A stretch of DNA of 64,000 nt. Origin: Candidatus Levyibacteriota bacterium. Its GTDB lineage: Bacteria > Patescibacteriota > Microgenomatia > Levybacterales > GWA1-39-11. The stretch spans positions 10,727 to 74,726 of the forward strand of contig JBLMVJ010000035.1 in NCBI GenBank assembly GCA_050255815.1. Direction: 5' to 3'. Position numbers and translations under genes: made by a program. The notes below the pieces were generated by a model. It saw nothing but the letters and a program-made list of their open reading frames with translations, was not told where the DNA came from and did not search any database. Of this stretch, positions 1 to 64,000 are shown piece after piece (position 1 is the stretch's first letter; every line of letters begins with the position of its first letter).

Positions 1-1041
1 TTACCTGAGGCATCTGATTCTGCCTTTTTGATCAAAAATAAAGGTACGGGACAAAATGTTACACAGATAGACACGCATGGAAATATTACTACTCAGGGCA
101 GCCTGCAGGCTGCTGCTGCAAGTTTTAGCGGCCAGCTTACTGCCGGAGACGCCAGCTTTAGCGGAACGTTGCGGGCATCATCTATCCTGGCTGATGATAT
201 AAACGGACTGGACCAGAAAGTGGCTACCGTTGCCGCAGACCTTATTGCCCGGGTAAAACCGGTTCAGAACATCCCCTCTTCTTCTTTTGGTGAGCCCCTT
301 GCTGATGTAAGCCTGCAGGCAAAGTTTGGGACATTTTCTGAAGGCCTGCTTTCCCTGGGGGCTTCTACCTTTGGCAATATTTCCGTTATGGATATGCTTT
401 CCATAGGATCCGGAAGCACATTCACGCTTTCCCAGGGCGCAATCAATACCTTGGGGACAGACTTGCAGATCCAGCCATTACGCCAAGCCGGAGTCAGCTT
501 TATGGCCGGTGCGGTCATCATAACACCTGATGGACAACTGCAGGTAAATGAGGACGCACTGTTTAACAAAAATCTGGCAGTCAAAGGAACGGTATATACT
601 AACTTGGTTTCTCCATTACCCAATTCTGATTTGTCCGTACAACTGGGTTCGGAGTCTACTTCTTCTGCCGGCTTTGCAGTCAGAGGGGCATCATCTTCTG
701 CAGTCCTCCGGGTGAATAACACCGGAGATGTGGTGGCATCCGGATCAGGTACGTTTGCAAAGATTAATATAAGTATGGTAGGACAGGCACTGGCTGCAAA
801 TGAAAATGAAGCGGTTGCCACCGGGTCTGCCGGAACAGCGGTGCTAAAAGCAAACAAAACCCAGCTCACTATTTTAAACCCTTTGATTACTGACCACTCC
901 CTGATTTATATAACCCCTGCCCAAAACACCTATAACCAGGTGCTGTTTTTAATGCGACAGGACCCTAAGAAATCATTTACGGTTGGGGTATCCCAACCCA
1001 TTTCCCAGGATATAGAGTTCAATTGGCTCATCGTGAACTAA
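1..1041 (+). CDS. C-terminal part of a large secreted/surface repeat protein (5' end outside the window)
   Basis: Frame 1 is open from base 1, with no stop before the listed TTG at 28. The 337+ aa are rich in G/S/T/A/N/Q with repeated ASFSGxL-like segments. No family recognised. Confidence 0.5.
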   Translation, partial: LPEASDSAFLIKNKGTGQNVTQIDTHGNITTQGSLQAAAASFSGQLTAGDASFSGTLRASSILADDINGLDQKVATVAADLIARVKPVQNIPSSSFGEPLADVSLQAKFGTFSEGLLSLGASTFGNISVMDMLSIGSGSTFTLSQGAINTLGTDLQIQPLRQAGVSFMAGAVIITPDGQLQVNEDALFNKNLAVKGTVYTNLVSPLPNSDLSVQLGSESTSSAGFAVRGASSSAVLRVNNTGDVVASGSGTFAKINISMVGQALAANENEAVATGSAGTAVLKANKTQLTILNPLITDHSLIYITPAQNTYNQVLFLMRQDPKKSFTVGVSQPISQDIEFNWLIVN

Positions 1042-1234
1042 CGAAGTTAGTGAACGAGAGCGAAGCGACCTTGTGAACTAACGAAGTTAGCAGAATTGTT
1101 CCAAAAAAGTGAAAAAAAGAAAAACATTTCTTATAAAAGAATAAAATAATTTGTTAGAAGAGGGATTAAAAAAAGAAATTATGAGGCTAAATTTGACCAA
1201 TTGTTAGAAAAAGCCACAATAGTAGTTTTTATCC

Positions 1235-1263
1235 TTGACATTATACTTTTACACTGATAAATT
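1235..1263 (+). promoter_or_regulatory. sigma70-like promoter positioned for a leaderless transcript
   Basis: TTGACA at 1235-1240, 17-nt spacer, TGa-TAAATT at 1255-1263, then 7 nt to the ATG at 1271. Confidence 0.4.
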
Positions 1264-1270
1264 TAGACAC

Positions 1271-3373
1271 ATGGGAAATAATTCAACCATTATTCTTCTT
1301 AAGAAAATATCTGTTTGGGTACTTTCTTTTGTACTATTCTTCTTCCCTCTTCTCTTTTTAGTAAACGCAACTGATCCATTCCTTTTGCCAAAACAGGTAT
1401 TCCTGGTTATGGCATCTGTAGTCCTGCTGATCCTTTGGAGCGTTATCATGGTCTTTGAAAAAAAGATTATGATCCGGACCAGTCCGTTTAATCTTCCGGC
1501 AGGACTCTTTACTTTAGCAGTACTTATTTCAGCATTCCTCTCCCGGAATATGTATGATTCACTTGCTCTTGCTATTCCGGTGTTGGCTTCTTTCATACTG
1601 TATTTTGTGGCACAAAACACCATATCAAATAAAAAGGATTTACTGTTTGTCTTATCTGCTCTTCTTTTGGGAGGAGCCGTGTCTTCCCTTATCTCAGTTT
1701 TGTACTACCTGAAGATTTACTTCCTTCCTATTCCGGCAATCCAAAGCCAGTACTTCACTACCTTTGGTTCTCCTATCCAGCACATTATTTATATAGTACC
1801 GCTTTTGATTGTTGCCGCCTACTTCCTGTCTAAAGAAGTGAGAGGGAGAAAACCTGAAGCAAACTACAATACTATATTATTTGGCGGACTTACCGGCACC
1901 CTTCTCATCTCTGCCGTCCTCTTAATAGTACAGGTAGTAACTGCACCACAAAAACCACTCTTACTGCCATACACATTTGGCTTCCAGATTGCTACCGCAG
2001 CTATTTCCCAGGACACCACACGCTTCTTAATTAGCCTGCCGTTTGGGTCCGGATTTGGCACATTCTTATCAGACTTTACCAGGTTTAAACTTCCTGATAT
2101 CAATAATGGCCAGCTTTGGGCTGCATCCTTTAGCACTTCTTCTTCTTTTGTCCTGGAGCTTTTAACCACCGTAGGAGTAGTAGGACTTTTAACCTACTTA
2201 TTTATGATTGCCAAGGTATTAAAGAATAGGACAAAAGACACCACCCCATTATTCTTTGCACTGTTAGTAGTGTTCTTAGTCTCATTCTTCCTGCCGCTTT
2301 CTATCATCTCCCTTACCCTTATCTTTATTTTAATGGCGCTGTTTACCAGCACTTTATTCCTGGACCACAGCAAAAATGTATATGATATAAGCCTTTCTAT
2401 AGTAGCTCTAAAACATGGCCTATTCTCTATAGAGGAAACGTCAGGCGCACCTAAGAAAGCTTCAGAATCTTCAAAGGTGCTTCCGATTATTGTAGCGCTG
2501 GTTATCATTCTGGTTGGCGGGTATACCGGGTATCTCTCATTCAAACTCTTGTCTGCAGACATGAAGATGGCAGACTCTTTGTCACAAAGCAAGAGGAACA
2601 ACGGCCAGGCTATTTATGACCTCCAGAGACAGGCGCTCATAGACTTCCCGTACCGCTCTGATTATTACAGGATCTTCTCCCAGATTAACCTGGCTCTTGC
2701 TAACTCTATAGCCGGTGCTGTCCCACAGGGATCTACCCCTTCCACTACGGCACAGGCAACTATTACGCAATTGCTGCAGCAAAGTATTGCAAACGGCAGG
2801 ACTGCAGTAGCCCTGGCTCCTATGAGCTCAGTAAACTGGGAAAACCTTTCCCAAATCTATAGGAGCTTAATAGGGGTAGGACAAAATGCGGGAGAATTTT
2901 CAGTGGCAACCATGAACCAGGCTATCATTTTAGATCCTTCCAACCCACTCCTGAGGGTAGAATTAGGGGGTATCTACTACCAGCTGCAGCAGTATGACGC
3001 AGCCCAAAACCAATTCCAGATTGCAATTAACCTGAAGCCTGACTTTGCAAATGCATACTACAACCTGGGCCATGCTCTTGAAGCAAAAGGAGATCTGAGA
3101 GGTGCAATAACCGCATACCAGGCAGCACAAAGCCTTACCACCAATGATAATGATAAAAAGAGGTTGGATTCTGAAATGGAAGTTATCCTGAAAAAAATTG
3201 GGACAGAGGTAAAACCGGGCACTCAGCCATCAGCAGCTGCTCCATCTGCAGACCAACCACCACTTGGAATAAGTACACCTTCAGCACAACTGCCTAGCCA
3301 AAAAGACCAGGTAAAATTACCTTCACCACCAACTGAAACTCAACCAACAGCCACACCTAAAACTACGAAATAA
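1271..3373 (+). CDS. polytopic membrane protein, O-antigen-ligase/polymerase-like, with C-terminal TPR repeats and a Pro/Thr/Gln-rich tail
   Basis: About 12 predicted TM segments. TPR-like block AQNQFQIAINLKPDFANAYYNLGHALEAKGDLRGAITAYQ. The listed ORF starts at TTG 1235; ATG 1271 is preferred. The O-antigen-ligase assignment comes from architecture only. Confidence 0.6.
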   Translation: MGNNSTIILLKKISVWVLSFVLFFFPLLFLVNATDPFLLPKQVFLVMASVVLLILWSVIMVFEKKIMIRTSPFNLPAGLFTLAVLISAFLSRNMYDSLALAIPVLASFILYFVAQNTISNKKDLLFVLSALLLGGAVSSLISVLYYLKIYFLPIPAIQSQYFTTFGSPIQHIIYIVPLLIVAAYFLSKEVRGRKPEANYNTILFGGLTGTLLISAVLLIVQVVTAPQKPLLLPYTFGFQIATAAISQDTTRFLISLPFGSGFGTFLSDFTRFKLPDINNGQLWAASFSTSSSFVLELLTTVGVVGLLTYLFMIAKVLKNRTKDTTPLFFALLVVFLVSFFLPLSIISLTLIFILMALFTSTLFLDHSKNVYDISLSIVALKHGLFSIEETSGAPKKASESSKVLPIIVALVIILVGGYTGYLSFKLLSADMKMADSLSQSKRNNGQAIYDLQRQALIDFPYRSDYYRIFSQINLALANSIAGAVPQGSTPSTTAQATITQLLQQSIANGRTAVALAPMSSVNWENLSQIYRSLIGVGQNAGEFSVATMNQAIILDPSNPLLRVELGGIYYQLQQYDAAQNQFQIAINLKPDFANAYYNLGHALEAKGDLRGAITAYQAAQSLTTNDNDKKRLDSEMEVILKKIGTEVKPGTQPSAAAPSADQPPLGISTPSAQLPSQKDQVKLPSPPTETQPTATPKTTK

Positions 3374-3375
3374 GT

Positions 3376-5523
3376 ATGGAAAGTAAAGATGTGCCGTCAA
3401 TAGTATCAAAGCTGCAGATAGGCGTGTTGTGCACCATGCTGGTATTATTCCCCTTAGCATTTATTCCTAACTCCACTGACTCATTTACCATGGGTAAGAG
3501 CCTAATCCTCATACTGGGGACTTCCCTTCTTATCCTGTTGTGGGCAATTGCATCTATATATAAGAAAGGCTTTGTCTATAAATCCAGCCCATTTAACCTT
3601 CCGGTTGCCCTTTTTGGCGTAGTGGTACTTATTTCCTCCCTGCTCTCCCGCAATATGTATGATTCTCTTGTTGCAGCTGTTCCCGTAGTCTTCTCTTGCG
3701 TATTGTACTTTACCATTTCTTATATGATAAGCAGCAGAAAAACACTTATTTTAGCTATTACCAGCCTTATTGCCGGCGGCGCACTGACTGCCCTTTTAAG
3801 TACCGCTTACTATCTGAAACTTTATTTCCTGCCTATTCCGGGTATTAATAACCAGTACTTTTCCCCGTTTGGGTCAGGCGTACAGGAAGCAATTTACCTG
3901 ATTGCCCTTCTCATGTTCCCGCTTTTCTCCCTATTAAGACAAACAAAGACCAGAAAGCTTACGGTTACGCAGGATTTCCTCATTGAAGCAGGTTTGGGAG
4001 GCGCACTTTTGATAGGGGTAATCTTTATTACCCTTTCCATCATTACTTCCCCAACCAAACCTATTATATTGCCATACACATATGGCTTGCAGATTGCAGC
4101 CGCTACTATTAGCCAGGATATCTCGCGCCTCTTTATCTCATTCCCATTTGGATCCGGCTTTGGCACGTTCTTAAATGACTTTGCCCGCTTCAGACTGCAG
4201 GAGCTGAACGCAAACACTACGTTTGCTACCGCCTACCCATCCTATTCATCATCTTTTGCCCTGGAGCTGATGACTACCACCGGCATCTTAGGCATCCTTT
4301 CTTACCTCTTTATAGTGTTTAAGGCCTTAAAAACCCGCATGAAAGACAGCAATCCATCTTACTTTGGCCTGGTTATCTTATTTATTGTCTCATTCTTCTT
4401 ACCGTTTGGCCTTCCAACTATTGCACTGGTCTTTATTCTTTTGGGAGTCTATTCATCATCCTTATTCCTGGCAAATGACAGGCGGGTACATAATACCAGC
4501 CTCTCACTGGTTGCCTTTGACCAGGGAATTATTTCTACAGAGGATGTGTTGAGGAATGAGCGGGTTAAGTCTGAGAGTATTATCCTGCCGGTTCTTATCA
4601 CTATCTTAGTGGTACTAATAGGAGGATTTGCTTCATTTATGATGGTACGCCTGGTAGATGCAGACACCAAAATGGTTTCCTCTTTGGTTGTACCTGCCGG
4701 TAAGAAGCTCACCATCCAGCAGCAATATGACTTGCAAAGAAATGCGGTAAATGAATTCCCTTATAAATCAGACTACCAGAGGACATTCTCCCAGCTTAAT
4801 ATGAACCTGGCTAACTCTATTGCTGCCAGCCTGCCAAAAGGCGCTACCCCATCAGCAGTTGTACAGCAAAGCGTCAACCAGCTCTTACAGCAATCAGTAA
4901 ATTCAGCCAGAAGCGCTGCTGATATAGCACCGCTTACTTCAACCAACTGGTCCAATCTGGCACAAATTTACCGGAACCTGATAGGCGTGGGCCAGGGAGC
5001 TGACCAGTTTGCCATTGCAGCCATGAACCAGGCAACACTGTTAGACCCAACCAATCCATTCTTAAGGCTGGACTACGGTGGTATTTATTACCAGTTAAGC
5101 CAGCTGGATGCAGCCCAAAACCAATTCCAGATTGCCATTAACCTGAAGCCTGACTTTGCTAATGCCTATTACAATCTGGGCCATGTGATAGAGTCCAAAG
5201 GAGACCTTTCTACCGCACTTTCTCTCTACCAGACTACCCTTTCCCTGGCCGGAAACAATCCAACAGATAAAAAGAAACTCAGTGATGAAATAGAAGCATT
5301 GAAGAAAAAGATTAATGAAACAGCAGCTACTCAACAGCAGCAGACACCGGTAAACCTGCAGACCAGCGCAGGCCAGCAGCAACCTATTGGCATTAACGCT
5401 CCTTCAGCTCAATTTCCAGCACCTAGCAGGCCGGTAAAACTTCCTCCACCTCCTGGTGCCAGCGCTTCTCCGGAACCGTCTCCTTCGGCTGCTCCCAGGC
5501 CTACGGCCACCCCCACACAATAA
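3376..5523 (+). CDS. paralog of the preceding gene (polytopic membrane protein plus TPR and a Pro-rich tail)
   Basis: Collinear similarity to the 1271-3373 product along its whole length. The ATG lies 3 nt after the upstream stop. Confidence 0.6.
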   Translation: MESKDVPSIVSKLQIGVLCTMLVLFPLAFIPNSTDSFTMGKSLILILGTSLLILLWAIASIYKKGFVYKSSPFNLPVALFGVVVLISSLLSRNMYDSLVAAVPVVFSCVLYFTISYMISSRKTLILAITSLIAGGALTALLSTAYYLKLYFLPIPGINNQYFSPFGSGVQEAIYLIALLMFPLFSLLRQTKTRKLTVTQDFLIEAGLGGALLIGVIFITLSIITSPTKPIILPYTYGLQIAAATISQDISRLFISFPFGSGFGTFLNDFARFRLQELNANTTFATAYPSYSSSFALELMTTTGILGILSYLFIVFKALKTRMKDSNPSYFGLVILFIVSFFLPFGLPTIALVFILLGVYSSSLFLANDRRVHNTSLSLVAFDQGIISTEDVLRNERVKSESIILPVLITILVVLIGGFASFMMVRLVDADTKMVSSLVVPAGKKLTIQQQYDLQRNAVNEFPYKSDYQRTFSQLNMNLANSIAASLPKGATPSAVVQQSVNQLLQQSVNSARSAADIAPLTSTNWSNLAQIYRNLIGVGQGADQFAIAAMNQATLLDPTNPFLRLDYGGIYYQLSQLDAAQNQFQIAINLKPDFANAYYNLGHVIESKGDLSTALSLYQTTLSLAGNNPTDKKKLSDEIEALKKKINETAATQQQQTPVNLQTSAGQQQPIGINAPSAQFPAPSRPVKLPPPPGASASPEPSPSAAPRPTATPTQ

Positions 5524-5575
5524 GGGTTTAGGGTTTAGTTCACACAAAGAATCGAGCAATCAAAATAAACTCCCA

Positions 5576-5627
5576 CCTTAATTTCATCTCTTGAATATGA
5601 AACCATGGAGAAACGAATGAGTGAACC
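5576..5627. repeat. copy A of a ~55-nt intergenic repeat family
   Basis: ccttaatttcatctcttgaatatgaaaccatggagaaacgaatgagtgaac aligns with 44778-44834 and 22696-22753. Confidence 0.6.
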
Positions 5628-5827
5628 ACAGGACCCCAAATCAGACAGCTTCAAGCTTTTAGATTCATCCCAAGGGTAATAATTTTTAACTATACCCTAT
5701 ACCCTAAACGCTATTTCTCGAGCTCCTTTGAAATAAAAATATCAATCAAGTCCTTGAGCGAGAAAAATACCGGGAGTCTTTGGCAAGCAAGCAGGTCTAC
5801 GAGTGCGCCAAGAGTTAACGGTACACC

Positions 5828-6952
5828 CTATTGGAGGAAGGACAGAGGATTCTGGTTGCCGGAGGCTGAACGTACTTCAAAGTGTAAATGCGGTCCCGTA
5901 GTCCTACCGGTCACCCCTACCCATCCTACCACCGTCTTTCCGGCGGTTACCCTATCCCCTGCAGAAACACCCAAACCACTCATATGGGCATATAGCGTAG
6001 AATACCCATTATCACCGTGAATCACCACGTGGGTTCCATAGCCGTAATTCCAACCGCTGGGGTACGCAGCAGACACTACGCCGTTCTGTGCGGCTATAAT
6101 AGGCGTCCCAATAGGCGCGCCTAAGTCAACTCCCGGGTGGTACCAGTAGAATCCCTGGTTCAGGGTTCCTCTGATAGGCCAGGTAAACCCGGCGTCTGTT
6201 ACGGTAACCGGACCGCTTGCTATATACGTCTGCCTCACATACTGCGGACTTACCTGCTCTTCAGGCTTCACCCCATCAGGAACTATAATAATCTGACCGG
6301 TAACCAGTGAGAATGTCTGGGGATTTGCAAAATCGTTAAACGGAAAATCTACTATAGCCTGCGCGTTTACATTGTATTTTTTAGCTATGGAATAAATAGT
6401 ATCACCCTCTGCAACTTTATGGGAAATTCCGGTGACCGGCAGGATCTTGAGGTTATCGCCTATAGAAATGTCATCCCCGGAGAGGTCATTTGCCCACTTG
6501 ATAGTGTCTGAAGAAATTCCAAATTTAGAAGCTATAGTAGAAATGGTATCTCCTTTCTGCACGGTGTAGGTAATAACTTTGTCACGGACTCCTACCGTAT
6601 TTTGGGTTTGGAAGACGTTATCCTGGGAAAGCGTGAGGGAATCAGCCTGGGGGGACTGGGCAAAGGAAAGCATGCTTTTCTGGGTAGGCAGCAGCTGGGA
6701 ATCAGTAATAAACGGGGAAATCATAACCCCTACCGTCAAAATAACCATAATGCTGACATGCAGGAACATACGGTTTCTCCTGCCGCGCCTTATTAAAACG
6801 CCCTTTACTATATTGTTTTTCTGTTTTTCAAACTCATTGGAGATAAAAATAAACTTGTCCTGTATGTAAATTTTGAAGAAGATGGAGAAAGCTTTTGCTT
6901 CAGAAAGGATAAAACCAATACTTTTTCTAACCGTTTTCAACGTATTTCTCAT
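5828..6952 (-). CDS. LysM-domain M23 family metallopeptidase (cell-wall hydrolase)
   Basis: N-terminal TM segment, two LysM-like repeats (YTVQKGDTISTIASKFGIS and HKVAEGDTIYSIAKKYNV), and M23 motifs HPGVDL and GPHLHFEV. Confidence 0.8.
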   Translation of the reverse strand: MRNTLKTVRKSIGFILSEAKAFSIFFKIYIQDKFIFISNEFEKQKNNIVKGVLIRRGRRNRMFLHVSIMVILTVGVMISPFITDSQLLPTQKSMLSFAQSPQADSLTLSQDNVFQTQNTVGVRDKVITYTVQKGDTISTIASKFGISSDTIKWANDLSGDDISIGDNLKILPVTGISHKVAEGDTIYSIAKKYNVNAQAIVDFPFNDFANPQTFSLVTGQIIIVPDGVKPEEQVSPQYVRQTYIASGPVTVTDAGFTWPIRGTLNQGFYWYHPGVDLGAPIGTPIIAAQNGVVSAAYPSGWNYGYGTHVVIHGDNGYSTLYAHMSGLGVSAGDRVTAGKTVVGWVGVTGRTTGPHLHFEVRSASGNQNPLSFLQ

Positions 6953-7008
6953 AAGGGGAATGAAAGATACTGTACCAAAAAAGGGTTAACAAAACAAGGG
7001 TGCGGAGG

Positions 7009-8271
7009 CTAGTCCTTGCCTAAATTCATTAAGAATTCGTCATTAGTGTCTGTTTTGGCAAGCTTTTCAAGCAAAACCTCTGCCCGCTCATCCGGATTCA
7101 GGATGTCAATCATGCGGCGCATCATAACTACTTTCCTATACTTATCTTCAGGCATCAGAAGCTCTTCCTGACGTGTACCTGATTTTTCTACGTTTATAGC
7201 CGGGAAGATCCTGCGTTCAGCCAGCCTGCGGTCCAAATGCAGCTCCATATTACCGGTTCCTTTAAACTCTTCAAAAACCAGGTCATCCAGCCTGGATCCG
7301 GTCTCTACTAATGCGGTACCTATAATAGTAAGCGATCCTCCATCTTCACAGTTACGTGCGGCCCCAAAGAAACGCTTGGTTGGGTATAAAGCTGCCGGAT
7401 CATATCCTCCGGAAAGGGTACGACCTGAAGGCTCTATAGACAAGTTATAGGCACGGGCCAGCCTGGTAATAGAATCCAGAAGAATTACTACGTGTTTGCC
7501 GTTTTCTACTAAGCGTTTTGCTCTATCTAGGGCTATCTCAGCCACCCTGGTCTGGATCTCAGGAGACTCATCAAAATTGGAAGCTACCACGTCACCCTTC
7601 ACGGAACGCGCTATATCCGTCACCTCTTCAGGACGTTCTCCTATAAGAACCGCCATAAGATGAACATCCGGGAAGTTAGTGGTAATACCGGTGGCAACAT
7701 CCTTCAGGATAGTGGTTTTACCTGCTTTTGGCGGGGAAACTATCATACCGCGCTGTCCAAAACCAATAGGCGCCACCAGGTCAACTACACGGGTAGAAAG
7801 CGGATGTTTTTTAGTAGCCAAAGTAATTTGTGTATTAGGATAGATAGGAGTTAAGTCATCAAAGTAAGGGCGCTTGGTGGACTTTTCAGCCTCAATCCCG
7901 TTTACCTTGCTTATTTTAAGTAAACCATAATAGCGCTCATTATCCTTTGGCGGACGTCCCAGCCCCTCCACCAGGTCTCCCGGACGCAGCCAGAAGCGTC
8001 TGATCTGGGAAGCTGAGATGTAGATATCACGGTCTGATGGCCTGAATTTTGGCCTCAGGAAACCATGGCCTTCATGCTGGATATCTAAAATGCCGGAAAC
8101 TACCTCTCCGGACTCTTCACGCTCATAATCTGAACTGCCGTAGCCGCGCCTATCCTCAATAACCGGTTCTTCCCGGGCTGATACAGGCTCCCCTACCGGC
8201 TCTGAAGCTACAGGCTCTGCCTGACCCTCTTCAACAGGCTCCTTAATAGTTGTTTTACGTGCGACTGGCAT
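7009..8271 (-). CDS. rho: transcription termination factor Rho
   Basis: Walker A SPPKAGKTTILKDVA, an acidic N-terminal extension, cold-shock-like RNA-binding region, and RecA-type core through the C-terminus. Confidence 0.9.
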   Translation of the reverse strand: MPVARKTTIKEPVEEGQAEPVASEPVGEPVSAREEPVIEDRRGYGSSDYEREESGEVVSGILDIQHEGHGFLRPKFRPSDRDIYISASQIRRFWLRPGDLVEGLGRPPKDNERYYGLLKISKVNGIEAEKSTKRPYFDDLTPIYPNTQITLATKKHPLSTRVVDLVAPIGFGQRGMIVSPPKAGKTTILKDVATGITTNFPDVHLMAVLIGERPEEVTDIARSVKGDVVASNFDESPEIQTRVAEIALDRAKRLVENGKHVVILLDSITRLARAYNLSIEPSGRTLSGGYDPAALYPTKRFFGAARNCEDGGSLTIIGTALVETGSRLDDLVFEEFKGTGNMELHLDRRLAERRIFPAINVEKSGTRQEELLMPEDKYRKVVMMRRMIDILNPDERAEVLLEKLAKTDTNDEFLMNLGKD

Positions 8272-8698
8272 AGTTAAATTGAAAAGATAGAGATATAGCT
8301 GTTACCCAAGATTCCGGAATGAAATGAACTAAATTTGTGTCTGTGTCATCTTGGAAAAAGAATTACGCGGTAATTTCTGAAGCTATGGTTGTATTAAAAC
8401 ATGAGACCCGCCATCTTGTCAAGAGACAAGACTCAAGCTACAAGCTAATAATTATCCTCTTCTCTTACCCTTTTACTGCCCAGCTCTTACATTATTATGG
8501 GAAAGCCACTCCAAAATGATTTATAGCGTTCGAGAAAACGAAGTGACTCGAGTTAATGCTATGAACTATAGACCATTAACCATGAACGTATCCCACTTTT
8601 TTACGAAGGAAAAAAGCAAGACCGGAGTGCCAACGAGGATCTTTACTTTTCGAAAGAAGTGAGAAAAACAAGGTCTAAAGATTAGACCCTATAGTATC

Positions 8699-8727
8699 TT
8701 GACAAAGCTCAGCTATTATGATATACT
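8699..8727 (+). promoter_or_regulatory. strong sigma70-like promoter with extended -10
   Basis: TTGACA at 8699-8704, 17-nt spacer, TGa-TATACT at 8719-8727, lying 51 nt upstream of the ATG at 8779. Confidence 0.55.
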
Positions 8728-8778
8728 CCCTGGCGAGCCTGATTTTACAGGCAAATTTACATTTTCCGAAGAAAAAAT

Positions 8779-9450
8779 ATGAACTTTACTAAACTTTCTA
8801 AAATCGCTCTTACCGCCTCAGCTATCCTCATGGGATCCGCAAACCTTGCCTTTGCAGCAGGGTCTACTAATTGTGAAATAGTATACGGTGGCGGACAAGT
8901 TTGTACTCCTCAGATTAAATTTACTATAGATAAAAAGATCCAGAAGCCTACAAAAGGTGGAGGGTTTGTAGACAACCTGGGGGCAAATGATGACAAATTT
9001 AATCCCGGCCAAGACGTAGTCTTTCAAATCACTGTTCAAAATACCGGAGACCAGGCAGTAACATTAAACGTTGTTGACGTGCTTCCTTCTTATATAACTT
9101 TTGTTTCAGGCGGAAACTTTGATTCAGGATCTAATAAGGTTACCAACCAGGTCTCACTCAACCCGAATGATTCAAAAACCTTTACTATTGCAACCAGGGT
9201 GGTAAATGCCGGAGGTCTTCCTGCAAACCAATCAGTTACGTGTGTTACTAACGTTGCAAACGCTATGACCACTGACAACAACAACAGCGCGCAGGATACC
9301 GCACAATTCTGTATCCAGAATAATGTAACCGTACAGCCTCAGATTCCATCAAAATCTATCCCAAATACCGGTCCTGAAGCTTTAGCCTTACTTATTCTCC
9401 CTCCAGTAGGCGCAGCAGGTTTTTACTTAAGACGTAAAGCTGTCCTCTAA
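8779..9450 (+). CDS. secreted surface protein with a DUF11/CARDB-like fold and a sortase-type C-terminal sorting signal
   Basis: Signal peptide ending AFAAG. Central VTLNVVDVLPSYITFVSGG block. C-terminal IPNTG followed by a hydrophobic stretch and RRKAVL. Confidence 0.6.
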   Translation: MNFTKLSKIALTASAILMGSANLAFAAGSTNCEIVYGGGQVCTPQIKFTIDKKIQKPTKGGGFVDNLGANDDKFNPGQDVVFQITVQNTGDQAVTLNVVDVLPSYITFVSGGNFDSGSNKVTNQVSLNPNDSKTFTIATRVVNAGGLPANQSVTCVTNVANAMTTDNNNSAQDTAQFCIQNNVTVQPQIPSKSIPNTGPEALALLILPPVGAAGFYLRRKAVL

Positions 9451-9881
9451 TAAATCTAGAACCAAAAGGTCGGAGAGAGCGGTTTTGTCTCTTCAAACAA
9501 AGCTATCCACCACTCCCAAACTTTCTAGACAATCCCAACGACCAAAAAAATAGAACCTCTCTCCCCTACCTTTTAAGGCTTTGCCTTGCGAAAGGCATTT
9601 GCTTGCCTGAAAAAGACGGGGTTAGGGCGTGTATTTTTTACACTCCCGAATGTGCGTTTAGCTCAACTGATGTATTAGCTTATGTCAGAAAGGCAAAAAC
9701 GTGTTCTTTAACAAAAGGCATGTAGAAAAATGAAGTTTCCATTGCATCCACTTATGTGGATTTAATGGATGCTCCGATAATATCGGAGCAAGGTACTGTA
9801 AGTACCGGGTTTTGCGCGCTATGAGGAGAGACATGGCGCGCGACATCCGGTACTTACCGAGAAAAAACGGAGAAGCAGAAC

Positions 9882-10040
9882 ATGACACAGCCCTCTACAC
9901 CCGAGACCAACACCCTCGCCCATGCGCTTGCGCAAGCTTTGGCTAACCGCCAAGGTAAAAATCCACGCAAGCTGCGGACAGCAAAGGACTTTGAGTTTCT
10001 GGGCCGCGAGGTACTGAAGGTCATAGGACAACAGGCATAG
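9882..10040 (+). CDS. hypothetical 52-aa protein (first ORF of the high-GC island; below the ORF-track cutoff)
   Basis: ATG at 9882 preceded by GGAG at 9869-9872. GC-rich codons. Stop TAG lies 8 nt before the next ATG. Confidence 0.3.
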   Translation: MTQPSTPETNTLAHALAQALANRQGKNPRKLRTAKDFEFLGREVLKVIGQQA

Positions 10041-10048
10041 GAGAACTC

Positions 10049-10333
10049 ATGAACCTACTTCTGGGATACGGATCACTTGCATTCACCTCTTGGTGGATCG
10101 CAGGTACTATCGTCTTTCTTCTGATGCGCAAGCACCGGAAGACCGTCCTCTGGAGAGTGGTTTACGGACCGCTCGTGTTTATCCTCGCGGACTTTATACC
10201 TGCCCTGGCGCAAGCTATGGGTATGCGTATTTGGTACGCTGAAGGAAACGTCAACATCGCCTTCTGCCGGCATGACCCGTCAGAATTCAAGGCGATCTGC
10301 AGAGACTGCGGACAAGAGGTTCACAAATCCTAG
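10049..10333 (+). CDS. hypothetical small membrane protein (high-GC island)
   Basis: Two predicted TM helices and a C-terminal Cys-containing tail (CRHD...CRDCG). GGAG at 10040-10043 lies 5 nt before the ATG. Confidence 0.4.
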   Translation: MNLLLGYGSLAFTSWWIAGTIVFLLMRKHRKTVLWRVVYGPLVFILADFIPALAQAMGMRIWYAEGNVNIAFCRHDPSEFKAICRDCGQEVHKS

Positions 10334-10553
10334 GAGGACAGCGATTGAAGACTAGACCGCCGCCGAAGGCACTTTCCTTGGGAAGCCCCAAAAAGGCAAG
10401 CCCAAAAAGCAAGGTAGTATCCCGCAAACGCGTAAGCGTGTTCGGAACTTGCTTTCTAATGCAGAAATGCACGGGAAGAAATTCCTGGATCCTTACCGGC
10501 CCTAGTTCATCCGAATTCTGGCTTTGCAAGCCAACAGCTCATGGAGAGATGCC

Positions 10554-11990
10554 ATGAATTGGACTGCGCTACTAGCGTGGGTGATGGACCCAGTCCGCAC
10601 CCTTGACGAACTTCGGCAGGCGCACCTTGCCCTGATCGGCCATCCCAACATGGGGAACCGCGTTCAGGTGCGTGCGCGCGTGAGGAACTACATCAATCTG
10701 ATGATCGCCACCCAAGGTGGAGGAGCTCCTGCTCCTTGGCACCCTGGCATGGGCGCTCCTGTGGTTCCTCCAACGCCAACACCTGGCCCTGCGCCCGTTC
10801 CTGGTCCTGGCCCTGCGCCCGTTCCTGGTCCTGGCCCTGCGCCCATCGTCCCGCTCGTTCCGGTTGTCGGCTATCGCCCACGCATGTGGACGTACCGCCG
10901 AATGATACGGAGAGCGCTAAACGAGGGCAACACCGCCTGGATGGATACCGAACTCACGGCATGGGGAGACCCTCCGGGAGTCGGCACTCCAGCACAGCGT
11001 GCGTACCGGCTCGAGAACTTCTCGAGGTCACGGCACGGGTGGAACCGCATCGGGCATGATATCCCGGAGCTTGTTCCGCCTGGCGCACCGGCACCGGCAC
11101 CCCGCCGACAGGTGGACTACGGTCCCCTTGGGTGGATCGCAGGTGCTCTGCTGATCGCAGCCGGCGCAGCCGTACTGTTCTTCGCCTTGATTCTGCCTCT
11201 CTCCAAGTGGGGATGGGACCAGAGCTTCGGCGACGACACGGCAGTGCAGCAGCCCGGCAACCAGCCTGGTAACCAGCCCGGCGGCAACAACGGCAACGGT
11301 AGCGGCAACGCGAACCAGCCTGGCAACAACGGCAACGGTAGCGGCAACGCGAACCAGCCCGGCAACCAGCCCGGCAATAGCGGCGTCATCAAGAACTTGG
11401 CCGACGGCCAGTTCCCCTGGACACCGCCCACACCGGGTACCGACCTTGGGAACGACAAGCAGTTCACCAGCACCATCATCGAGCAGGCCAAGCAGGGAGA
11501 CTGGATTCACAGGCTCTTCAACCCTGGCTTGTTCAACGCAGCCAATAACTACGGCGGAGCCGATTCTTGGGCTATTAGCCTGAACGTCGGTCCGAACGCT
11601 GGTGGCAGCTGGAAGGGCGAGGGAGTCTCGGGACGCTTCGTCTACCGTGCTGTGCAGAATCAGGTGGGTTGGTGCCTTGGCATCCTCACCTCGAAGACGT
11701 GGAACAACATCGACCTGAAGAGTCAACTCCTCAGCGGTTCAGACCCCAGTTTGCCGATCGGATTCAACGTCCGCATCGAACCAGGGTCTACCGTGATGGT
11801 GAAGACGAACTCAGGCGAGATCAAGTCCGGCGTCACAAGCGACATGGGTGATATCCAAGTCGTTCTGCCAGACAGCGGGCTGACCACCATCTGCACTGCG
11901 TTCAGCACTGCAGCACCTACGGGTGAAAGCCAGCTTTGGGTGGGACCTCGGGACCGCTCCAAGGACATCAACACGATCGACGCGCGGTAA
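10554..11990 (+). CDS. repeat-rich single-pass membrane protein of unknown family (high-GC island)
   Basis: The listed ORF starts at TTG 10524; ATG 10554 is preferred because GGAGAG sits at 10543-10548. Contains a PGPAPVPG repeat, one TM helix (LGWIAGALLIAAGAAVLFFALILPL), a QPGN/NGNGSGNA repeat, and a ~270-aa C-terminal domain. Confidence 0.6.
   Translation: MNWTALLAWVMDPVRTLDELRQAHLALIGHPNMGNRVQVRARVRNYINLMIATQGGGAPAPWHPGMGAPVVPPTPTPGPAPVPGPGPAPVPGPGPAPIVPLVPVVGYRPRMWTYRRMIRRALNEGNTAWMDTELTAWGDPPGVGTPAQRAYRLENFSRSRHGWNRIGHDIPELVPPGAPAPAPRRQVDYGPLGWIAGALLIAAGAAVLFFALILPLSKWGWDQSFGDDTAVQQPGNQPGNQPGGNNGNGSGNANQPGNNGNGSGNANQPGNQPGNSGVIKNLADGQFPWTPPTPGTDLGNDKQFTSTIIEQAKQGDWIHRLFNPGLFNAANNYGGADSWAISLNVGPNAGGSWKGEGVSGRFVYRAVQNQVGWCLGILTSKTWNNIDLKSQLLSGSDPSLPIGFNVRIEPGSTVMVKTNSGEIKSGVTSDMGDIQVVLPDSGLTTICTAFSTAAPTGESQLWVGPRDRSKDINTIDAR
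10776..10847 (+). repeat. about 3 tandem copies of a 24-nt unit (cctggtcctggccctgcgcccgtt) encoding PGPAPVPG
   Basis: Units read directly at 10776-10799 (partial match), 10800-10823 and 10824-10847. Confidence 0.85.
11283..11360 (+). repeat. two tandem copies of a 39-nt unit encoding GNNGNGSGNANQP
   Basis: 11283-11321 and 11322-11360 differ at only 1 of 39 positions. Confidence 0.9.
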
Positions 11991-12410
11991 CGCACGGCGA
12001 TCCCAGACTCCTCGGAGTTGCCGATGGAGAGTACCTTAACGTCACGAGCACCGCCTAACCGCTGTGATGATCGTGGTCCGCCTGGAAAAGGAGGTTGACG
12101 ATAACCCTCTGGGTTGTCAGGATCCTGAGCGCAAGCTTGAGGATCTCCTCCACTACGGCGGACAGACTGGACAGTTTATGTGTTTCACGCTCCTTTGAGT
12201 TTTGCATTCAAAGAAAGTCGTGTCACGGCAAAAACTGGTTCCAGTCAGGGTGAGAGACTCATTTATTGAGAATTGATTGGATTTTTTCCATCAAGTCTCT
12301 TTTGAGACTTTCTCCCACCTACATGCCTTTGCGTCTCCCTCACCATTATGGTGAGGGACTGATGAGTATTCTTTCGGAGAAATCTGAGGGAAACGAAACG
12401 CAAAAAAAAC

Positions 12411-13211
12411 ATGAGCATATTAAAATCTGTCCTTTTCTTTATCTTATTTTTGGCTGTTGCAGCCGGGGCTTTCTATGGGGTAGCTGAGCCCCAAAACACC
12501 CTTATTTCTTCCGTAGGCCCTATGCAGCTGACTGCCGGAGGTGCAGGACTCAGCCTGTTCCAGGGAAGCACCGGGCAGTATTATGATTTCTCACCATTTA
12601 AAGATACGGTAACCTTCCAGAACACTACCACTAACGCGCTGGTTACTGCCCAGGATATCCAGTCAACCGGTTATAAAACTTCCCTAAAAGTACCGTTCAT
12701 ACAGAATCTATGGGAAACCTTTCTCTTTTACACAGGAGCAGACACCCCTTCCATGAGGTTTCTGACCGGCAAAAACATCACCTACTCCTCTACCATTAAA
12801 GCCAACAAATTAATAGTCACCAGGACTATTCAGGGGGAGAAAAATCCTATTACAAAAACTGATATGACCATTACCTTTCATGCTATGGATTTTGTGTTTG
12901 ACCGGACAGGAAATTTATATAATTATGTAGACCCTGGAACACAGTCATTCTTTGAGCAGACTTATAACAAAACCTTGACACCTCAGCTGAATGACACTTC
13001 TATCACTGTTATGGGAAATATTGTTTTTATTTATAACCCTAAAATTGCCGCCGTTATGGCTATCCAAACCGTAGGGAACCAGACTATTACGGTGGACCGG
13101 AATGAGAAAGTAATCAGGATTTCTGAAACACCAAAGGTAAAAAACAATATCTACCAGGATTCTCTGCAGGTAACCGTTTTAAACACGCCAAAGGAGGCTT
13201 TTAACCTATGA
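12411..13211 (+). CDS. hypothetical membrane-anchored or secreted protein
   Basis: N-terminal hydrophobic anchor, 266 aa, with a 4-nt ATGA overlap onto the next gene. Confidence 0.55.
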   Translation: MSILKSVLFFILFLAVAAGAFYGVAEPQNTLISSVGPMQLTAGGAGLSLFQGSTGQYYDFSPFKDTVTFQNTTTNALVTAQDIQSTGYKTSLKVPFIQNLWETFLFYTGADTPSMRFLTGKNITYSSTIKANKLIVTRTIQGEKNPITKTDMTITFHAMDFVFDRTGNLYNYVDPGTQSFFEQTYNKTLTPQLNDTSITVMGNIVFIYNPKIAAVMAIQTVGNQTITVDRNEKVIRISETPKVKNNIYQDSLQVTVLNTPKEAFNL

Positions 13212-15049
13212 TAAACGCTATTTTAGCCGCTTTAGCCCTCTACTTGTTGCCTATTATCTTAGGCCGCCCATTGGTAAGGTTTTTCTATAAAAAAGAACTA
13301 GCCTATCCGTTTATTAGCTATTTTACGGCTGGATCTATGCTTTTATATGCCGGGATGCTTCTTTCCTATGCATTAAAACCTTACATCCCTCTGTTCTCAA
13401 GCTTTACTTTGCTGCAGGAAACTATCCTGGCGCTCTCATTTATCATGCTCCCGTTAAACCTGCTGGTAAAAAGGGATGATATTGACCTGGAACCGTTTAC
13501 ATTTCCTGCACTTCTTTCAGCAGGAATTGGCCTTATTTCCTATCTCATATGGCAATATAAATCCCCGTACTCATTTAACTGGGATATGTTTGAGCACCAA
13601 ACACTGGTAAACCAGATTTTGGGTGGACACCTGAGCGTTATTCCATCTCAGCTTACCGATACCTTTGGGTTTAACGGTTACTCTACCCTGTTCCATAGCC
13701 TGGTTGCAGCTTCCCAAACGTTTTTTAGCCCCCAAATACTGCAATACTGGACGGTTATCTCAGGTTTCCATTTAGTAATTGCTGCATTTGCATCATACCT
13801 GTTAACCCGTGAGATCACTGACAATAAACTTGCCGCATCTCTTGCTGCTCTGGTAACCGGTATGGTTTTTGATTCCAGCATTTCATTTACCACCATGTTT
13901 TTTATCCCGCAAACATTTACGGCAGTCCTGTTTGCTTTCCTGTTTACCCAGCTATTATCAGAGGCTAAATCCGGCCGTATTACCAGCCTGCCATTGGCAA
14001 TTTTCCAAGGCCTATTTCTGCTTATCAACCATTATATTGTAGGCCTGGCAGCGGCTGTTTTTTACCTGGGTTCTTATGTCTATATTAAGTTTTCAGCGCT
14101 ACTGGAACGTAGGTTTGGCGCGCGCCATATGGTAATGGCAGTCCTGTTTTTGGCTTTGTTAGGGATCATCTTCTCTCCCGCCCTGCCGTTAGGATTTATT
14201 AACAGCGGAGAGGCTCAGGACTATACCTTAACTATGGTAGATAAATTCAATATTATGAAACAGACATACGGTTACCTGATGCTGCTTTTATTACCGTTAG
14301 GGATCTGGTCAGCAGTAGGAAGTAAAAAACGCATACCACTCTTTTCCTTAATTATTACGGTACTGTTACTTTCTATTGTAATTGCACAACTTCCTTATAC
14401 GGTAAAATTCTTTACCCTGGCCCGCTTTTTTATTGATGCATTTATTGCCATAGGAATTTATTATGTTCTAAAGCCTATGAACACGTTTTTTAAAGGCTTA
14501 TCCTTGGGGGTCTTGGTGCTTGCACTAGGCGGACTTCTGGTAATAAATGCGGCTAACTGGAAAGGGATCTTGCGCTACCAGAACAGCTATACACAAATAT
14601 CCCCGTTTGAGCTGCAGGCAGCAAGCTTTTTGAAAAACGCTTATGGAGGATCTTCCGTCCTTATGGTTTCTGATCCGGCAACCCAGAACATGATGGAGCC
14701 TATTTCAGGCGTAAATTCCCAGGGAGGGGCTTATATGAGCACGTATTCCCGGGAAACTCTGGCTGAGGCAGGTACCACAGATAATCCAGTGCGGGCAGCC
14801 ACAGACCTCTACAAGATTCAGGATAAAATTATACCTGAAGATAAAAGGATTTTAGTCCTTTCAGGGCGCTACTTTGCCTGGCAGAGCGCTTCTATTGGCC
14901 TCAAGAAGGCATTTTCTTACAACGTTTGGAACCCTTCAGGACTTACTCTGGAAGATATAGGGAAAATTGACCACATGCTCTCTGATACAACCCATTTTAA
15001 GTTGGTTTACCAAAACCCTGAAGTGGCTATTCTAGAGGTAACAAAGTAG
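13208..15049 (+). CDS. large polytopic membrane protein with a C-terminal soluble domain (possible GT-C-type glycosyltransferase)
   Basis: At least 12 hydrophobic segments followed by a ~170-aa hydrophilic C-terminus. Sits in a glycosyltransferase neighbourhood. The family assignment is inference. Confidence 0.55.
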   Translation: MINAILAALALYLLPIILGRPLVRFFYKKELAYPFISYFTAGSMLLYAGMLLSYALKPYIPLFSSFTLLQETILALSFIMLPLNLLVKRDDIDLEPFTFPALLSAGIGLISYLIWQYKSPYSFNWDMFEHQTLVNQILGGHLSVIPSQLTDTFGFNGYSTLFHSLVAASQTFFSPQILQYWTVISGFHLVIAAFASYLLTREITDNKLAASLAALVTGMVFDSSISFTTMFFIPQTFTAVLFAFLFTQLLSEAKSGRITSLPLAIFQGLFLLINHYIVGLAAAVFYLGSYVYIKFSALLERRFGARHMVMAVLFLALLGIIFSPALPLGFINSGEAQDYTLTMVDKFNIMKQTYGYLMLLLLPLGIWSAVGSKKRIPLFSLIITVLLLSIVIAQLPYTVKFFTLARFFIDAFIAIGIYYVLKPMNTFFKGLSLGVLVLALGGLLVINAANWKGILRYQNSYTQISPFELQAASFLKNAYGGSSVLMVSDPATQNMMEPISGVNSQGGAYMSTYSRETLAEAGTTDNPVRAATDLYKIQDKIIPEDKRILVLSGRYFAWQSASIGLKKAFSYNVWNPSGLTLEDIGKIDHMLSDTTHFKLVYQNPEVAILEVTK

Positions 15050-15070
15050 TTTTAATGAAAGCTGGGCAGT

Positions 15071-15100
15071 TTGACTTAGCCCTATAGTTTTTGATACAAT
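15071..15100 (+). promoter_or_regulatory. sigma70-like promoter with extended -10
   Basis: TTGACT at 15071-15076, 18-nt spacer, TGa-TACAAT at 15092-15100, then 6 nt to the ATG at 15107. Confidence 0.45.
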
Positions 15101-15106
15101 ACACAT

Positions 15107-15184
15107 ATGTTTCAGAGTGAACTGTTCCACTTAGATAGTGGAGCATCCCTTCGGGCAAGTTCTTCTGAACCAATTTTAGTTTAA
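15107..15184 (+). CDS. possible leaderless 25-codon upstream ORF (MFQSELFHLDSGASLRASSSEPILV)
   Basis: Its first 10 nt (atgtttcaga) are identical to the start of the GT2 gene at 15195. The ATG lies 6 nt after the -10 box. Confidence 0.25.
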   Translation: MFQSELFHLDSGASLRASSSEPILV

Positions 15185-15194
15185 AAATTAAAGT

Positions 15195-15956
15195 ATGTTT
15201 CAGAATAAAAAAGTTTCAGTCATTATTCCATGCAGAAATGAGGAGGCTGCGCTCTATTCCATGCTGCAAAATATCCCCTCTATAGTAGATGAAGTTATTG
15301 TGGTTGATAACGGATCTACTGATAATACGGCCTTTATTGCTACCACCTTAGGGGCAAAAGTCATCAAAGAAAAAAAACAAGTTGACGGTGTAGGTTATGG
15401 ATTTGCCCACCAGACCGGAATGAAACATGCAAAAGGTGATTTCATAGTTGCCCTAGATGGGGATAATACTTACCCTATAGAAAAGATCCCGGAAATCCTG
15501 GCTTATATGGAAAAAGCGCGGGTGGATTTTGTGTCCTGCGCTCGCTTCCCGCTTTCTAACACTGCTGCCATTTCCAAACTACGGCAGTTGGGTGTTAAAA
15601 TTTTAAATTTAGAGGCTTCCCTTTTGTTTGGGTACCATATGAAAGACGTGTTAAGCGGCATGTGGGTTATGAGAAAAGAATGTGTAAGAAAATTGAACGC
15701 AAAATCAGGAGAATGGAATTTCTCCCCTGAAATCAAACTTACCGCATTAATGCATCCTGAGATCAGGTTCTCTGAATACCATATTTCCCACTCTATCCGT
15801 TATAACGGCGTCTCAAAACAGCAGATCTGGAAAACAGGATTAAACCACATGTTTTATATTCTGGAGCTCCGGACAAAATACGCTAAGATGCACCTGCCCA
15901 GACTTAACGTACAGTTTAGCTTTTATAAAGCTGCCTGGGCAAAACTGACTGCCTAA
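15195..15956 (+). CDS. family 2 glycosyltransferase (polyprenol-phosphate sugar transferase-like)
   Basis: VSVIIPCRNEE, VVDNGSTD and LDGDNTY motifs. Confidence 0.8.
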   Translation: MFQNKKVSVIIPCRNEEAALYSMLQNIPSIVDEVIVVDNGSTDNTAFIATTLGAKVIKEKKQVDGVGYGFAHQTGMKHAKGDFIVALDGDNTYPIEKIPEILAYMEKARVDFVSCARFPLSNTAAISKLRQLGVKILNLEASLLFGYHMKDVLSGMWVMRKECVRKLNAKSGEWNFSPEIKLTALMHPEIRFSEYHISHSIRYNGVSKQQIWKTGLNHMFYILELRTKYAKMHLPRLNVQFSFYKAAWAKLTA

Positions 15957-15961
15957 TATCC

Positions 15962-17170
15962 ATGAGAATTCTTTTAATCACCCCATATTTCTATCCCCAT
16001 AAAGGGGGAAGCCAGCAGTATGCGCTGGAGCTCTATAAAACCATCATGAAGCAGAATAAAGATATTCAAGTTGATGTCCTCACCTATAACACAGACCAGT
16101 CAAAAAGTGTGGAAGAATATGAAGGGTTTACCATCTACCGTGTGCCTTGTGTCCAACTCCTGAAGGGACAATTTGCTATTCCTCATTATTGGGAGCTGAG
16201 AAAAACACTGAATAAACTATTCAGGGAAAACCGCTATACGTTTGTGAATAGCCATACGCGGTTTTTTGAAAGTTCCTGGTGGGCGCCGTATGTTGCTTCA
16301 CATTTCCATACCAAATCTATCCTGACTGACCATTGCGCAGCACATCCCACCCATAAAACTAAACTGGTTACCGGCGTGTCATACGTAATAGATAAATTCA
16401 TAGCGCCCCTGTTTTTGCAAAAATATGACTATATTACCGTGACTAATAAAGCCACCCAGGATTTCTTAAGCTCACTTATTTCAAAAGAGTCAGAGGTTAT
16501 TTATGGCGGCGTAGATACAAAACTCTTTAAACCCAGGACAAACAGGAGCAAAGAAAGAAAAATTTTAGGGATCAAAAAAAGATTTTCAAAGAATGATGTG
16601 GTGGTAGCATTTGTAGGCCGCATGATCTATTCCAAGGGTCCGCAAATACTTTTGGAAGCAGCCAAAAAAATTACAAAAAAATACCCGCGGGCATACTTTA
16701 TTTTTGGAGGAAACGGTAGCCTGTACCCTGAGCTTTCTGCCTTCCAAAATGACCATATTTTCTTTACCGGAGAGCTCACAAAAGAAGAAATATCTGACCT
16801 GTTAGCCAAGTCCGATGTCCTGGTTCATCCTTCTTTACACCATGAAGGCTTTCCAAATGTTATTTTAGAAGCAGGAGCAGCAGGCTGTGCAGTTATTGCA
16901 ACAAATATGGGCGGAACGTATGAAATTATTACCCCCAGAACCGGGATCATGGTAAAACCAACAGTTTCAGCAGTAAGCTCAAAACTGGAGCTCCTAATAA
17001 AAAATGGCTTGCAAAGACGTAAATTGGGAAACAGCCTGCATAAATGGGTAGCTGATAATTACGACTGGAAAAGGATTGCGAAGGTATACCAAAAATCCAT
17101 GCAGGAAAAGATCCGGGAAAATACGTTACTGTTCCCAACCATGCGGATGCGCTCTATACCACGTCACTAA
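15962..17170 (+). CDS. GT4-type (GT-B) glycosyltransferase
   Basis: C-terminal EGFPNVILEAGAAGCAVIATNMGG (E-x7-E type) motif. 402 aa. Confidence 0.8.
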   Translation: MRILLITPYFYPHKGGSQQYALELYKTIMKQNKDIQVDVLTYNTDQSKSVEEYEGFTIYRVPCVQLLKGQFAIPHYWELRKTLNKLFRENRYTFVNSHTRFFESSWWAPYVASHFHTKSILTDHCAAHPTHKTKLVTGVSYVIDKFIAPLFLQKYDYITVTNKATQDFLSSLISKESEVIYGGVDTKLFKPRTNRSKERKILGIKKRFSKNDVVVAFVGRMIYSKGPQILLEAAKKITKKYPRAYFIFGGNGSLYPELSAFQNDHIFFTGELTKEEISDLLAKSDVLVHPSLHHEGFPNVILEAGAAGCAVIATNMGGTYEIITPRTGIMVKPTVSAVSSKLELLIKNGLQRRKLGNSLHKWVADNYDWKRIAKVYQKSMQEKIRENTLLFPTMRMRSIPRH

Positions 17171-18133
17171 CGAGTCAATACTCTGCTCCAGCGTATGTTC
17201 CGGGCTCCATTTTAAAAGCTCTTTTGCACGCGTTATATCTGCAACCATTTTGGCATATTCACCCTGGCGCGTTTGTGATTTTTCCAAAGGCAACTGAGCA
17301 CCTGTTTTTTGCTCTACAGCTTTTATAATTTCTAGAACCGAGTTTCCGGATTCTGTCCCTATGTTCATAATTTCACTATTGCCACCATTTAAAAGATACT
17401 CAAGAGCGAGAATATGGGCATTGTTTAGGTCTACTACGTTCACATAATCCCGGATAGGTGTCTTGTCCGGTGTGTCTACCTCAGGACAGGTCAGATAGAA
17501 CGGCTCTATCCCTAAAGCACCGCGTACGGCATTCTGCATGAGGTGTACAGAAGGTTTTTTGCTGTCACCTATCATTCCGTCATCTGTTGCCCCGCAGACG
17601 TTAAAATACCGCAAAATAACGTAATTTAGGCCCTTTAATTTTCCGTACCACTCAATCATTTTCTCTGTCATACGTTTTGACTCCCCATACGGATTACTGG
17701 GGTTGGTGGGATGTTTCTCATCTATGGGAACGTACTGGGCTTCCCCATACACGGCGCAGGTGGAGGAAAAAATAATGTTTTTAATGTTACGGGAAAGCAT
17801 GGCTGCCAGAAGGACCTGGGCGGACGTAGTGTTGTTCCCAAAATATTTCTCCGGGCTTTGCATAGATTCATTTACTGAGCAATTGGCTGCATAATGGATA
17901 ACTGCCTCTATGTCCGGATTTGAATCAAGCACGTGTTCTATGTCTTTTTTGATTTCACCTTCATAGATATTCAGGTTATCGCCAAATTTTTCTTGTAATG
18001 CCTGCATTGCACCATGGAATCCCGTGGAAAAGTTATCCAGGGCCACCACCTGGTAGCCTTTTTGGAGGAATAAGTAGGCGGCTACTGACCCTATATACCC
18101 TGCTGCACCGGTAATTAATATTTTCTTTGCCAT
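17126..18133 (-). CDS. galE: UDP-glucose 4-epimerase
   Basis: ILITGAAGYIGS Rossmann motif and a YGESK catalytic motif. 335 aa. Confidence 0.85.
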   Translation of the reverse strand: MAKKILITGAAGYIGSVAAYLFLQKGYQVVALDNFSTGFHGAMQALQEKFGDNLNIYEGEIKKDIEHVLDSNPDIEAVIHYAANCSVNESMQSPEKYFGNNTTSAQVLLAAMLSRNIKNIIFSSTCAVYGEAQYVPIDEKHPTNPSNPYGESKRMTEKMIEWYGKLKGLNYVILRYFNVCGATDDGMIGDSKKPSVHLMQNAVRGALGIEPFYLTCPEVDTPDKTPIRDYVNVVDLNNAHILALEYLLNGGNSEIMNIGTESGNSVLEIIKAVEQKTGAQLPLEKSQTRQGEYAKMVADITRAKELLKWSPEHTLEQSIDSLVTWYRAHPHGWEQ

Positions 18134-18160
18134 TTGGGGTTAATTGTAGCAAATTACCAC

Positions 18161-18374
18161 AAAAAAAGCTTCCGGGTTTAACGGAGAGGGATGTTCTCCG
18201 TAAAGCCATAAAAAAACTCCTGACCCTTACGGAGAATAAGAATCCCTGCCCAAGACTCCTACTCTCCGTAACGATCAGGAGCAATGGGACATGCCCAAGA
18301 CTCCTGCTCCGATTTATCGGAGTGACTTTCTCCCTTTAAACCGGAAGCTTCAAAAAGCCCAGTATATTGGGAAA
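18161..18374 (-). ncRNA. candidate structured leader or small RNA upstream of galE
   Basis: A 15-bp long-range stem (18166-18181 with 18335-18350) encloses several hairpins and is followed on the minus strand by a U7 tract (18161-18167). A possible promoter is TTTACA (18403-18408) and TATATT (18381-18386) on the minus strand. Confidence 0.35.
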
Positions 18375-18447
18375 AACGGAAATATATTTTCGTGAAAATA
18401 GTTGTAAAAACAATCTATTTTCATCAAAATAGCTTCATCAATTTTCC

Positions 18448-18476
18448 TTGACAGGAAAATATATTTTTGCTAATTT
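18448..18476 (+). promoter_or_regulatory. sigma70-like promoter with extended -10
   Basis: TTGACA at 18448-18453, 17-nt spacer, TGc-TAATTT at 18468-18476. Confidence 0.45.
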
Positions 18477-18482
18477 TATCTC

Positions 18483-18598
18483 AAAGTACTAGTCTCACCC
18501 TGCCTAGAGACTATGTACTTATAAATTTTCTAAAAGAGCATTGCTTTTCGTACTTAAGAATTTATACAACTAGTAGCGAAAGCGATGCTCTTTTTTTT
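18483..18598 (+). ncRNA. candidate ~115-nt small RNA (promoter, 5' hairpin, intrinsic terminator)
   Basis: 5' hairpin agtactagtctc...gagactatgtact. A ~15-bp stem (18534-18550 with 18577-18592) is followed by T8 at 18591-18598. No plausible ORF. Confidence 0.35.
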
Positions 18599-19054
18599 GG
18601 TAAAGTACTGCTCTCAGAGCAAGACTACCGGAATATGTAACCCTTTTTTCAAAAGCTCCTTCAATTGCTCTTTTCCCACCTTGTCCACGGTTATCTGATA
18701 TAAATCCGTCTCAAAATTCTGCTTCTTTTTTTCTTTGGTAAACAATTTAAAGAGCTTCATAACAGATAAAGTATACCACTTCTTGTCAACTCTTTCAACC
18801 TATAGATAAACAGTCTACACCCTAGAGTTTTTAGGCATACAAAAAGGATTGTTAAATCAATGAAAAAAAATCACAGAAAAAAATGTGGATAACTTTAGGG
18901 AAAATATTTTACCTCTTGACAGAGAATGTTAACGGGTTAAAAGGTTAAGAAAATTAAAGGGTTTTAAAAAAAACGGAAAGAGTTTGGGGATAAGAAAAAT
19001 TTGAGCAAACATCCAACTCGTTAACACGTGAACACGTTAACCGGTTAATAGTTT

Positions 19055-19885
19055 TTACTCTACCATGCGGCCAAAGAAGATGCGGCCGGCATCAGTGGCT
19101 ATGACGCGGGAAACTACTACCTTTATAGTCTTATCTATGAGGTTTTCACCGTTTTCTACTACTATCATGGTACCATCAGGCAAGTACCCTACCCCCTGGT
19201 TAGGGCCTTTTCCACGTTGCACTATCTTCACAAAAAACTCTTCACCCGGAACCGCCGTAGTCTTTAAGATATTTGCCATTTCAAACAAATCTATAGACGT
19301 GGCACCGGTTATCCGGGCTTTTTTAGAGAGGTTGTAGTCACATGTAATAATCCGTCCACGGGTCTTTCTGGCATAGCCAATAATCCGTTCATCTACCGGC
19401 TTTTTTCCGTCCTCATCATCTACGTTTAGCATCTTTACCCCGCGCATCTTCCGGAAATCCTCCAGGCTCTTTAAAGCGTTCCTGCCACGTTCTTTTTTAA
19501 CGTCATCTTTAGAATCCGCAATGTTCTTTAATTCATCTAAAACACCGGAAAGGATGACGAAATTACCAATAAATACGCCAATTTTTACCAGGTCAAACAC
19601 GCGGCCGTCTATAATAGCGGATGTATCCAGAATAAAACCGGGATCTTCTTTTTCTTTACTTGACCGTTTTCTGGAAGCAGGCCTGGGGACACTCTGGACT
19701 ACCCGCTTTGCTACTTCTTCAGCAATCTGGGCAACTACTTTAGGCGGAAGTAAAATGCCCTGCACTGCCTGGCGCGCTATCCCACGCGCATTTTTATTAG
19801 ACACTATCACTTCTGGGATCTCCTCCGTGCTTTTACGAGGTTTTTTTACTGCTGTTTTTTTTGTGGATGATTTCTTAACTGCCAT
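19055..19885 (-). CDS. PIN/TRAM domain protein (YacL-like)
   Basis: Basic N-terminus, PIN-like ILDTSAIIDGR, and a C-terminal TRAM-like barrel. Sits downstream of radA, as in Firmicutes. Confidence 0.75.
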   Translation of the reverse strand: MAVKKSSTKKTAVKKPRKSTEEIPEVIVSNKNARGIARQAVQGILLPPKVVAQIAEEVAKRVVQSVPRPASRKRSSKEKEDPGFILDTSAIIDGRVFDLVKIGVFIGNFVILSGVLDELKNIADSKDDVKKERGRNALKSLEDFRKMRGVKMLNVDDEDGKKPVDERIIGYARKTRGRIITCDYNLSKKARITGATSIDLFEMANILKTTAVPGEEFFVKIVQRGKGPNQGVGYLPDGTMIVVENGENLIDKTIKVVVSRVIATDAGRIFFGRMVE

Positions 19886-20039
19886 ATGTAATTCAGCTTC
19901 AATTATAACACGTAACGTGATATATCGGAATTCAGAATTGAATCCCGTTATACCACGTAGTGGTACAGAAGCAATGCGATTCTATCATAGCTCAAACAAC
20001 GTTAGATTACGTTCTAGTCCTGAGAAGATTCTGAGAATA

Positions 20040-21434
20040 TTAGGAAAGTTTGCTAACCAGAGGTAATAATCCCTTTGCAGTTTCCATGGTCACGGCTTTA
20101 AACCCAAACTTCTTTGCCTCCTTGATACGTTTTTCCAGGTTCATAACCTTCTTAATCTCTCCCAACAGGCCTACCTCTGCTATGGCAGCAGTTTTAGCAA
20201 GCGATTTTCCTTTCAGGGAGCTTATGATAGACAGGCACACTGCCAGGTCTGAAGCCGGCTCTGATATCTTAAAGCCACCTACTACATTTACGTACACATC
20301 ATACTTATCCAGCGGCAGCTTTCCATGTTTCTGCAGGATAGCCAGCAAGAGTTCCAGGCGTTTCTCTGAAACACCGTTTGCAACGCGGCGGGGAAAAGCC
20401 AGGCTGGAATGGATTACTAATGCTTGTATCTCTACTAAAATAGGTCTGCTCCCCTCCATGATAACTGCTACACAAGAACCGGGGGAAGCAACAGAGTCAC
20501 CCATGAACAATTCAGACAAGTCTGTAATTTGTTTAAGGCCATATTCTTCCATACCAAATATTCCCACCTCTGAGGTATCCCCAAACCTGTTTTTAAATGC
20601 CCGTAGAATACGCACTCCGGTCATTTTCTCTCCTTCCAGGTATAACACGGTATCAACCATATGGGACAACATCATAGGGCCTGCCACCATCCCTTCCTTA
20701 GTCACATGGCCTATGAGAAAAACCGGGGTGTGAGTAGTCTTTGCAAAAGCTACAAGCCTACCCGTAGCATGGCGCACCTGGGGAATAGAACCTGCATAAC
20801 CGGGGACGTCCCCACTCTCCATAGTCTGGATTGAGTCAATGATCAGCAGGTCAAAGTGTTCTTGCTGTGCCTGCTCCAGGGCTAAATCTATGTCTGAGGT
20901 AGCTAAGATAAATAAATTTTCCGAGTTAGTTTTCCTGTCTTTTTGCAGCCTTTGTGCCCGGAGAGTAACTTGCGCTTCAGATTCTTCACCGGTAACATAC
21001 AGTATCTTGCGGGTGGCGGGTAGCGAGTGGCTTGTAGTTTTCTCACCACCTGCTACGTGCCCTTTGCTATCTGCCAGGTTAAGCGCCGTCTGTAAAAGTA
21101 TTGTTGACTTACCAACCCCCGGATCTCCTGAAAGTAAGACTACGGAACCGGGGACAATCCCGGCTCTGGCCTCCTCCCCCAAAACTCTATCAAACTCTGA
21201 GAACCCCGTAGAAAACCGCTCTACCAAATTTACTTTCACATCACTTATCCTGGTCGGCTTTGCTGAGGAAACGAATTTGGAACTGTGACTCTTTGCCCCT
21301 CTGCCCCTCTGACTCTCAGAAGTCTTAAACTCTTTCATGGTATTCCATTCCCCACACTCCGGGCATTTTCCGTACCATTTTTGCGAGTCGTATCCGCAAC
21401 TACTGCAGACGAATGAAATATTAGTTTTAGACAT
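20040..21434 (-). CDS. radA: DNA repair protein RadA/Sms
   Basis: N-terminal zinc ribbon CSSCGYDSQKWYGKCPECGEWNT, Walker A GDPGVGKST, KNRFG motif, and a Lon-like C-terminus. Confidence 0.9.
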   Translation of the reverse strand: MSKTNISFVCSSCGYDSQKWYGKCPECGEWNTMKEFKTSESQRGRGAKSHSSKFVSSAKPTRISDVKVNLVERFSTGFSEFDRVLGEEARAGIVPGSVVLLSGDPGVGKSTILLQTALNLADSKGHVAGGEKTTSHSLPATRKILYVTGEESEAQVTLRAQRLQKDRKTNSENLFILATSDIDLALEQAQQEHFDLLIIDSIQTMESGDVPGYAGSIPQVRHATGRLVAFAKTTHTPVFLIGHVTKEGMVAGPMMLSHMVDTVLYLEGEKMTGVRILRAFKNRFGDTSEVGIFGMEEYGLKQITDLSELFMGDSVASPGSCVAVIMEGSRPILVEIQALVIHSSLAFPRRVANGVSEKRLELLLAILQKHGKLPLDKYDVYVNVVGGFKISEPASDLAVCLSIISSLKGKSLAKTAAIAEVGLLGEIKKVMNLEKRIKEAKKFGFKAVTMETAKGLLPLVSKLS

Positions 21435-21445
21435 ATTTCCGAGGG

Positions 21446-21510
21446 AATTTAGAGTCTAGAATTCAGATTTCAGAATTAAATTTTGAATTCTAAATTTTGA
21501 ATTCTAAATT
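21446..21510. repeat. AT-rich GAATTC/TAGAAT spacer repeat (S1-radA spacer)
   Basis: Shares aatttagagtYtagaatt and attctaaattc with 42790-42841. Also shares a 22-nt exact match (21458-21479) with the reverse complement of 34518-34539, inside a 23S intron. Confidence 0.6.
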
Positions 21511-22596
21511 CTACCGGTATCCTACGAAGGTCTTCGTAACAATAGGAGATAATACAACTACTCTCTTTTTGGTATCAACTTCTACCACTTCTGCACTTAC
21601 AGACTGTCCTGGTTCATAGGTGGTACCTGCAGGAATCTTGCTGGAAGAAATAAATCCATTTACACCGTCTCCCAGTTTAACAGTCACACCCTTTGACCTT
21701 ACATCTGAAACGGTCCCGGTTACTTTCTCTTCCGGCTTAAACTTCTCTGCTGCTTTAGCAAATGAGTCGTTGAGCAGAGATTTTACTGAAAGGTTTACCC
21801 TCCTGTTCTCTGCGTCTACGCTTAACACTACCGCCTCAAATGCATCACCTTTTTTATATAAATCATTTAAGTTCTCTACCCTCTCATGGGAAATCTCAGA
21901 AATATGGATAAAACCTTCGGTAAGTTTTCCTTCTGTTGCCTGCGTAGTCACATACACACCATATGATGCAACCTGGGAAACAGTTACCGGCACTTTTTTA
22001 TCTTTGGGGAAAAGTTTGCGCAAAATCTCTGCATCAGTTACATATGAAACAGCTTTCTGGGAAAAAATAGCCCTCTTTTTTGTTTTGTCAGACTCAATAA
22101 TTTTTACTTCTATAGTTTTGCCGCTTAGGTTCTCTCCGTCAAGCACCTGTGAGTTAGGAAGAAAACCGCGGATGCCATTTTCTGCTTCAACAAAAAATCC
22201 GCCGCGGGTAGGTTCTAAAACTTTCACGCTTACGGTCAGGTTATCTGCCAGTGCCTTGTCTAAATTAGAGAAAATGAGGTTGCCCAGCGTACGGCGCAGA
22301 GAAACAACAGGAAAACCCTCTTCTGCTTCAGGAGAAATAACAACAGCTTTTACTTTTTCTCCTACTTTCAGCATGGAAAGCAGGTGGTTGAGGTTATTTT
22401 TATCAACTTCCAGAACTAATGCATCTGATTTTGCACCAATATCTAAAAGGATTTCTTGGGGAGTGAGTTTTTTAACGGTTCCTTCTACTTCCTCACCTTT
22501 TTTAAACACCTTAAAACTTGAGGATGACCTGGCCATGAGCTCAGCCATGGAAGAAGCATGTCCTGGATTAGATGCGTTTTTGCTTGAAGTTGGCAC
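21511..22596 (-). CDS. rpsA: 30S ribosomal protein S1 (four S1 domains)
   Basis: Repeated S1-fold motifs (GEEVEGTV, GFLPNSQ, EGFIHISE, VTGTVSDV). The listed start is GTG 22596; ATG 22548 (MAELM) may be the true start. Confidence 0.75.
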   Translation of the reverse strand: MPTSSKNASNPGHASSMAELMARSSSSFKVFKKGEEVEGTVKKLTPQEILLDIGAKSDALVLEVDKNNLNHLLSMLKVGEKVKAVVISPEAEEGFPVVSLRRTLGNLIFSNLDKALADNLTVSVKVLEPTRGGFFVEAENGIRGFLPNSQVLDGENLSGKTIEVKIIESDKTKKRAIFSQKAVSYVTDAEILRKLFPKDKKVPVTVSQVASYGVYVTTQATEGKLTEGFIHISEISHERVENLNDLYKKGDAFEAVVLSVDAENRRVNLSVKSLLNDSFAKAAEKFKPEEKVTGTVSDVRSKGVTVKLGDGVNGFISSSKIPAGTTYEPGQSVSAEVVEVDTKKRVVVLSPIVTKTFVGYR

Positions 22597-22695
22597 TTAG
22601 TAATTCCCCTTTCATAATTAGAATGATACATTCTACCACAGGAAGAACCTATCCGCAAGGAAATTCCAAAGCTCTTATTTCCCTTCTGATCGATC

Positions 22696-22753
22696 CCTTC
22701 CAATTCCATCACTTGAAACAGAACCCATGAGAAACGAGTGAACGAGCGCCCGG
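22696..22753. repeat. copy C of the ~55-nt intergenic repeat family
   Basis: ccttccaattccatcacttgaaacagaacccatgagaaacgagtgaacgagcgcccgg aligns with copies A and B. Confidence 0.5.
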
Positions 22754-22881
22754 AAAGAACACACATGAGGGACTGTTGCGAAGCGGTTCTTTCAGTGAGT
22801 GAACGAGTTTTGAATGGATGAATGGTTCATCGTGATGGCAGTTTTTGCTCAACTTTTTGCTGCCAAAAAGTTGAAAGAAAC

Positions 22882-23343
22882 CTAAATGAACCTAAAAAGA
22901 ATCACGTAGAGGATAAAAACTGTGGCCACTTGTGTCACTATGCCCCACGGCTGGTCCAGGCGGGAATTAATAAGATGCTGCACTTTATACATCCATTTGG
23001 ACCATTGGGAGAATACATTATTAGTCCGCAAAATAAGGTACGGTGCCGTAATCCAGTCAGGCAGCTGGGCGGCAATAACAGAAGCAAACAAAAGTATACT
23101 GTCTGTCCCCCCTAAAACCCCATGGTACAGTACATAAGCTGACAGAAAGCTAATCCCCACGTCTATACCGGATTCTATGACAAGCGCCTGCTTAGTCTTA
23201 TCCCGGTGGTGGAGTCCGGTATCCCAGTGGGGAATTAAATCTAGCGCAAAATGGGAAACAAAAGAGGCTGGGATTGCTACATATGGGTTGTGGAATTTTG
23301 CGGCAATAAGTGCTGCAACTAACGCGTGTCCGGTGGCTGTCAT
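22882..23343 (-). CDS. membrane-bound metal-dependent hydrolase, YdjM/DUF457-like
   Basis: Begins MTATGH. HFALDLIPHWD motif. Four hydrophobic segments. Confidence 0.5.
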   Translation of the reverse strand: MTATGHALVAALIAAKFHNPYVAIPASFVSHFALDLIPHWDTGLHHRDKTKQALVIESGIDVGISFLSAYVLYHGVLGGTDSILLFASVIAAQLPDWITAPYLILRTNNVFSQWSKWMYKVQHLINSRLDQPWGIVTQVATVFILYVILFRFI

Positions 23344-23641
23344 GCGATCAATTATATCAGATTTCAGATAACACTGGTCTTCTTCCCGTCATAATTCTGT
23401 CAAGATTTAATAACTTCAATAAGGCAAAATAATCTTCTATGAACAGCTATGAATTAGGGAAAAACATTGGACAAGCACAGGATAAAGGTATTGAACATAG
23501 GCTTTCTCCACCCAGGCCAGGCATAGAAACAAGAAGAATGACGACAAGGGCTGTAATAGATGTACTATTACTCAGAGAAAGAGGGATTACTCTTGGGAAA
23601 CCTTCTGCCAAGAGGGTTAAATAATCTGCTAAAATATCCTC

Positions 23642-24241
23642 ATGGATCTTTTGATAGGGGTTGTCATCCTCATTTTCTCTGCTATTTTACATGAGGTTAT
23701 GCACGGATGGGTAGCTGATAAGTTAGGCGACCCTACGGCCCGGCTCATGGGGCGCTTGACCCTCAATCCCATCCCCCACATAGACCCGCTCATGAGCGTT
23801 GTCATTCCCATTATTCTGATTCTGGCACACTCCCCTATTATTTTTGGGGCTGCAAAACCGGTCCCGGTAAATCCTATGCATTTGCATGACGGGAAAAAAG
23901 ATTTTGCACTGGTAGGACTAGCGGGTCCGTTAACTAATGCAGTTATTGCAATTATTGCAGCCGGCCTTTTACACATAGTTCCTGCTGATAACTTCATTGC
24001 CTATATATTATCCCTGGTAGTCCTCTATAACCTCATCCTGGCTTTTATCAACCTAATCCCTATCCCGCCACTAGATGGATCACGGGTCATCACATTCTTG
24101 CTCCCTGACGATCTGGCACGCAAGTACCTTTCTATAGAGTCTTTTGGTATTGTCATCTTATTCCTTCTTCTGTCGTTTACTAATCTGGGAGCTGTCCTTT
24201 TCAACCTCATCACCTTCTCCATGCACTTATTAGGTTTGTAG
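23642..24241 (+). CDS. M50 family (site-2 protease-like) membrane zinc metalloprotease
   Basis: HEVMHG zinc motif in TM1 and NLIPIPPLDG motif. Confidence 0.7.
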   Translation: MDLLIGVVILIFSAILHEVMHGWVADKLGDPTARLMGRLTLNPIPHIDPLMSVVIPIILILAHSPIIFGAAKPVPVNPMHLHDGKKDFALVGLAGPLTNAVIAIIAAGLLHIVPADNFIAYILSLVVLYNLILAFINLIPIPPLDGSRVITFLLPDDLARKYLSIESFGIVILFLLLSFTNLGAVLFNLITFSMHLLGL

Positions 24242-24270
24242 TTGCAAGAAAATACACAGTCTTGTACCAT
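24242..24270 (+). promoter_or_regulatory. sigma70-like promoter abutting the enolase start
   Basis: TTGCAA at 24242-24247, 17-nt spacer, TACCAT at 24265-24270, then 8 nt to the ATG at 24279. Confidence 0.4.
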
Positions 24271-24278
24271 TAGTTCAG

Positions 24279-25529
24279 ATGAAAATTACTGATATCAAAG
24301 CGCTTGAAATCCTTGACTCCCGCGGCAACCCCACCGTACGCACTTTTTTGCAAACTGAGGATAACTCCTGGCATGTTGGATCTGTCCCTTCCGGCGCCTC
24401 TACCGGATCTAATGAAGTCTTGGAGCTGCGTGACAATGATGAGAAGCGGTATGGCGGGAAAGGTGTCCAGAAAGCCGTAGAGAACGTAAATACAAAGATC
24501 AAAGACCTGGTCAAAGACCAGGAAACAGACCCTAAAGAGATAGACAAAAAAATGCTGGAGCTCGATGGTACCGGGGATAAATCAAACCTGGGTGCAAATG
24601 CAATACTGTCAGTTTCCATGGCAGTGACCCACGCTGCCGCACACTCTTCCCACCTGCCTCTTTGGCAATATGTAAGGCAATACTTCTTCCCCAACCTGAA
24701 TAACCTGGAAGCAAATAAATTTCCCCAGCTTATGGTGAACATAGTAAACGGTGGCAAGCATGCAGGCTGGAACTTTGACCTGCAGGAATTTATGGTAGTA
24801 CCGGTCTCCGCTACTCCCTCTGAGAGTATCAGGGTTGCCTCTGAAGTCTTCCATTCACTTGGGAAATTACTGAAGGAGAAAAATCTTTCCACTTTAGTGG
24901 GTGATGAAGGCGGCTATTCCCCTGCTTTAGGTTCTAATGAAGAAGTATTGGATACCATAACAGAAGCAGCAAAACGCGCTGGATATGAAAGAGGAAAAGA
25001 CTACCGCCTTTCTCTAGACTGTGCTGCATCCGAGTTTTTTGAGGACGGCAAATATATATTTAAGAAGGCAAATAAAACGTTAAACGGGGAAGAACTCAGG
25101 AATTATTATAAGGAGCTGGGGCAAAAATATGGAATACTTTCTTTTGAAGACCCCTTTGATGAAGATGACTGGGATTCTTGGAAGGCATTCCAGGAAACTT
25201 CTGGCTCGGAATTCACCTTAATAGGAGATGACCTGTTTACTACAAATCCTGAGCGAATTAAACACGGAATAGAAATGAAAGCCGCAAACGGGGTTTTAAT
25301 CAAGTTAAACCAGATAGGCACGGTGTCTGAAACCGCAGAAGCAATACGGCTAGGAAAAGATGCGGGCTGGAAGATAGCCGTCTCCCACCGGTCAGGAGAA
25401 ACAGAAGATAATTTTATTGCAGATTTAGCTTATGCCAGCAACGCTGACTTTATCAAATCCGGCTCCATGAGCAGATCTGAAAGACTTTCCAAATACAACC
25501 GCCTCCTGGAAATAGAAAAAGGTATCTAG
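24279..25529 (+). CDS. eno: enolase
   Basis: MKITDIKALEILDSRGNPTV N-terminus, SHRSGETED motif, 416 aa. Confidence 0.92.
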   Translation: MKITDIKALEILDSRGNPTVRTFLQTEDNSWHVGSVPSGASTGSNEVLELRDNDEKRYGGKGVQKAVENVNTKIKDLVKDQETDPKEIDKKMLELDGTGDKSNLGANAILSVSMAVTHAAAHSSHLPLWQYVRQYFFPNLNNLEANKFPQLMVNIVNGGKHAGWNFDLQEFMVVPVSATPSESIRVASEVFHSLGKLLKEKNLSTLVGDEGGYSPALGSNEEVLDTITEAAKRAGYERGKDYRLSLDCAASEFFEDGKYIFKKANKTLNGEELRNYYKELGQKYGILSFEDPFDEDDWDSWKAFQETSGSEFTLIGDDLFTTNPERIKHGIEMKAANGVLIKLNQIGTVSETAEAIRLGKDAGWKIAVSHRSGETEDNFIADLAYASNADFIKSGSMSRSERLSKYNRLLEIEKGI

Positions 25530-25573
25530 ATCCCTTGCTTTATACTTAATACATACTACATAATACTTAATAC

Positions 25574-26203
25574 ATGTCTTACCTGGTTTTAGTCCGTCAT
25601 GGATTATCTGAGTACAATAAAAAGGGCTTATGGACCGGATGGACTGATGTATCACTGGCGCCGGAAGGGATTGAACAGGCTAAAAAAACCGGCGAAGAAT
25701 TAAAAGACATCCGCATAGATTACGCTTACACCTCTGATTTAAAAAGGACCCAGGAAACGTTACACGAAATTCTACAGGTTATCGGCCAGTTTCCGGAAAT
25801 AACTTCAGATAAAGCCTTTAATGAGCGTAATTACGGAATCTACACTGGACGCAACAAATGGGATGTAAAAAAAGAGGTTGGGGAGGAAAAGTTTTTAGAT
25901 ATCAGAAGAGTTTATGATTACTCCATTCCTGAAGGGGAATCTTTAAAGCAGGTTTATGAACGCGAAGTGCCATATTATAAAGCGGAGATTGAACCAAAAC
26001 TCATGGCAGGTAAAAATGTTGTGATTGCATCCTCCGGAAATCCATTGCGGGCGTTGGTTAAATACCTGGAAAATATTTCAGACGAGGACATAGACAAGCT
26101 TGAAATAGGAACAGGCGAAGCATATGTTTACCAGATAGATTCCAATGGCAAAGTAATTAATAAGGAAATCAGAGGTAAAAATCCCATGGCAGGAAAGGTA
26201 TAG
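25574..26203 (+). CDS. gpmA: 2,3-bisphosphoglycerate-dependent phosphoglycerate mutase-like histidine phosphatase
   Basis: LVRHGLSEYNKKGLWTGWTDV (RHG motif). Adjacent to eno. Confidence 0.75.
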   Translation: MSYLVLVRHGLSEYNKKGLWTGWTDVSLAPEGIEQAKKTGEELKDIRIDYAYTSDLKRTQETLHEILQVIGQFPEITSDKAFNERNYGIYTGRNKWDVKKEVGEEKFLDIRRVYDYSIPEGESLKQVYEREVPYYKAEIEPKLMAGKNVVIASSGNPLRALVKYLENISDEDIDKLEIGTGEAYVYQIDSNGKVINKEIRGKNPMAGKV

Positions 26204-26944
26204 TTACTTCTGAGGTACTGCGGCTTGAATCTCCGGCTTCACCATAGTGTATGGAAGCGTTATGAGTTTATTGTCTGCCTTAATCCGCAGCTCATCCTGC
26301 TTATTAAACTTCACAAATTTCTCAGCAACAAAAACGTTCACATCCCTACCCTCCTTATTAGTACCGGTAACTTTTACCCACTCCTTCTTTCCGTCCTGAT
26401 CATATAATCCTCCATAAACCTCTACCATTTTTAAATCATCAAGCTTAATACCCAGCTTCTCAACATCCTGTTGGGACATAACTGAACCATCCACTCTTGG
26501 CTCTAAATGGAATATAGGAGCTTGGTACTCTGCTTTCGTAGTAATATTTCCGCTAATAGGAATCTCTCCTATGGATCCTCCTCTATAAACTATTCCATCT
26601 CTTCCTGTATTTGGATCCGTAGCTATGGCTTCCGGCCTAGGATCCCCAAATTTATGGCCTTCTGACGCTAGGCTTTCTGCAAGGGCATTAGTATCTGCTT
26701 CCTGCTGTGTAGTGAGTCCTATTTGGGTAATATGGGAGGCTGCAGAATCTATGGTGCCCGCAGCGTCCCCTATAGGTCCTGAGGCAACCTTTACCCCGCC
26801 TATTCCGAGCGCTGCAATAAAAGCTGCTACGGTTAACTTTGCTTTTTCTGAAAAACGAGGTTTCCGGGGGCTTGAAATGTCCCGGGCATTCTCCATTTTA
26901 AAGCTGGGGCGCCTATCCCCTACTGTGTCTACCATACCTACCAT
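26204..26944 (-). CDS. hypothetical membrane-anchored protein
   Basis: Single N-terminal TM segment (LTVAAFIAALGIGGV). No family recognised. Confidence 0.5.
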   Translation of the reverse strand: MVGMVDTVGDRRPSFKMENARDISSPRKPRFSEKAKLTVAAFIAALGIGGVKVASGPIGDAAGTIDSAASHITQIGLTTQQEADTNALAESLASEGHKFGDPRPEAIATDPNTGRDGIVYRGGSIGEIPISGNITTKAEYQAPIFHLEPRVDGSVMSQQDVEKLGIKLDDLKMVEVYGGLYDQDGKKEWVKVTGTNKEGRDVNVFVAEKFVKFNKQDELRIKADNKLITLPYTMVKPEIQAAVPQK

Positions 26945-26984
26945 CCTACCTTTTTAGCTCTTCCGGTGTCAAGCTGGTAGATAA

Positions 26985-27983
26985 ATGCAGTATAATATTC
27001 CCATGTCTCCCATCATTTCAGTTGACCATCTAGTAAAAACATATAAAGTCCACAAGAAAGACCCGGGGTTTATGGGATCCGTAAAGTCTTTAGTAAACAG
27101 AAAATATGAACAGGTCCATGCGGTAAAAGATATTTCTTTTGAGATAAATCCCGGAGAGCTGGTAGGCTTTATAGGGCCTAATGGTGCAGGAAAAACTACC
27201 ACGCTGAAATGTCTGTCCGGTTTGCTTTTTCCCAGTGCCGGAAAGGTTGAAGTATTAGGATATGAACCTTTCCAAAGAAAAACCCCTTTTCTGAAGCAGA
27301 TTGCCCTGGTCATGGGACAGAAAAACCAGCTCTGGTGGGACCTTCCCCCTACAGAAACTTTTATCTTAAATAAGGAAATATATGAGGTGCCGGAGAAGCG
27401 GTTCAAAGAAACACTGAATGATTTAGTGGAACTCTTAGATGTAAAGGACGTGTTGAATATTCAGGTCCGGAAGTTATCTCTAGGGCAACGCATGAAATGT
27501 GAGCTAATTGCTGCCCTTCTCCACTCCCCTAAGGTTTTATTTTTAGACGAGCCAACCATAGGACTGGATGTAGTAATGCAGAAAAAACTCCGCGACTTTA
27601 TTAAACAATACAATGAAAAATACAACGCCACTATTATTTTGACCAGTCATTATATGGAGGATGTGCGGCAGCTATGTGAGCGAGTCATAGTCATAGACCA
27701 TGGAATGCTGCTGTTTGACGGAAGATTAGACGCGCTGGTGAAAGAATACACCCAGCACAAACTGATCTCTATAGTGTTTGAGAAAAAAGTGGAACGAAAG
27801 GATCTGGAAAAGTTAGGAACAGTACTGGAATATGACTTTCCAAAGGTTATCCTTTCCGTAAACCGCAAAGATTCCAACCAGGCTACTTCAAAACTCCTGA
27901 AAGACTTCCCCGTTGCGGATTTAAATATCCAGGAACCGGATATAGAAGACATCATTAGAGAGGTCTTTTCAAGAAAGAAATAA
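26985..27983 (+). CDS. ABC transporter ATP-binding protein (ABC-2 type system)
   Basis: Walker A GPNGAGKTT, signature LSLGQRM, Walker B LFLDEPT. Confidence 0.85.
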   Translation: MQYNIPMSPIISVDHLVKTYKVHKKDPGFMGSVKSLVNRKYEQVHAVKDISFEINPGELVGFIGPNGAGKTTTLKCLSGLLFPSAGKVEVLGYEPFQRKTPFLKQIALVMGQKNQLWWDLPPTETFILNKEIYEVPEKRFKETLNDLVELLDVKDVLNIQVRKLSLGQRMKCELIAALLHSPKVLFLDEPTIGLDVVMQKKLRDFIKQYNEKYNATIILTSHYMEDVRQLCERVIVIDHGMLLFDGRLDALVKEYTQHKLISIVFEKKVERKDLEKLGTVLEYDFPKVILSVNRKDSNQATSKLLKDFPVADLNIQEPDIEDIIREVFSRKK

Positions 27984-27986
27984 ACC

Positions 27987-28040
27987 AAGAAATTCAGTAG
28001 AAATAGATAGAAATTCATAGAAACTAAATTGTATTTATTG
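27987..28040. repeat. degenerate copy of the 74-nt GAAATT-rich element
   Basis: agaaattcagtagaaatagatagaaattcatagaaactaaattgtatttattg resembles the 5' two-thirds of 29685-29758. Confidence 0.4.
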
Positions 28041-28093
28041 CTGCACTTCAGTTTCTACCAATTTCAACTAATAGCTACCATTTTCTATGCCTT

Positions 28094-28894
28094 ATGTTGC
28101 GCAGTCTGAAATTATTTTTAGTAGAATGCCAGCTGGTGATTGAGGTAAAAAGCCTCTCCGTAGTGTGGTTTTTAGCCTCCATTTCAGGATCTATCCTTAT
28201 GATTATCTTCTGGACCGGTGTTACCAGCGCAAACGGCGGCTCCATTTCCGGCTGGAACACGGGAAGTTTTGCCACGTACTACCTCCTGGTTGCTCTGGCG
28301 GGGTCTCTCTTTATAGCCCATATAGAAGAAAATGTTTCCTTTCAAGATATCCAAAGAGGTGAGCTCTCTATGTATCTTTTGAAACCCTTCCCTTATTTTA
28401 GGTTTAAGCTGCTGATTGAGCTCCCCTGGCGCTTCATGCAAGGTGCTTTTGCCATTATAAGCATGATTTTAGTATTTCTGCTGGTTCCTCACCTGATCCA
28501 GATCACCCTTTCCCCGGTCCTGCTTCCTATGGCAATTTTATTAGTTTTCAGCGCCTTTTTATTGTCATTTACTTTCAAAATGTGCCTGGGGCTTCTGGCT
28601 TTCTGGTTTACAGAAATCAACTCACTCCTGCAGCTGACTGAAATTATTCTTACCCTCTGCGCAGGCTTCATAGTGCCATTGGTGTTCCTCCCAAATTATT
28701 TGCAAACCCTTTTTAATATCCTTCCGTTCTCTTACATGGTCTACTACCCTATCCTGGCACTTTTAGGAAAACTTAACCCAGACCAAGAAATACGAGTGTT
28801 TGGTATACAAATGTTGTGGACCTTTTTATTCTATCTACTCTATAAATTTCTCTGGAGGAAAGGAAGGCTGAAATTTACTGCCGTAGGACACTAA
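28094..28894 (+). CDS. ABC-2 type transporter permease (type 1 of a pair)
   Basis: Six TM segments. Resembles the 29793-30587 product; both end in an aromatic/basic tail (KFTAVGH versus KLYGAQGR). Confidence 0.7.
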   Translation: MLRSLKLFLVECQLVIEVKSLSVVWFLASISGSILMIIFWTGVTSANGGSISGWNTGSFATYYLLVALAGSLFIAHIEENVSFQDIQRGELSMYLLKPFPYFRFKLLIELPWRFMQGAFAIISMILVFLLVPHLIQITLSPVLLPMAILLVFSAFLLSFTFKMCLGLLAFWFTEINSLLQLTEIILTLCAGFIVPLVFLPNYLQTLFNILPFSYMVYYPILALLGKLNPDQEIRVFGIQMLWTFLFYLLYKFLWRKGRLKFTAVGH

Positions 28895-28895
28895 T

Positions 28896-29681
28896 ATGCA
28901 TTACCTAAAGATCTTAAAAGCGCTGATAGTCATTAACACCGCATACGCGTTAGAGTACAAGGCGCATTTTGTGGCCCAGGTTTTTGCAAGCCTGGCCTGG
29001 GGCGTATTTTCCGTGGTCAACATGATCCTTTTGACGTACCGCGTCCACTCTGCTTTTGGCTGGAGCAGGAATGAGCTCATCCTTCTTTCCGTTATGGTTA
29101 ATGTAGTCTATGGCATCCACCGTATGTTGTTTGATGTAAACTTCTGGAGATTCTCCCGGATTATCCATTATGGAGAAATGGACATGGTGCTGTTAAAGCC
29201 CGTGGACTCCCAGTTCCAAATGAGCATGTGGATCATAGATATTAGCGGTATCTTCAGATTTTTAGTTGCCCTAGCGCTCACCTTTATCCTGGTTTTTGCC
29301 ATGCACTTTCCTATTTCTCTGACAAGTGTGTTGATTGCCACTATTTTAAGCCTGGCCGGTGTGGTCCTTCTCTATGCTTTCACCTATATCTTCCTAACCC
29401 TCACCATCTGGTTCTCTAACCTCTCTAACCTGATGGGACTGGTGAATAATATCCTTTCTATGTCCCGGTATCCAAAAGAAATGTATGAAGGATTAGGCAC
29501 CTACTTTTTCTTTTTTCTCTTGCCTTTAATTGTTATAATAAGCACTCCTACAAAAGCTCTCATCCAAAAGGGGAACCTGTTAGATAGTCTGCTTTTAGTA
29601 CTCTTTACTATCCTATTTTTTGCAATCTCAAGGGTGTTCTGGAAATTCGCCCTGCGGTTCTATGTCAGTGCTTCAGGATAA
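28896..29681 (+). CDS. ABC-2 type transporter permease (type 2 of a pair)
   Basis: Six TM segments. Resembles the 30671-31453 product (C-termini YVSASG versus YTSASS). Confidence 0.7.
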   Translation: MHYLKILKALIVINTAYALEYKAHFVAQVFASLAWGVFSVVNMILLTYRVHSAFGWSRNELILLSVMVNVVYGIHRMLFDVNFWRFSRIIHYGEMDMVLLKPVDSQFQMSMWIIDISGIFRFLVALALTFILVFAMHFPISLTSVLIATILSLAGVVLLYAFTYIFLTLTIWFSNLSNLMGLVNNILSMSRYPKEMYEGLGTYFFFFLLPLIVIISTPTKALIQKGNLLDSLLLVLFTILFFAISRVFWKFALRFYVSASG

Positions 29682-29684
29682 ACA

Positions 29685-29758
29685 GGAAATTAATAGATAT
29701 TCATAGAAATTAAGAAATTGATTGTAATTACACAATTTAGTTTCCATGAATTTCGCGA
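29685..29758. repeat. 74-nt GAAATT-rich intergenic element, copy 1
   Basis: About 95% identical to 48527-48599, read directly. Confidence 0.85.
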
Positions 29759-29792
29759 CCGTAGGGAGCTTATTTCCAAAAATTTCTTTCTT

Positions 29793-30587
29793 ATGTATAA
29801 ATATTTCCGTATCTTCACCAATGTCTGGGGCAAAGCCCTTTCTTACCGGGTCAACTTTATCATGTGGCGTGTCCGTGTGGTGCTCCAACTTCTAACGTTA
29901 TTCTTTTTGTGGTCTACTATTCTCACCAACAGGACTGCTATCTTTGGCTACTCTACTTCCCAAATGCTCACGTACATTTTAGGCACTTCGCTCATTTCTT
30001 CTGTAGTTTTGTCCAGCCGCACTTTTGAAGTAGGAGACCAGATAAATGACGGTACGCTTTCTAATTTTCTGATCAAACCCATGTCCTACATAAAATACTG
30101 GTTCTTTTATGACCTGGGGGATAAAGCCAGCAACATATTTTTCTCTATAATCGAATTAACGATAATCATCTTTCTGTTCCGTCCGCCCCTTTATGTCCAA
30201 ACCAATCCCACCTATCTCATGTTTACCCTGGTTTCCGCGTTTTTAGCATTACTTTTATACTTTTACTTTGGCTTTTTACTGGGGCTTTTAGGATTCTGGA
30301 GCAATGAAGTGTGGGGACCACGCTTTATTTTCTTTATCATCATTAACTTTTTTGCCGGCGCTATGTTCCCGCTGGATGCGCTGCCAAAACAAGTGGTAAG
30401 CGTTCTCCAGCTTTTCCCATTCCCGTACCTTCTATACTTTCCGCTGAAGATTTATTTAGGAAAGATTTCTTTCCCGTTGATTATTCAAGGGCTCTTCATC
30501 TGTTCCGTGTGGATGGTAGGATTGTATTTTATTTGTAAATTTATCTGGTTAAAAGGATTGAAATTGTATGGGGCGCAAGGGAGATGA
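29793..30587 (+). CDS. ABC-2 type transporter permease (second type 1 copy)
   Basis: The listed ORF (29718) begins inside the repeat element. ATG 29793 (MYKYFRIF) is preferred. Confidence 0.65.
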   Translation: MYKYFRIFTNVWGKALSYRVNFIMWRVRVVLQLLTLFFLWSTILTNRTAIFGYSTSQMLTYILGTSLISSVVLSSRTFEVGDQINDGTLSNFLIKPMSYIKYWFFYDLGDKASNIFFSIIELTIIIFLFRPPLYVQTNPTYLMFTLVSAFLALLLYFYFGFLLGLLGFWSNEVWGPRFIFFIIINFFAGAMFPLDALPKQVVSVLQLFPFPYLLYFPLKIYLGKISFPLIIQGLFICSVWMVGLYFICKFIWLKGLKLYGAQGR

Positions 30588-30670
30588 GAATGTATCAAGT
30601 GTTAAGTAGCAAGTAGTATGTATTTTCTTGTGTCTCTTTGACTCTTTTGTAACCTTTGACTCTCATAATT

Positions 30671-31453
30671 ATGTCTAAATATTTTAAAATCTGGTTCACT
30701 TCTATGCTGCACCAGGCGCAGACTGCGTTTGCGTCCCGCCTGGGGGTGGTAGTGTTTTTAGTGGGAAAGCTCTTGCGCTTCTACTTTTTCCTCCTCTTCC
30801 TCTTTTTAATAGTCCATCAAACAAAAAGCATAGCGGGATATTCTCTATGGGAAGTAATTTTTTTCTATGCAACGTTTAATTTAATAGATTCTTTTCCCCA
30901 AATGGTCCTCCGATCTGTCTATGGATTTAGGAATTATGTAGTGTCAGGATTTTTTGATTTTTATATGGTCCAACCAGTCTCCCCCCTATTTAGGTCACTT
31001 TTTGGCGGTTCTGATATTCTTGATATCCCAATGCTATTTTTATCTATTGGATATATTATTTATTCTTCATTTATGCTACCCCATTTTTCAATCACCGGCG
31101 TCTTTTTATACATCTTACTGATCTTAAATGCCTTTATTATCTCTTTAGCATTCCATATTCTGGTCTTATCTATTGGGGTTATAAGCACGGAGGTGGATAA
31201 TACGGTAATGCTCTACCGGGACCTGACACAAATGGGAAGGCTGCCTATAGATATTTATAAACAAGCAGTAAGTTTTATCCTGACGTTTGTAATTCCCGTG
31301 GGAGTTATGATCACGTTTCCCGTAAAAGCGCTTCTGGGCGCACTTTCTCTCCAATTCATAGGATACTCTGTGGTATTTTCCGTGGTATTTCTTACGCTCT
31401 CACTCTTTCTCTGGACAAAGTCATTGAAAAATTACACCAGTGCCAGCAGCTAA
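30671..31453 (+). CDS. ABC-2 type transporter permease (second type 2 copy)
   Basis: The listed start is TTG 30656. ATG 30671 (MSKYFKIW) is preferred. Confidence 0.65.
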   Translation: MSKYFKIWFTSMLHQAQTAFASRLGVVVFLVGKLLRFYFFLLFLFLIVHQTKSIAGYSLWEVIFFYATFNLIDSFPQMVLRSVYGFRNYVVSGFFDFYMVQPVSPLFRSLFGGSDILDIPMLFLSIGYIIYSSFMLPHFSITGVFLYILLILNAFIISLAFHILVLSIGVISTEVDNTVMLYRDLTQMGRLPIDIYKQAVSFILTFVIPVGVMITFPVKALLGALSLQFIGYSVVFSVVFLTLSLFLWTKSLKNYTSASS

Positions 31454-31456
31454 TGA

Positions 31457-32062
31457 CTATTTGTTGTACTTGCTCATATAGAGGTCTATGCCGTGTTTTA
31501 CAATAAGCGCTACATCTTTCACCGTCTGGTTCACCATAGTCCTGGTTTTACTCTTATCTGCTGCGGTAAATGCTGCCAGAACATAGCCGCCAACCACCTC
31601 TGAAGTTTGGTTTTTTCCGCGTACTTGGCCTGTTCTACCCGGATGGCCAATACCCAACCGGATCCTGAGGAATTTATCCGTACCCAAGCGTTCTAAAATA
31701 GACTCTACTCCATTATGGCCACCTGATGCCCCGCCAAACCTAATCCTGATTTTCCCCAGGGGTAAATCCAGGTCATCATGGACTATGCAAATATCTTCAG
31801 GTTTTATTTTAAAATAAGAAGAATATAATTGGATTGCTTCACCGGAATTATTCATGAAAGTGGTAGGCTTGAGAAGCACTATTTTCTCCCCTTCTATTTC
31901 TACTTCTGCGGTTAGTGATTTAAACTTTTTCTCTTCACTCCATTCCGTCTTTTTCAATTTTGTATACTTCTTGAGGATAGTGTCCAACGCAATAAATCCC
32001 ACATTATGGCGGGTATTTTCATACTTCTCACCGGGATTTCCAAGACCTACTATTAGCTTCAC
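31457..32062 (-). CDS. pth: peptidyl-tRNA hydrolase
   Basis: MKLIVGLGNPGEKYENTRHNVGF N-terminus and GGHNG motif. Confidence 0.9.
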   Translation of the reverse strand: MKLIVGLGNPGEKYENTRHNVGFIALDTILKKYTKLKKTEWSEEKKFKSLTAEVEIEGEKIVLLKPTTFMNNSGEAIQLYSSYFKIKPEDICIVHDDLDLPLGKIRIRFGGASGGHNGVESILERLGTDKFLRIRLGIGHPGRTGQVRGKNQTSEVVGGYVLAAFTAADKSKTRTMVNQTVKDVALIVKHGIDLYMSKYNK

Positions 32063-32195
32063 GAATCAATTATATCACGCAAAATTAAGAAAAATGTGAT
32101 GTTTGTCACAGAAAACTAACAGGGAATGAAATATTCGAGTTAATAAGACCTTTCCGCGCTAAAACGTGGACTTCGCCTGCTTTTTGAAAAAAGTT

Positions 32196-33350
32196 TTAAT
32201 AATTTTTGCCGGGGTTGGTGATGAGGACTTCATGGGGGTGGGATTCCGTAAGGGAGGCCTGGGTAATCTGGATGAAACGGACCTTTTTCTGCAATTCAGG
32301 AATAGTCTTTGCTCCTACATAAAACATGCCGGACTTCATACCACCTATTGCCTGGCTCAGAATGTCTTGTAGGTTTCCTTTTACCGGTACCAGTCCCTCT
32401 ACCCCTTCAGCAACTAGTACTTTATCTTTATAAGATTTACCGTGGTACTCATCCTCACTCTTTATTTTTGCCCCGTGCTGCATAGCGCCAACAGACCCCA
32501 TTCCCCGGTAAGATTTAAAGCGGTAAACTTTCTGATCTTTCTTCCAGATACTCTTAAAACGGGTCGGGACATTTTCCGCAGTTAATTCTATTACCTCTCC
32601 CGGCGCTTCTTCTGTGGAAGCAAAAAAGGAACCCATCATAACCGTTTCAGCGCCTGCTGCAAGGGCTTTCACCATGTCACCTGAGTACTTGATACCCCCG
32701 TCTGCAATAACCGGCACCCCATGCTTTTTAGCGGCCCTTACGGTTTCCATAATGGCAGTTATCTGAGGAACTCCCATCCCTGAGATAATCCGGGTAGTAC
32801 AAATGGCACCAGGACCCATCCCTACTCTCAATGAATCTGCTCCTGCTTTACATAAATCTTCTGCTGCGTCATATGTAGCAATATTTCCTATAATAAGCTC
32901 TACTTTTGGATAATTCTTTTTGATAAATTTGGTGGCTTCTATGAATTTATTAGTCCACCCGTGTGCTGAGTCTAGCACTATAACATCTGCGCCTGCTTTC
33001 AGAAGTGCTTCCAAACGTTCTTTGTAACCGTCCGAAACACCAATAGCAGCACCTACTAAAAGCTTCTCTTTCTTTACCTGATAAACTTCTTCTGCTTGTC
33101 TTATAGGAGTGAGATTTCTATGGATAATTCCTATACCACCTAATTTTGCCAGCCCTATGGCCAGCTCAGATTCAGTTACGGTATCCATGGGAGCGGAAAC
33201 AAAGGGAGATTGTAAAGAGATTTTTTTAGTTAAACGGGTGGAAAGGTCTATATCAGAACGGGAAAAATCAGAATAACCGGGGGTAAGCAAAACATCATCA
33301 AAGGTGAGACCTACGGGAAGTTGATTTAGGGTACCAGAAGTAGCTGCCAT
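32196..33350 (-). CDS. guaB: IMP dehydrogenase family enzyme lacking the CBS (Bateman) subdomain
   Basis: [20 protein letters not shown], catalytic-loop [11 protein letters not shown], and [12 protein letters not shown]. Only 384 aa, with a short linker where the CBS pair normally sits. Confidence 0.8.
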
Positions 33351-33355
33351 GATTA

Positions 33356-33384
33356 ATGATACAGCACGCTCCCTGTATTGTCAA
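33356..33384 (-). promoter_or_regulatory. sigma70-like promoter abutting the guaB-like start (leaderless geometry)
   Basis: On the minus strand: TTGACA (33384-33379), 17-nt spacer, TATCAT (33361-33356), then 5 nt to the ATG at 33350. Confidence 0.45.
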
Positions 33385-33479
33385 TAATAGTAGATGAAAG
33401 GGAAATCGCAGGGAAAGTGGAGGTAAAACACTTCACTCGCTAATAATTGGAAGAATAACTAAACCGATTTTGCTCCTCA

Positions 33480-33575
33480 GTCCTGGCCTTGACCTTAGGC
33501 GCGCAGTCCCAAAGGGGGACGAGCACCGCAAGTCAAGCAACTGGAATGGAAACAAAACAGTACAAATGTAGTAGA
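33480..33575 (-). pseudogene. degenerate 5S rRNA-like tandem copy
   Basis: The 36-nt segment 33461-33496 repeats 33579-33614 (the 5S 3' end plus trailer) with 4 mismatches. In between are a helix IV-like hairpin and a CCATTCC loop-C-like remnant. Confidence 0.3.
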
Positions 33576-33598
33576 TGATAAACCGGCTTTGCCCTTCA

Positions 33599-33719
33599 GT
33601 CCTGGCCTTGACCTATCTTCCCATGTTGTGTAACAACAAAGTATTGTGAGCGCTGACGTGTTTCACTTCTCTGTTCGGAATGGGAAGAGGTGGGACCACA
33701 TCGCTCTAAAGACCAAGAC
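33599..33719 (-). rRNA. rrf: 5S rRNA
   Basis: The reverse complement reads TCTTGGTC...GGTCCCACCTCTTCCCATTCCGAACAGAGAAGTGAAAC...GGCCAGGA, with helix I pairing between the termini. Confidence 0.85.
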
Positions 33720-34000
33720 TCAAGAGCAAAACCGGTAAGATCCGAATCTACTCGAATAGTTTGGGGTAACTTCTAGGCTACCCCATTCTTCTCGAATATT
33801 TCGAATTAACATTAACAAACACTAGCGCATTCGAATTGATTCGATTTAAATTCGAACCATTCGAGAATGATTTCTTAGAATCCACGCTATTTGGATCGAC
33901 CTATTAGTACAACTTCGCTGAAACAGTTACCTGTCTTACACGTGTTGCCTATCAACCTGATGGTCTCTCAGGGGTCTAAAAGAGATCTTATCTTAGGGTG

Positions 34001-34033
<33 letters not shown>

Positions 34034-34268
34034 CATGGAAATCTAGCTACCCAGCAGTGCACTTGTAAGTACAACTGGCACACCAGGGATTTCCTCACCC
34101 CAGTCCTCTCGTACTAGGGGCGACTCCCTTCAAATCTCAAACGGTTGTCCTGGATAGAGTCCGAACTGTCTTACGACGTTCTTAACCCAGCTCGCGTACC
34201 TTTTTAACTGGCGAACAGCCAGACGCTTGGGAGCTTCTCCACCCCCGCGCTAAGATGAGCCGACATCG

Positions 34269-34698
34269 CTGTCAATCCAATCAGTAATTAAGAAAGACTT
34301 AAAAACTTAAAACTGATGGTGATACTCTTGTTACCAAGAGCCTCTGACTATACCTTCATCCGCCAACTGGCGGAGCTAGTCGTATGATACAGATTATAAA
34401 TTTCTCTTTATGAGATGAATCCATATCTCACCCTCTCACCTATGCTGGTGAGGGGTTCAGTCGATAGGGTCCAAAAGAAATTTAAAATTCAGAAGTTAAA
34501 ATTCAGAATTAAATTCTTAATTCTGAAATCTGAATTCTTAACTCTATTTGAACCTCGGTATTACCCTCTTGTGTTCAGAAAGTAGGGTTTCACCGATTTG
34601 GACTAGTTATTTAAATTATTAGTACCTTGTTTTTTGACTCAAATACTAATAAATACAGGCAAGAGTATTACTACTCAGGCGCCCCGATATTTTCATAT
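34269..34698 (-). mobile_element. group I-type intron (430 nt, no ORF) after the E. coli U2500 equivalent
   Basis: Exon junction is GGCACCU | CGAUGUCGGCUC. The 5' exon ends in U and the intron ends in G. GATGAAGGTATAGTC (reverse complement of 34346-34360) resembles the group I J8/7-P7 core. Confidence 0.7.
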
Positions 34699-34742
34699 AA
34701 GGTGCCAAACCGCATCGTCGCTGTGGACGCTTGGATGCGATC

Positions 34743-34775
<33 letters not shown>

Positions 34776-35230
34776 AAGCTACGTCCCAACCACTAAGGAA
34801 CGCAGGATCACTAACACCTGCTTTCGCACCTGCTCGACTTGTAGGTCTCGCAGTCAAGCTGGCTTGTGCGTTTGCACAATACGCTCCGATTTCCGTCCGG
34901 AGTTAGCCAACCTTTGTACGCCTCCGTTGCACTTTAGGAGGCAACCTCCCCAGTTAAACTGCCCACCAGACACTGTCTTTTAGCCGTATTTTTATGCGGC
35001 ATTAAAGTAATGCTCACTCATCTTAAAGAGAGGTATTTCATTGATGACCGAAGTCTCCCTCCTATACTAAACAGTTAAAATAAGCTTGCAAATGTCAAGC
35101 TACAGTAAAGCTCCCGGGGTCTTTTTGTCCTAGGACAACCAGGCCGCGTCTTCACAGCCATCTCAATTTCGCCGTGTAAATGTTCAAGACAGTTACTCAG
35201 TCGTTCTACCTTTCGTGCGGGTCGGAACTC

Positions 35231-35548
35231 CATTGTTTTAATGTTCCAACATGGAACCTCACAGTCGCCTGTGAGATCGGACTATATCTTTCCCTTACCA
35301 AATTGGTGAGGGATCTAGCGTCTAGTCTCTGAGGGTTTTCCGATAAATCGGAATCTTCCCTGCTGATTGGCTCCACCAAGCAGATTTTTACTCTTACGAG
35401 TACTGTTGGATACTGAGCTGTTCCAGCAAATAGCTAGATTTTACACTCATTTAGGTTAACGATTGTGTTCTTACGTGACTGTTTTGCTTGTTCCTGATGT
35501 GTATCCCGATTAGATCGGGACTCGGGCAAGTTGATTTGACCCAAACCA
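35231..35548 (-). mobile_element. group I-type intron (~318 nt, no ORF) after the E. coli U1951 equivalent
   Basis: Exon junction is UCCUUGUCGGGU | (G)AGUUCCGACC. The 5' exon ends in U and the intron ends in G. AAGATATAGTCC (reverse complement of 35279-35290) and GAGACTAGACG core-like motifs are present. Confidence 0.65.
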
Positions 35549-36885
35549 ACCCGACAAGGAACTTCGCTACCATAGAACAGTTATAGTTACTGCTGCCGTT
35601 CACCGGAGCTTTAGAAAGCGGCTCCACCTTGCGGTTTCACCACCCACTATTGACTTACCGGCACTGGGCAGGTGTCAGCCCCTATACGTTACCTTTCGGT
35701 TTTGCAGGGACCTGTGTTTTAGATAAACAGTCGCTAAGTAATCTTTTGCTTAACCTGGATGTTACTCCAGGCAGGGCATCTCCCATAGGTTACGCCCAGC
35801 TTTTGTTGCCGAGTTCCTTGAACATTTGTCTCACGGTCGCCTTAGTCTACTCGACCAATCCACCTGTGTCGGTTATGCGGTACGGCAAAATATAGCACTC
35901 CTCACGAATCTTTTCCTGAAGACTGAAACTTACGATCCTCACCCTACTTTCTTGCGATTTCAGATTTGCATTCGCCACTTAATTAAACACTTTGACGGAT
36001 TTGCCCATCAAAACTATCTTATGGCTTGGACCCTGTTTACAGGGCGATCCTTTCCACTCTTGTCCATCCTTGAGTAATAACGCACTATACTCTGTAGCAG
36101 AATATTAACTGCTTGTCCATCCGGCTACCCCGCGCTTTATGACGGGCCACCGTTAGGAGCCGACTAACGCTGCGCTGACTTACATTGCGCAGCAAACCTT
36201 GGATTTTCGGCGGACGCCGTTCTCAGGCGTCATTCGCTACTCATGCCGGCATTCTCACTTGTAAACGCTCCACCATACCTTACAGTACAGCTTCGCTGCA
36301 TTTACGACGCTCCCCTACCACTTGCTCCGATAAATCGGAGTCAAATCTCCATCGTCGGTATTAAGCTTAATCCTCGATCATTTCCGGCGCCATTCTCCAA
36401 TGTCGACTAGTGAGCTGTTACGCTTTCTTTAAAGGATGGCTGCTTCTGAGCCAACCTCCTAGCTGTCTATGGAAAATGACTTCCTTATCAACTTAGCTTA
36501 AATTTAGAGACCTTAGATGGGAGTCTGGGCTGTTTCCCTTTAGACCCACGAGCTTAGCCCCGCAAGTCTGACTCTCTATTAAGTTTTTACGGTATTCGGA
36601 GTTTGATTGATCCTGAAAAGTTGCCTCTCCAGAGACCATTCAGTGCTCTACCCCCGTAAAAACATACAAAAGGCTATACCAAAATATATTTCGGGGAGAA
36701 CCAGCTATCTCCAGGTTCGTTTAGTATGTCACCCCTTACCACAAGTCGTCTCAGATCATTGCTGCGATCACGAGTTCGGGCCTTCCTCATCCTTTCGAAC
36801 AAGTTCACCCTGCTCATGGTAAGCTCACCTGGTTTCGGGTCTTTTGCAATGCGCATTTAGGTATCCCAGTTAGAGATCGCTTTCA

Positions 36886-36992
36886 CTATGCCTCCCCCCT
36901 CACCTTTCCAACGAAAATTCCAACCTTTGTTTTAAATCGAGCTTGTTTCGATAATATTTCAAAGTGGTAATCCTCATTAGAATGGTGAGGGG
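36886..36992 (-). other. 107-nt stem-closed expansion/insertion in the 23S domain II helix-25 region
   Basis: Closed by cccctcacc (36886-36894) pairing with ggtgagggg (36984-36992). Absent from the E. coli and B. subtilis sequence as I recall it. Confidence 0.5.
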
Positions 36993-37360
36993 TTAGACTG
37001 CGCAATACAAAAACTCACCGGCTCATTCTTCAATAGGCACGACGTTATACCCTTGCGGGCACTTCGTCTGCTTGTTAGCTAATAGTTTCAGTAACTCTTT
37101 CATTCCCCTCCCGGGGTGCTTTTCACCTTTCCCTCGCGGTACTAGTTCACTATCGGTAGATGTTGATATTTAGCTTTGGAGCGTGGTCGCCCCGGCTTCC
37201 CACAGGGTTTAATCGTACCCCATGGTACTCAGGAACAGGCAAGAAGTGAAAATCATTTCAAATACGGGACTATCACCCTCTTTGGTCTCTTTTTCCAAAA
37301 CGTTCTTCTATGATTTCCATTTGTGACTTCTTTTGCATTTAAGCAAGCCGTCCTACAACC

Positions 37361-37660
37361 CCCCTCACCTTTTTATCACTAACCTTTTTAAAAGTTCTTG
37401 CCAAGCTTTTGCGCGCTTCTTAAGCGCCTGCTCTCTTCTAAAAGCTAATTTATAAGAAGTATATGCTTCATAATAAATAAGCTCCCATGGCAAAAACTTT
37501 TTAGTATATATAGACTTTCCTTTATTATGGTCCGTAAATCGAGTTTTAAGATCTTTTGTTGAACCAATATAAAACTGGTCGAACTTTACACTCTTAAGAA
37601 TATACGTGTAGAACATAAGTCTATTATAGTTATTTAAGTTAGGAACAAAAAGGTGAGGGG
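37361..37660 (-). mobile_element. 300-nt stem-closed intervening sequence in 23S domain I carrying a GIY-YIG ORF
   Basis: Perfect 10-bp closing stem: cccctcacct (37361-37370) with aggtgagggg (37651-37660). It replaces the short hairpin that follows ...CAGCYCAAACC in other bacteria. Confidence 0.6.
37365..37616 (-). CDS. small GIY-YIG (URI-domain, COG2827/YhbQ-like) nuclease encoded inside the 23S insertion
   Basis: MFYTYILKS...FYIGSTKDLKTRFTDHN...E...ALKREQALKK pattern. Same orientation as the rRNA. The stop codon lies within the closing stem. Confidence 0.8.
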   Translation of the reverse strand: MFYTYILKSVKFDQFYIGSTKDLKTRFTDHNKGKSIYTKKFLPWELIYYEAYTSYKLAFRREQALKKRAKAWQELLKRLVIKR

Positions 37661-38003
37661 TTTGAGCTGTTCCGCGTTCGCTCGCCGCTACTGACGGAAT
37701 CTCTGTGATTTCTTTTCCTCGGACTACTTAGATGTTTCAGTTGGTCCGGTATCCCGCCGACTACTAATATATTAATCTTGCGACTAATAACTTCATAGCA
37801 GGCTCCCAGTTAAACTGGGGGGTTTCCCCATTCGGACACCACCGGATCATAATGTCTTCGGCCATTCCCCGGTGATTTTCGCGAGCCAGATGCGTCCTTC
37901 TTCGGTCAACACCTCCTAGGCATCCACTATTAGCATGAATCAAATAGCGTAGATTCTAAAAAACCAATTCATTAAAAACCATGCCTCGGCTTGAAACATG
38001 GAA

Positions 38004-38028
38004 AATCCGCCACCCGGCGGATTTTTTT
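38004..38028. terminator. GC hairpin with flanking A/T runs in the tRNA-Ala to 23S spacer
   Basis: aatccgcc-accc-ggcggatt followed by T7 on the plus strand, and by TTTTCC on the minus strand. Confidence 0.35.
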
Positions 38029-38222
38029 AATCCTCCGTCCCGATTAGATCGGGACTTCGGCCTAGTTGTTTGTTTGTAATTCTTCCAATTATTAATGAGC
38101 AAAACGCTTTTTGCGTTGCCCTCGGATGTAATCCGAGGCCATATCTCTCCTGTACTCGTTTCTCGCCGGGAAGTATATTGCCCTTCCACCAGCGAGGAAC
38201 CAATACAAGAAAACTAAAAAAG

Positions 38223-38295
38223 TGGACCCAAGGAGATTTGAACTCCTGACCTCGTCATTGCAAATGACGCGCTCTACCAGCTAAGCTATGGGCCC
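38223..38295 (-). tRNA. tRNA-Ala (anticodon UGC)
   Basis: The reverse complement GGGCCCATAGCTTAGCTGGTAGAGCGCGTCATTTGCAATGACGAGGTCAGGAGTTCAAATCTCCTTGGGTCCA folds as a cloverleaf with G3:U70. CCA is not encoded. Confidence 0.95.
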
Positions 38296-38560
38296 CGAGT
38301 GTAACGAGGGGCACACAAGGTTCTGATTTCGCAGAAATCAGGTTCTTATGGGCCCTTGAGATATATTGCAATCACTCAAACCTGCTTACCTAAGCATGAA
38401 GCTTGGCAAAGCGGTCCACAAAAAAGACATTTTCAAACCAAAACAGGGAATCAAAAAAAATAGAAACGCGAGCAACAGGGATCGAGATTACTCGATGTAT
38501 TGAGGTTAAATTACGTTTTTCGTCATAAAATAGGCTTGATTTCCCGTAAAGGTAAAGACT

Positions 38561-38589
38561 ATTCTAGCTTTATTTGAGGCTCTTGTCAA
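38561..38589 (-). promoter_or_regulatory. candidate promoter of the tRNA-Ala/23S/5S operon
   Basis: On the minus strand: TTGACA (38589-38584), 17-nt spacer, TAGAAT (38566-38561). Confidence 0.5.
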
Positions 38590-38604
38590 GAGTCAAGAAA
38601 ATAC

Positions 38605-40068
38605 TCAGGATGCAATCTTTTCTTCACTTTCCGGAGCAGCAAAAACAGTACTGGGTTTTAAAAGCATGCTGGTAGCATAATACACCATGCCTGCAGTCCA
38701 AGCTTGATCCAAAGCGCTTGTCTGTCCTGAAAACCTGTCCCGCCAGCGCACATAGGCTCCGGTTTCATCCCGTTTAAACATCTCTATATTAGAACCAAAC
38801 TCACGGATCCGCTCCAGTGATGCTTCTAAAACTTCTTCTGCTTCCCGCCGGTATCCCCTTTTATCCAGTCCTATCGCGGCAAGACCGGACATAAATGGCC
38901 AGTATGTCTCCGGACCATTATGATACCCGTCAGGGTCATGCACTTTTGTATATTTCCCATATGTCCTAAAGCCAGCCTCAGGGTTAAACAGGTCTTCCAT
39001 AAACCCCCGCTTTACCAGATCATGGATATATTGCTCTTCTACTACACTCTCCCCTTTGTGGGTTGCCCACAGGGCAAGTATTGGATCAACCGTAATATTG
39101 GTCACTCTTCTATTGTCTTCATCCAGCGCTTCCGCAAAATACCAAAGATCGGCTTTTTGATCCCGCATAAGAAATCCCCCTTCCGCAGAGTTGAACCGGG
39201 CCTTTAGCTCTGCAGCTTCTTGCCGCAATGTTTCAGCGTAGGCAGGATCTACTCCTTCAAAAAAATCAGCTCCATACCTAAGCGCTCCCCACACAAAAAT
39301 ATTTACCTCAACCGGCTTCCTCCCGAATGGCTTACGGGGATCCCTTCCCTTTTCTTCTGTCACATCATTCTCATGAAGCATGCTGTATGCACTATCTTTC
39401 CAGTTTTGGTTTAAAAGGCCGCCAAATTTCCGGTTAGGATTATAGGAAAAGCCCGCAAATCCGTTGTATTCCCGGATATTTCTCCTGCACCATTCCAGCT
39501 CTTGCTTCATAACCGCCCGCTGCTCAGGGGTAGGATCAAATATCTTCTCCTGGTATAGTTCTCCTTTCAGGATGACGTCTAAAGGAGTTGCATCAGCGCT
39601 GTCCCAGTTTTTCATAATCCCGTCTTTATCTACAAACCATGGACGCTCTCCCCGCGCCAACTGTTCATCAGTCCTGGTTATTAAATGCTCATACCCGGTT
39701 TTTCTGGCTTCATGGATGCTCTGTCCTGCCCAAACACCCAGCTCAGGGTCATCTGCAGGTGCAATATAATAATCCATAGCAAAAAATCCGTTAATAGCAC
39801 GGTTAAACAAAGATCTTTCTGCGGGACTCAGGGTTGTTTTATCCTTAAACGTTTCCAGAAGATAACTAAACGTAATGTAGGTATCGCGCCCAAAATGGGC
39901 ATGATACATTCCTTCAGACCCTTTTGAAGATGAGGCAAAATAGCCTTCATCTGTAATAAGTTCATCTAAATTCTCAAGGGCACGCGCCTGAAGCTTTACG
40001 AGGTCTCTTGTGCTCAACCTATGTTCTGAAGGAATGGATCTTGTCCTACTCTCTAAGTAGTTGTTCAT
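38605..40068 (-). CDS. six-hairpin glycoside hydrolase, glycogen-debranching/amylo-alpha-1,6-glucosidase-like
   Basis: HFGRDTYITFSYLLE-type motif and a size typical of GDE_C-like proteins. Family call is from memory. Confidence 0.5.
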   Translation of the reverse strand: MNNYLESRTRSIPSEHRLSTRDLVKLQARALENLDELITDEGYFASSSKGSEGMYHAHFGRDTYITFSYLLETFKDKTTLSPAERSLFNRAINGFFAMDYYIAPADDPELGVWAGQSIHEARKTGYEHLITRTDEQLARGERPWFVDKDGIMKNWDSADATPLDVILKGELYQEKIFDPTPEQRAVMKQELEWCRRNIREYNGFAGFSYNPNRKFGGLLNQNWKDSAYSMLHENDVTEEKGRDPRKPFGRKPVEVNIFVWGALRYGADFFEGVDPAYAETLRQEAAELKARFNSAEGGFLMRDQKADLWYFAEALDEDNRRVTNITVDPILALWATHKGESVVEEQYIHDLVKRGFMEDLFNPEAGFRTYGKYTKVHDPDGYHNGPETYWPFMSGLAAIGLDKRGYRREAEEVLEASLERIREFGSNIEMFKRDETGAYVRWRDRFSGQTSALDQAWTAGMVYYATSMLLKPSTVFAAPESEEKIAS

Positions 40069-40139
40069 AACGCCGAGAATAGGATATACCTACGGGAAAA
40101 AATCTGCAAGCTGGGCAAAAGATTAAAGTAATCTATTGT

Positions 40140-41138
40140 TTAGAAAACAAGCGCCAGTAACCGGTAGGCTATGAATGCTAGCCCGGCACATATGGGAATG
40201 GTAAATATCCACGCCCTCACTATACTTCCGGCCACGTTCCAACGGACGGCTGAAGCACGCTTGCTTGCCCCTACTCCTAAAATAGTGGAAGAAATAACGT
40301 GTGTAGTAGACAGGGGAAACCCAAACCGGGAGGCTACTTCTATGATAACCCCTGCAGACGTTTCTGCCCCAAAACCATAGACCGGAGTAAGTCTTACCAG
40401 TTTAGAACCCATGGTGTTGATAATCCGCCACCCTCCTCCGGCAGTCCCTAAAGCCATGGCAATGGCTGACATGATAATAACCCAGAGCGGCACCCTAAAC
40501 GGTTCGGCAGGAATCAAATGGGAAGAAATAAGAGATAAGGTAATAATACCCATGGTCTTTTGGGCATCATTGCTGCCATGGGAAAAGGCCATAAATGCTG
40601 AGGACAGGATTTGTGCCCGCCGGAAAAATCCGTTCACTAACCCCAGCCTTACATTAGCAAATAAAACAAAGATGATTTTCATAAAAATGAATCCGGCAAA
40701 TAGTCCCGCCACCGGAGAAGCCAGGAATGGCACCACTACTTTTTGAAGGAGAGCCTGCCATTGGACCTGGTTCACTCCCGCAAATGCAATGCCCGCCCCC
40801 ACCAACCCTCCTATTAAGGCATGTGAGGAACTGGAAGGAATACCTTTCCGCCACGTAATTAAATTCCAAATGATTGCCGCGATAAGCGCTGCAATAATTA
40901 CCTGCTCGGGTACGTTTGTCCCTACAATCCCACTCCCAATAGTTTTAGCAACCGCTGTTCCGGAAATAGCCCCTAAGAAATTGAGCCCGGCTGCCATAAT
41001 TATGGCCCAAAAGGGAGATAAAACCCTGGTTGAGACTACTGTTGCTATAGCATTTGCCGTATCATGGAAGCCGTTTATAAAGTCAAAAATAACTGATAAA
41101 AGCAGTATTATGATGAGGATGAGGTGTAGGTCACTCAT
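40140..41138 (-). CDS. pit: inorganic phosphate transporter, PiT family
   Basis: GFHDTANAIAT and HGSNDAQKTMG signature motifs. About 10 TM segments. Confidence 0.85.
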   Translation of the reverse strand: MSDLHLILIIILLLSVIFDFINGFHDTANAIATVVSTRVLSPFWAIIMAAGLNFLGAISGTAVAKTIGSGIVGTNVPEQVIIAALIAAIIWNLITWRKGIPSSSSHALIGGLVGAGIAFAGVNQVQWQALLQKVVVPFLASPVAGLFAGFIFMKIIFVLFANVRLGLVNGFFRRAQILSSAFMAFSHGSNDAQKTMGIITLSLISSHLIPAEPFRVPLWVIIMSAIAMALGTAGGGWRIINTMGSKLVRLTPVYGFGAETSAGVIIEVASRFGFPLSTTHVISSTILGVGASKRASAVRWNVAGSIVRAWIFTIPICAGLAFIAYRLLALVF

Positions 41139-41760
41139 ACTTAGTTATGAGGCTGGAGAGAATATCTGCAATATCCTCTAAAGAATCCGTTGCTTGCTCC
41201 ATGGTTTCGTAGATGTCTTTCAGGATGATTATTTTTTTTATGTCCCGGCTCTTAAAAAGCGACCGAAGTCCTTCTTTTAAGAGGACGTCTGCTTCATTTT
41301 CTTTATTATTAATTTCTACCACCAATTTGTGTACTTTAGAGAAATTCTTGCGTGAGCGAATAAGCGGCAAAGCTTTTGAAACAAGTTGGCTGGCCTCTAA
41401 AATAATTTGGGCAAAATGAATGATAGTTTCATCTTTTTTCTTAAGGGGATATACTTCCAGCCTGTTTCCTGAAAGATGAATCAGATCAATGACATCATCC
41501 AGTGCCCGGGTGAGGAACATGATATCTTCCCTATCCATGGGAGGCACAAAGGCTTTGCTGACTTCTTCATAGAGCTGGTGTGCTATTTCATCCCCTGCCT
41601 GCTCCAGATTATGAATTTTCTTGGCAATTTTTGCTGAATTCCGGGGATTTTTTGCAAGAGAAAGAAGTTCCAAAGCAGCTTTCACATTGTTCTCTGCTGC
41701 TTCCTCAAATGATTGATAAAAAATACCTGATCTGGTTTGGAAAACCGATAATAATTTCAC
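41131..41760 (-). CDS. DUF47/PhoU-like phosphate transport regulator
   Basis: Helical 209-aa protein overlapping the pit start by 8 nt. This is the typical Pit partner. Confidence 0.7.
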   Translation of the reverse strand: MKLLSVFQTRSGIFYQSFEEAAENNVKAALELLSLAKNPRNSAKIAKKIHNLEQAGDEIAHQLYEEVSKAFVPPMDREDIMFLTRALDDVIDLIHLSGNRLEVYPLKKKDETIIHFAQIILEASQLVSKALPLIRSRKNFSKVHKLVVEINNKENEADVLLKEGLRSLFKSRDIKKIIILKDIYETMEQATDSLEDIADILSSLITKYE

Positions 41761-41853
41761 TGAATATACTTAAAGATCCTACAATATTATACTATCCGGG
41801 GCAAGGGGAGAAATTTATTGGGTAGCTTTGAAAAGAGTTGATGCAACAGGAAT

Positions 41854-42789
41854 TTATGCTTTTTGCATGGTGAGCCAGCGCTCTATATCTAGTGCTGCCA
41901 TGCAGCCAAATCCTGCGGCAGTTACTGCCTGGCGGTACCTATCATCCTGGACATCCCCGGAAACAAAAACACCTTCTATATTAGTCCTCACCCGTTCTTT
42001 TGCGCTTACATACCCGCTTTGCGTCAAATCTACCCCTTTAAAGATAGATGAATTTGGCGTATGGCCAATAGCCACAAATATACCGTCTATAGGCATTTCT
42101 GTTACTTCCTGGGAGACGGTATTCTGGATTTTAACCTTCTCTACTTTGTTCCCCCCCAGTACTTCAACAATTTGAGAGTTAAGCATAACTTTAATTTTTG
42201 GGTTATTTTTTACTTTATCCTGCATAATCTGGGATGCCCTAAAGCTGTCCCTTCTATGGAGCAAGGTAACTTCTGCAAAATTGGTGAGGAAGTTTGCTTC
42301 CTCCATAGCAGAATCCCCTCCGCCTACAACTATGATCTTTTTTCCCCTAAAAAATGCCCCGTCACAGGTTGCACAGTATGAAATACCGCGCCCGGTCAGC
42401 TCTTTTTCACCCGGTACGCCCAGTGTTTTTGAATTCTCACCGGTAGCCAGGAGAAGGGCTTTGCCTTTATAGGTCTTCCCGTCCGCTGTTATAGAAAACG
42501 GAGAGGATGCCCCTGTCAAATCTGTAGGATCAGCATCCGCATTCACGAACGTTACTCCAAAACGCTCTGCCTGGCTTCTCATTTCCATCATAAGCTGGGG
42601 TCCCTGTATTCCTTTGGGAAAGCCCGGGAAGTTTTCAACCTCCGTAGTAAGCATGAGCTGGCCACCCCAAGTCTTCCCTGCAATGATAAGAGTTTTAAGT
42701 CCGGCTCTGGAGGTATAAATTCCTGCAGTGAGGCCGGAAGGACCGGATCCTATGATGATTACATCAAAAATGGGTAATTCAGAATTCAT
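41854..42789 (-). CDS. trxB: thioredoxin-disulfide reductase
   Basis: FAD motif IIIGSGPSG, redox-active CATCDG, and NADPH motif VVGGGDSAMEEA. Confidence 0.88.
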   Translation of the reverse strand: MNSELPIFDVIIIGSGPSGLTAGIYTSRAGLKTLIIAGKTWGGQLMLTTEVENFPGFPKGIQGPQLMMEMRSQAERFGVTFVNADADPTDLTGASSPFSITADGKTYKGKALLLATGENSKTLGVPGEKELTGRGISYCATCDGAFFRGKKIIVVGGGDSAMEEANFLTNFAEVTLLHRRDSFRASQIMQDKVKNNPKIKVMLNSQIVEVLGGNKVEKVKIQNTVSQEVTEMPIDGIFVAIGHTPNSSIFKGVDLTQSGYVSAKERVRTNIEGVFVSGDVQDDRYRQAVTAAGFGCMAALDIERWLTMQKA

Positions 42790-42841
42790 AATTCAGAGTT
42801 AATAATTAAATTTAGAGTTTAGAATTTTATATTCTAAATTC
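42790..42841. repeat. AT-rich GAATTC/TAGAAT spacer repeat (trxA-trxB spacer)
   Basis: Shares aatttagagtYtagaatt and attctaaattc with 21446-21510. Confidence 0.55.
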
Positions 42842-43168
42842 TTACGAGGAGAGGGCTTCGTCCAGTGCTTTCTTAAATACGTCTTTTGGCTGGACTCCCA
42901 CGGTAGTTGCTACCGGCTTTCCCTTCTGGAAAATAATAACCGTGGGGATAGACATGATCCCAAAACTGGAAGGGGTTTTTACGTTCTCATCTACGTTCAT
43001 CTTCCCTACCTTTACCTTCCCCTCATACTCTTTCTCCAATTCTTCAATAATAGGAGTGAGCATATGGCAGGGAGTGCACCACTCTGCCCAAAAATCCACC
43101 ACAAAAGGAACGTCTGACTTTAAAACGTCTTGCTCAAATGTATCATCAGAAAGTTTTACAACTGACAT
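42842..43168 (-). CDS. trxA: thioredoxin
   Basis: 108 aa with active site WCTPC, a variant of WCGPC. Confidence 0.9.
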   Translation of the reverse strand: MSVVKLSDDTFEQDVLKSDVPFVVDFWAEWCTPCHMLTPIIEELEKEYEGKVKVGKMNVDENVKTPSSFGIMSIPTVIIFQKGKPVATTVGVQPKDVFKKALDEALSS

Positions 43169-43350
43169 ATTTGTATACCGGGAATCCTTAAAAGAAGAAT
43201 GCAGAACTAACGGTACGGAAACCAGTATAATCTCCCGACCGGCTTAAAGTCAAGAAAGAGTTTTCACAGCCTCGGAATTTGAAAATAGACCCCTAAAAGC
43301 ATATAATGAGTGTCCCAGAGAGATTATTATTATTAGGGGAGGGTTGCTTT

Positions 43351-44736
43351 ATGAAAGTAAGTTCTGCCCGAGAGGACATATTTATTGTTTTTTTGTCCTT
43401 CTGGAGCACAATTTTATTAACGCGTTATCTAACGTTTGAATTTATTAAGGTGTTCCACCAGTATCCTGTCCTGTACCTTTCAGGTGTGCCTATCCATCAC
43501 TTTTTAGTTGGCCTCATTCTAGTTTCTTTTGTCCTGGTAGTACGCATATTCAGGAATAGTTTTTCCCTGATTAATTTGATTCTCTTAGGCATGGGGTTGG
43601 GCTTTATTACTGATGAATTCTGGCTCATAACCACCGGGGATTTCACTACAAATAATATCTACTGGGCAGGGGAAAATCTCACGGCTATCGTTGTTTTGGG
43701 CCTCCTCTCTTTTTTGTTTGTGAAGTTTCTGGAAAGGCGGTCCAGTATGAAGCTGGATAAAGGAAACCGTCCGCTGCATGTAAACCCAAAAAATCCGCTG
43801 GTCTCCGTGGTTATCCCCGCTTTAAATGAAGAGAAGTTCCTGGAAAATAACCTATATAGCATCATCCAGCAAAAATTTAAGGATTTTGAGCTGATTGTAG
43901 TAGACAACAATTCTACTGACAGGACTGCTGAAATAGCCCGGTCTTTTGGTGCAAAAGTCATTTTCAACGCAGTAAAAGGCGTGGGCGCAGCGCGCCAGGC
44001 CGGATTCATGGCGGCAAAAGGCAAAATTATAGCTACCACAGACGCTGACAATATTTTACCCAGGGATTGGTTGGAAACCATAGTGAAACGGTTTGAAAAA
44101 GACCCTGAACTGGTAGCTTTTGGGGGCCTTTTCCGCCTCTACTCCGGACCGCTTTCAGCACGTATTGCCGTAAAGTACCTTTCCTATCATATGTTCAAGC
44201 TGGATAAGCTGTTTGCGCATAACTGGAGTTTAATTGCCCAGAACATGGCGGTGAAGAAAAGCGCATTCCTGAAAGTAGGTGGCTTTAAGCATGTCCAAAT
44301 GGGAGAAGACGCGGACCTGGCACAACGGCTGGGCAATATTGGAAAGGTTGAACTGGACCCCAACTTTTTAGTATATGCATCCGGAAGGCGCGTGCGGCAC
44401 GGCCTGTGGTATGGCATCTGGTCTTATGGCCCCAATGCGTTTAGCCGAATGTTTTTTAAAAAGCATAAATTTGACCGCCTACCCACGGTGAGGAAAGAAA
44501 AATCTATCATCAACAACTTCTCTTTTATTCCGCTTTTAGCTTCAGTTATTTACCTTATTATCCTGTTTACCTCTATGAATGCGTCTTTAAACCATGCAAA
44601 ACAGGATTTGTTGCATAAAACGTCTATCAGCATCTCTAAGATGAAGCTTAAAAAGATTGCGTCAGAACTGGGCCCAACCCTCCCCTGGAGTGAACTGATT
44701 AAGAAAACTCGCGACCTCCACTTCCTGGAGAATTAG
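43351..44736 (+). CDS. membrane-bound family 2 glycosyltransferase
   Basis: N-terminal TM region followed by VSVVIPALNEE, VVDNNSTD and TDADN motifs, with a C-terminal TM segment. The listed ORF starts at 43306; ATG 43351 is equally possible. Confidence 0.7.
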   Translation: MKVSSAREDIFIVFLSFWSTILLTRYLTFEFIKVFHQYPVLYLSGVPIHHFLVGLILVSFVLVVRIFRNSFSLINLILLGMGLGFITDEFWLITTGDFTTNNIYWAGENLTAIVVLGLLSFLFVKFLERRSSMKLDKGNRPLHVNPKNPLVSVVIPALNEEKFLENNLYSIIQQKFKDFELIVVDNNSTDRTAEIARSFGAKVIFNAVKGVGAARQAGFMAAKGKIIATTDADNILPRDWLETIVKRFEKDPELVAFGGLFRLYSGPLSARIAVKYLSYHMFKLDKLFAHNWSLIAQNMAVKKSAFLKVGGFKHVQMGEDADLAQRLGNIGKVELDPNFLVYASGRRVRHGLWYGIWSYGPNAFSRMFFKKHKFDRLPTVRKEKSIINNFSFIPLLASVIYLIILFTSMNASLNHAKQDLLHKTSISISKMKLKKIASELGPTLPWSELIKKTRDLHFLEN

Positions 44737-44777
44737 GTGCTATTCTCTTCAACTCTGCGAAATCATATAAACAACTT

Positions 44778-44834
44778 CCTTAATTTCATCACTTGGAATA
44801 TAAAACCATGGAGGAATGAATGAGTGAGCGCCCG
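44778..44834. repeat. copy B of the ~55-nt intergenic repeat family
   Basis: ccttaatttcatcacttggaatataaaaccatggaggaatgaatgagtgagcgcccg. Confidence 0.6.
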
Positions 44835-44841
44835 AAAAAAA

Positions 44842-44884
44842 TCACAGACCCGCACGTGCGATTGGGTCTGTGACTTCTTATTTT
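44842..44884. terminator. bidirectional intrinsic terminator between convergent genes
   Basis: 10-bp stem tcacagaccc/gggtctgtga (44842-44851 with 44864-44873). It is preceded by A7 and followed by a T-rich run. Confidence 0.6.
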
Positions 44885-44951
44885 AGGCGCGCAGTTCCGA
44901 TTTATCGGAACGAGCACCGCAAAGCTTAATACATTTTGAATATAATCAAAA

Positions 44952-45401
44952 TTAAGCTTTATAATACCGTTTGATTTGGAATAATAGGTAAAAACCTACT
45001 AAATCAAACACAACTCCGGAGATAGAAATAGCAAGAACAGATGAAACAAGTGTTACTACTTCTGACCAGAACATCATGTTCCACCCATTCATCTTGCCGC
45101 TTTTAAGTCCGGGGAAGGCTGCAAGCATTAATCCTGAAGAAGCAATTAACAAAACTGCTGCTAATATGCCGCTTCCGGCTGCTCTTACGCCTCCTACTCC
45201 TCCTAAGGCAGCAAGCGGAGAAAGTGTTGCCATGATTCCCAAACCTGCAATTCCTGCAAGCAATCCTAATATTCCAAAGATTAAAGCAACCCATGGAGCA
45301 AGTTTAACTAATACTTCCTGGAAGTTTTTAGGCAGGGAAGGAACTGCGGAATACCACTTCTCTACTGTCTCTATGATTGAATCAGTTGATGATTTTGCCA
45401 T
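44952..45401 (-). CDS. hypothetical small integral membrane protein
   Basis: The preferred start is ATG 45401 (MAKSSTD), preceded by AAGGAGGTG. This is the only strong SD seen outside the high-GC island. Three or four TM segments. Confidence 0.55.
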   Translation of the reverse strand: MAKSSTDSIIETVEKWYSAVPSLPKNFQEVLVKLAPWVALIFGILGLLAGIAGLGIMATLSPLAALGGVGGVRAAGSGILAAVLLIASSGLMLAAFPGLKSGKMNGWNMMFWSEVVTLVSSVLAISISGVVFDLVGFYLLFQIKRYYKA

Positions 45402-45613
45402 ATATACAAAGTCACCTCCTTTAGAAGCTCTTGCTTGTTGAGAAGCAAAAAGCTTAGAGATTCTTAAGCCCCTCGGAAAACGCTCCGTGAGGCGTGAACG
45501 AATAGTTCTGAAAAGCCGAACGGTAAGTTCAGTGGGGCTAAACAGACTATCTATAATTATTGTGTATGAAAATTTCCTTTGATGCAAGAGGACCAATACT
45601 ATATGATAGGATG

Positions 45614-47032
45614 CTAGAGCTCCAGACCCATCTGCGGGCTTGTCTTCTTCTTATCTATATGCAATATTCCATCTTCTGCATTCCATATTGCTACTTTTCC
45701 GTATTCTCCGTCAAATCCCGGGATTATTGAAATATTCCTGGACCTTACCTTCTCTACTCCTTCCGCTACGTCATTTCCCACCAGTTTTCTTATTTCATCA
45801 AGAGAGGTCCTTAAAAGGATTTCATGTTCTGTGCTAAACTTCTGCACTAAAGAGTCAAATACGGCCAAGACCTTTTGGGATGATGGCATGGAATGTATAG
45901 CCTCTGCAATGACCTCCAATAATGGGACCAGATTTACAGATGGAGGCCTGATTGCTTTAACGTCCTGTATCCATACCACCCCATTTCCGTCTTGTTTCAG
46001 GGTAAAATTCTGGGAAGGGTTTGAAGCCAGGTCCTCTACCCTATGCATTACTCCTACCGTTAAAGGCCTGCGGCATACCGGACATAATTTATCTTTTGGT
46101 GTTTCATCAGGTGAATAGGAGACTTTACAATTCCGGTGGCCGGTATAATGGTACTTACCCTCTTCAGGATAGAACTCTATGGTATAGCCCAGCTCAAACA
46201 CCTTTTCTTTTCCCCGTACCAGCCCATTCATGATGTTGCTATACGTAATATCCTCATCTTTAATTCTTGATTCCTGATTCTTGCTTCTTAACACTGTTGC
46301 TTCCCGGCCCATTTTCTCCAAAGAATGCGCATCAGAAAAAGAAACAATAGAGCGGGTGTCCAGTTCTTTAATCCGCCAATTCATAGATGGATCTGAAGAA
46401 AGCCCGGTCTCTATGGCAAAAATGTATTTAGCATACTCTCCAAAACAGTCTGTAATATGGTCATACCCTGATTTAGACCCATATAAAGAAAACCATGGTG
46501 TCCAGACATGGCATGGGATCAAAACTATACGGGGATTAATTTCAAAAAGCATTTCAGCCAGGTTTCTGGAACTGATCCCTAAAATTGGCCTACCATCAGA
46601 GGACAAGTTTATTCCCCGGCTTACCAGGCCTTTATTAACCTTCTCTGCCGTCTCAAAATCAGGAGACAGGATAAGGTTATGGATACGGTGGACTTTTCCG
46701 TTTTCTGAATAGATAGCTGCCACCTCTACTGAAAGCATAAAATAAGGACCTAAGAAAGGCTGGGGAGGCAATGCATTTGCAGGAATAAACCGGTCTTTTA
46801 ACTTGAATATACCCGGCTGGAATTCCTCAAGCTGGGAAAAGACTTCCTTAAACCAGACAGGATGGGTAAAGTCAGCCACTGAAAGGATATTAATCCCCTT
46901 CTTTCTGCCCCACAAATACATATTGGGGAGGTTCATGCGGGGAGAAACTGCACGTGAGAATCTGGAATGAAGATGTAGGTCTAAGACTAGTTCCATGCAC
47001 CTCATTAAAGCATGGAAAATTCTAAGATTCAA
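45614..47032 (-). CDS. PHP-domain endonuclease Q (EndoQ/TIGR00375)-like protein
   Basis: LDLHLHSRFSRA PHP start, IPCHVWTPWFSLYGSKSGYD, FYPEEGKYHYTGHRNC, and zinc finger CPVCRRPLTVGVMHRVEDL. The start may be ATG 46996. Confidence 0.7.
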   Translation of the reverse strand: MNLRIFHALMRCMELVLDLHLHSRFSRAVSPRMNLPNMYLWGRKKGINILSVADFTHPVWFKEVFSQLEEFQPGIFKLKDRFIPANALPPQPFLGPYFMLSVEVAAIYSENGKVHRIHNLILSPDFETAEKVNKGLVSRGINLSSDGRPILGISSRNLAEMLFEINPRIVLIPCHVWTPWFSLYGSKSGYDHITDCFGEYAKYIFAIETGLSSDPSMNWRIKELDTRSIVSFSDAHSLEKMGREATVLRSKNQESRIKDEDITYSNIMNGLVRGKEKVFELGYTIEFYPEEGKYHYTGHRNCKVSYSPDETPKDKLCPVCRRPLTVGVMHRVEDLASNPSQNFTLKQDGNGVVWIQDVKAIRPPSVNLVPLLEVIAEAIHSMPSSQKVLAVFDSLVQKFSTEHEILLRTSLDEIRKLVGNDVAEGVEKVRSRNISIIPGFDGEYGKVAIWNAEDGILHIDKKKTSPQMGLEL

Positions 47033-47307
47033 TCTGCTATTTATGCTGCCGGTTGGAATGAGGGACGGATTTTGCGCGGTTTTCTTGGTCTTCCCGGCTG
47101 GGGAGGAACCTCTCCGGCTGTCGCTTTTAATACCGGCCTATTTACCGGCTGCAACACCCGTTCTATCCCCTGACCTTCTCTATGAAAGGGTTCAGGAAGA
47201 GGCGCAAAACTTCTGCGTTCAATAGAGTCTGCCATATGAAAAAGATAATACTGCGAAATTAAAAAGAATGCAAGCTGAGCTTGTAAGGATTTGGGGGGTA
47301 CTATATA

Positions 47308-47604
47308 ATGGGTTACATGCAAAAGGTAGGTACTATTTTAGATAAATTTAACCCCGTAGCTGATAAATATATCTCACGCGAGTTTCAATCTTTTGGTATC
47401 TACATGTCAGAAGAATTAAACGATTATAAGCACAAATCCCTCTATATAAAGTTGGCAAAAACTACCAATAGGGCACTTTTAGAGAAGGCGCTCTCCTTTG
47501 TTAAAGACGCAAAAACCACTACCCCTAATAAAGGCGCCCTGTTTATGTGGAAGCTAAAACAACTCCGGGATGCAGCTGAGGGGAAAGAAGAGAAAAGCAC
47601 GTAG
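47308..47604 (+). CDS. hypothetical protein
   Basis: 98-aa ORF with no recognised motif. Confidence 0.4.
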   Translation: MGYMQKVGTILDKFNPVADKYISREFQSFGIYMSEELNDYKHKSLYIKLAKTTNRALLEKALSFVKDAKTTTPNKGALFMWKLKQLRDAAEGKEEKST

Positions 47605-47630
47605 CACGTAGTTTCTAGCAAAAAAAGACT

Positions 47631-47924
47631 ATGAATTCTTCTTATGAAAAAGTTTACATGGCAACAAGGCAAATCCCAAAAGGGAAAGTTACTACCTATG
47701 GAGCCATAGGCAAGAAGCTTAATATGTCTCCCCGGGTAGTAGGACATGCGCTTCACGCCAATCCTTATGAAGGTGACGTTCCCTGCCACCGGGTGGTAAA
47801 CCGTGACGGACGAGTAGCGCCTAACTTTGCCTTTGGAGGGAAAGATATCCAAAAAAAACTACTTGAAGCGGAAGGAGTTATTTTTCAAGACCAACTTCAC
47901 GTGAAGCCGGAATTCATTATCTGA
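47631..47924 (+). CDS. MGMT/Ogt C-terminal-domain protein (DNA-binding domain with PCHRV cysteine retained)
   Basis: IPKGKVTTYGAIGKKL and VPCHRVVNRDGRV motifs. Only 97 aa, so the N-terminal domain is absent. Confidence 0.7.
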   Translation: MNSSYEKVYMATRQIPKGKVTTYGAIGKKLNMSPRVVGHALHANPYEGDVPCHRVVNRDGRVAPNFAFGGKDIQKKLLEAEGVIFQDQLHVKPEFII

Positions 47925-48485
47925 CTACCACGTCTGGCACGCAGCGTCTCCCATACAGACTTTCCATGATATGCTGTTTCTAGGCCCATACTGGTCAAAC
48001 ATGCTATCCTTTGGATTATTAAGGTACTGGGTTACCTCTACTCCGCAGGCAATAAGCGCATATTGGATTCCGTCAGACCGGTAAAGAAAAGCTTTCTTTG
48101 TCCCGTTCCCGGCAGGAGTAGGACAAGAAGTATCCCCACCGGTAGGGTCTGCCGGCAGCGCTTGTATGTACTTAGGGGCCAGGTTGGGTATCCATCCCCC
48201 TGCTCCACCATTATTACTAAACGTATCCCCTCCGTCAGAGGAATAATAAGCGTCACCTGTTGAAGGATAATTTCCGTTATCGTTGTAATATTGTTCCAGC
48301 GCTCCCTGCAGCTGCTTCAGGATGGTACGCCTCTGGGAATCCCGTGCTTTTGCAAATTGGGTAAGGGGGTTTAGAACAGAGAGGAGGACTACAGCAAGAA
48401 CTCCTAAAATTCCTATAACGGTAATCAGCTCAATGAGAGTGAATCCGGCACGAGTTTCTATAAGCTTTGGGGCAGAAAACCTCAT
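47925..48485 (-). CDS. type IV pilin/pseudopilin
   Basis: Prepilin N-terminal motif AGFTLIELITVIGILGVLAVV. Confidence 0.75.
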   Translation of the reverse strand: MRFSAPKLIETRAGFTLIELITVIGILGVLAVVLLSVLNPLTQFAKARDSQRRTILKQLQGALEQYYNDNGNYPSTGDAYYSSDGGDTFSNNGGAGGWIPNLAPKYIQALPADPTGGDTSCPTPAGNGTKKAFLYRSDGIQYALIACGVEVTQYLNNPKDSMFDQYGPRNSISWKVCMGDAACQTW

Positions 48486-48526
48486 ATCTTAAGTTAACCA
48501 CAGGAAAATTGACTAGTCAATGAAAA

Positions 48527-48599
48527 GGAAATTAATAGATATTAATAGAAATTAAGAAATTGATTGTAATTGCACAATTAATTTCCATGAATTTCGCGA
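48527..48599. repeat. 74-nt GAAATT-rich intergenic element, copy 2
   Basis: Matches 29685-29758 apart from three substitutions and one indel. Confidence 0.85.
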
Positions 48600-48626
48600 A
48601 GCAAGTTTCTATCAGTTTCTAAGGTG

Positions 48627-50399
48627 TTATTTCTTTTGCGCTTTGAAGATTTCTTCTACTTCTTGCAGGGTGGTTGCGTCTTCCGGCTTTTTGTCATCCC
48701 TAAATTTTTCTAACCTGGGAAACCGCAAAGCATAGCCCGGCACATCTACGTCAAATGCTGACCCTGATTTGGAAGGCTTCATACTGCGTCCTGCGGTATG
48801 CACGGGGGATCGGGTCAACTCATCAGCCTTAATTTCTACCACTATTTCCGGGTTTACCCACACATCCGGCTCCAGCCATTTATCTACTTCAAACAGTACT
48901 GGCTTGTGGCTTGCCTTAATCCTCTCTGCCCTCCTGTGCAGCTCTTTCCATTCTTCATCAGTCAGTCCGGTTCCCACCTTTGCTATAGTTTCAAATTTAT
49001 CCTGTTTCTCATTGTAAATCCCTATCAAAAACGCTCCTATCCCAAAAGACGTCCGCTTTCCCCGTCCTGAATAATACCCCATGACTACACAGTCCACCGT
49101 GTCTTCCAGTTTTGACTGGTATGACCGTTTCAGCTTTATCCAATTCCAGCCCCTGGCGCCCGCCTGATACGTACCGTCTAGTTTTTTAGCCAGGATTCCC
49201 TCCAACCCCCGGGAAATGGCATCATCAAAAAAGTTTTCTATTTCTTTTGCATCCCCCAGAACCTGCTCTTCTGCCTGATAGATAGTCTTTCCTTCTTTAA
49301 TGATTCTAGAAACTGCCTTCCTGCGGTCTTTATATGCTTCAGGGATATAATTTTTTCCATTCAGGTACAGCAGGTCAAAAACCATCAGCTTCAGGGGAAT
49401 CTTTTTTGCCATTTCTTCTATGTCATACTTCCGCTTTCTTTGGGCGGTCAGCTGGAACGGAAGATATTCATTTGTTTCCGGATTGTAGGCAATTGCTTCC
49501 CCCTCCAGAATCACTTCATCCGCATCTATTTGGGAGACCAGCCCTTCCTCTACATCCGGGTACATAAAGGTAACCTCTTCAAGATTTCGCGTGAATAGCT
49601 TTACTCTAAACCCTTTCCCCTTTTCCCTCTTCAGGTGCGCCTGTAGCCTAAATCCGTCAAATTTTGGCTCTATAGCGCATTCCCCTATCTTATCTACAAT
49701 TTCCTGCCCTGAAGAAAGACGCTCTGCGCGGGCCATAAGGATGGGGGTAAAAACTGATGGCTTTATATGTGATAAGCCCTTCAAGCCATCCTCTTTTATA
49801 GTTTTTCCTATTATTCCCAAATCAGGCCGGATGTTATATGCCCGCTCAATTTCCGGTCTGGCTTTCTTATCTTTCCCCAGCATCCAGGATAAAGAATCCA
49901 GAACGGTCATATCAGAAAAGCCCAGGCGGAGCTTTGCCACCGGAATCCTGGAAACAAATCTGCGGGATAACGGATCTAAATCCTGCAAAAGCTCTGCCAT
50001 AAGACCTATTTTTTTCTCTACAGAACCCGCTCCTCCACTTTCTGCAACCTGCCTCAACACTTCAAACACCTGGGAAACCGTACCATCTCTTCCCATTTTT
50101 GTTCCCCCCAGGCTTTGGGCTATCTCACCCAAATCCCCAACTTTTTTATATTCTGCTGCAGCTTTTTCATCTGAAACAGCAAAAGCCTGGGCTATAGCTC
50201 TTACCATCATCTTGTCAGCCATCCCAAACTCTAACGGTTCAAAAAGCGGCGCTACCCTTCCCTGCAAAAGATACATTACTTTATCAAAAACGTCCGCCGG
50301 CACTTTTTCAAAAAGTTCTGAGAGAATGAGAATCATGTCATTGCGGGAAGCAGTGTTTTCCAGTTTTTCTAAATGGATTGATAGCTCTGAGAATTTCAT
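48627..50399 (-). CDS. lig: ATP-dependent DNA ligase (Lig1/archaeal-type, DBD + adenylation + OB)
   Basis: Motif I EPKFDGFR, EGEAI, EGILAK, WIKLK and an OB domain. 590 aa. Confidence 0.88.
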   Translation of the reverse strand: MKFSELSIHLEKLENTASRNDMILILSELFEKVPADVFDKVMYLLQGRVAPLFEPLEFGMADKMMVRAIAQAFAVSDEKAAAEYKKVGDLGEIAQSLGGTKMGRDGTVSQVFEVLRQVAESGGAGSVEKKIGLMAELLQDLDPLSRRFVSRIPVAKLRLGFSDMTVLDSLSWMLGKDKKARPEIERAYNIRPDLGIIGKTIKEDGLKGLSHIKPSVFTPILMARAERLSSGQEIVDKIGECAIEPKFDGFRLQAHLKREKGKGFRVKLFTRNLEEVTFMYPDVEEGLVSQIDADEVILEGEAIAYNPETNEYLPFQLTAQRKRKYDIEEMAKKIPLKLMVFDLLYLNGKNYIPEAYKDRRKAVSRIIKEGKTIYQAEEQVLGDAKEIENFFDDAISRGLEGILAKKLDGTYQAGARGWNWIKLKRSYQSKLEDTVDCVVMGYYSGRGKRTSFGIGAFLIGIYNEKQDKFETIAKVGTGLTDEEWKELHRRAERIKASHKPVLFEVDKWLEPDVWVNPEIVVEIKADELTRSPVHTAGRSMKPSKSGSAFDVDVPGYALRFPRLEKFRDDKKPEDATTLQEVEEIFKAQKK

Positions 50400-50968
50400 T
50401 TTTTAACGGGAGGTTTTACTCTAAATACCATGGTTCCACTTTTTTCTAACCTTAATGGTTCGAGAATTGTTGACCATGTGGGAGTTAATTTCCATTTATC
50501 TGCACCAATCTCTTCAGGTCTTATTTGTCTACCTTTTATAGAAAAAAATACATTCAGTACTTCCGCACGTGATCTATTATTTGTGTTTGCTAATATTATC
50601 CCTGTTTCTGTACCTTGCATACTTGCAAGTGCTCCTTCAATGCCAAAAATGCCGATTGTGCCTCTCACCTTTTTTCCAGCCCTAATACCGGTTAATAGTT
50701 TTGCTTCTCCTGGGGTTGGGTTTAAAATAAAACCTTTAGAGGTAAGCATCATGTCAGGATCGATATTATAAGCATCTTTTACGTCCATAGAATTTCCTTC
50801 AAGCTCAGTTGCACCATCTACAATATTTACCTCGCGGTCTTTAATAAGAATCTTTACCCCACTCCCAATAGCGGCATGCTCGATTGCATTGAGTGCAGTT
50901 TCCCTATCTCTCCAATCAAGTTCCTGCAAATGTGCAAAGTCTAATTCTTCTTGTAATACATCTACCAT
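50396..50968 (-). CDS. hypothetical protein translationally coupled to the DNA ligase
   Basis: 190 aa with an ATGA overlap onto the ligase start. No motif recognised. Confidence 0.5.
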   Translation of the reverse strand: MVDVLQEELDFAHLQELDWRDRETALNAIEHAAIGSGVKILIKDREVNIVDGATELEGNSMDVKDAYNIDPDMMLTSKGFILNPTPGEAKLLTGIRAGKKVRGTIGIFGIEGALASMQGTETGIILANTNNRSRAEVLNVFFSIKGRQIRPEEIGADKWKLTPTWSTILEPLRLEKSGTMVFRVKPPVKK

Positions 50969-51013
50969 ACTGTGTTTGTATTGTACACTTTTTTGTGGCT
51001 ATACACCTCTGGA

Positions 51014-52045
51014 TTAAGCCATGACGTATTTCACGCCTTTTGTCACGCCTTTCTTCTTCAGTATCCCTTTTTTCACCAAATCCTGCACTTCCCTTAACAC
51101 CGTATCCTCAGATACCATAGGAAACAAAGAACTGTATGCCTTATTCTCTATATAGCCGTTTTGTTTTATATACTCTATAACTTTTAATTGCCTATCAGAA
51201 AGCATAATAGGCCCGCCCAGCTTTTTGCGCAATCCTAAATCTGCAGAAATAGACTCAATTTTTGCTTTTATTTTAGACAGTTCTGAAGACAAGCATTCGG
51301 TGAAATATGCAAGCCATACCGTCTGGTCTCCCTTAAACTTCTCCACACTCTGGAGCGCGTCATAATATTCTTTGGGATTATTATCAAAGTGTTCTTCCAG
51401 GGAGAAAAACTGGCGGATGTCATACCCTTCTTTAAACAAAACCAGGGTAGAGAGCGCGCGCCCTACCCTGCCATTCCCGTCTAAAAATGGATGGATCCGG
51501 ACAAATTCATAATGCACTACACCGGCCTTTAATACCGGATGCATATCTGATTCTTCCTGAATAAAGGACACCAGTTCTTTTACCTGCCAGGGAACCTCTA
51601 TCACTTTTGGCGGGCGGAAAGAAACCTCTCCGGTTATAGAATTTTTAATGACTACATCTTTATCCCGGTAGTCCCCTGATTTATCCAGAGGTAAAATGTT
51701 TGCCACCACTATCTTATGCAGCTGGCGAATTGTGTCCTCATCTATGCGCTTGCCCATAGTCCGCCCCATATATTCCATGACCTTCCGGTAGTTAATGACT
51801 TCCTGTACGTCCCTATTCCGCGCCGCAATAGTTTCACCGTCTAAGATTTTTTGGACCTGGATAAGGGACAATTCATTCCCTTCTATATGGGTACCAAAAT
51901 GGACTGAGCGGACCACTGCCTCTTCCTGGAACTTTTTCTCCCAATAGGGAAGCAATGGGGCATTTTCTATAACTTCCTTTGCCGCCTCTGTACTACCAAT
52001 ATTTTTAAGGATTGCGTTGGTGATAGAAAACGTGGGTGCGTACAT
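51014..52045 (-). CDS. fic: Fic family protein (AMPylase-type) with a C-terminal wHTH-like region
   Basis: HPFLDGNGRVGR matches the Fic motif HxFx(D/E)GNGRxxR. A THIEGN-like N-terminal helix is also present. Confidence 0.88.
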   Translation of the reverse strand: MYAPTFSITNAILKNIGSTEAAKEVIENAPLLPYWEKKFQEEAVVRSVHFGTHIEGNELSLIQVQKILDGETIAARNRDVQEVINYRKVMEYMGRTMGKRIDEDTIRQLHKIVVANILPLDKSGDYRDKDVVIKNSITGEVSFRPPKVIEVPWQVKELVSFIQEESDMHPVLKAGVVHYEFVRIHPFLDGNGRVGRALSTLVLFKEGYDIRQFFSLEEHFDNNPKEYYDALQSVEKFKGDQTVWLAYFTECLSSELSKIKAKIESISADLGLRKKLGGPIMLSDRQLKVIEYIKQNGYIENKAYSSLFPMVSEDTVLREVQDLVKKGILKKKGVTKGVKYVMA

Positions 52046-52075
52046 GCTAAAAACGAATGGTATTAGTGTGAATAT

Positions 52076-52342
52076 TTACGAACGCTTTTCTTCAAGTCGT
52101 CTGAGAAGACCTGAGAGCTGGTAGGTCACAAAGACCGCAATAATAGTAACAATAATGGCATAGAGAAGTAGCGAGATGAGTCCTGCATTTCCGGGAAGAT
52201 ATTTCTTCACATAACTATTTACAACTTCCTGAATAAGACTATTCCAGGCAAGAGCTGAAACCAGCCCAAAACCTGCAGTTGCCAGAGTCAGCATCTGGCG
52301 GACAATCTCTATGTGAAGCTTTTGCTTTTTTTCACTTGCCAT
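52076..52342 (-). CDS. small two-TM membrane protein
   Basis: 88 aa with two hydrophobic helices. Confidence 0.5.
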   Translation of the reverse strand: MASEKKQKLHIEIVRQMLTLATAGFGLVSALAWNSLIQEVVNSYVKKYLPGNAGLISLLLYAIIVTIIAVFVTYQLSGLLRRLEEKRS

Positions 52343-52486
52343 AGGACTATGCTCAAGAATACTCTCTTTTGCAATTTGCTTTTGAGCACATACTCAGAAA
52401 GTGAGGATTGCAAATTCGAGCTTGATGAGTATATTCTAACACACTTGTAAATTTACGGAGGGTTAAAGTACAATACAGGCAACTCC

Positions 52487-53533
52487 ATGACGGTTACACA
52501 TCTCACTCTTCAACACCTGAGGAATCATCTGAAACGCTCATTTGAATTCAAAGATATCACTATTATCATAGGCCGGAACACTGCGGGCAAAACAAATATC
52601 CTGGAGGCGCTCTCTATCCTCTCCCATGGTACTTCCTTCCGGGCAGTACGGGATGCAGATGTAATCCAGGAGGGACGTGATTTTGCAAAAATAGAAGCAG
52701 ATGTTTCAACTACTGATGACAAAGCCAGGCTACATGCTATTTTTGCATTACACGGAACTTATTTATCTAAAAAGTACCAGGTGAACGGCGTTGCCCGGTC
52801 TCTACGTACATTTTCCGAATATTTCTACACAGTCCTTTTTACCCCCCAGGATATAGAAATAGTTACTGATACGCCTTCCCTGCGCCGCCGCTACATAGAT
52901 TCTATCCTAACCAAATCCCACAAAGAATACCGTTCTGCCCTCTCTAAATATGAAAAAGCGCTGCGCCAAAGAAACCGCATGCTGCATGATGCAAAGATAG
53001 GCCGGAAAGAATACAGACGTGCGGATTATGAATTCTGGGAGAACCTACTCATAGAACATGGAACAATAATTCATCGGTTCCGAGAGGTATTTGTAGACTA
53101 TGTTAATAATTTCAAAAAGGAAGTTTTCCAATTTGAAATGTTTTATGACCACAGTATCATATCTACTGAGCGCCTGTTTAAGTATCATTTTGAAGAAGCT
53201 GCTGCAGGTGTGACGTTAGTGGGACCACAGAGGGATGACTTTAAATTCTTCTTCCCGGGTACCAAGAAGGAAATCAAGGAGTTCGGTTCCCGCGGTGAAC
53301 AGCGGCTCACCATCCTTCAGCTCAAACTAATAGAAATTAGCTACTTGCTACACGCTACCGGCCAAAGGCCTATCTTACTTTTAGATGACATATTCTCAGA
53401 GTTGGATGCGGAGAACATAGATATGATTTACCATTTTATTGAGGACCAGCAAACCATTATCACTACCACGCACCGGGAATTTGTCCCCAAAAAAATCCTC
53501 AAGCAAGAGAATTTAGCGATAATTGAACTTTAG
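52487..53533 (+). CDS. recF: DNA replication and repair protein RecF
   Basis: N-terminal GRNTAGKTNILEAL Walker A, SRGEQR signature, LLLDDIFSELD Walker B. Confidence 0.8.
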   Translation: MTVTHLTLQHLRNHLKRSFEFKDITIIIGRNTAGKTNILEALSILSHGTSFRAVRDADVIQEGRDFAKIEADVSTTDDKARLHAIFALHGTYLSKKYQVNGVARSLRTFSEYFYTVLFTPQDIEIVTDTPSLRRRYIDSILTKSHKEYRSALSKYEKALRQRNRMLHDAKIGRKEYRRADYEFWENLLIEHGTIIHRFREVFVDYVNNFKKEVFQFEMFYDHSIISTERLFKYHFEEAAAGVTLVGPQRDDFKFFFPGTKKEIKEFGSRGEQRLTILQLKLIEISYLLHATGQRPILLLDDIFSELDAENIDMIYHFIEDQQTIITTTHREFVPKKILKQENLAIIEL

Positions 53534-54056
53534 AAAGTTCGCCTTTTGAAATATAGAAAAATGTATTGTGGGGAGCGGAAACCAGATAGAATCCCGCCAA
53601 AGGCAACAGTACTTTCATAACAGCCGAATGGGAAACAATAAGAATATTGGCACCATTTTCTTTTGCCTTGATTTCACTATACGCAGCAGCAACCCTGGCC
53701 CTCAGTTCTGTCTTTGGCTCACCATAATCTTCATGCCCCAATGCCCTCACCTCAGAGAATGTCCTTCCTTCCATATCCCCTGCGCTCCGCTCATTAAACC
53801 CTGCTACTTTAACCAGATCAGCTATTCCCAACTCTTCCTGCAGAATTTCCCCGGTCTCTATGGTCCTGAGGTATTCAGAAGTATACACCGTTGAAAAAAC
53901 AAAACCTCTTTGTTTAAGTTTTCTTCCTAATGCCCTCGTCTCATCTTTGGAAGATTCCAGGAGGGGAATATGAGGAGTGCTTCCCTGGATCCGGTATTCC
54001 AGATTCCACTGGGTTTTCCCATGCCTTACAAAACCCTCAATCTGCTCTTTTCCCAT
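53499..54056 (-). CDS. histidine phosphatase family protein
   Basis: RHGKTQWN motif and a later SH motif (VSHSAV). Confidence 0.7.
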   Translation of the reverse strand: MGKEQIEGFVRHGKTQWNLEYRIQGSTPHIPLLESSKDETRALGRKLKQRGFVFSTVYTSEYLRTIETGEILQEELGIADLVKVAGFNERSAGDMEGRTFSEVRALGHEDYGEPKTELRARVAAAYSEIKAKENGANILIVSHSAVMKVLLPLAGFYLVSAPHNTFFYISKGELSKVQLSLNSLA

Positions 54057-54096
54057 GAAGGGAATGTATCAAGAAAAGCTAGAAAAATCAATCCGT

Positions 54097-54972
54097 TTAT
54101 GTGGTTTTGACAAAGTTAGTAAAAAGCTCTTTAATGTCTTTTGATTCCGAAGTATGGGTAATCTCATAAACAAAATGCGCAAGAGGAAGTTTTACTCCGG
54201 TTTCTTTCTCAAAATACGGGATAGACTCCACCGTGTAATACCCTTCTACAGTTCCCCTGGTTAATTCCAGACTTTTTTCCGGTGAGTGAAAGGCCAGATG
54301 CTTCCCAAAAGTAAAATTTCTGGATTCTTCACTGCTGCAGGTTAAAATAAGATCCCCTACGGTTGCCGGCATAGCCTTCTCATCTATAGGGTAATCAAGT
54401 TTTTTACGCAGGTTATTAAATTCTTCCATAGCCAAAAGCATGATTTTTACACGGGTATTCATCTCATACCCCAATCCGTCAGTAACCCCGCATGCTATGG
54501 CATAGATATTTTTAAACGCTGCTGCTAACTCCAATGACCGCACTCCGCGGGTTACTTTTACCCTAAAAAAGTCTGTCTGGAATAGTTTTTTTACCTCTTC
54601 CGCTTTTTCCTCATTGTCTTTGAATCCCAGGTTAACCAGCGTTGGCATTTTTTTCACTACTTCTTCAGCAAAACTGGGACCCATGAGGGTGAAATATGAA
54701 GGATCATCCAATGTCTTTGAAACTATTTGGAAAGGCAGGTCATGAGTATGCCGCTCTATTCCTTTTGCGCAGTTAATGTAGGTTATACCTTTTACACCCC
54801 GGCTGGGCTCCAATACTTCCCGGATTGCCTGGGTAGGAATGGCACCCACTACCGTAGACCCTTCTCCCAAAACCTCCCCATCCTGCCATATAGAAACCTG
54901 GTGGCTATTTGCATCCAAAACTGACTTCATGGCGGTTCCAAAAGCACCCGCTCCCATGAGTGTAATGTTCAT
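54097..54972 (-). CDS. gpsA: NAD(P)H-dependent glycerol-3-phosphate dehydrogenase-like protein
   Basis: N-terminal MGAGAFGTA Rossmann motif and collinear GpsA-like layout. Short at 291 aa. Confidence 0.6.
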   Translation of the reverse strand: MNITLMGAGAFGTAMKSVLDANSHQVSIWQDGEVLGEGSTVVGAIPTQAIREVLEPSRGVKGITYINCAKGIERHTHDLPFQIVSKTLDDPSYFTLMGPSFAEEVVKKMPTLVNLGFKDNEEKAEEVKKLFQTDFFRVKVTRGVRSLELAAAFKNIYAIACGVTDGLGYEMNTRVKIMLLAMEEFNNLRKKLDYPIDEKAMPATVGDLILTCSSEESRNFTFGKHLAFHSPEKSLELTRGTVEGYYTVESIPYFEKETGVKLPLAHFVYEITHTSESKDIKELFTNFVKTT

Positions 54973-55032
54973 ATTTATTTGAGATATTCGAGAAATAAAA
55001 TAATCTTCATTGATATTTGAGTTGATTCGAGC

Positions 55033-55845
55033 TTATTGTAGTCCTTTCATCACATAAGGGATTTCATTTGCCAGGTCTGAAGCATTGAAGGCAAGCCCTA
55101 CCTTCTTTTCCAGTGACTCCCCTGCTTTTTTATTAATGTATGAAGCTGCACAAGCTGCCAAAAATGCCTCATTTTTGCAGTATAATGATGCTGCCAGCCC
55201 TGCCAGCACATCCCCGGTCCCGCCTTTTGTCATGCCGGCATTTCCTCCTGAAACAGTAACGGTTTGGTCAGGTGATGCTATCACGTCCTCTACCCCCTTT
55301 TTCAAGATCACACAATGGTATGTATTTGCTGCTTCTGAAATATCCCTACCGTCCAGCAGGGTTTCATATTCTTTTTGATGGGGAGTAAGAATTGGCATCT
55401 GGTTCAAACCCAGTAGTATTTCCGGTTCTATAGTCTGCAGGCTACCGCCATCCAAAACCCAGCGCTTATCAGGATACGAAATCAAAAGTCGTTCAGTAAG
55501 AAGTTTTGTATCCTCTTCTCCCGGCTCCTGCCCTTCGGGACGGGGCAAACCGGGACCAATGAGAATAACATCTGCTTCTCTTATGTAGTCATCCAGTTTT
55601 TCCCTGGGTACCACAATGCCATTTTTAAAATCTTCTTTTGCTTTTTGGATAAGTTCATTGTTTTGGGGGACTGAGGAATAAAAAACCATGTCTACTATCC
55701 GTGATGCAACAGTTAGCGGCCAGATAGAGGCGGCGTGGAAAAGTGTAGAACCCGCAATGATAAGGATTTTTCCATTCTGCCCTTTGTGGGAATCAGCCGG
55801 CGGCACATAGAGACTCTTCAGAACTGATGGATCAAACTCATGCAT
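55033..55845 (-). CDS. ADP/ATP-dependent NAD(P)H-hydrate dehydratase (YjeF C-terminal-domain type)
   Basis: KGQNGKILIIAGS and GNAGMTKGGTGDVLAG motifs. Confidence 0.75.
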   Translation of the reverse strand: MHEFDPSVLKSLYVPPADSHKGQNGKILIIAGSTLFHAASIWPLTVASRIVDMVFYSSVPQNNELIQKAKEDFKNGIVVPREKLDDYIREADVILIGPGLPRPEGQEPGEEDTKLLTERLLISYPDKRWVLDGGSLQTIEPEILLGLNQMPILTPHQKEYETLLDGRDISEAANTYHCVILKKGVEDVIASPDQTVTVSGGNAGMTKGGTGDVLAGLAASLYCKNEAFLAACAASYINKKAGESLEKKVGLAFNASDLANEIPYVMKGLQ

Positions 55846-55964
55846 GGGGATATTGTATCATCTTAAGAGTATCAGGAGCATCATGGGTATCACGTGTATC
55901 AAGGGGAATTTGGAAAAAGCTCTTGGTACCCTTGGTACTTTTGGTACGCTTGCTACCCTTTTCT

Positions 55965-56675
55965 CTATTCACCTTCTATGGTTGTGCCATGAAAATCGCG
56001 CCCTTCCAGCGCGTTTTTAATGTTGTCAAAGTCATCACCCTTAAGGATAATAACCTTAAGCCCTAGCTCCTGTGCCTTTTGTGAGGCAATAGGATCAAAG
56101 GGCAAATTCATACCCGGAACCCATTCATCTCCGGTTAATTTCCGGAAGCCGCTCCAGGTGATTTTCTCTAACGGTTTTGCTTTGGGGTCTATTCGGGGGT
56201 CTGCGGTGTATACCTGGGGAATGTTAGTAAGGTTGAGGACTGTCTTTACGTTGTAGTCTTCACAGATCATGGTGGCGCAAAAATCCGTGCTCCAGCCCGG
56301 CTTCCACCCTGCAGCAATCACTACCGGCTCCTCTACCTTACGGATAATTTCATAATGCTTAATCACATAGGGGTGCGCAATGTCCCGGAAAATAGTCCTG
56401 ACCAAATGGGCATTTAATTTAGTTGCATGGATCCCAAGCCAATCCAAATCATCAGAAGTAAGCTCATGACCTACTACATTACGTCCGGCATCCCGGTATT
56501 TGCGTGCAATAGTACCTCCTCCAACCACTAAAAAAAATTGAAGGTTTGGGTCTGCCTTCAATTCTTTTCTGATAAATGCATTGAGGTTAGAGAGGAATTC
56601 CGTAGATACTCCACCATCAGGGACAAGAAGTGATCCTCCCACAGAGAGTACAATTTTGTGTTTACCGTTTGCCAT
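55965..56675 (-). CDS. pyrH: UMP kinase, archaeal-type (amino acid kinase fold)
   Basis: KIVLSVGGSLL and VVGGGTIAR motifs. 236 aa. The layout resembles archaeal PyrH rather than bacterial PyrH. Confidence 0.7.
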   Translation of the reverse strand: MANGKHKIVLSVGGSLLVPDGGVSTEFLSNLNAFIRKELKADPNLQFFLVVGGGTIARKYRDAGRNVVGHELTSDDLDWLGIHATKLNAHLVRTIFRDIAHPYVIKHYEIIRKVEEPVVIAAGWKPGWSTDFCATMICEDYNVKTVLNLTNIPQVYTADPRIDPKAKPLEKITWSGFRKLTGDEWVPGMNLPFDPIASQKAQELGLKVIILKGDDFDNIKNALEGRDFHGTTIEGE

Positions 56676-56774
56676 ACCAAAAAGAGCGAATCAGGTATCA
56701 TGTAGGATAACAAATACGCCTGTGGAAATCAAGGCTGATTGAATATAACCGGCATTAAGCTTATTATGTAAAAG

Positions 56775-56909
56775 ATGCCTGAAAATACTTTTCCTGAAAA
56801 AATTCCTGTCCAGTCCTGCCCCCAATGTGGTGAAACCATAGGGGCTATACCCGGTGGACGGGATGCTACCTGCCATAATTGTGGATTCAAAGATCCCTGT
56901 TGTGAGTAA
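56775..56909 (+). CDS. unlisted 44-aa zinc-ribbon protein (MPENTFPEKIPVQSCPQCGETIGAIPGGRDATCHNCGFKDPCCE)
   Basis: A CPQC...CHNC pair forms a classic zinc ribbon. The ORF is below the track cutoff and lies 38 nt upstream of the next + strand gene. Confidence 0.4.
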   Translation: MPENTFPEKIPVQSCPQCGETIGAIPGGRDATCHNCGFKDPCCE

Positions 56910-56947
56910 AAGTTCCGCCTTGTTGACATGAGGAGTATACTAGAAGT

Positions 56948-57529
56948 ATGAGTTGGATTTTCAGGCTGTACATTTTCTTTGTTGCCATTATACTCACTAC
57001 AACCACCGGTTTTGGCATAGCTGCTTTTTATCCCCAACCCATCTCTCCCAGGTACCCTATCTCCAACCCTACGGTTATAGTTCCAAAAAGCTGCTACGCT
57101 ACTCCGCAGGAAGCTGCTACTCCTGAGTGCCAAAAAATTTATGCACAGTTAGAATCAGGACAAACGCAAAACATACAAGCCCAACAGGATTTTGAAAATA
57201 AAATGGAAGCTTACAATAATATAAATGCCGGATACACCAGGACCGCAATCTTTTTAGGCATTTCAGTAGGTGCTTTATTTGCCATTTTAGGGATTGGGAT
57301 TATCAGGTTTTCTCCGCTGGTTGCAAACGGGGTTATCCTGGCCGGAGTTTTGACTGCTATCTTAACGCGCTTTCTGATCATGCTGGCCTCATTGGGCTCA
57401 TCCGCTACCGGAAGTTCCAGTGCTGACGCCCTTTCCTATGTTGAGTTCACTATTCTCCTGATGCTGTCAGCAGCTGTCCTTTTTGTAGGCTTTACCACGC
57501 TGCGCTCACTGCAGGTAAAAACAAAATAA
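56948..57529 (+). CDS. hypothetical membrane protein
   Basis: One N-terminal and three C-terminal TM segments. Confidence 0.5.
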   Translation: MSWIFRLYIFFVAIILTTTTGFGIAAFYPQPISPRYPISNPTVIVPKSCYATPQEAATPECQKIYAQLESGQTQNIQAQQDFENKMEAYNNINAGYTRTAIFLGISVGALFAILGIGIIRFSPLVANGVILAGVLTAILTRFLIMLASLGSSATGSSSADALSYVEFTILLMLSAAVLFVGFTTLRSLQVKTK

Positions 57530-58387
57530 CTACCGGAGTTTAAAGTATTTAAGGATTTCTAAAAAGCCGTTTTCATCTACTGAGGGTGCCAGGAAATAGT
57601 TGCCATCCCCTTTTGTTTTCGCCTCTTCCTGTAATGCAAGGCTGGTATTTCCTACTACCGCTACGTTTCCGCATTCCTTCATAAAAACCCAATCTCCTGT
57701 AGTGTCCCCTACCCCCAAAATTTCAGGAAATGAAAGCCCCATGGAATCAACTACTTCCCGGACAGCGGAAAGTTTTGTAATTCCTTTCAGGGTAACCAGG
57801 GCATACCGCCAATCCCCGGTCATGGGATGGGACGTCCATAACAAGTTTATCCGGTCTAGGTAAGGCCCTATGATTTTTTTAATTTCCTCTATTTCCTCTG
57901 CTGTCCTGACGGTTGCCAGCATTTTTATCACCTCTAATTCTTCCACATGTTTTTCTAAAGATGGTGAAACCAGGATTTGTTTTTCCATAACGCCTGACCT
58001 TTTCTCCGTGATTTCCGGATTATGTGATGCATCCACAAATGTGTCAGTAAGCGTGTTTACACTAATATGGATCTTTTTTTCAACACAAGCCTTAATTATT
58101 TCTTGTACCAGTTTAGTTTCCAGGGTATGCTTCCTGATAATTTCTTTTTTTATAGGGTTAAAGATGAGGGTACCGCCGTCACCTATATGGGGGTTATCCA
58201 GGTGAGCTTCCCAAATGATATTTTCTATAACGTAAGATGCTTTACCGGTACACAATATAACAGGAATTCCCTTCTGATTGAGGGTTTTGAGGGCATGCAT
58301 CACCTCAGGGTTAGGTTTAGGAAAATTAAACCCTTTCTTATTTCCTATAATAACCCCATCAATATCTGAAATTATTGCGCGAATCAT
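57530..58387 (-). CDS. HAD-superfamily hydrolase (Cof/IIB type)
   Basis: ISDIDGV motif I and GVGDTTGD motif IV. Confidence 0.7.
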   Translation of the reverse strand: MIRAIISDIDGVIIGNKKGFNFPKPNPEVMHALKTLNQKGIPVILCTGKASYVIENIIWEAHLDNPHIGDGGTLIFNPIKKEIIRKHTLETKLVQEIIKACVEKKIHISVNTLTDTFVDASHNPEITEKRSGVMEKQILVSPSLEKHVEELEVIKMLATVRTAEEIEEIKKIIGPYLDRINLLWTSHPMTGDWRYALVTLKGITKLSAVREVVDSMGLSFPEILGVGDTTGDWVFMKECGNVAVVGNTSLALQEEAKTKGDGNYFLAPSVDENGFLEILKYFKLR

Positions 58388-58424
58388 TACGTAATTCTAA
58401 CATTTCCAATGATAGACTTATACT

Positions 58425-58979
58425 ATGGATCAAAAACTGGAGGCGGCAACACTTGCCGGGGGGTGTTTTTGGTGTACGGAGGCTATCTTTAAACGGCTAA
58501 AAGGCGTTGAAAAAGTAACCTCAGGTTACTCCGGCGGCAAACAGGAAAACCCGAGTTACGAGGAAGTGTCCTCCGGTGACACTGGCCACGCGGAAAGCAT
58601 CCAAATAGAATTTGACCCTAGCATAATTCCTTATGAGAAAATTCTGGAGATTTTCTTCCATTTACATGACCCTACCACAAAAAACCGGCAGGGAAATGAC
58701 GTGGGAGAACAATATAGATCTATGATCTTCTATCACTCTCTATATCAAAAGTCAGCTGCAGAAAAGGTAAAACAGGAAGTAGAAAAAGAAGGAAAATACA
58801 AAGACCCAATAGTAACTGAGATAATCCCCTATGACGCCTTCTACTCTGCTGAAGGCTACCACCAGAATTATTATGAGAATAACCAGAACCAGGGATACTG
58901 CAGTTTTATCATTACCCCAAAAATCCAGAAACTCCTACGGGAATATACAAAAGAAGTGAAAGAGGAATACCTTTCTTAA
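58425..58979 (+). CDS. msrA: peptide-methionine (S)-S-oxide reductase
   Basis: GGCFWCTEA active-site motif. Confidence 0.92.
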   Translation: MDQKLEAATLAGGCFWCTEAIFKRLKGVEKVTSGYSGGKQENPSYEEVSSGDTGHAESIQIEFDPSIIPYEKILEIFFHLHDPTTKNRQGNDVGEQYRSMIFYHSLYQKSAAEKVKQEVEKEGKYKDPIVTEIIPYDAFYSAEGYHQNYYENNQNQGYCSFIITPKIQKLLREYTKEVKEEYLS

Positions 58980-59518
58980 GCCCTTTTCTTAGAAGTTCTT
59001 AACACAAAGAGTTTTGCAATAAAAACTACCACCATAGTTGCTGCCCAGCCAAAGAAGACCTGCCAGAGAAGTTTATTTTCCCGTATCTCCACCTCTTTTA
59101 AGGAACGCCCTACCAGCACGTATCCATTCTTATACTTTTCTACCACTGCTGCGGAACGCACACCTGCCTGGGGCTGCCAGGTAAAGCGTACTTCTTGTTT
59201 TTGGGAGACGGTATCAAAAACTCCGACAGGAAGTTCCGGAACCTTACCGCCAATTTCCCCCGTTGAAATAGTCAATTTCTTATTTGCGTCAAAAATCATG
59301 ATAAAAACCGCCAGGCTTTTACCCATATCTATGCGGGAAGGCGGGATAATGGTGTCAGCAGGAGTGCCCTGGGCCAGGCTGTTTGCTATGTCCTGGGCAA
59401 ACTGGATCTGGGGGTCATTTGCGTTCATACGCAAATTCTGCTGTTCTACAAAATACATAAGTCCGCACAAAAGTGTAACCGCGAGCCCCAGAGGAATAAA
59501 TTTTCTCAAGCCTCCCAT
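58976..59518 (-). CDS. hypothetical membrane protein
   Basis: N- and C-terminal TM helices. 4-nt overlap with the 3' end of msrA (convergent). Confidence 0.45.
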   Translation of the reverse strand: MGGLRKFIPLGLAVTLLCGLMYFVEQQNLRMNANDPQIQFAQDIANSLAQGTPADTIIPPSRIDMGKSLAVFIMIFDANKKLTISTGEIGGKVPELPVGVFDTVSQKQEVRFTWQPQAGVRSAAVVEKYKNGYVLVGRSLKEVEIRENKLLWQVFFGWAATMVVVFIAKLFVLRTSKKRA

Positions 59519-59591
59519 ACCTCCATTATAACGTCAGAATTTTAAAAAAAACAAGTTCCCTTTAAAATTTAGCTTTCTTCCTTTATAATCA

Positions 59592-60194
59592 ATGTTTATG
59601 GCCACCCTCCCAACTAACTACCAAAAACATATGTCCGCTGACCCATCCCGCAAATTCTTCCTGCGCCGTTTTAACAAGACATTGGTTAAAAACATAAAAA
59701 ACCTGAATGTTTCCTCTATTCTAGACGCGGGGTGCGGGGAAGGATTTACCCTTAACCAGCTATATGAGGCAAAAGCGGCAAAACACCTGGAAGGGGTGGA
59801 TTTTTCAAAACAGGCAGTAAGCCTGGGAAATAAACAGTTTCCCAAGCTGAAACTAAAACAGGGTGACATTTACAAACTACCCTACAAAAAAGATGAATTT
59901 GAGCTGGTTATATGTTCTGAGGTTTTAGAGCATTTGGAACACCCGGAAAAGGCTGTTAGAGAAGTACTTCGCGTTTCCAAAAAGTATGTGCTCTTCAGCG
60001 TACCCAATGAGCCCTTTTTTATGGGATCCAGACTTTTAAAAGGCATGAATATCAAACAGCTGGGCAACCACCCGGAACACATTAACCATTGGAACGTTTT
60101 TTCCTTCCCGCAAATGCTACAGAAAAACGGGGTAAAAGTGAAAAAAGTCCTCTACCCATTCCCGTGGATTTTAGTATTAGGGAAAAAAGAATAA
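59592..60194 (+). CDS. class I SAM-dependent methyltransferase
   Basis: ILDAGCGEG motif I and VICSEVLEHL. Confidence 0.75.
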   Translation: MFMATLPTNYQKHMSADPSRKFFLRRFNKTLVKNIKNLNVSSILDAGCGEGFTLNQLYEAKAAKHLEGVDFSKQAVSLGNKQFPKLKLKQGDIYKLPYKKDEFELVICSEVLEHLEHPEKAVREVLRVSKKYVLFSVPNEPFFMGSRLLKGMNIKQLGNHPEHINHWNVFSFPQMLQKNGVKVKKVLYPFPWILVLGKKE

Positions 60195-60197
60195 CTT

Positions 60198-61142
60198 CTA
60201 TTCTTCAGAGGAATATTTGAGACGGCCCAGAAATTTCTCCCCATTCTCCTGGCGGTCATTTAAGTGGACCAGAAGGTCTGCAAGAAAACCGGTGAAAAAT
60301 GCCTGGATACCGGACAGGACCAACATCACCCCTAAGAATAATAACGGACGAGTCCCTATAGTCTCTCCTGCAAAATGGAGAAATGACAAATATCCAAGCA
60401 CAAGTATACCCAAAAGAAATAGGATCTCTCCAACTATTCCAAAGAAATGCAAGGGCCGTTCTTTGTATCTGCTTAAAAAGATCATGGTTAACATATCCGG
60501 CATGTCTTTCCAGAGTTTTGAAAACCCGTACTTGGAAACGCCAAATTTCCGCTTAGCATGTTCTACCGGCACTTCCATGACGGTAAATCCATGCTGATAC
60601 GCCAAAAGGGGGATAAACCGGTGGAATCCTCCATACAGCTTTAAGGACTTTGCTGCCTGCGCGGTATATCCTTTTAAACCGCAGTTATAATCATGCAGTT
60701 TTAGTCCCCAAAAACGGTTTGCCAAAGAATTAAAGAACTTGGAAGATAATTTTTTCTTGAAAGAATCCTGCCTGTTTTTCCTCCATCCGCACACTACCTC
60801 TGCCCCGTTTGGGTCTTCCAGTGCGTCCAATATTTTTTTTATCTCAGACGGCTTATCCTGTAAATCTGCGTCTAACGTAACAATATATTCACCTTTTGCC
60901 TGGGAAAACCCTACGCTCAGCGCCTCAGATTTCCCCACATTTTTGCGGAAAGAAAAGATCTTCACATCCTTATCCTTTTTATGGAAAGCTTTCAGTAAAC
61001 GGAGGGTTGCATCTGTGGACCCGTCATCAATGAACAAAATCTCATAAGGCTTTTTTAGCTTGGATAGCTCTTTTACCAGCACTTCATAGAACGCTTCCAG
61101 AGACTCCTCTTCATTGTAAACCGGAACTACAATACTAATCAT
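60198..61142 (-). CDS. family 2 glycosyltransferase with C-terminal TM helices (polyprenol-phosphate glycosyltransferase-like)
   Basis: ISIVVPVYNEE, IDDGSTD and LDADLQD motifs, plus two C-terminal TM helices. Confidence 0.8.
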   Translation of the reverse strand: MISIVVPVYNEEESLEAFYEVLVKELSKLKKPYEILFIDDGSTDATLRLLKAFHKKDKDVKIFSFRKNVGKSEALSVGFSQAKGEYIVTLDADLQDKPSEIKKILDALEDPNGAEVVCGWRKNRQDSFKKKLSSKFFNSLANRFWGLKLHDYNCGLKGYTAQAAKSLKLYGGFHRFIPLLAYQHGFTVMEVPVEHAKRKFGVSKYGFSKLWKDMPDMLTMIFLSRYKERPLHFFGIVGEILFLLGILVLGYLSFLHFAGETIGTRPLLFLGVMLVLSGIQAFFTGFLADLLVHLNDRQENGEKFLGRLKYSSEE

Positions 61143-61267
61143 TTTGGATATTATAGCATCTTCCAGGATGGAAGATGATATATCGAAAGATTCATTAGTT
61201 ATAAATCTCCCAAAGGGATATGGTATATGAGGGTTCTTTTTAGTTATACCAAAACTGAGGCTAATTA

Positions 61268-63682
61268 CTAAATTTTAGAGAATGCTATGAAGTCTCCGGT
61301 CTCATATAAAATTTTGTAGGAAGGGTTTTTTCTGAGGTTTTCAACCATTTGTTTCTGCGCAGGAAGAGACGGCTGTGCATAGGTATCATTAAGAAGAAAA
61401 ACAATTACATCAGCCTCATCTAATCCATTGGGAATGGTGTAAATCTTCTCCCTCTGGGATAGATGAGAACCAACATTATTACTGGCTGCTACACTATATT
61501 TTTCATCTATGGTCATAAGAAACTGTGAAATTTCCTTACGGTTTGAAAGCTGCCTGGTAAACATATCTATGTTAGGATGCAGGCTTCCCGGAAGAGGCCC
61601 TAAAACATATGCGGAGAACAGGGAGGATCCCAGCAGGACTGCTATTAAAACAGTGTCATTTAAAAGCCTTATCCTTTTTTGTGCAATCTTTATTCCATAC
61701 ACTGCTGAAGTAAAGATAAACGGGGTGATAGTTGCCGTGTACTGGTAATAAATTTCATGCAGCTGCCCGTTATTGCTTAAGACATTAATAGCTAAATCAG
61801 GAATGGCAAAGATAAGTGACGGGATTGCAAAGAGCGGTAAAAAAGCAACCGGAGACATAATCTCAAGAATATAATTAATCCGTGCGGGGGATGCTAACAA
61901 CTGGACCCATTTCTGGGGGGCAATAAACAGGGACAGGAAAATTTCCCCGGGAGAAGACCCCAAATGGGAAAAGTAAGAAAGTGCAAAATGGACATCTCCT
62001 CTTTGTCCCGGTATCACATGGGAAACCAAAACGTAAAACATGCCTAAAGAGATAAAAAAGGTAAGAATACCCGTTACTGCAACGCCTAGCCGGGTTATGT
62101 GCAGGCTTTTCTTCTTCCACTCTATGCCATCCATGGCAAGGCGTATCCCTAAAAACGCTGCAACAATCCACACTTCTTCTTTCGTCAATGCTGACAATAC
62201 GATAAACAGGAAAAACAAAAACCTCTTTTTTTTCAAAAGAAAATAATAAGCGGCCAGCAAAAATCCGGTGGCTAAAACAACCGGATGGAAATCATATAAA
62301 ACTGAGTACGAAAGGCCGGGATTTAAAAGATAGGCGCAGGAAACTGCAAGGGCAAGAAGCGGTTTTTTTAAAACGGATTTTGCAATAAGAAAGATAAAAA
62401 CAGCGCCCATTGCAACGGTAAATGCCTGTAAAAAGATAAGGACCCGGGGGTCAGACCAAAAAGCATACAGCGGCGCAAAAAAGACCAGGATCACATCAGC
62501 GTGAAAGGCAAGACGGGAAATAACCTTAGTCCCATTAGGGTCAGTAAATTGGAAAACGTTCCCGTGCAAGGTATTCCATACCGTCTGGTCCATATTTCCC
62601 AGGTCAAATCTGCCGGTAAAAAAATTGTCATAACGCAAAAATCCTGCAATGGTGTAATACAGGGTAAATAAGGAAACCATAACCCCCAGGAAAAGTTCTG
62701 TACCATACTCTTGCACCATGAATATAACCCTTTGGATAGTTTTGCTTCTATACCAAAGCACTACAAAACATACAAAAAGAACTTCCCCTGCAACTTGTAA
62801 GATGCGTGCTAAAATAGATGCAAAAACTGCCACTCCCACACCCAAAAACGGGGCCAGTCCTACAGACATCATCCCTTCCCTCACACCCAAACCCATAGGG
62901 GTTAAAATAGTAATATATCCAAAAAAGAGGCTGAATATAAAAAATGAGATAAATGCCAGGAGCATAAAAGGGGTCAAAAACGTCACGGATAAAACAGCAA
63001 AAAATGTCCCCAAACCAAATAGGGAAAGGTAACAGATGGTAAGAAACAGCAACTGAAGTGTCTGCACAGCGGTAAAACCGGGCAGCAAAGGCCGTAAGCG
63101 CTTTGCAAACGGAGCGGGTACCTTAGTCAAAAACCAGGAATGAAATAAGAAAATGCTTCCCATTAAAACTCCTCCTGCCTCTAAAAGGAACATGAGAATT
63201 GAAGAAAGTGGATTGTTGTAGAACACGTATTGGTTAAGAAGCGGCAAGGCAGGTATGCTAGCCAGAACACACCCGGCAGCAAAAAATTCAGCTTCTATAA
63301 GCAGGAGGTGGAAGATTTCTTTCTTTTTTGCCCCATGTGCAGAAAGCAGTATTCCCTTGCCTAAAAAAGACCAAAAGTTGCCCGGAATATAACGCTTCAA
63401 TTCTGAAATTGACCATATATATGTTGCGCGCTCACGGGGAATTGTAATATTTTTATTGCACAGCAGGATGTACCAGATGATGCTTCTAATTAAAAAGTAG
63501 AAAAAGTAACATGCTACGGAAAAGAATAAAAATGAAAAAGAAACGTGGGAAAAAACCCGGGAGAAAGAAATGTTTTGCTTTGATAAGGTGTACAGGAGAA
63601 AGACAAAAGCAAGTGCGGCCAGCGGCCAGCTGAACAGAAATTTCAGCGTGTTGTAATACCGTGAGAACGGTGATAATTTCAT
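61268..63682 (-). CDS. 804-aa polytopic membrane protein (N-terminal flippase-like region + DUF2079-like putative glycosyltransferase region)
   Basis: At least 20 TM segments. RYDNFFTGRFDLGNMDQTVWN resembles the DUF2079 hallmark. Assignment is from memory. Confidence 0.5.
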   Translation of the reverse strand: MKLSPFSRYYNTLKFLFSWPLAALAFVFLLYTLSKQNISFSRVFSHVSFSFLFFSVACYFFYFLIRSIIWYILLCNKNITIPRERATYIWSISELKRYIPGNFWSFLGKGILLSAHGAKKKEIFHLLLIEAEFFAAGCVLASIPALPLLNQYVFYNNPLSSILMFLLEAGGVLMGSIFLFHSWFLTKVPAPFAKRLRPLLPGFTAVQTLQLLFLTICYLSLFGLGTFFAVLSVTFLTPFMLLAFISFFIFSLFFGYITILTPMGLGVREGMMSVGLAPFLGVGVAVFASILARILQVAGEVLFVCFVVLWYRSKTIQRVIFMVQEYGTELFLGVMVSLFTLYYTIAGFLRYDNFFTGRFDLGNMDQTVWNTLHGNVFQFTDPNGTKVISRLAFHADVILVFFAPLYAFWSDPRVLIFLQAFTVAMGAVFIFLIAKSVLKKPLLALAVSCAYLLNPGLSYSVLYDFHPVVLATGFLLAAYYFLLKKKRFLFFLFIVLSALTKEEVWIVAAFLGIRLAMDGIEWKKKSLHITRLGVAVTGILTFFISLGMFYVLVSHVIPGQRGDVHFALSYFSHLGSSPGEIFLSLFIAPQKWVQLLASPARINYILEIMSPVAFLPLFAIPSLIFAIPDLAINVLSNNGQLHEIYYQYTATITPFIFTSAVYGIKIAQKRIRLLNDTVLIAVLLGSSLFSAYVLGPLPGSLHPNIDMFTRQLSNRKEISQFLMTIDEKYSVAASNNVGSHLSQREKIYTIPNGLDEADVIVFLLNDTYAQPSLPAQKQMVENLRKNPSYKILYETGDFIAFSKI

Positions 63683-63782
63683 GCTTCATATTGTAGCACG
63701 GAACACGTTTACTCCATCTGAGAAAAATCTTAAGGATTAGGCTGTCTTGCAAAGGAAGCAGGAACGAGTATATATTAATAAT

Positions 63783-64000
63783 ATGTTTCCCAGGCTTTTT
63801 AGGATCCTCTTGTTGCTTTTGGTGCTCTACACTCTTCTCCCTTCTGTGGCATTAGGGCAACAAACCTCTACCGGAAGCGTCCAGGGAGCTGCAACACTGG
63901 GCGTGGCCCGGATAGTAGAAACGGCTGAGAAAAACCCGCAGGATGGCAGCATACTGACTGACACCCCCAAAGGTGCAGCACTTTCAAGCCTGGCCTATGA
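63783..64000 (+). CDS. 5' part of a secreted protein (runs off the window)
   Basis: ATG at 63783. Signal-peptide-like MFPRLFRILLLLLVLYTLLPSVALG. Open to the window end. Confidence 0.4.
   Translation, partial: MFPRLFRILLLLLVLYTLLPSVALGQQTSTGSVQGAATLGVARIVETAEKNPQDGSILTDTPKGAALSSLAY

Follow-up and report, generated by a model that had tools for sequence, protein, structure and literature searches.

In E. coli, SoFic is neutralised by a small protein, AS1, which is encoded downstream (PMC12249575). In archaea, EndoQ binds PCNA by means of a C-terminal PIP box (PMC4858679, PMC6202378). These systems, together with the Lig1-type DNA ligases of archaea and eukaryotes, are the closest to the genes described here. 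The window analysed is a stretch of 64,000 nucleotides from a Levyibacteria genome (CPR/Microgenomates). It contains a run of genes on the minus strand, in the order (DUF5654)-Fic-X-ligase, where X is a 190-residue protein encoded at 50396..50968.

A preliminary description had listed four ORFs, for EndoQ, an MGMT-like protein, the ligase and X, all of which are present where it had placed them. Three things were absent from it: the Fic gene, a pilin gene, and the fact that the MGMT-like gene and an adjoining 98-residue ORF are on the opposite strand. Because of these two genes, EndoQ falls outside the ligase operon in the window. The gap between the Fic gene, which is upstream, and X is 45 nt. 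Co-transcription of Fic, X and the ligase is assumed from gene spacing alone, scans for promoters and terminators having given only chance-level results.

The ligase (48627..50399, minus strand) is of the Lig1/archaeal type, as had been proposed. All three of its domains are matched above cutoff (PF04675, PF01068 and PF04679), it scores 419 bits on TIGR00574, and it aligns with the S. solfataricus ligase (PDB 2hiv) at 4.7e-121. It thus has the full DBD-adenylation-OB architecture of archaeal and eukaryotic Lig1-type ligases, and is closest to that of S. solfataricus. The adenylation motif KxDG (K246-x-D-G; EPKFDG) is invariant among the ligases compared. It differs from the archaeal and eukaryotic enzymes in that its host is a bacterium, and in that the conserved neighbour of its gene is a Fic enzyme. 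It may be the main DNA ligase of the cell.

The Fic gene (51014..52045, minus strand) encodes a class II SoFic-like AMP-transferase. Its domain match is to PF02661 (1.3e-20), and its alignment with the PADLOC SoFic model is nearly full-length (2.8e-55, positions 52-340 of 361), with PDB matches to 4rgl and FICD at about 1e-20. The features of class II/SoFic proteins are all found: a catalytic loop (HPFLDGNGRVGR) with the canonical HPFxDGNGRxxR motif, an N-terminal inhibitory IEGN helix (GTHIEGN), in which the S/T is shifted by one position, and a C-terminal winged-helix domain. Of the 40 informative Microgenomates (CPR) loci, whose ligases are 43-75% identical to that of the window, 39 have this gene immediately before the ligase and in the same orientation; the arrangement is not seen in any of some 38 loci from Chloroflexota, other bacteria or archaea. 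Roizman-type loci keep the pair though every other neighbour differs. Fic belongs to the core gene set, is inherited vertically and has a fixed chromosomal position beside housekeeping genes. The pairing was not found in the literature searched. The conserved unit is Fic together with the archaeal-type ATP-dependent ligase, with a variable slot between the two.

In the window this slot is occupied by X. Profile and PDB searches identified neither a family nor a PDB match for X, and an exhaustive HMMER search of 1.84 billion representative proteins found only about 10 true relatives, with no fusion of X to either Fic or the ligase. AF2 generated a confident model with a pLDDT of 89.1 and a pTM of 0.87, for which no structural neighbours were found in the PDB or among viral proteins, and X is predicted to adopt a novel fold. 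The X proteins are 170-190 residues long and all acidic, with a pI of 4.5-6.0 in 24/24 sequences. They form a single superfamily, in which R96 is invariant, E30 and G35 are nearly so, and the motif LxPxEHxxxGSS is shared. X is a fast-evolving orphan and a genuine protein on which purifying selection acts, with a dN/dS of 0.08-0.17. Fic has values of 0.02-0.07 and the ligase of 0.03-0.09, and the constraint on X is 2-7 times weaker than that on these flanking genes. Sequence identity over one and the same set of loci is 20-48% for X, 70-85% for Fic (the range seen across Levyibacteria) and 67-74% for the ligase. The family also occurs as tandem genes (L013 and L031) and as fusions (P0006 and P0009); X was duplicated in place to give two ancient paralogue types, A and B, which are tandem or fused.

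X is known only from Levyibacteria, and there only between the Fic and ligase genes, on the basis of all contexts from sequence-based searches plus 19 ligase-anchored loci. In this clade it fills the slot more often than any other gene, and it did so ancestrally, being present from the base (L032, L013 and L014). It is absent from all Roizman/Shapiro-type, Chloroflexota and archaeal ligase loci, and the slot is empty in most Microgenomates outside Levyibacteria. It is also missing or replaced in L016, L017, L023, L025, L028, L030 and L061. Three of these (L016, L025 and L030), Levyibacteria that are all nested within the X-bearing clade, have no gene at all in the slot. The alternative proteins found in the slot are Response_reg, methyltransferase, 23S_rRNA_IVP, Bro-N and Exo_endo_phos. 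The exchange can be seen between close relatives. L017 has a receiver domain where L022 has X, with ligases that are 94% and Fic proteins that are 96% identical, while L019 and L021 (ligase 96%, Fic 94%) have X paralogues in the slot that are only 20% identical to each other. X has therefore repeatedly been lost or replaced in genomes whose Fic and ligase are still 94-96% identical.

This turnover raises the question of whether X has anything to do with its neighbours. X could be a passenger, the oldest insert at a permissive Fic-ligase site, with a function unconnected to either protein. Six or more unrelated gene types at the same position in different genomes, the empty slots, the weaker constraint on X and the lack of fusions are what a passenger would lead one to expect. 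However, a passenger would not be expected to be confined to one location, to be kept since the base of Levyibacteria and duplicated in place, or to hold its spacing to both neighbours between -4 and +58 nt at only about 20% sequence identity. We regard this explanation as doubtful.

The opposite view was taken in the preliminary description, which could match X to no known ligase partner but suggested that it is a stoichiometric one (a clamp, end-processing or sensor subunit, for example), whose ratio to the ligase would be set by translational coupling. The first part holds: by sequence or fold, X has no likeness to PCNA, the beta-clamp/DnaN, Ku, XRCC or the LigD polymerase/phosphoesterase modules, so that it differs from the partner in Lig1-PCNA pairs. 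In favour of the second part, every member of the X family examined is directly upstream of a ligase and none was found elsewhere, so that the finding which the description had named as refuting it, a family mostly away from ligase genes, was not obtained. However, Fic is an equally invariant neighbour. The ligases of L016 and L025 are 75-83% identical to those of X-bearing relatives and yet have no X, and the L017 ligase, 94% identical to that of X-bearing L022, is accompanied by a receiver domain instead. An obligate ligase subunit was considered and rejected on this lack of co-occurrence with orthologous ligases. Further, X is acidic and unlike any of the known partners, and the archaeal and Chloroflexota relatives of the ligase have no such neighbour. 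Since X is both dispensable and interchangeable, the idea of a stoichiometric partner is not supported, and we consider it unlikely.

The remaining argument for a ligase partner was the overlap between the two genes. This is real: the X ORF ends in ...AAAAAATGA, in which the ATG is the start codon of the ligase. Most loci also retain the 4-nt ATGA overlap, despite X being only about 20% identical. However, the receiver-domain and methyltransferase genes of the slot overlap the ligase start by the same 4 nt, as does Fic itself in L025 and L049. The overlap is thus a property of the ligase start and not of X. The gene before the ligase usually ends in ATGA, whichever gene it is, which suggests that translation of the ligase is coupled to termination of the gene upstream.

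We favour a reading in which a conserved Fic-ligase pair encloses a variable slot, and in which X is a dispensable accessory modulator, perhaps of Fic; we would give this a probability of about 0.4. X would then be an accessory protein of the Fic-ligase operon and not a core subunit of the ligase. It probably binds protein rather than DNA, and its most likely target would be the SoFic-like AMP-transferase, by analogy with AS1, whose position, immediately downstream of Fic and on the same strand, it holds. The analogy is limited in several respects. AS1 has 47 residues, and X has 170-190 with a predicted globular fold of its own, the sequences being dissimilar; X is missing from many genomes with an intact Fic; Fic is here a core syntenic gene, not one of a defence island; and the operon runs on into a DNA ligase. 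The catalytic and inhibitory motifs of Fic are identical and intact in the genomes without X, so that X cannot be an essential antitoxin. A SoFic-AS1-type pair, in which X would be needed to tolerate Fic, was rejected on these motifs. Also counted against the favoured proposal itself were the small size of AS1 and its lack of relationship to X in sequence, and the presence in the slot of unrelated genes (receiver domain, methyltransferase, nuclease), which would fit an unconnected passenger equally well. In addition, the X-bearing genomes are one lineage with broad synteny, so that conserved adjacency says less than it would among genomes that are not related.

The match to the PADLOC SoFic model also allows a more adversarial interpretation, in which a SoFic-type defence or toxin system uses X as its conflict-driven specificity or sensor module, and the turnover reflects an arms race with phage. 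The cassette-like replacement of slot genes between near-identical flanks, and the duplication and differential retention of X paralogues, are consistent with this. Defence genes are patchy, however, whereas this Fic is vertically inherited at a fixed site by housekeeping genes. In addition, the dN/dS of X is well below 1, and relatives of neither X nor Fic were found on viral contigs. We think such a role very unlikely.

The EndoQ homologue (45614..47032, minus strand) was correctly identified in the preliminary description: it aligns over its full length with P. furiosus EndoQ (PDB 5zb8, E = 4.5e-37), query residues 18-449 corresponding to chain residues 6-382. Its match to TIGR00375 (7e-42) covers only model positions 75-374 and, at 144 bits, is below the curated cutoff of 326.6. 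As in the archaeal proteins, the PHP metal-binding motifs (DLHLHS, HNLIL, CHVWTPW and SDAHS) and the zinc finger are conserved, although the first zinc ligand is here His and not Cys (H/C-C-C, H..C...CPVC). The protein belongs to a divergent bacterial branch, and the ATG at 46996 (MELVLDLHLHS) is probably where its translation begins, to judge by the orthologues.

Like archaeal EndoQ, the protein ends in a short conserved motif, which follows a charged linker at the C-terminus. Here this reads QMGLEL, and the pattern Q[LMI]x[LF]x[LFI] is found in about 9/11 CPR EndoQ orthologues. Such a pattern resembles the bacterial beta-clamp-binding consensus, and not a PIP box. In 11 loci, some of them from lineages with a ligase only 43-54% identical, the EndoQ and ligase genes are no more than 6 kb apart. 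It had been suggested that the two enzymes make up a compact nick-and-seal pathway. EndoQ nicks 5' of the lesion, and the damaged base therefore stays in the DNA. In the archaeal pathway, the EndoQ nick must be followed by strand displacement or excision before ligation, so that EndoQ plus ligase would be an incomplete pathway.

The MGMT-like protein (47631..47924, plus strand) has 97 residues and is, as described earlier, a single domain that retains the PCHRV cysteine (PF01035 at 1.1e-25). It aligns with residues 95-169, the C-terminal domain, of 1mgt and with Atl1 (3gva). The sequence VPCHRVV aligns with the active site of 1mgt, and the acceptor cysteine is within the helix-turn-helix DNA-binding domain. 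The protein is thus a single domain of about 100 residues like Atl1, but keeps the acceptor cysteine that is replaced in Atl proteins (PWHRV in 3gva). Unlike Ogt and Ada it has no N-terminal domain, and the two-domain MGMT/Ogt architecture is absent. Most Levyibacteria loci keep the gene near the ligase. Beside or near it, in most of these loci and in L055 and L056, are homologues of the 98-residue ORF (47308..47604, plus strand), for which profile searches gave no family match.

Downstream of EndoQ is a small membrane protein (44952..45596, minus strand; probably about 149 residues, from 45401) with no Pfam match, conserved in L001, L017, L018, L022, L055 and L056. Directly 3' of the ligase is a type IV pilin/pseudopilin-like gene (47925..48485, minus strand; N_methyl, T2SSG and GspG models), found there only in the closest relatives, L001, L017, L018 and L022; it does not belong with the repair genes. 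The DUF5654 gene (52076..52342, minus strand; PF18898 at 1.3e-19) encodes a small membrane protein. Only in the window does it share a strand with Fic; the other loci that carry it have it on the opposite strand. RecF (52487..53533, plus strand; SMC_N, AAA_15 and AAA_23 matches) adjoins DUF5654 and Fic in all Levyibacteria loci and marks off the block on its upstream side, a boundary that is conserved. RecF, Fic, the ligase, EndoQ, the small membrane protein, the 98-residue ORF and the MGMT-like gene are a conserved Microgenomates DNA-maintenance neighbourhood and not a single operon.

It is worth adding a further hypothesis, which we consider improbable: that Fic and the ligase of Microgenomates are a functional pair, with X and the other slot genes as interchangeable, lineage-specific regulators of it. 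Fic might, for instance, tune the ligase through AMPylation or de-AMPylation of the enzyme or of a ligation intermediate. If this is true, the ligase would be controlled in a new way, and X would be a new fold with a regulatory role.

The four ORFs of the repair cluster set out in the preliminary description are all present, and its identifications of the EndoQ, MGMT-like and ligase genes are correct. The EndoQ-like ORF (45614-47032, - strand) can be aligned over its whole length to P. furiosus EndoQ (5zb8, E = 4.5e-37), and in this alignment keeps the PHP motifs DLHLHS, HNL, CHVWTPW and SDAHS together with the zinc finger; it also matches TIGR00375 at 7e-42, with a score under the curated cutoff of that model. 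Its true start is probably at 46996, since orthologues have MELVLDLHLHS as their first residues. The MGMT-like ORF (97 aa, 47631-47924, +) consists of one MGMT C-terminal domain, in which PCHRV is intact. The ligase (48627-50399, -) has all three Lig1-type domains and, among solved structures, is closest to the S. solfataricus ligase (2hiv, 4.7e-121). The 190-aa ORF (50396-50968, -), here called X, has the terminal sequence AAAAAATGA, the ATG of which is the ligase start; the overlap of the X stop with this ATG had been noted before and is real.

Other features of the region had been missed. A Fic gene (51014-52045, -) lies 45 nt upstream of X, a pilin gene adjoins the ligase directly downstream, and the MGMT-like gene is accompanied by a conserved 98-aa ORF, both being on the opposite strand between the ligase and EndoQ. 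The window EndoQ and ligase are not co-transcribed. The conserved protein (approximately 90–100 aa; 47308-47604, +) contains …DKYISREFQSFGIY…DYKHKSLYIKLAKT… and is without a family assignment. Its homologues in other genomes (L005:13055-13330, L055:11124-11390, L056:11110-11421 and others) travel with the MGMT-like gene across Microgenomates.

A survey of gene neighbourhoods around the ligase, as had been recommended, did find a conserved partner, but this is Fic and not X. The ligase alignment was searched against one genome per GTDB species, giving 80 loci, which were then analysed by local HMM searches. Of the 40 informative CPR/Microgenomates loci, 39 have Fic immediately upstream of the ligase in the same orientation, the single exception being locus L052; no Chloroflexota, Nitrospirota, actinobacterial or archaeal locus of the survey has it there. 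Ligase identity across the CPR loci with the pair is 43 to 75%. In Roizman/Shapiro-type genomes Fic adjoins the ligase directly, with a spacing of -38 to +230 nt, and no other neighbour from the window is found nearby. The conserved partnership is therefore that of Fic with the ligase. Literature searches (Fic with ATP ligase; Microgenomates DNA ligase; Patescibacteria NAD/ATP ligase) returned nothing relevant, and no account of the pairing was found.

In Levyibacteria, to which the window MAG (Candidatus Levyibacteriota) belongs, the order RecF-DUF5654-Fic-[slot]-ligase is constant, the slot being the position that X occupies in the window, with the MGMT-like gene and the 98-aa ORF a few kb downstream. 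The window DUF5654 gene (52076-52342, -) is on the Fic strand. Wherever else DUF5654 occurs in these loci it is on the opposite strand to Fic, lying upstream of RecF and reading in the same direction. The window arrangement has the look of a local inversion of one gene, and its flanks showed no notable inverted repeats.

The slot turns over much faster than its flanks. Receiver domains of the response-regulator type are found there in L017 and L028, and SAM methyltransferases in L023 and L061. Elsewhere in Microgenomates the occupant is an EEP-family nuclease (L048:5262-5948), a Bro-N protein together with a 307-aa unknown (L039:4090-5861) or, in L054 and L055, a four-helix-bundle protein of the 23S-IVP type. 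A protein just upstream of Fic at L056:4515-4898 is similar by eye to the 23S-IVP protein. Loci L019 and L021 have ligases 96% and Fic proteins 94% identical, with slot proteins at 20%; L017 (receiver domain) and L022 (X) have ligases 94% and Fic proteins 96% identical. No gene occupies the slot in L016, L025 or L030, all of which are nested within the X-bearing clade of the ligase tree. Over a common set of loci identity is 20–48% for X, 70–85% for Fic and 67–74% for the ligase, and dN/dS in closely related pairs is 0.08–0.17, 0.02–0.07 and 0.03–0.09 respectively, so that X is a real coding gene, less constrained than its neighbours. It is possible, though somewhat doubtful, that X is simply a passenger gene.

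X had been proposed to be a stoichiometric partner of the ligase, on the basis of the ATGA overlap. The same 4-nt overlap with the ligase start is common to the receiver-domain and methyltransferase slot genes, and in the empty-slot loci L025 and L049 Fic itself overlaps the ligase start by ATGA. The overlap is thus a feature of ligase expression, rather than evidence for X-ligase stoichiometry. In addition, X is dispensable, and all 24 of the family members are acidic (pI 4.5–6.0), which argues against a DNA-binding clamp or an end-binding role. The proposal is thereby weakened, and we consider a ligase partner unlikely. Promoter and terminator scans gave match counts at chance level and so are uninformative on where the operon begins and ends.

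X has no match in Pfam, NCBIfam, PHROGs, PADLOC or PDB sequences. Word-indexed protein searches yielded very few relatives; the productive search was an exhaustive profile search, which found only about 10 true relatives among 1.84 billion representative proteins. One further match, P0005, is a tandem-repeat protein rich in E and K (3442 aa, matched in 14 stretches) and was rejected as a compositional artefact. Metagenome contig scans with the query alignments A1 and A7 gave no matches, and viral contig scans matched neither X nor Fic. A family located mostly away from ligase genes had been named as grounds for refutation; every relative examined lies between a 343–344-aa Fic gene and the ligase (L001-L015, L096, L097 and a JGI contig). 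In Levyibacteria the slot is usually filled by a gene for a 142–200-aa protein. Most of these genes fall into one superfamily, in which R96 is invariant, E30 and G35 are nearly so, and the motif LxPxEHxxxGSS is shared. It divides into two old paralogue types; L013 and L031 carry them as tandem genes, and the proteins P0006 and P0009 are fusions of them. X is thus a lineage-restricted orphan, confined to the Fic-ligase slot.

The AF2 model of X, from a 15-sequence alignment, is a confident mixed alpha/beta fold (pLDDT 89.1, pTM 0.87), for which fold searches of the PDB and of viral structure predictions returned no neighbour. Profile-profile comparison shows X to be unrelated to the ligase or Fic profiles, and it is therefore not a duplicated domain of either.

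In the window Fic the HPFLDGNGRVGR loop is canonical, GTHIEGN forms an inhibitory segment towards the N-terminus, and a winged-helix domain lies at the C-terminus; the PADLOC SoFic model matches the protein at 2.8e-55. E. coli SoFic is reported to be toxic and to be neutralised by AS1, a 47-aa protein encoded immediately downstream (PMC12249575); by position, this is a precedent for a partnership of X with Fic. The Fic motifs are identical in genomes without X, which rules out an essential antitoxin role for X. That X serves as a specificity module in defence is very unlikely. We infer, with low to moderate confidence, that X is an accessory protein-binding modulator of the operon, more likely of Fic than of the ligase.

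In 11 loci EndoQ and the ligase are no more than 6 kb apart, and in L053, L055 and L056 EndoQ is 320–550 nt downstream on the same strand; its proximity to the ligase is thus old and recurrent. After a charged linker, the C-terminus of CPR EndoQ is Q[LMI]x[LF]x[LFI] in about 9 of 11 cases (loci listed: the window, L001, L017, L018, L022, L032, L042, L053, L055 and L091). The window sequence is QMGLEL (45614-45640), and other examples are QMGFLI, QLGLKI, QLGLGF and QIGFNF. We take this to resemble the bacterial beta-clamp-binding motif. It occupies the place of the C-terminal PCNA-binding PIP box carried by archaeal EndoQ (PMC4858679, PMC6202378). The motif suggests that in CPR an archaeal repair nuclease may have become adapted to the sliding clamp of bacteria. 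At 848 aa, the Shapirobacterial EndoQ homologue (L042:9137-11683) has almost double the usual length, which suggests an inserted or fused domain, for example an intein or extra module.

Elsewhere in the window, RadA/Sms (20040-21434, -; zinc ribbon and AAA_25) and Rho (7009-8271, -) are present, and with RecF this places several further DNA-maintenance genes on the contig outside the cluster. At 4067 nt, the 23S rRNA gene (33883-37949, -) is longer than its 2925-nt model; within it lie a group I intron (35258-35526, -; 80.5 bits) and evidently further insertions. A 5S rRNA (33600-33717, -) and a tRNA (38223-38295, -) lie beside it, and there is no 16S rRNA in the 64-kb window. GC content is 0.60 at 10001-12000 against a background of about 0.43. 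An ORF at 10524-11990 (+, 488 aa) has Pro/Gly/Ala and QPGN low-complexity tracts and a probable transmembrane segment, and no Pfam match. Two adjacent proteins of about 712–715 aa (1235-3373 and 3376-5523, both +) share one layout, in which C-terminal TPR repeats follow a long N-terminal region without assignment; they are probably a tandem duplication.

If these readings are correct, a near-universal Fic-ligase pair in a large CPR group would point to a tie between AMP-transfer chemistry and an archaeal-type ATP-dependent ligase, a link that is directly testable because both enzymes handle AMP. Should the genomes be without NAD-dependent LigA, the window-type ligase would be the replicative ligase, an exception to the usual bacterial rule. 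CPR EndoQ would likewise be an archaeal nuclease re-tooled for bacterial use. X would represent a new protein family with a confident predicted fold, restricted to one chromosomal slot, and would provide a clean case of orphan accessory genes arising, duplicating and swapping within an operon.
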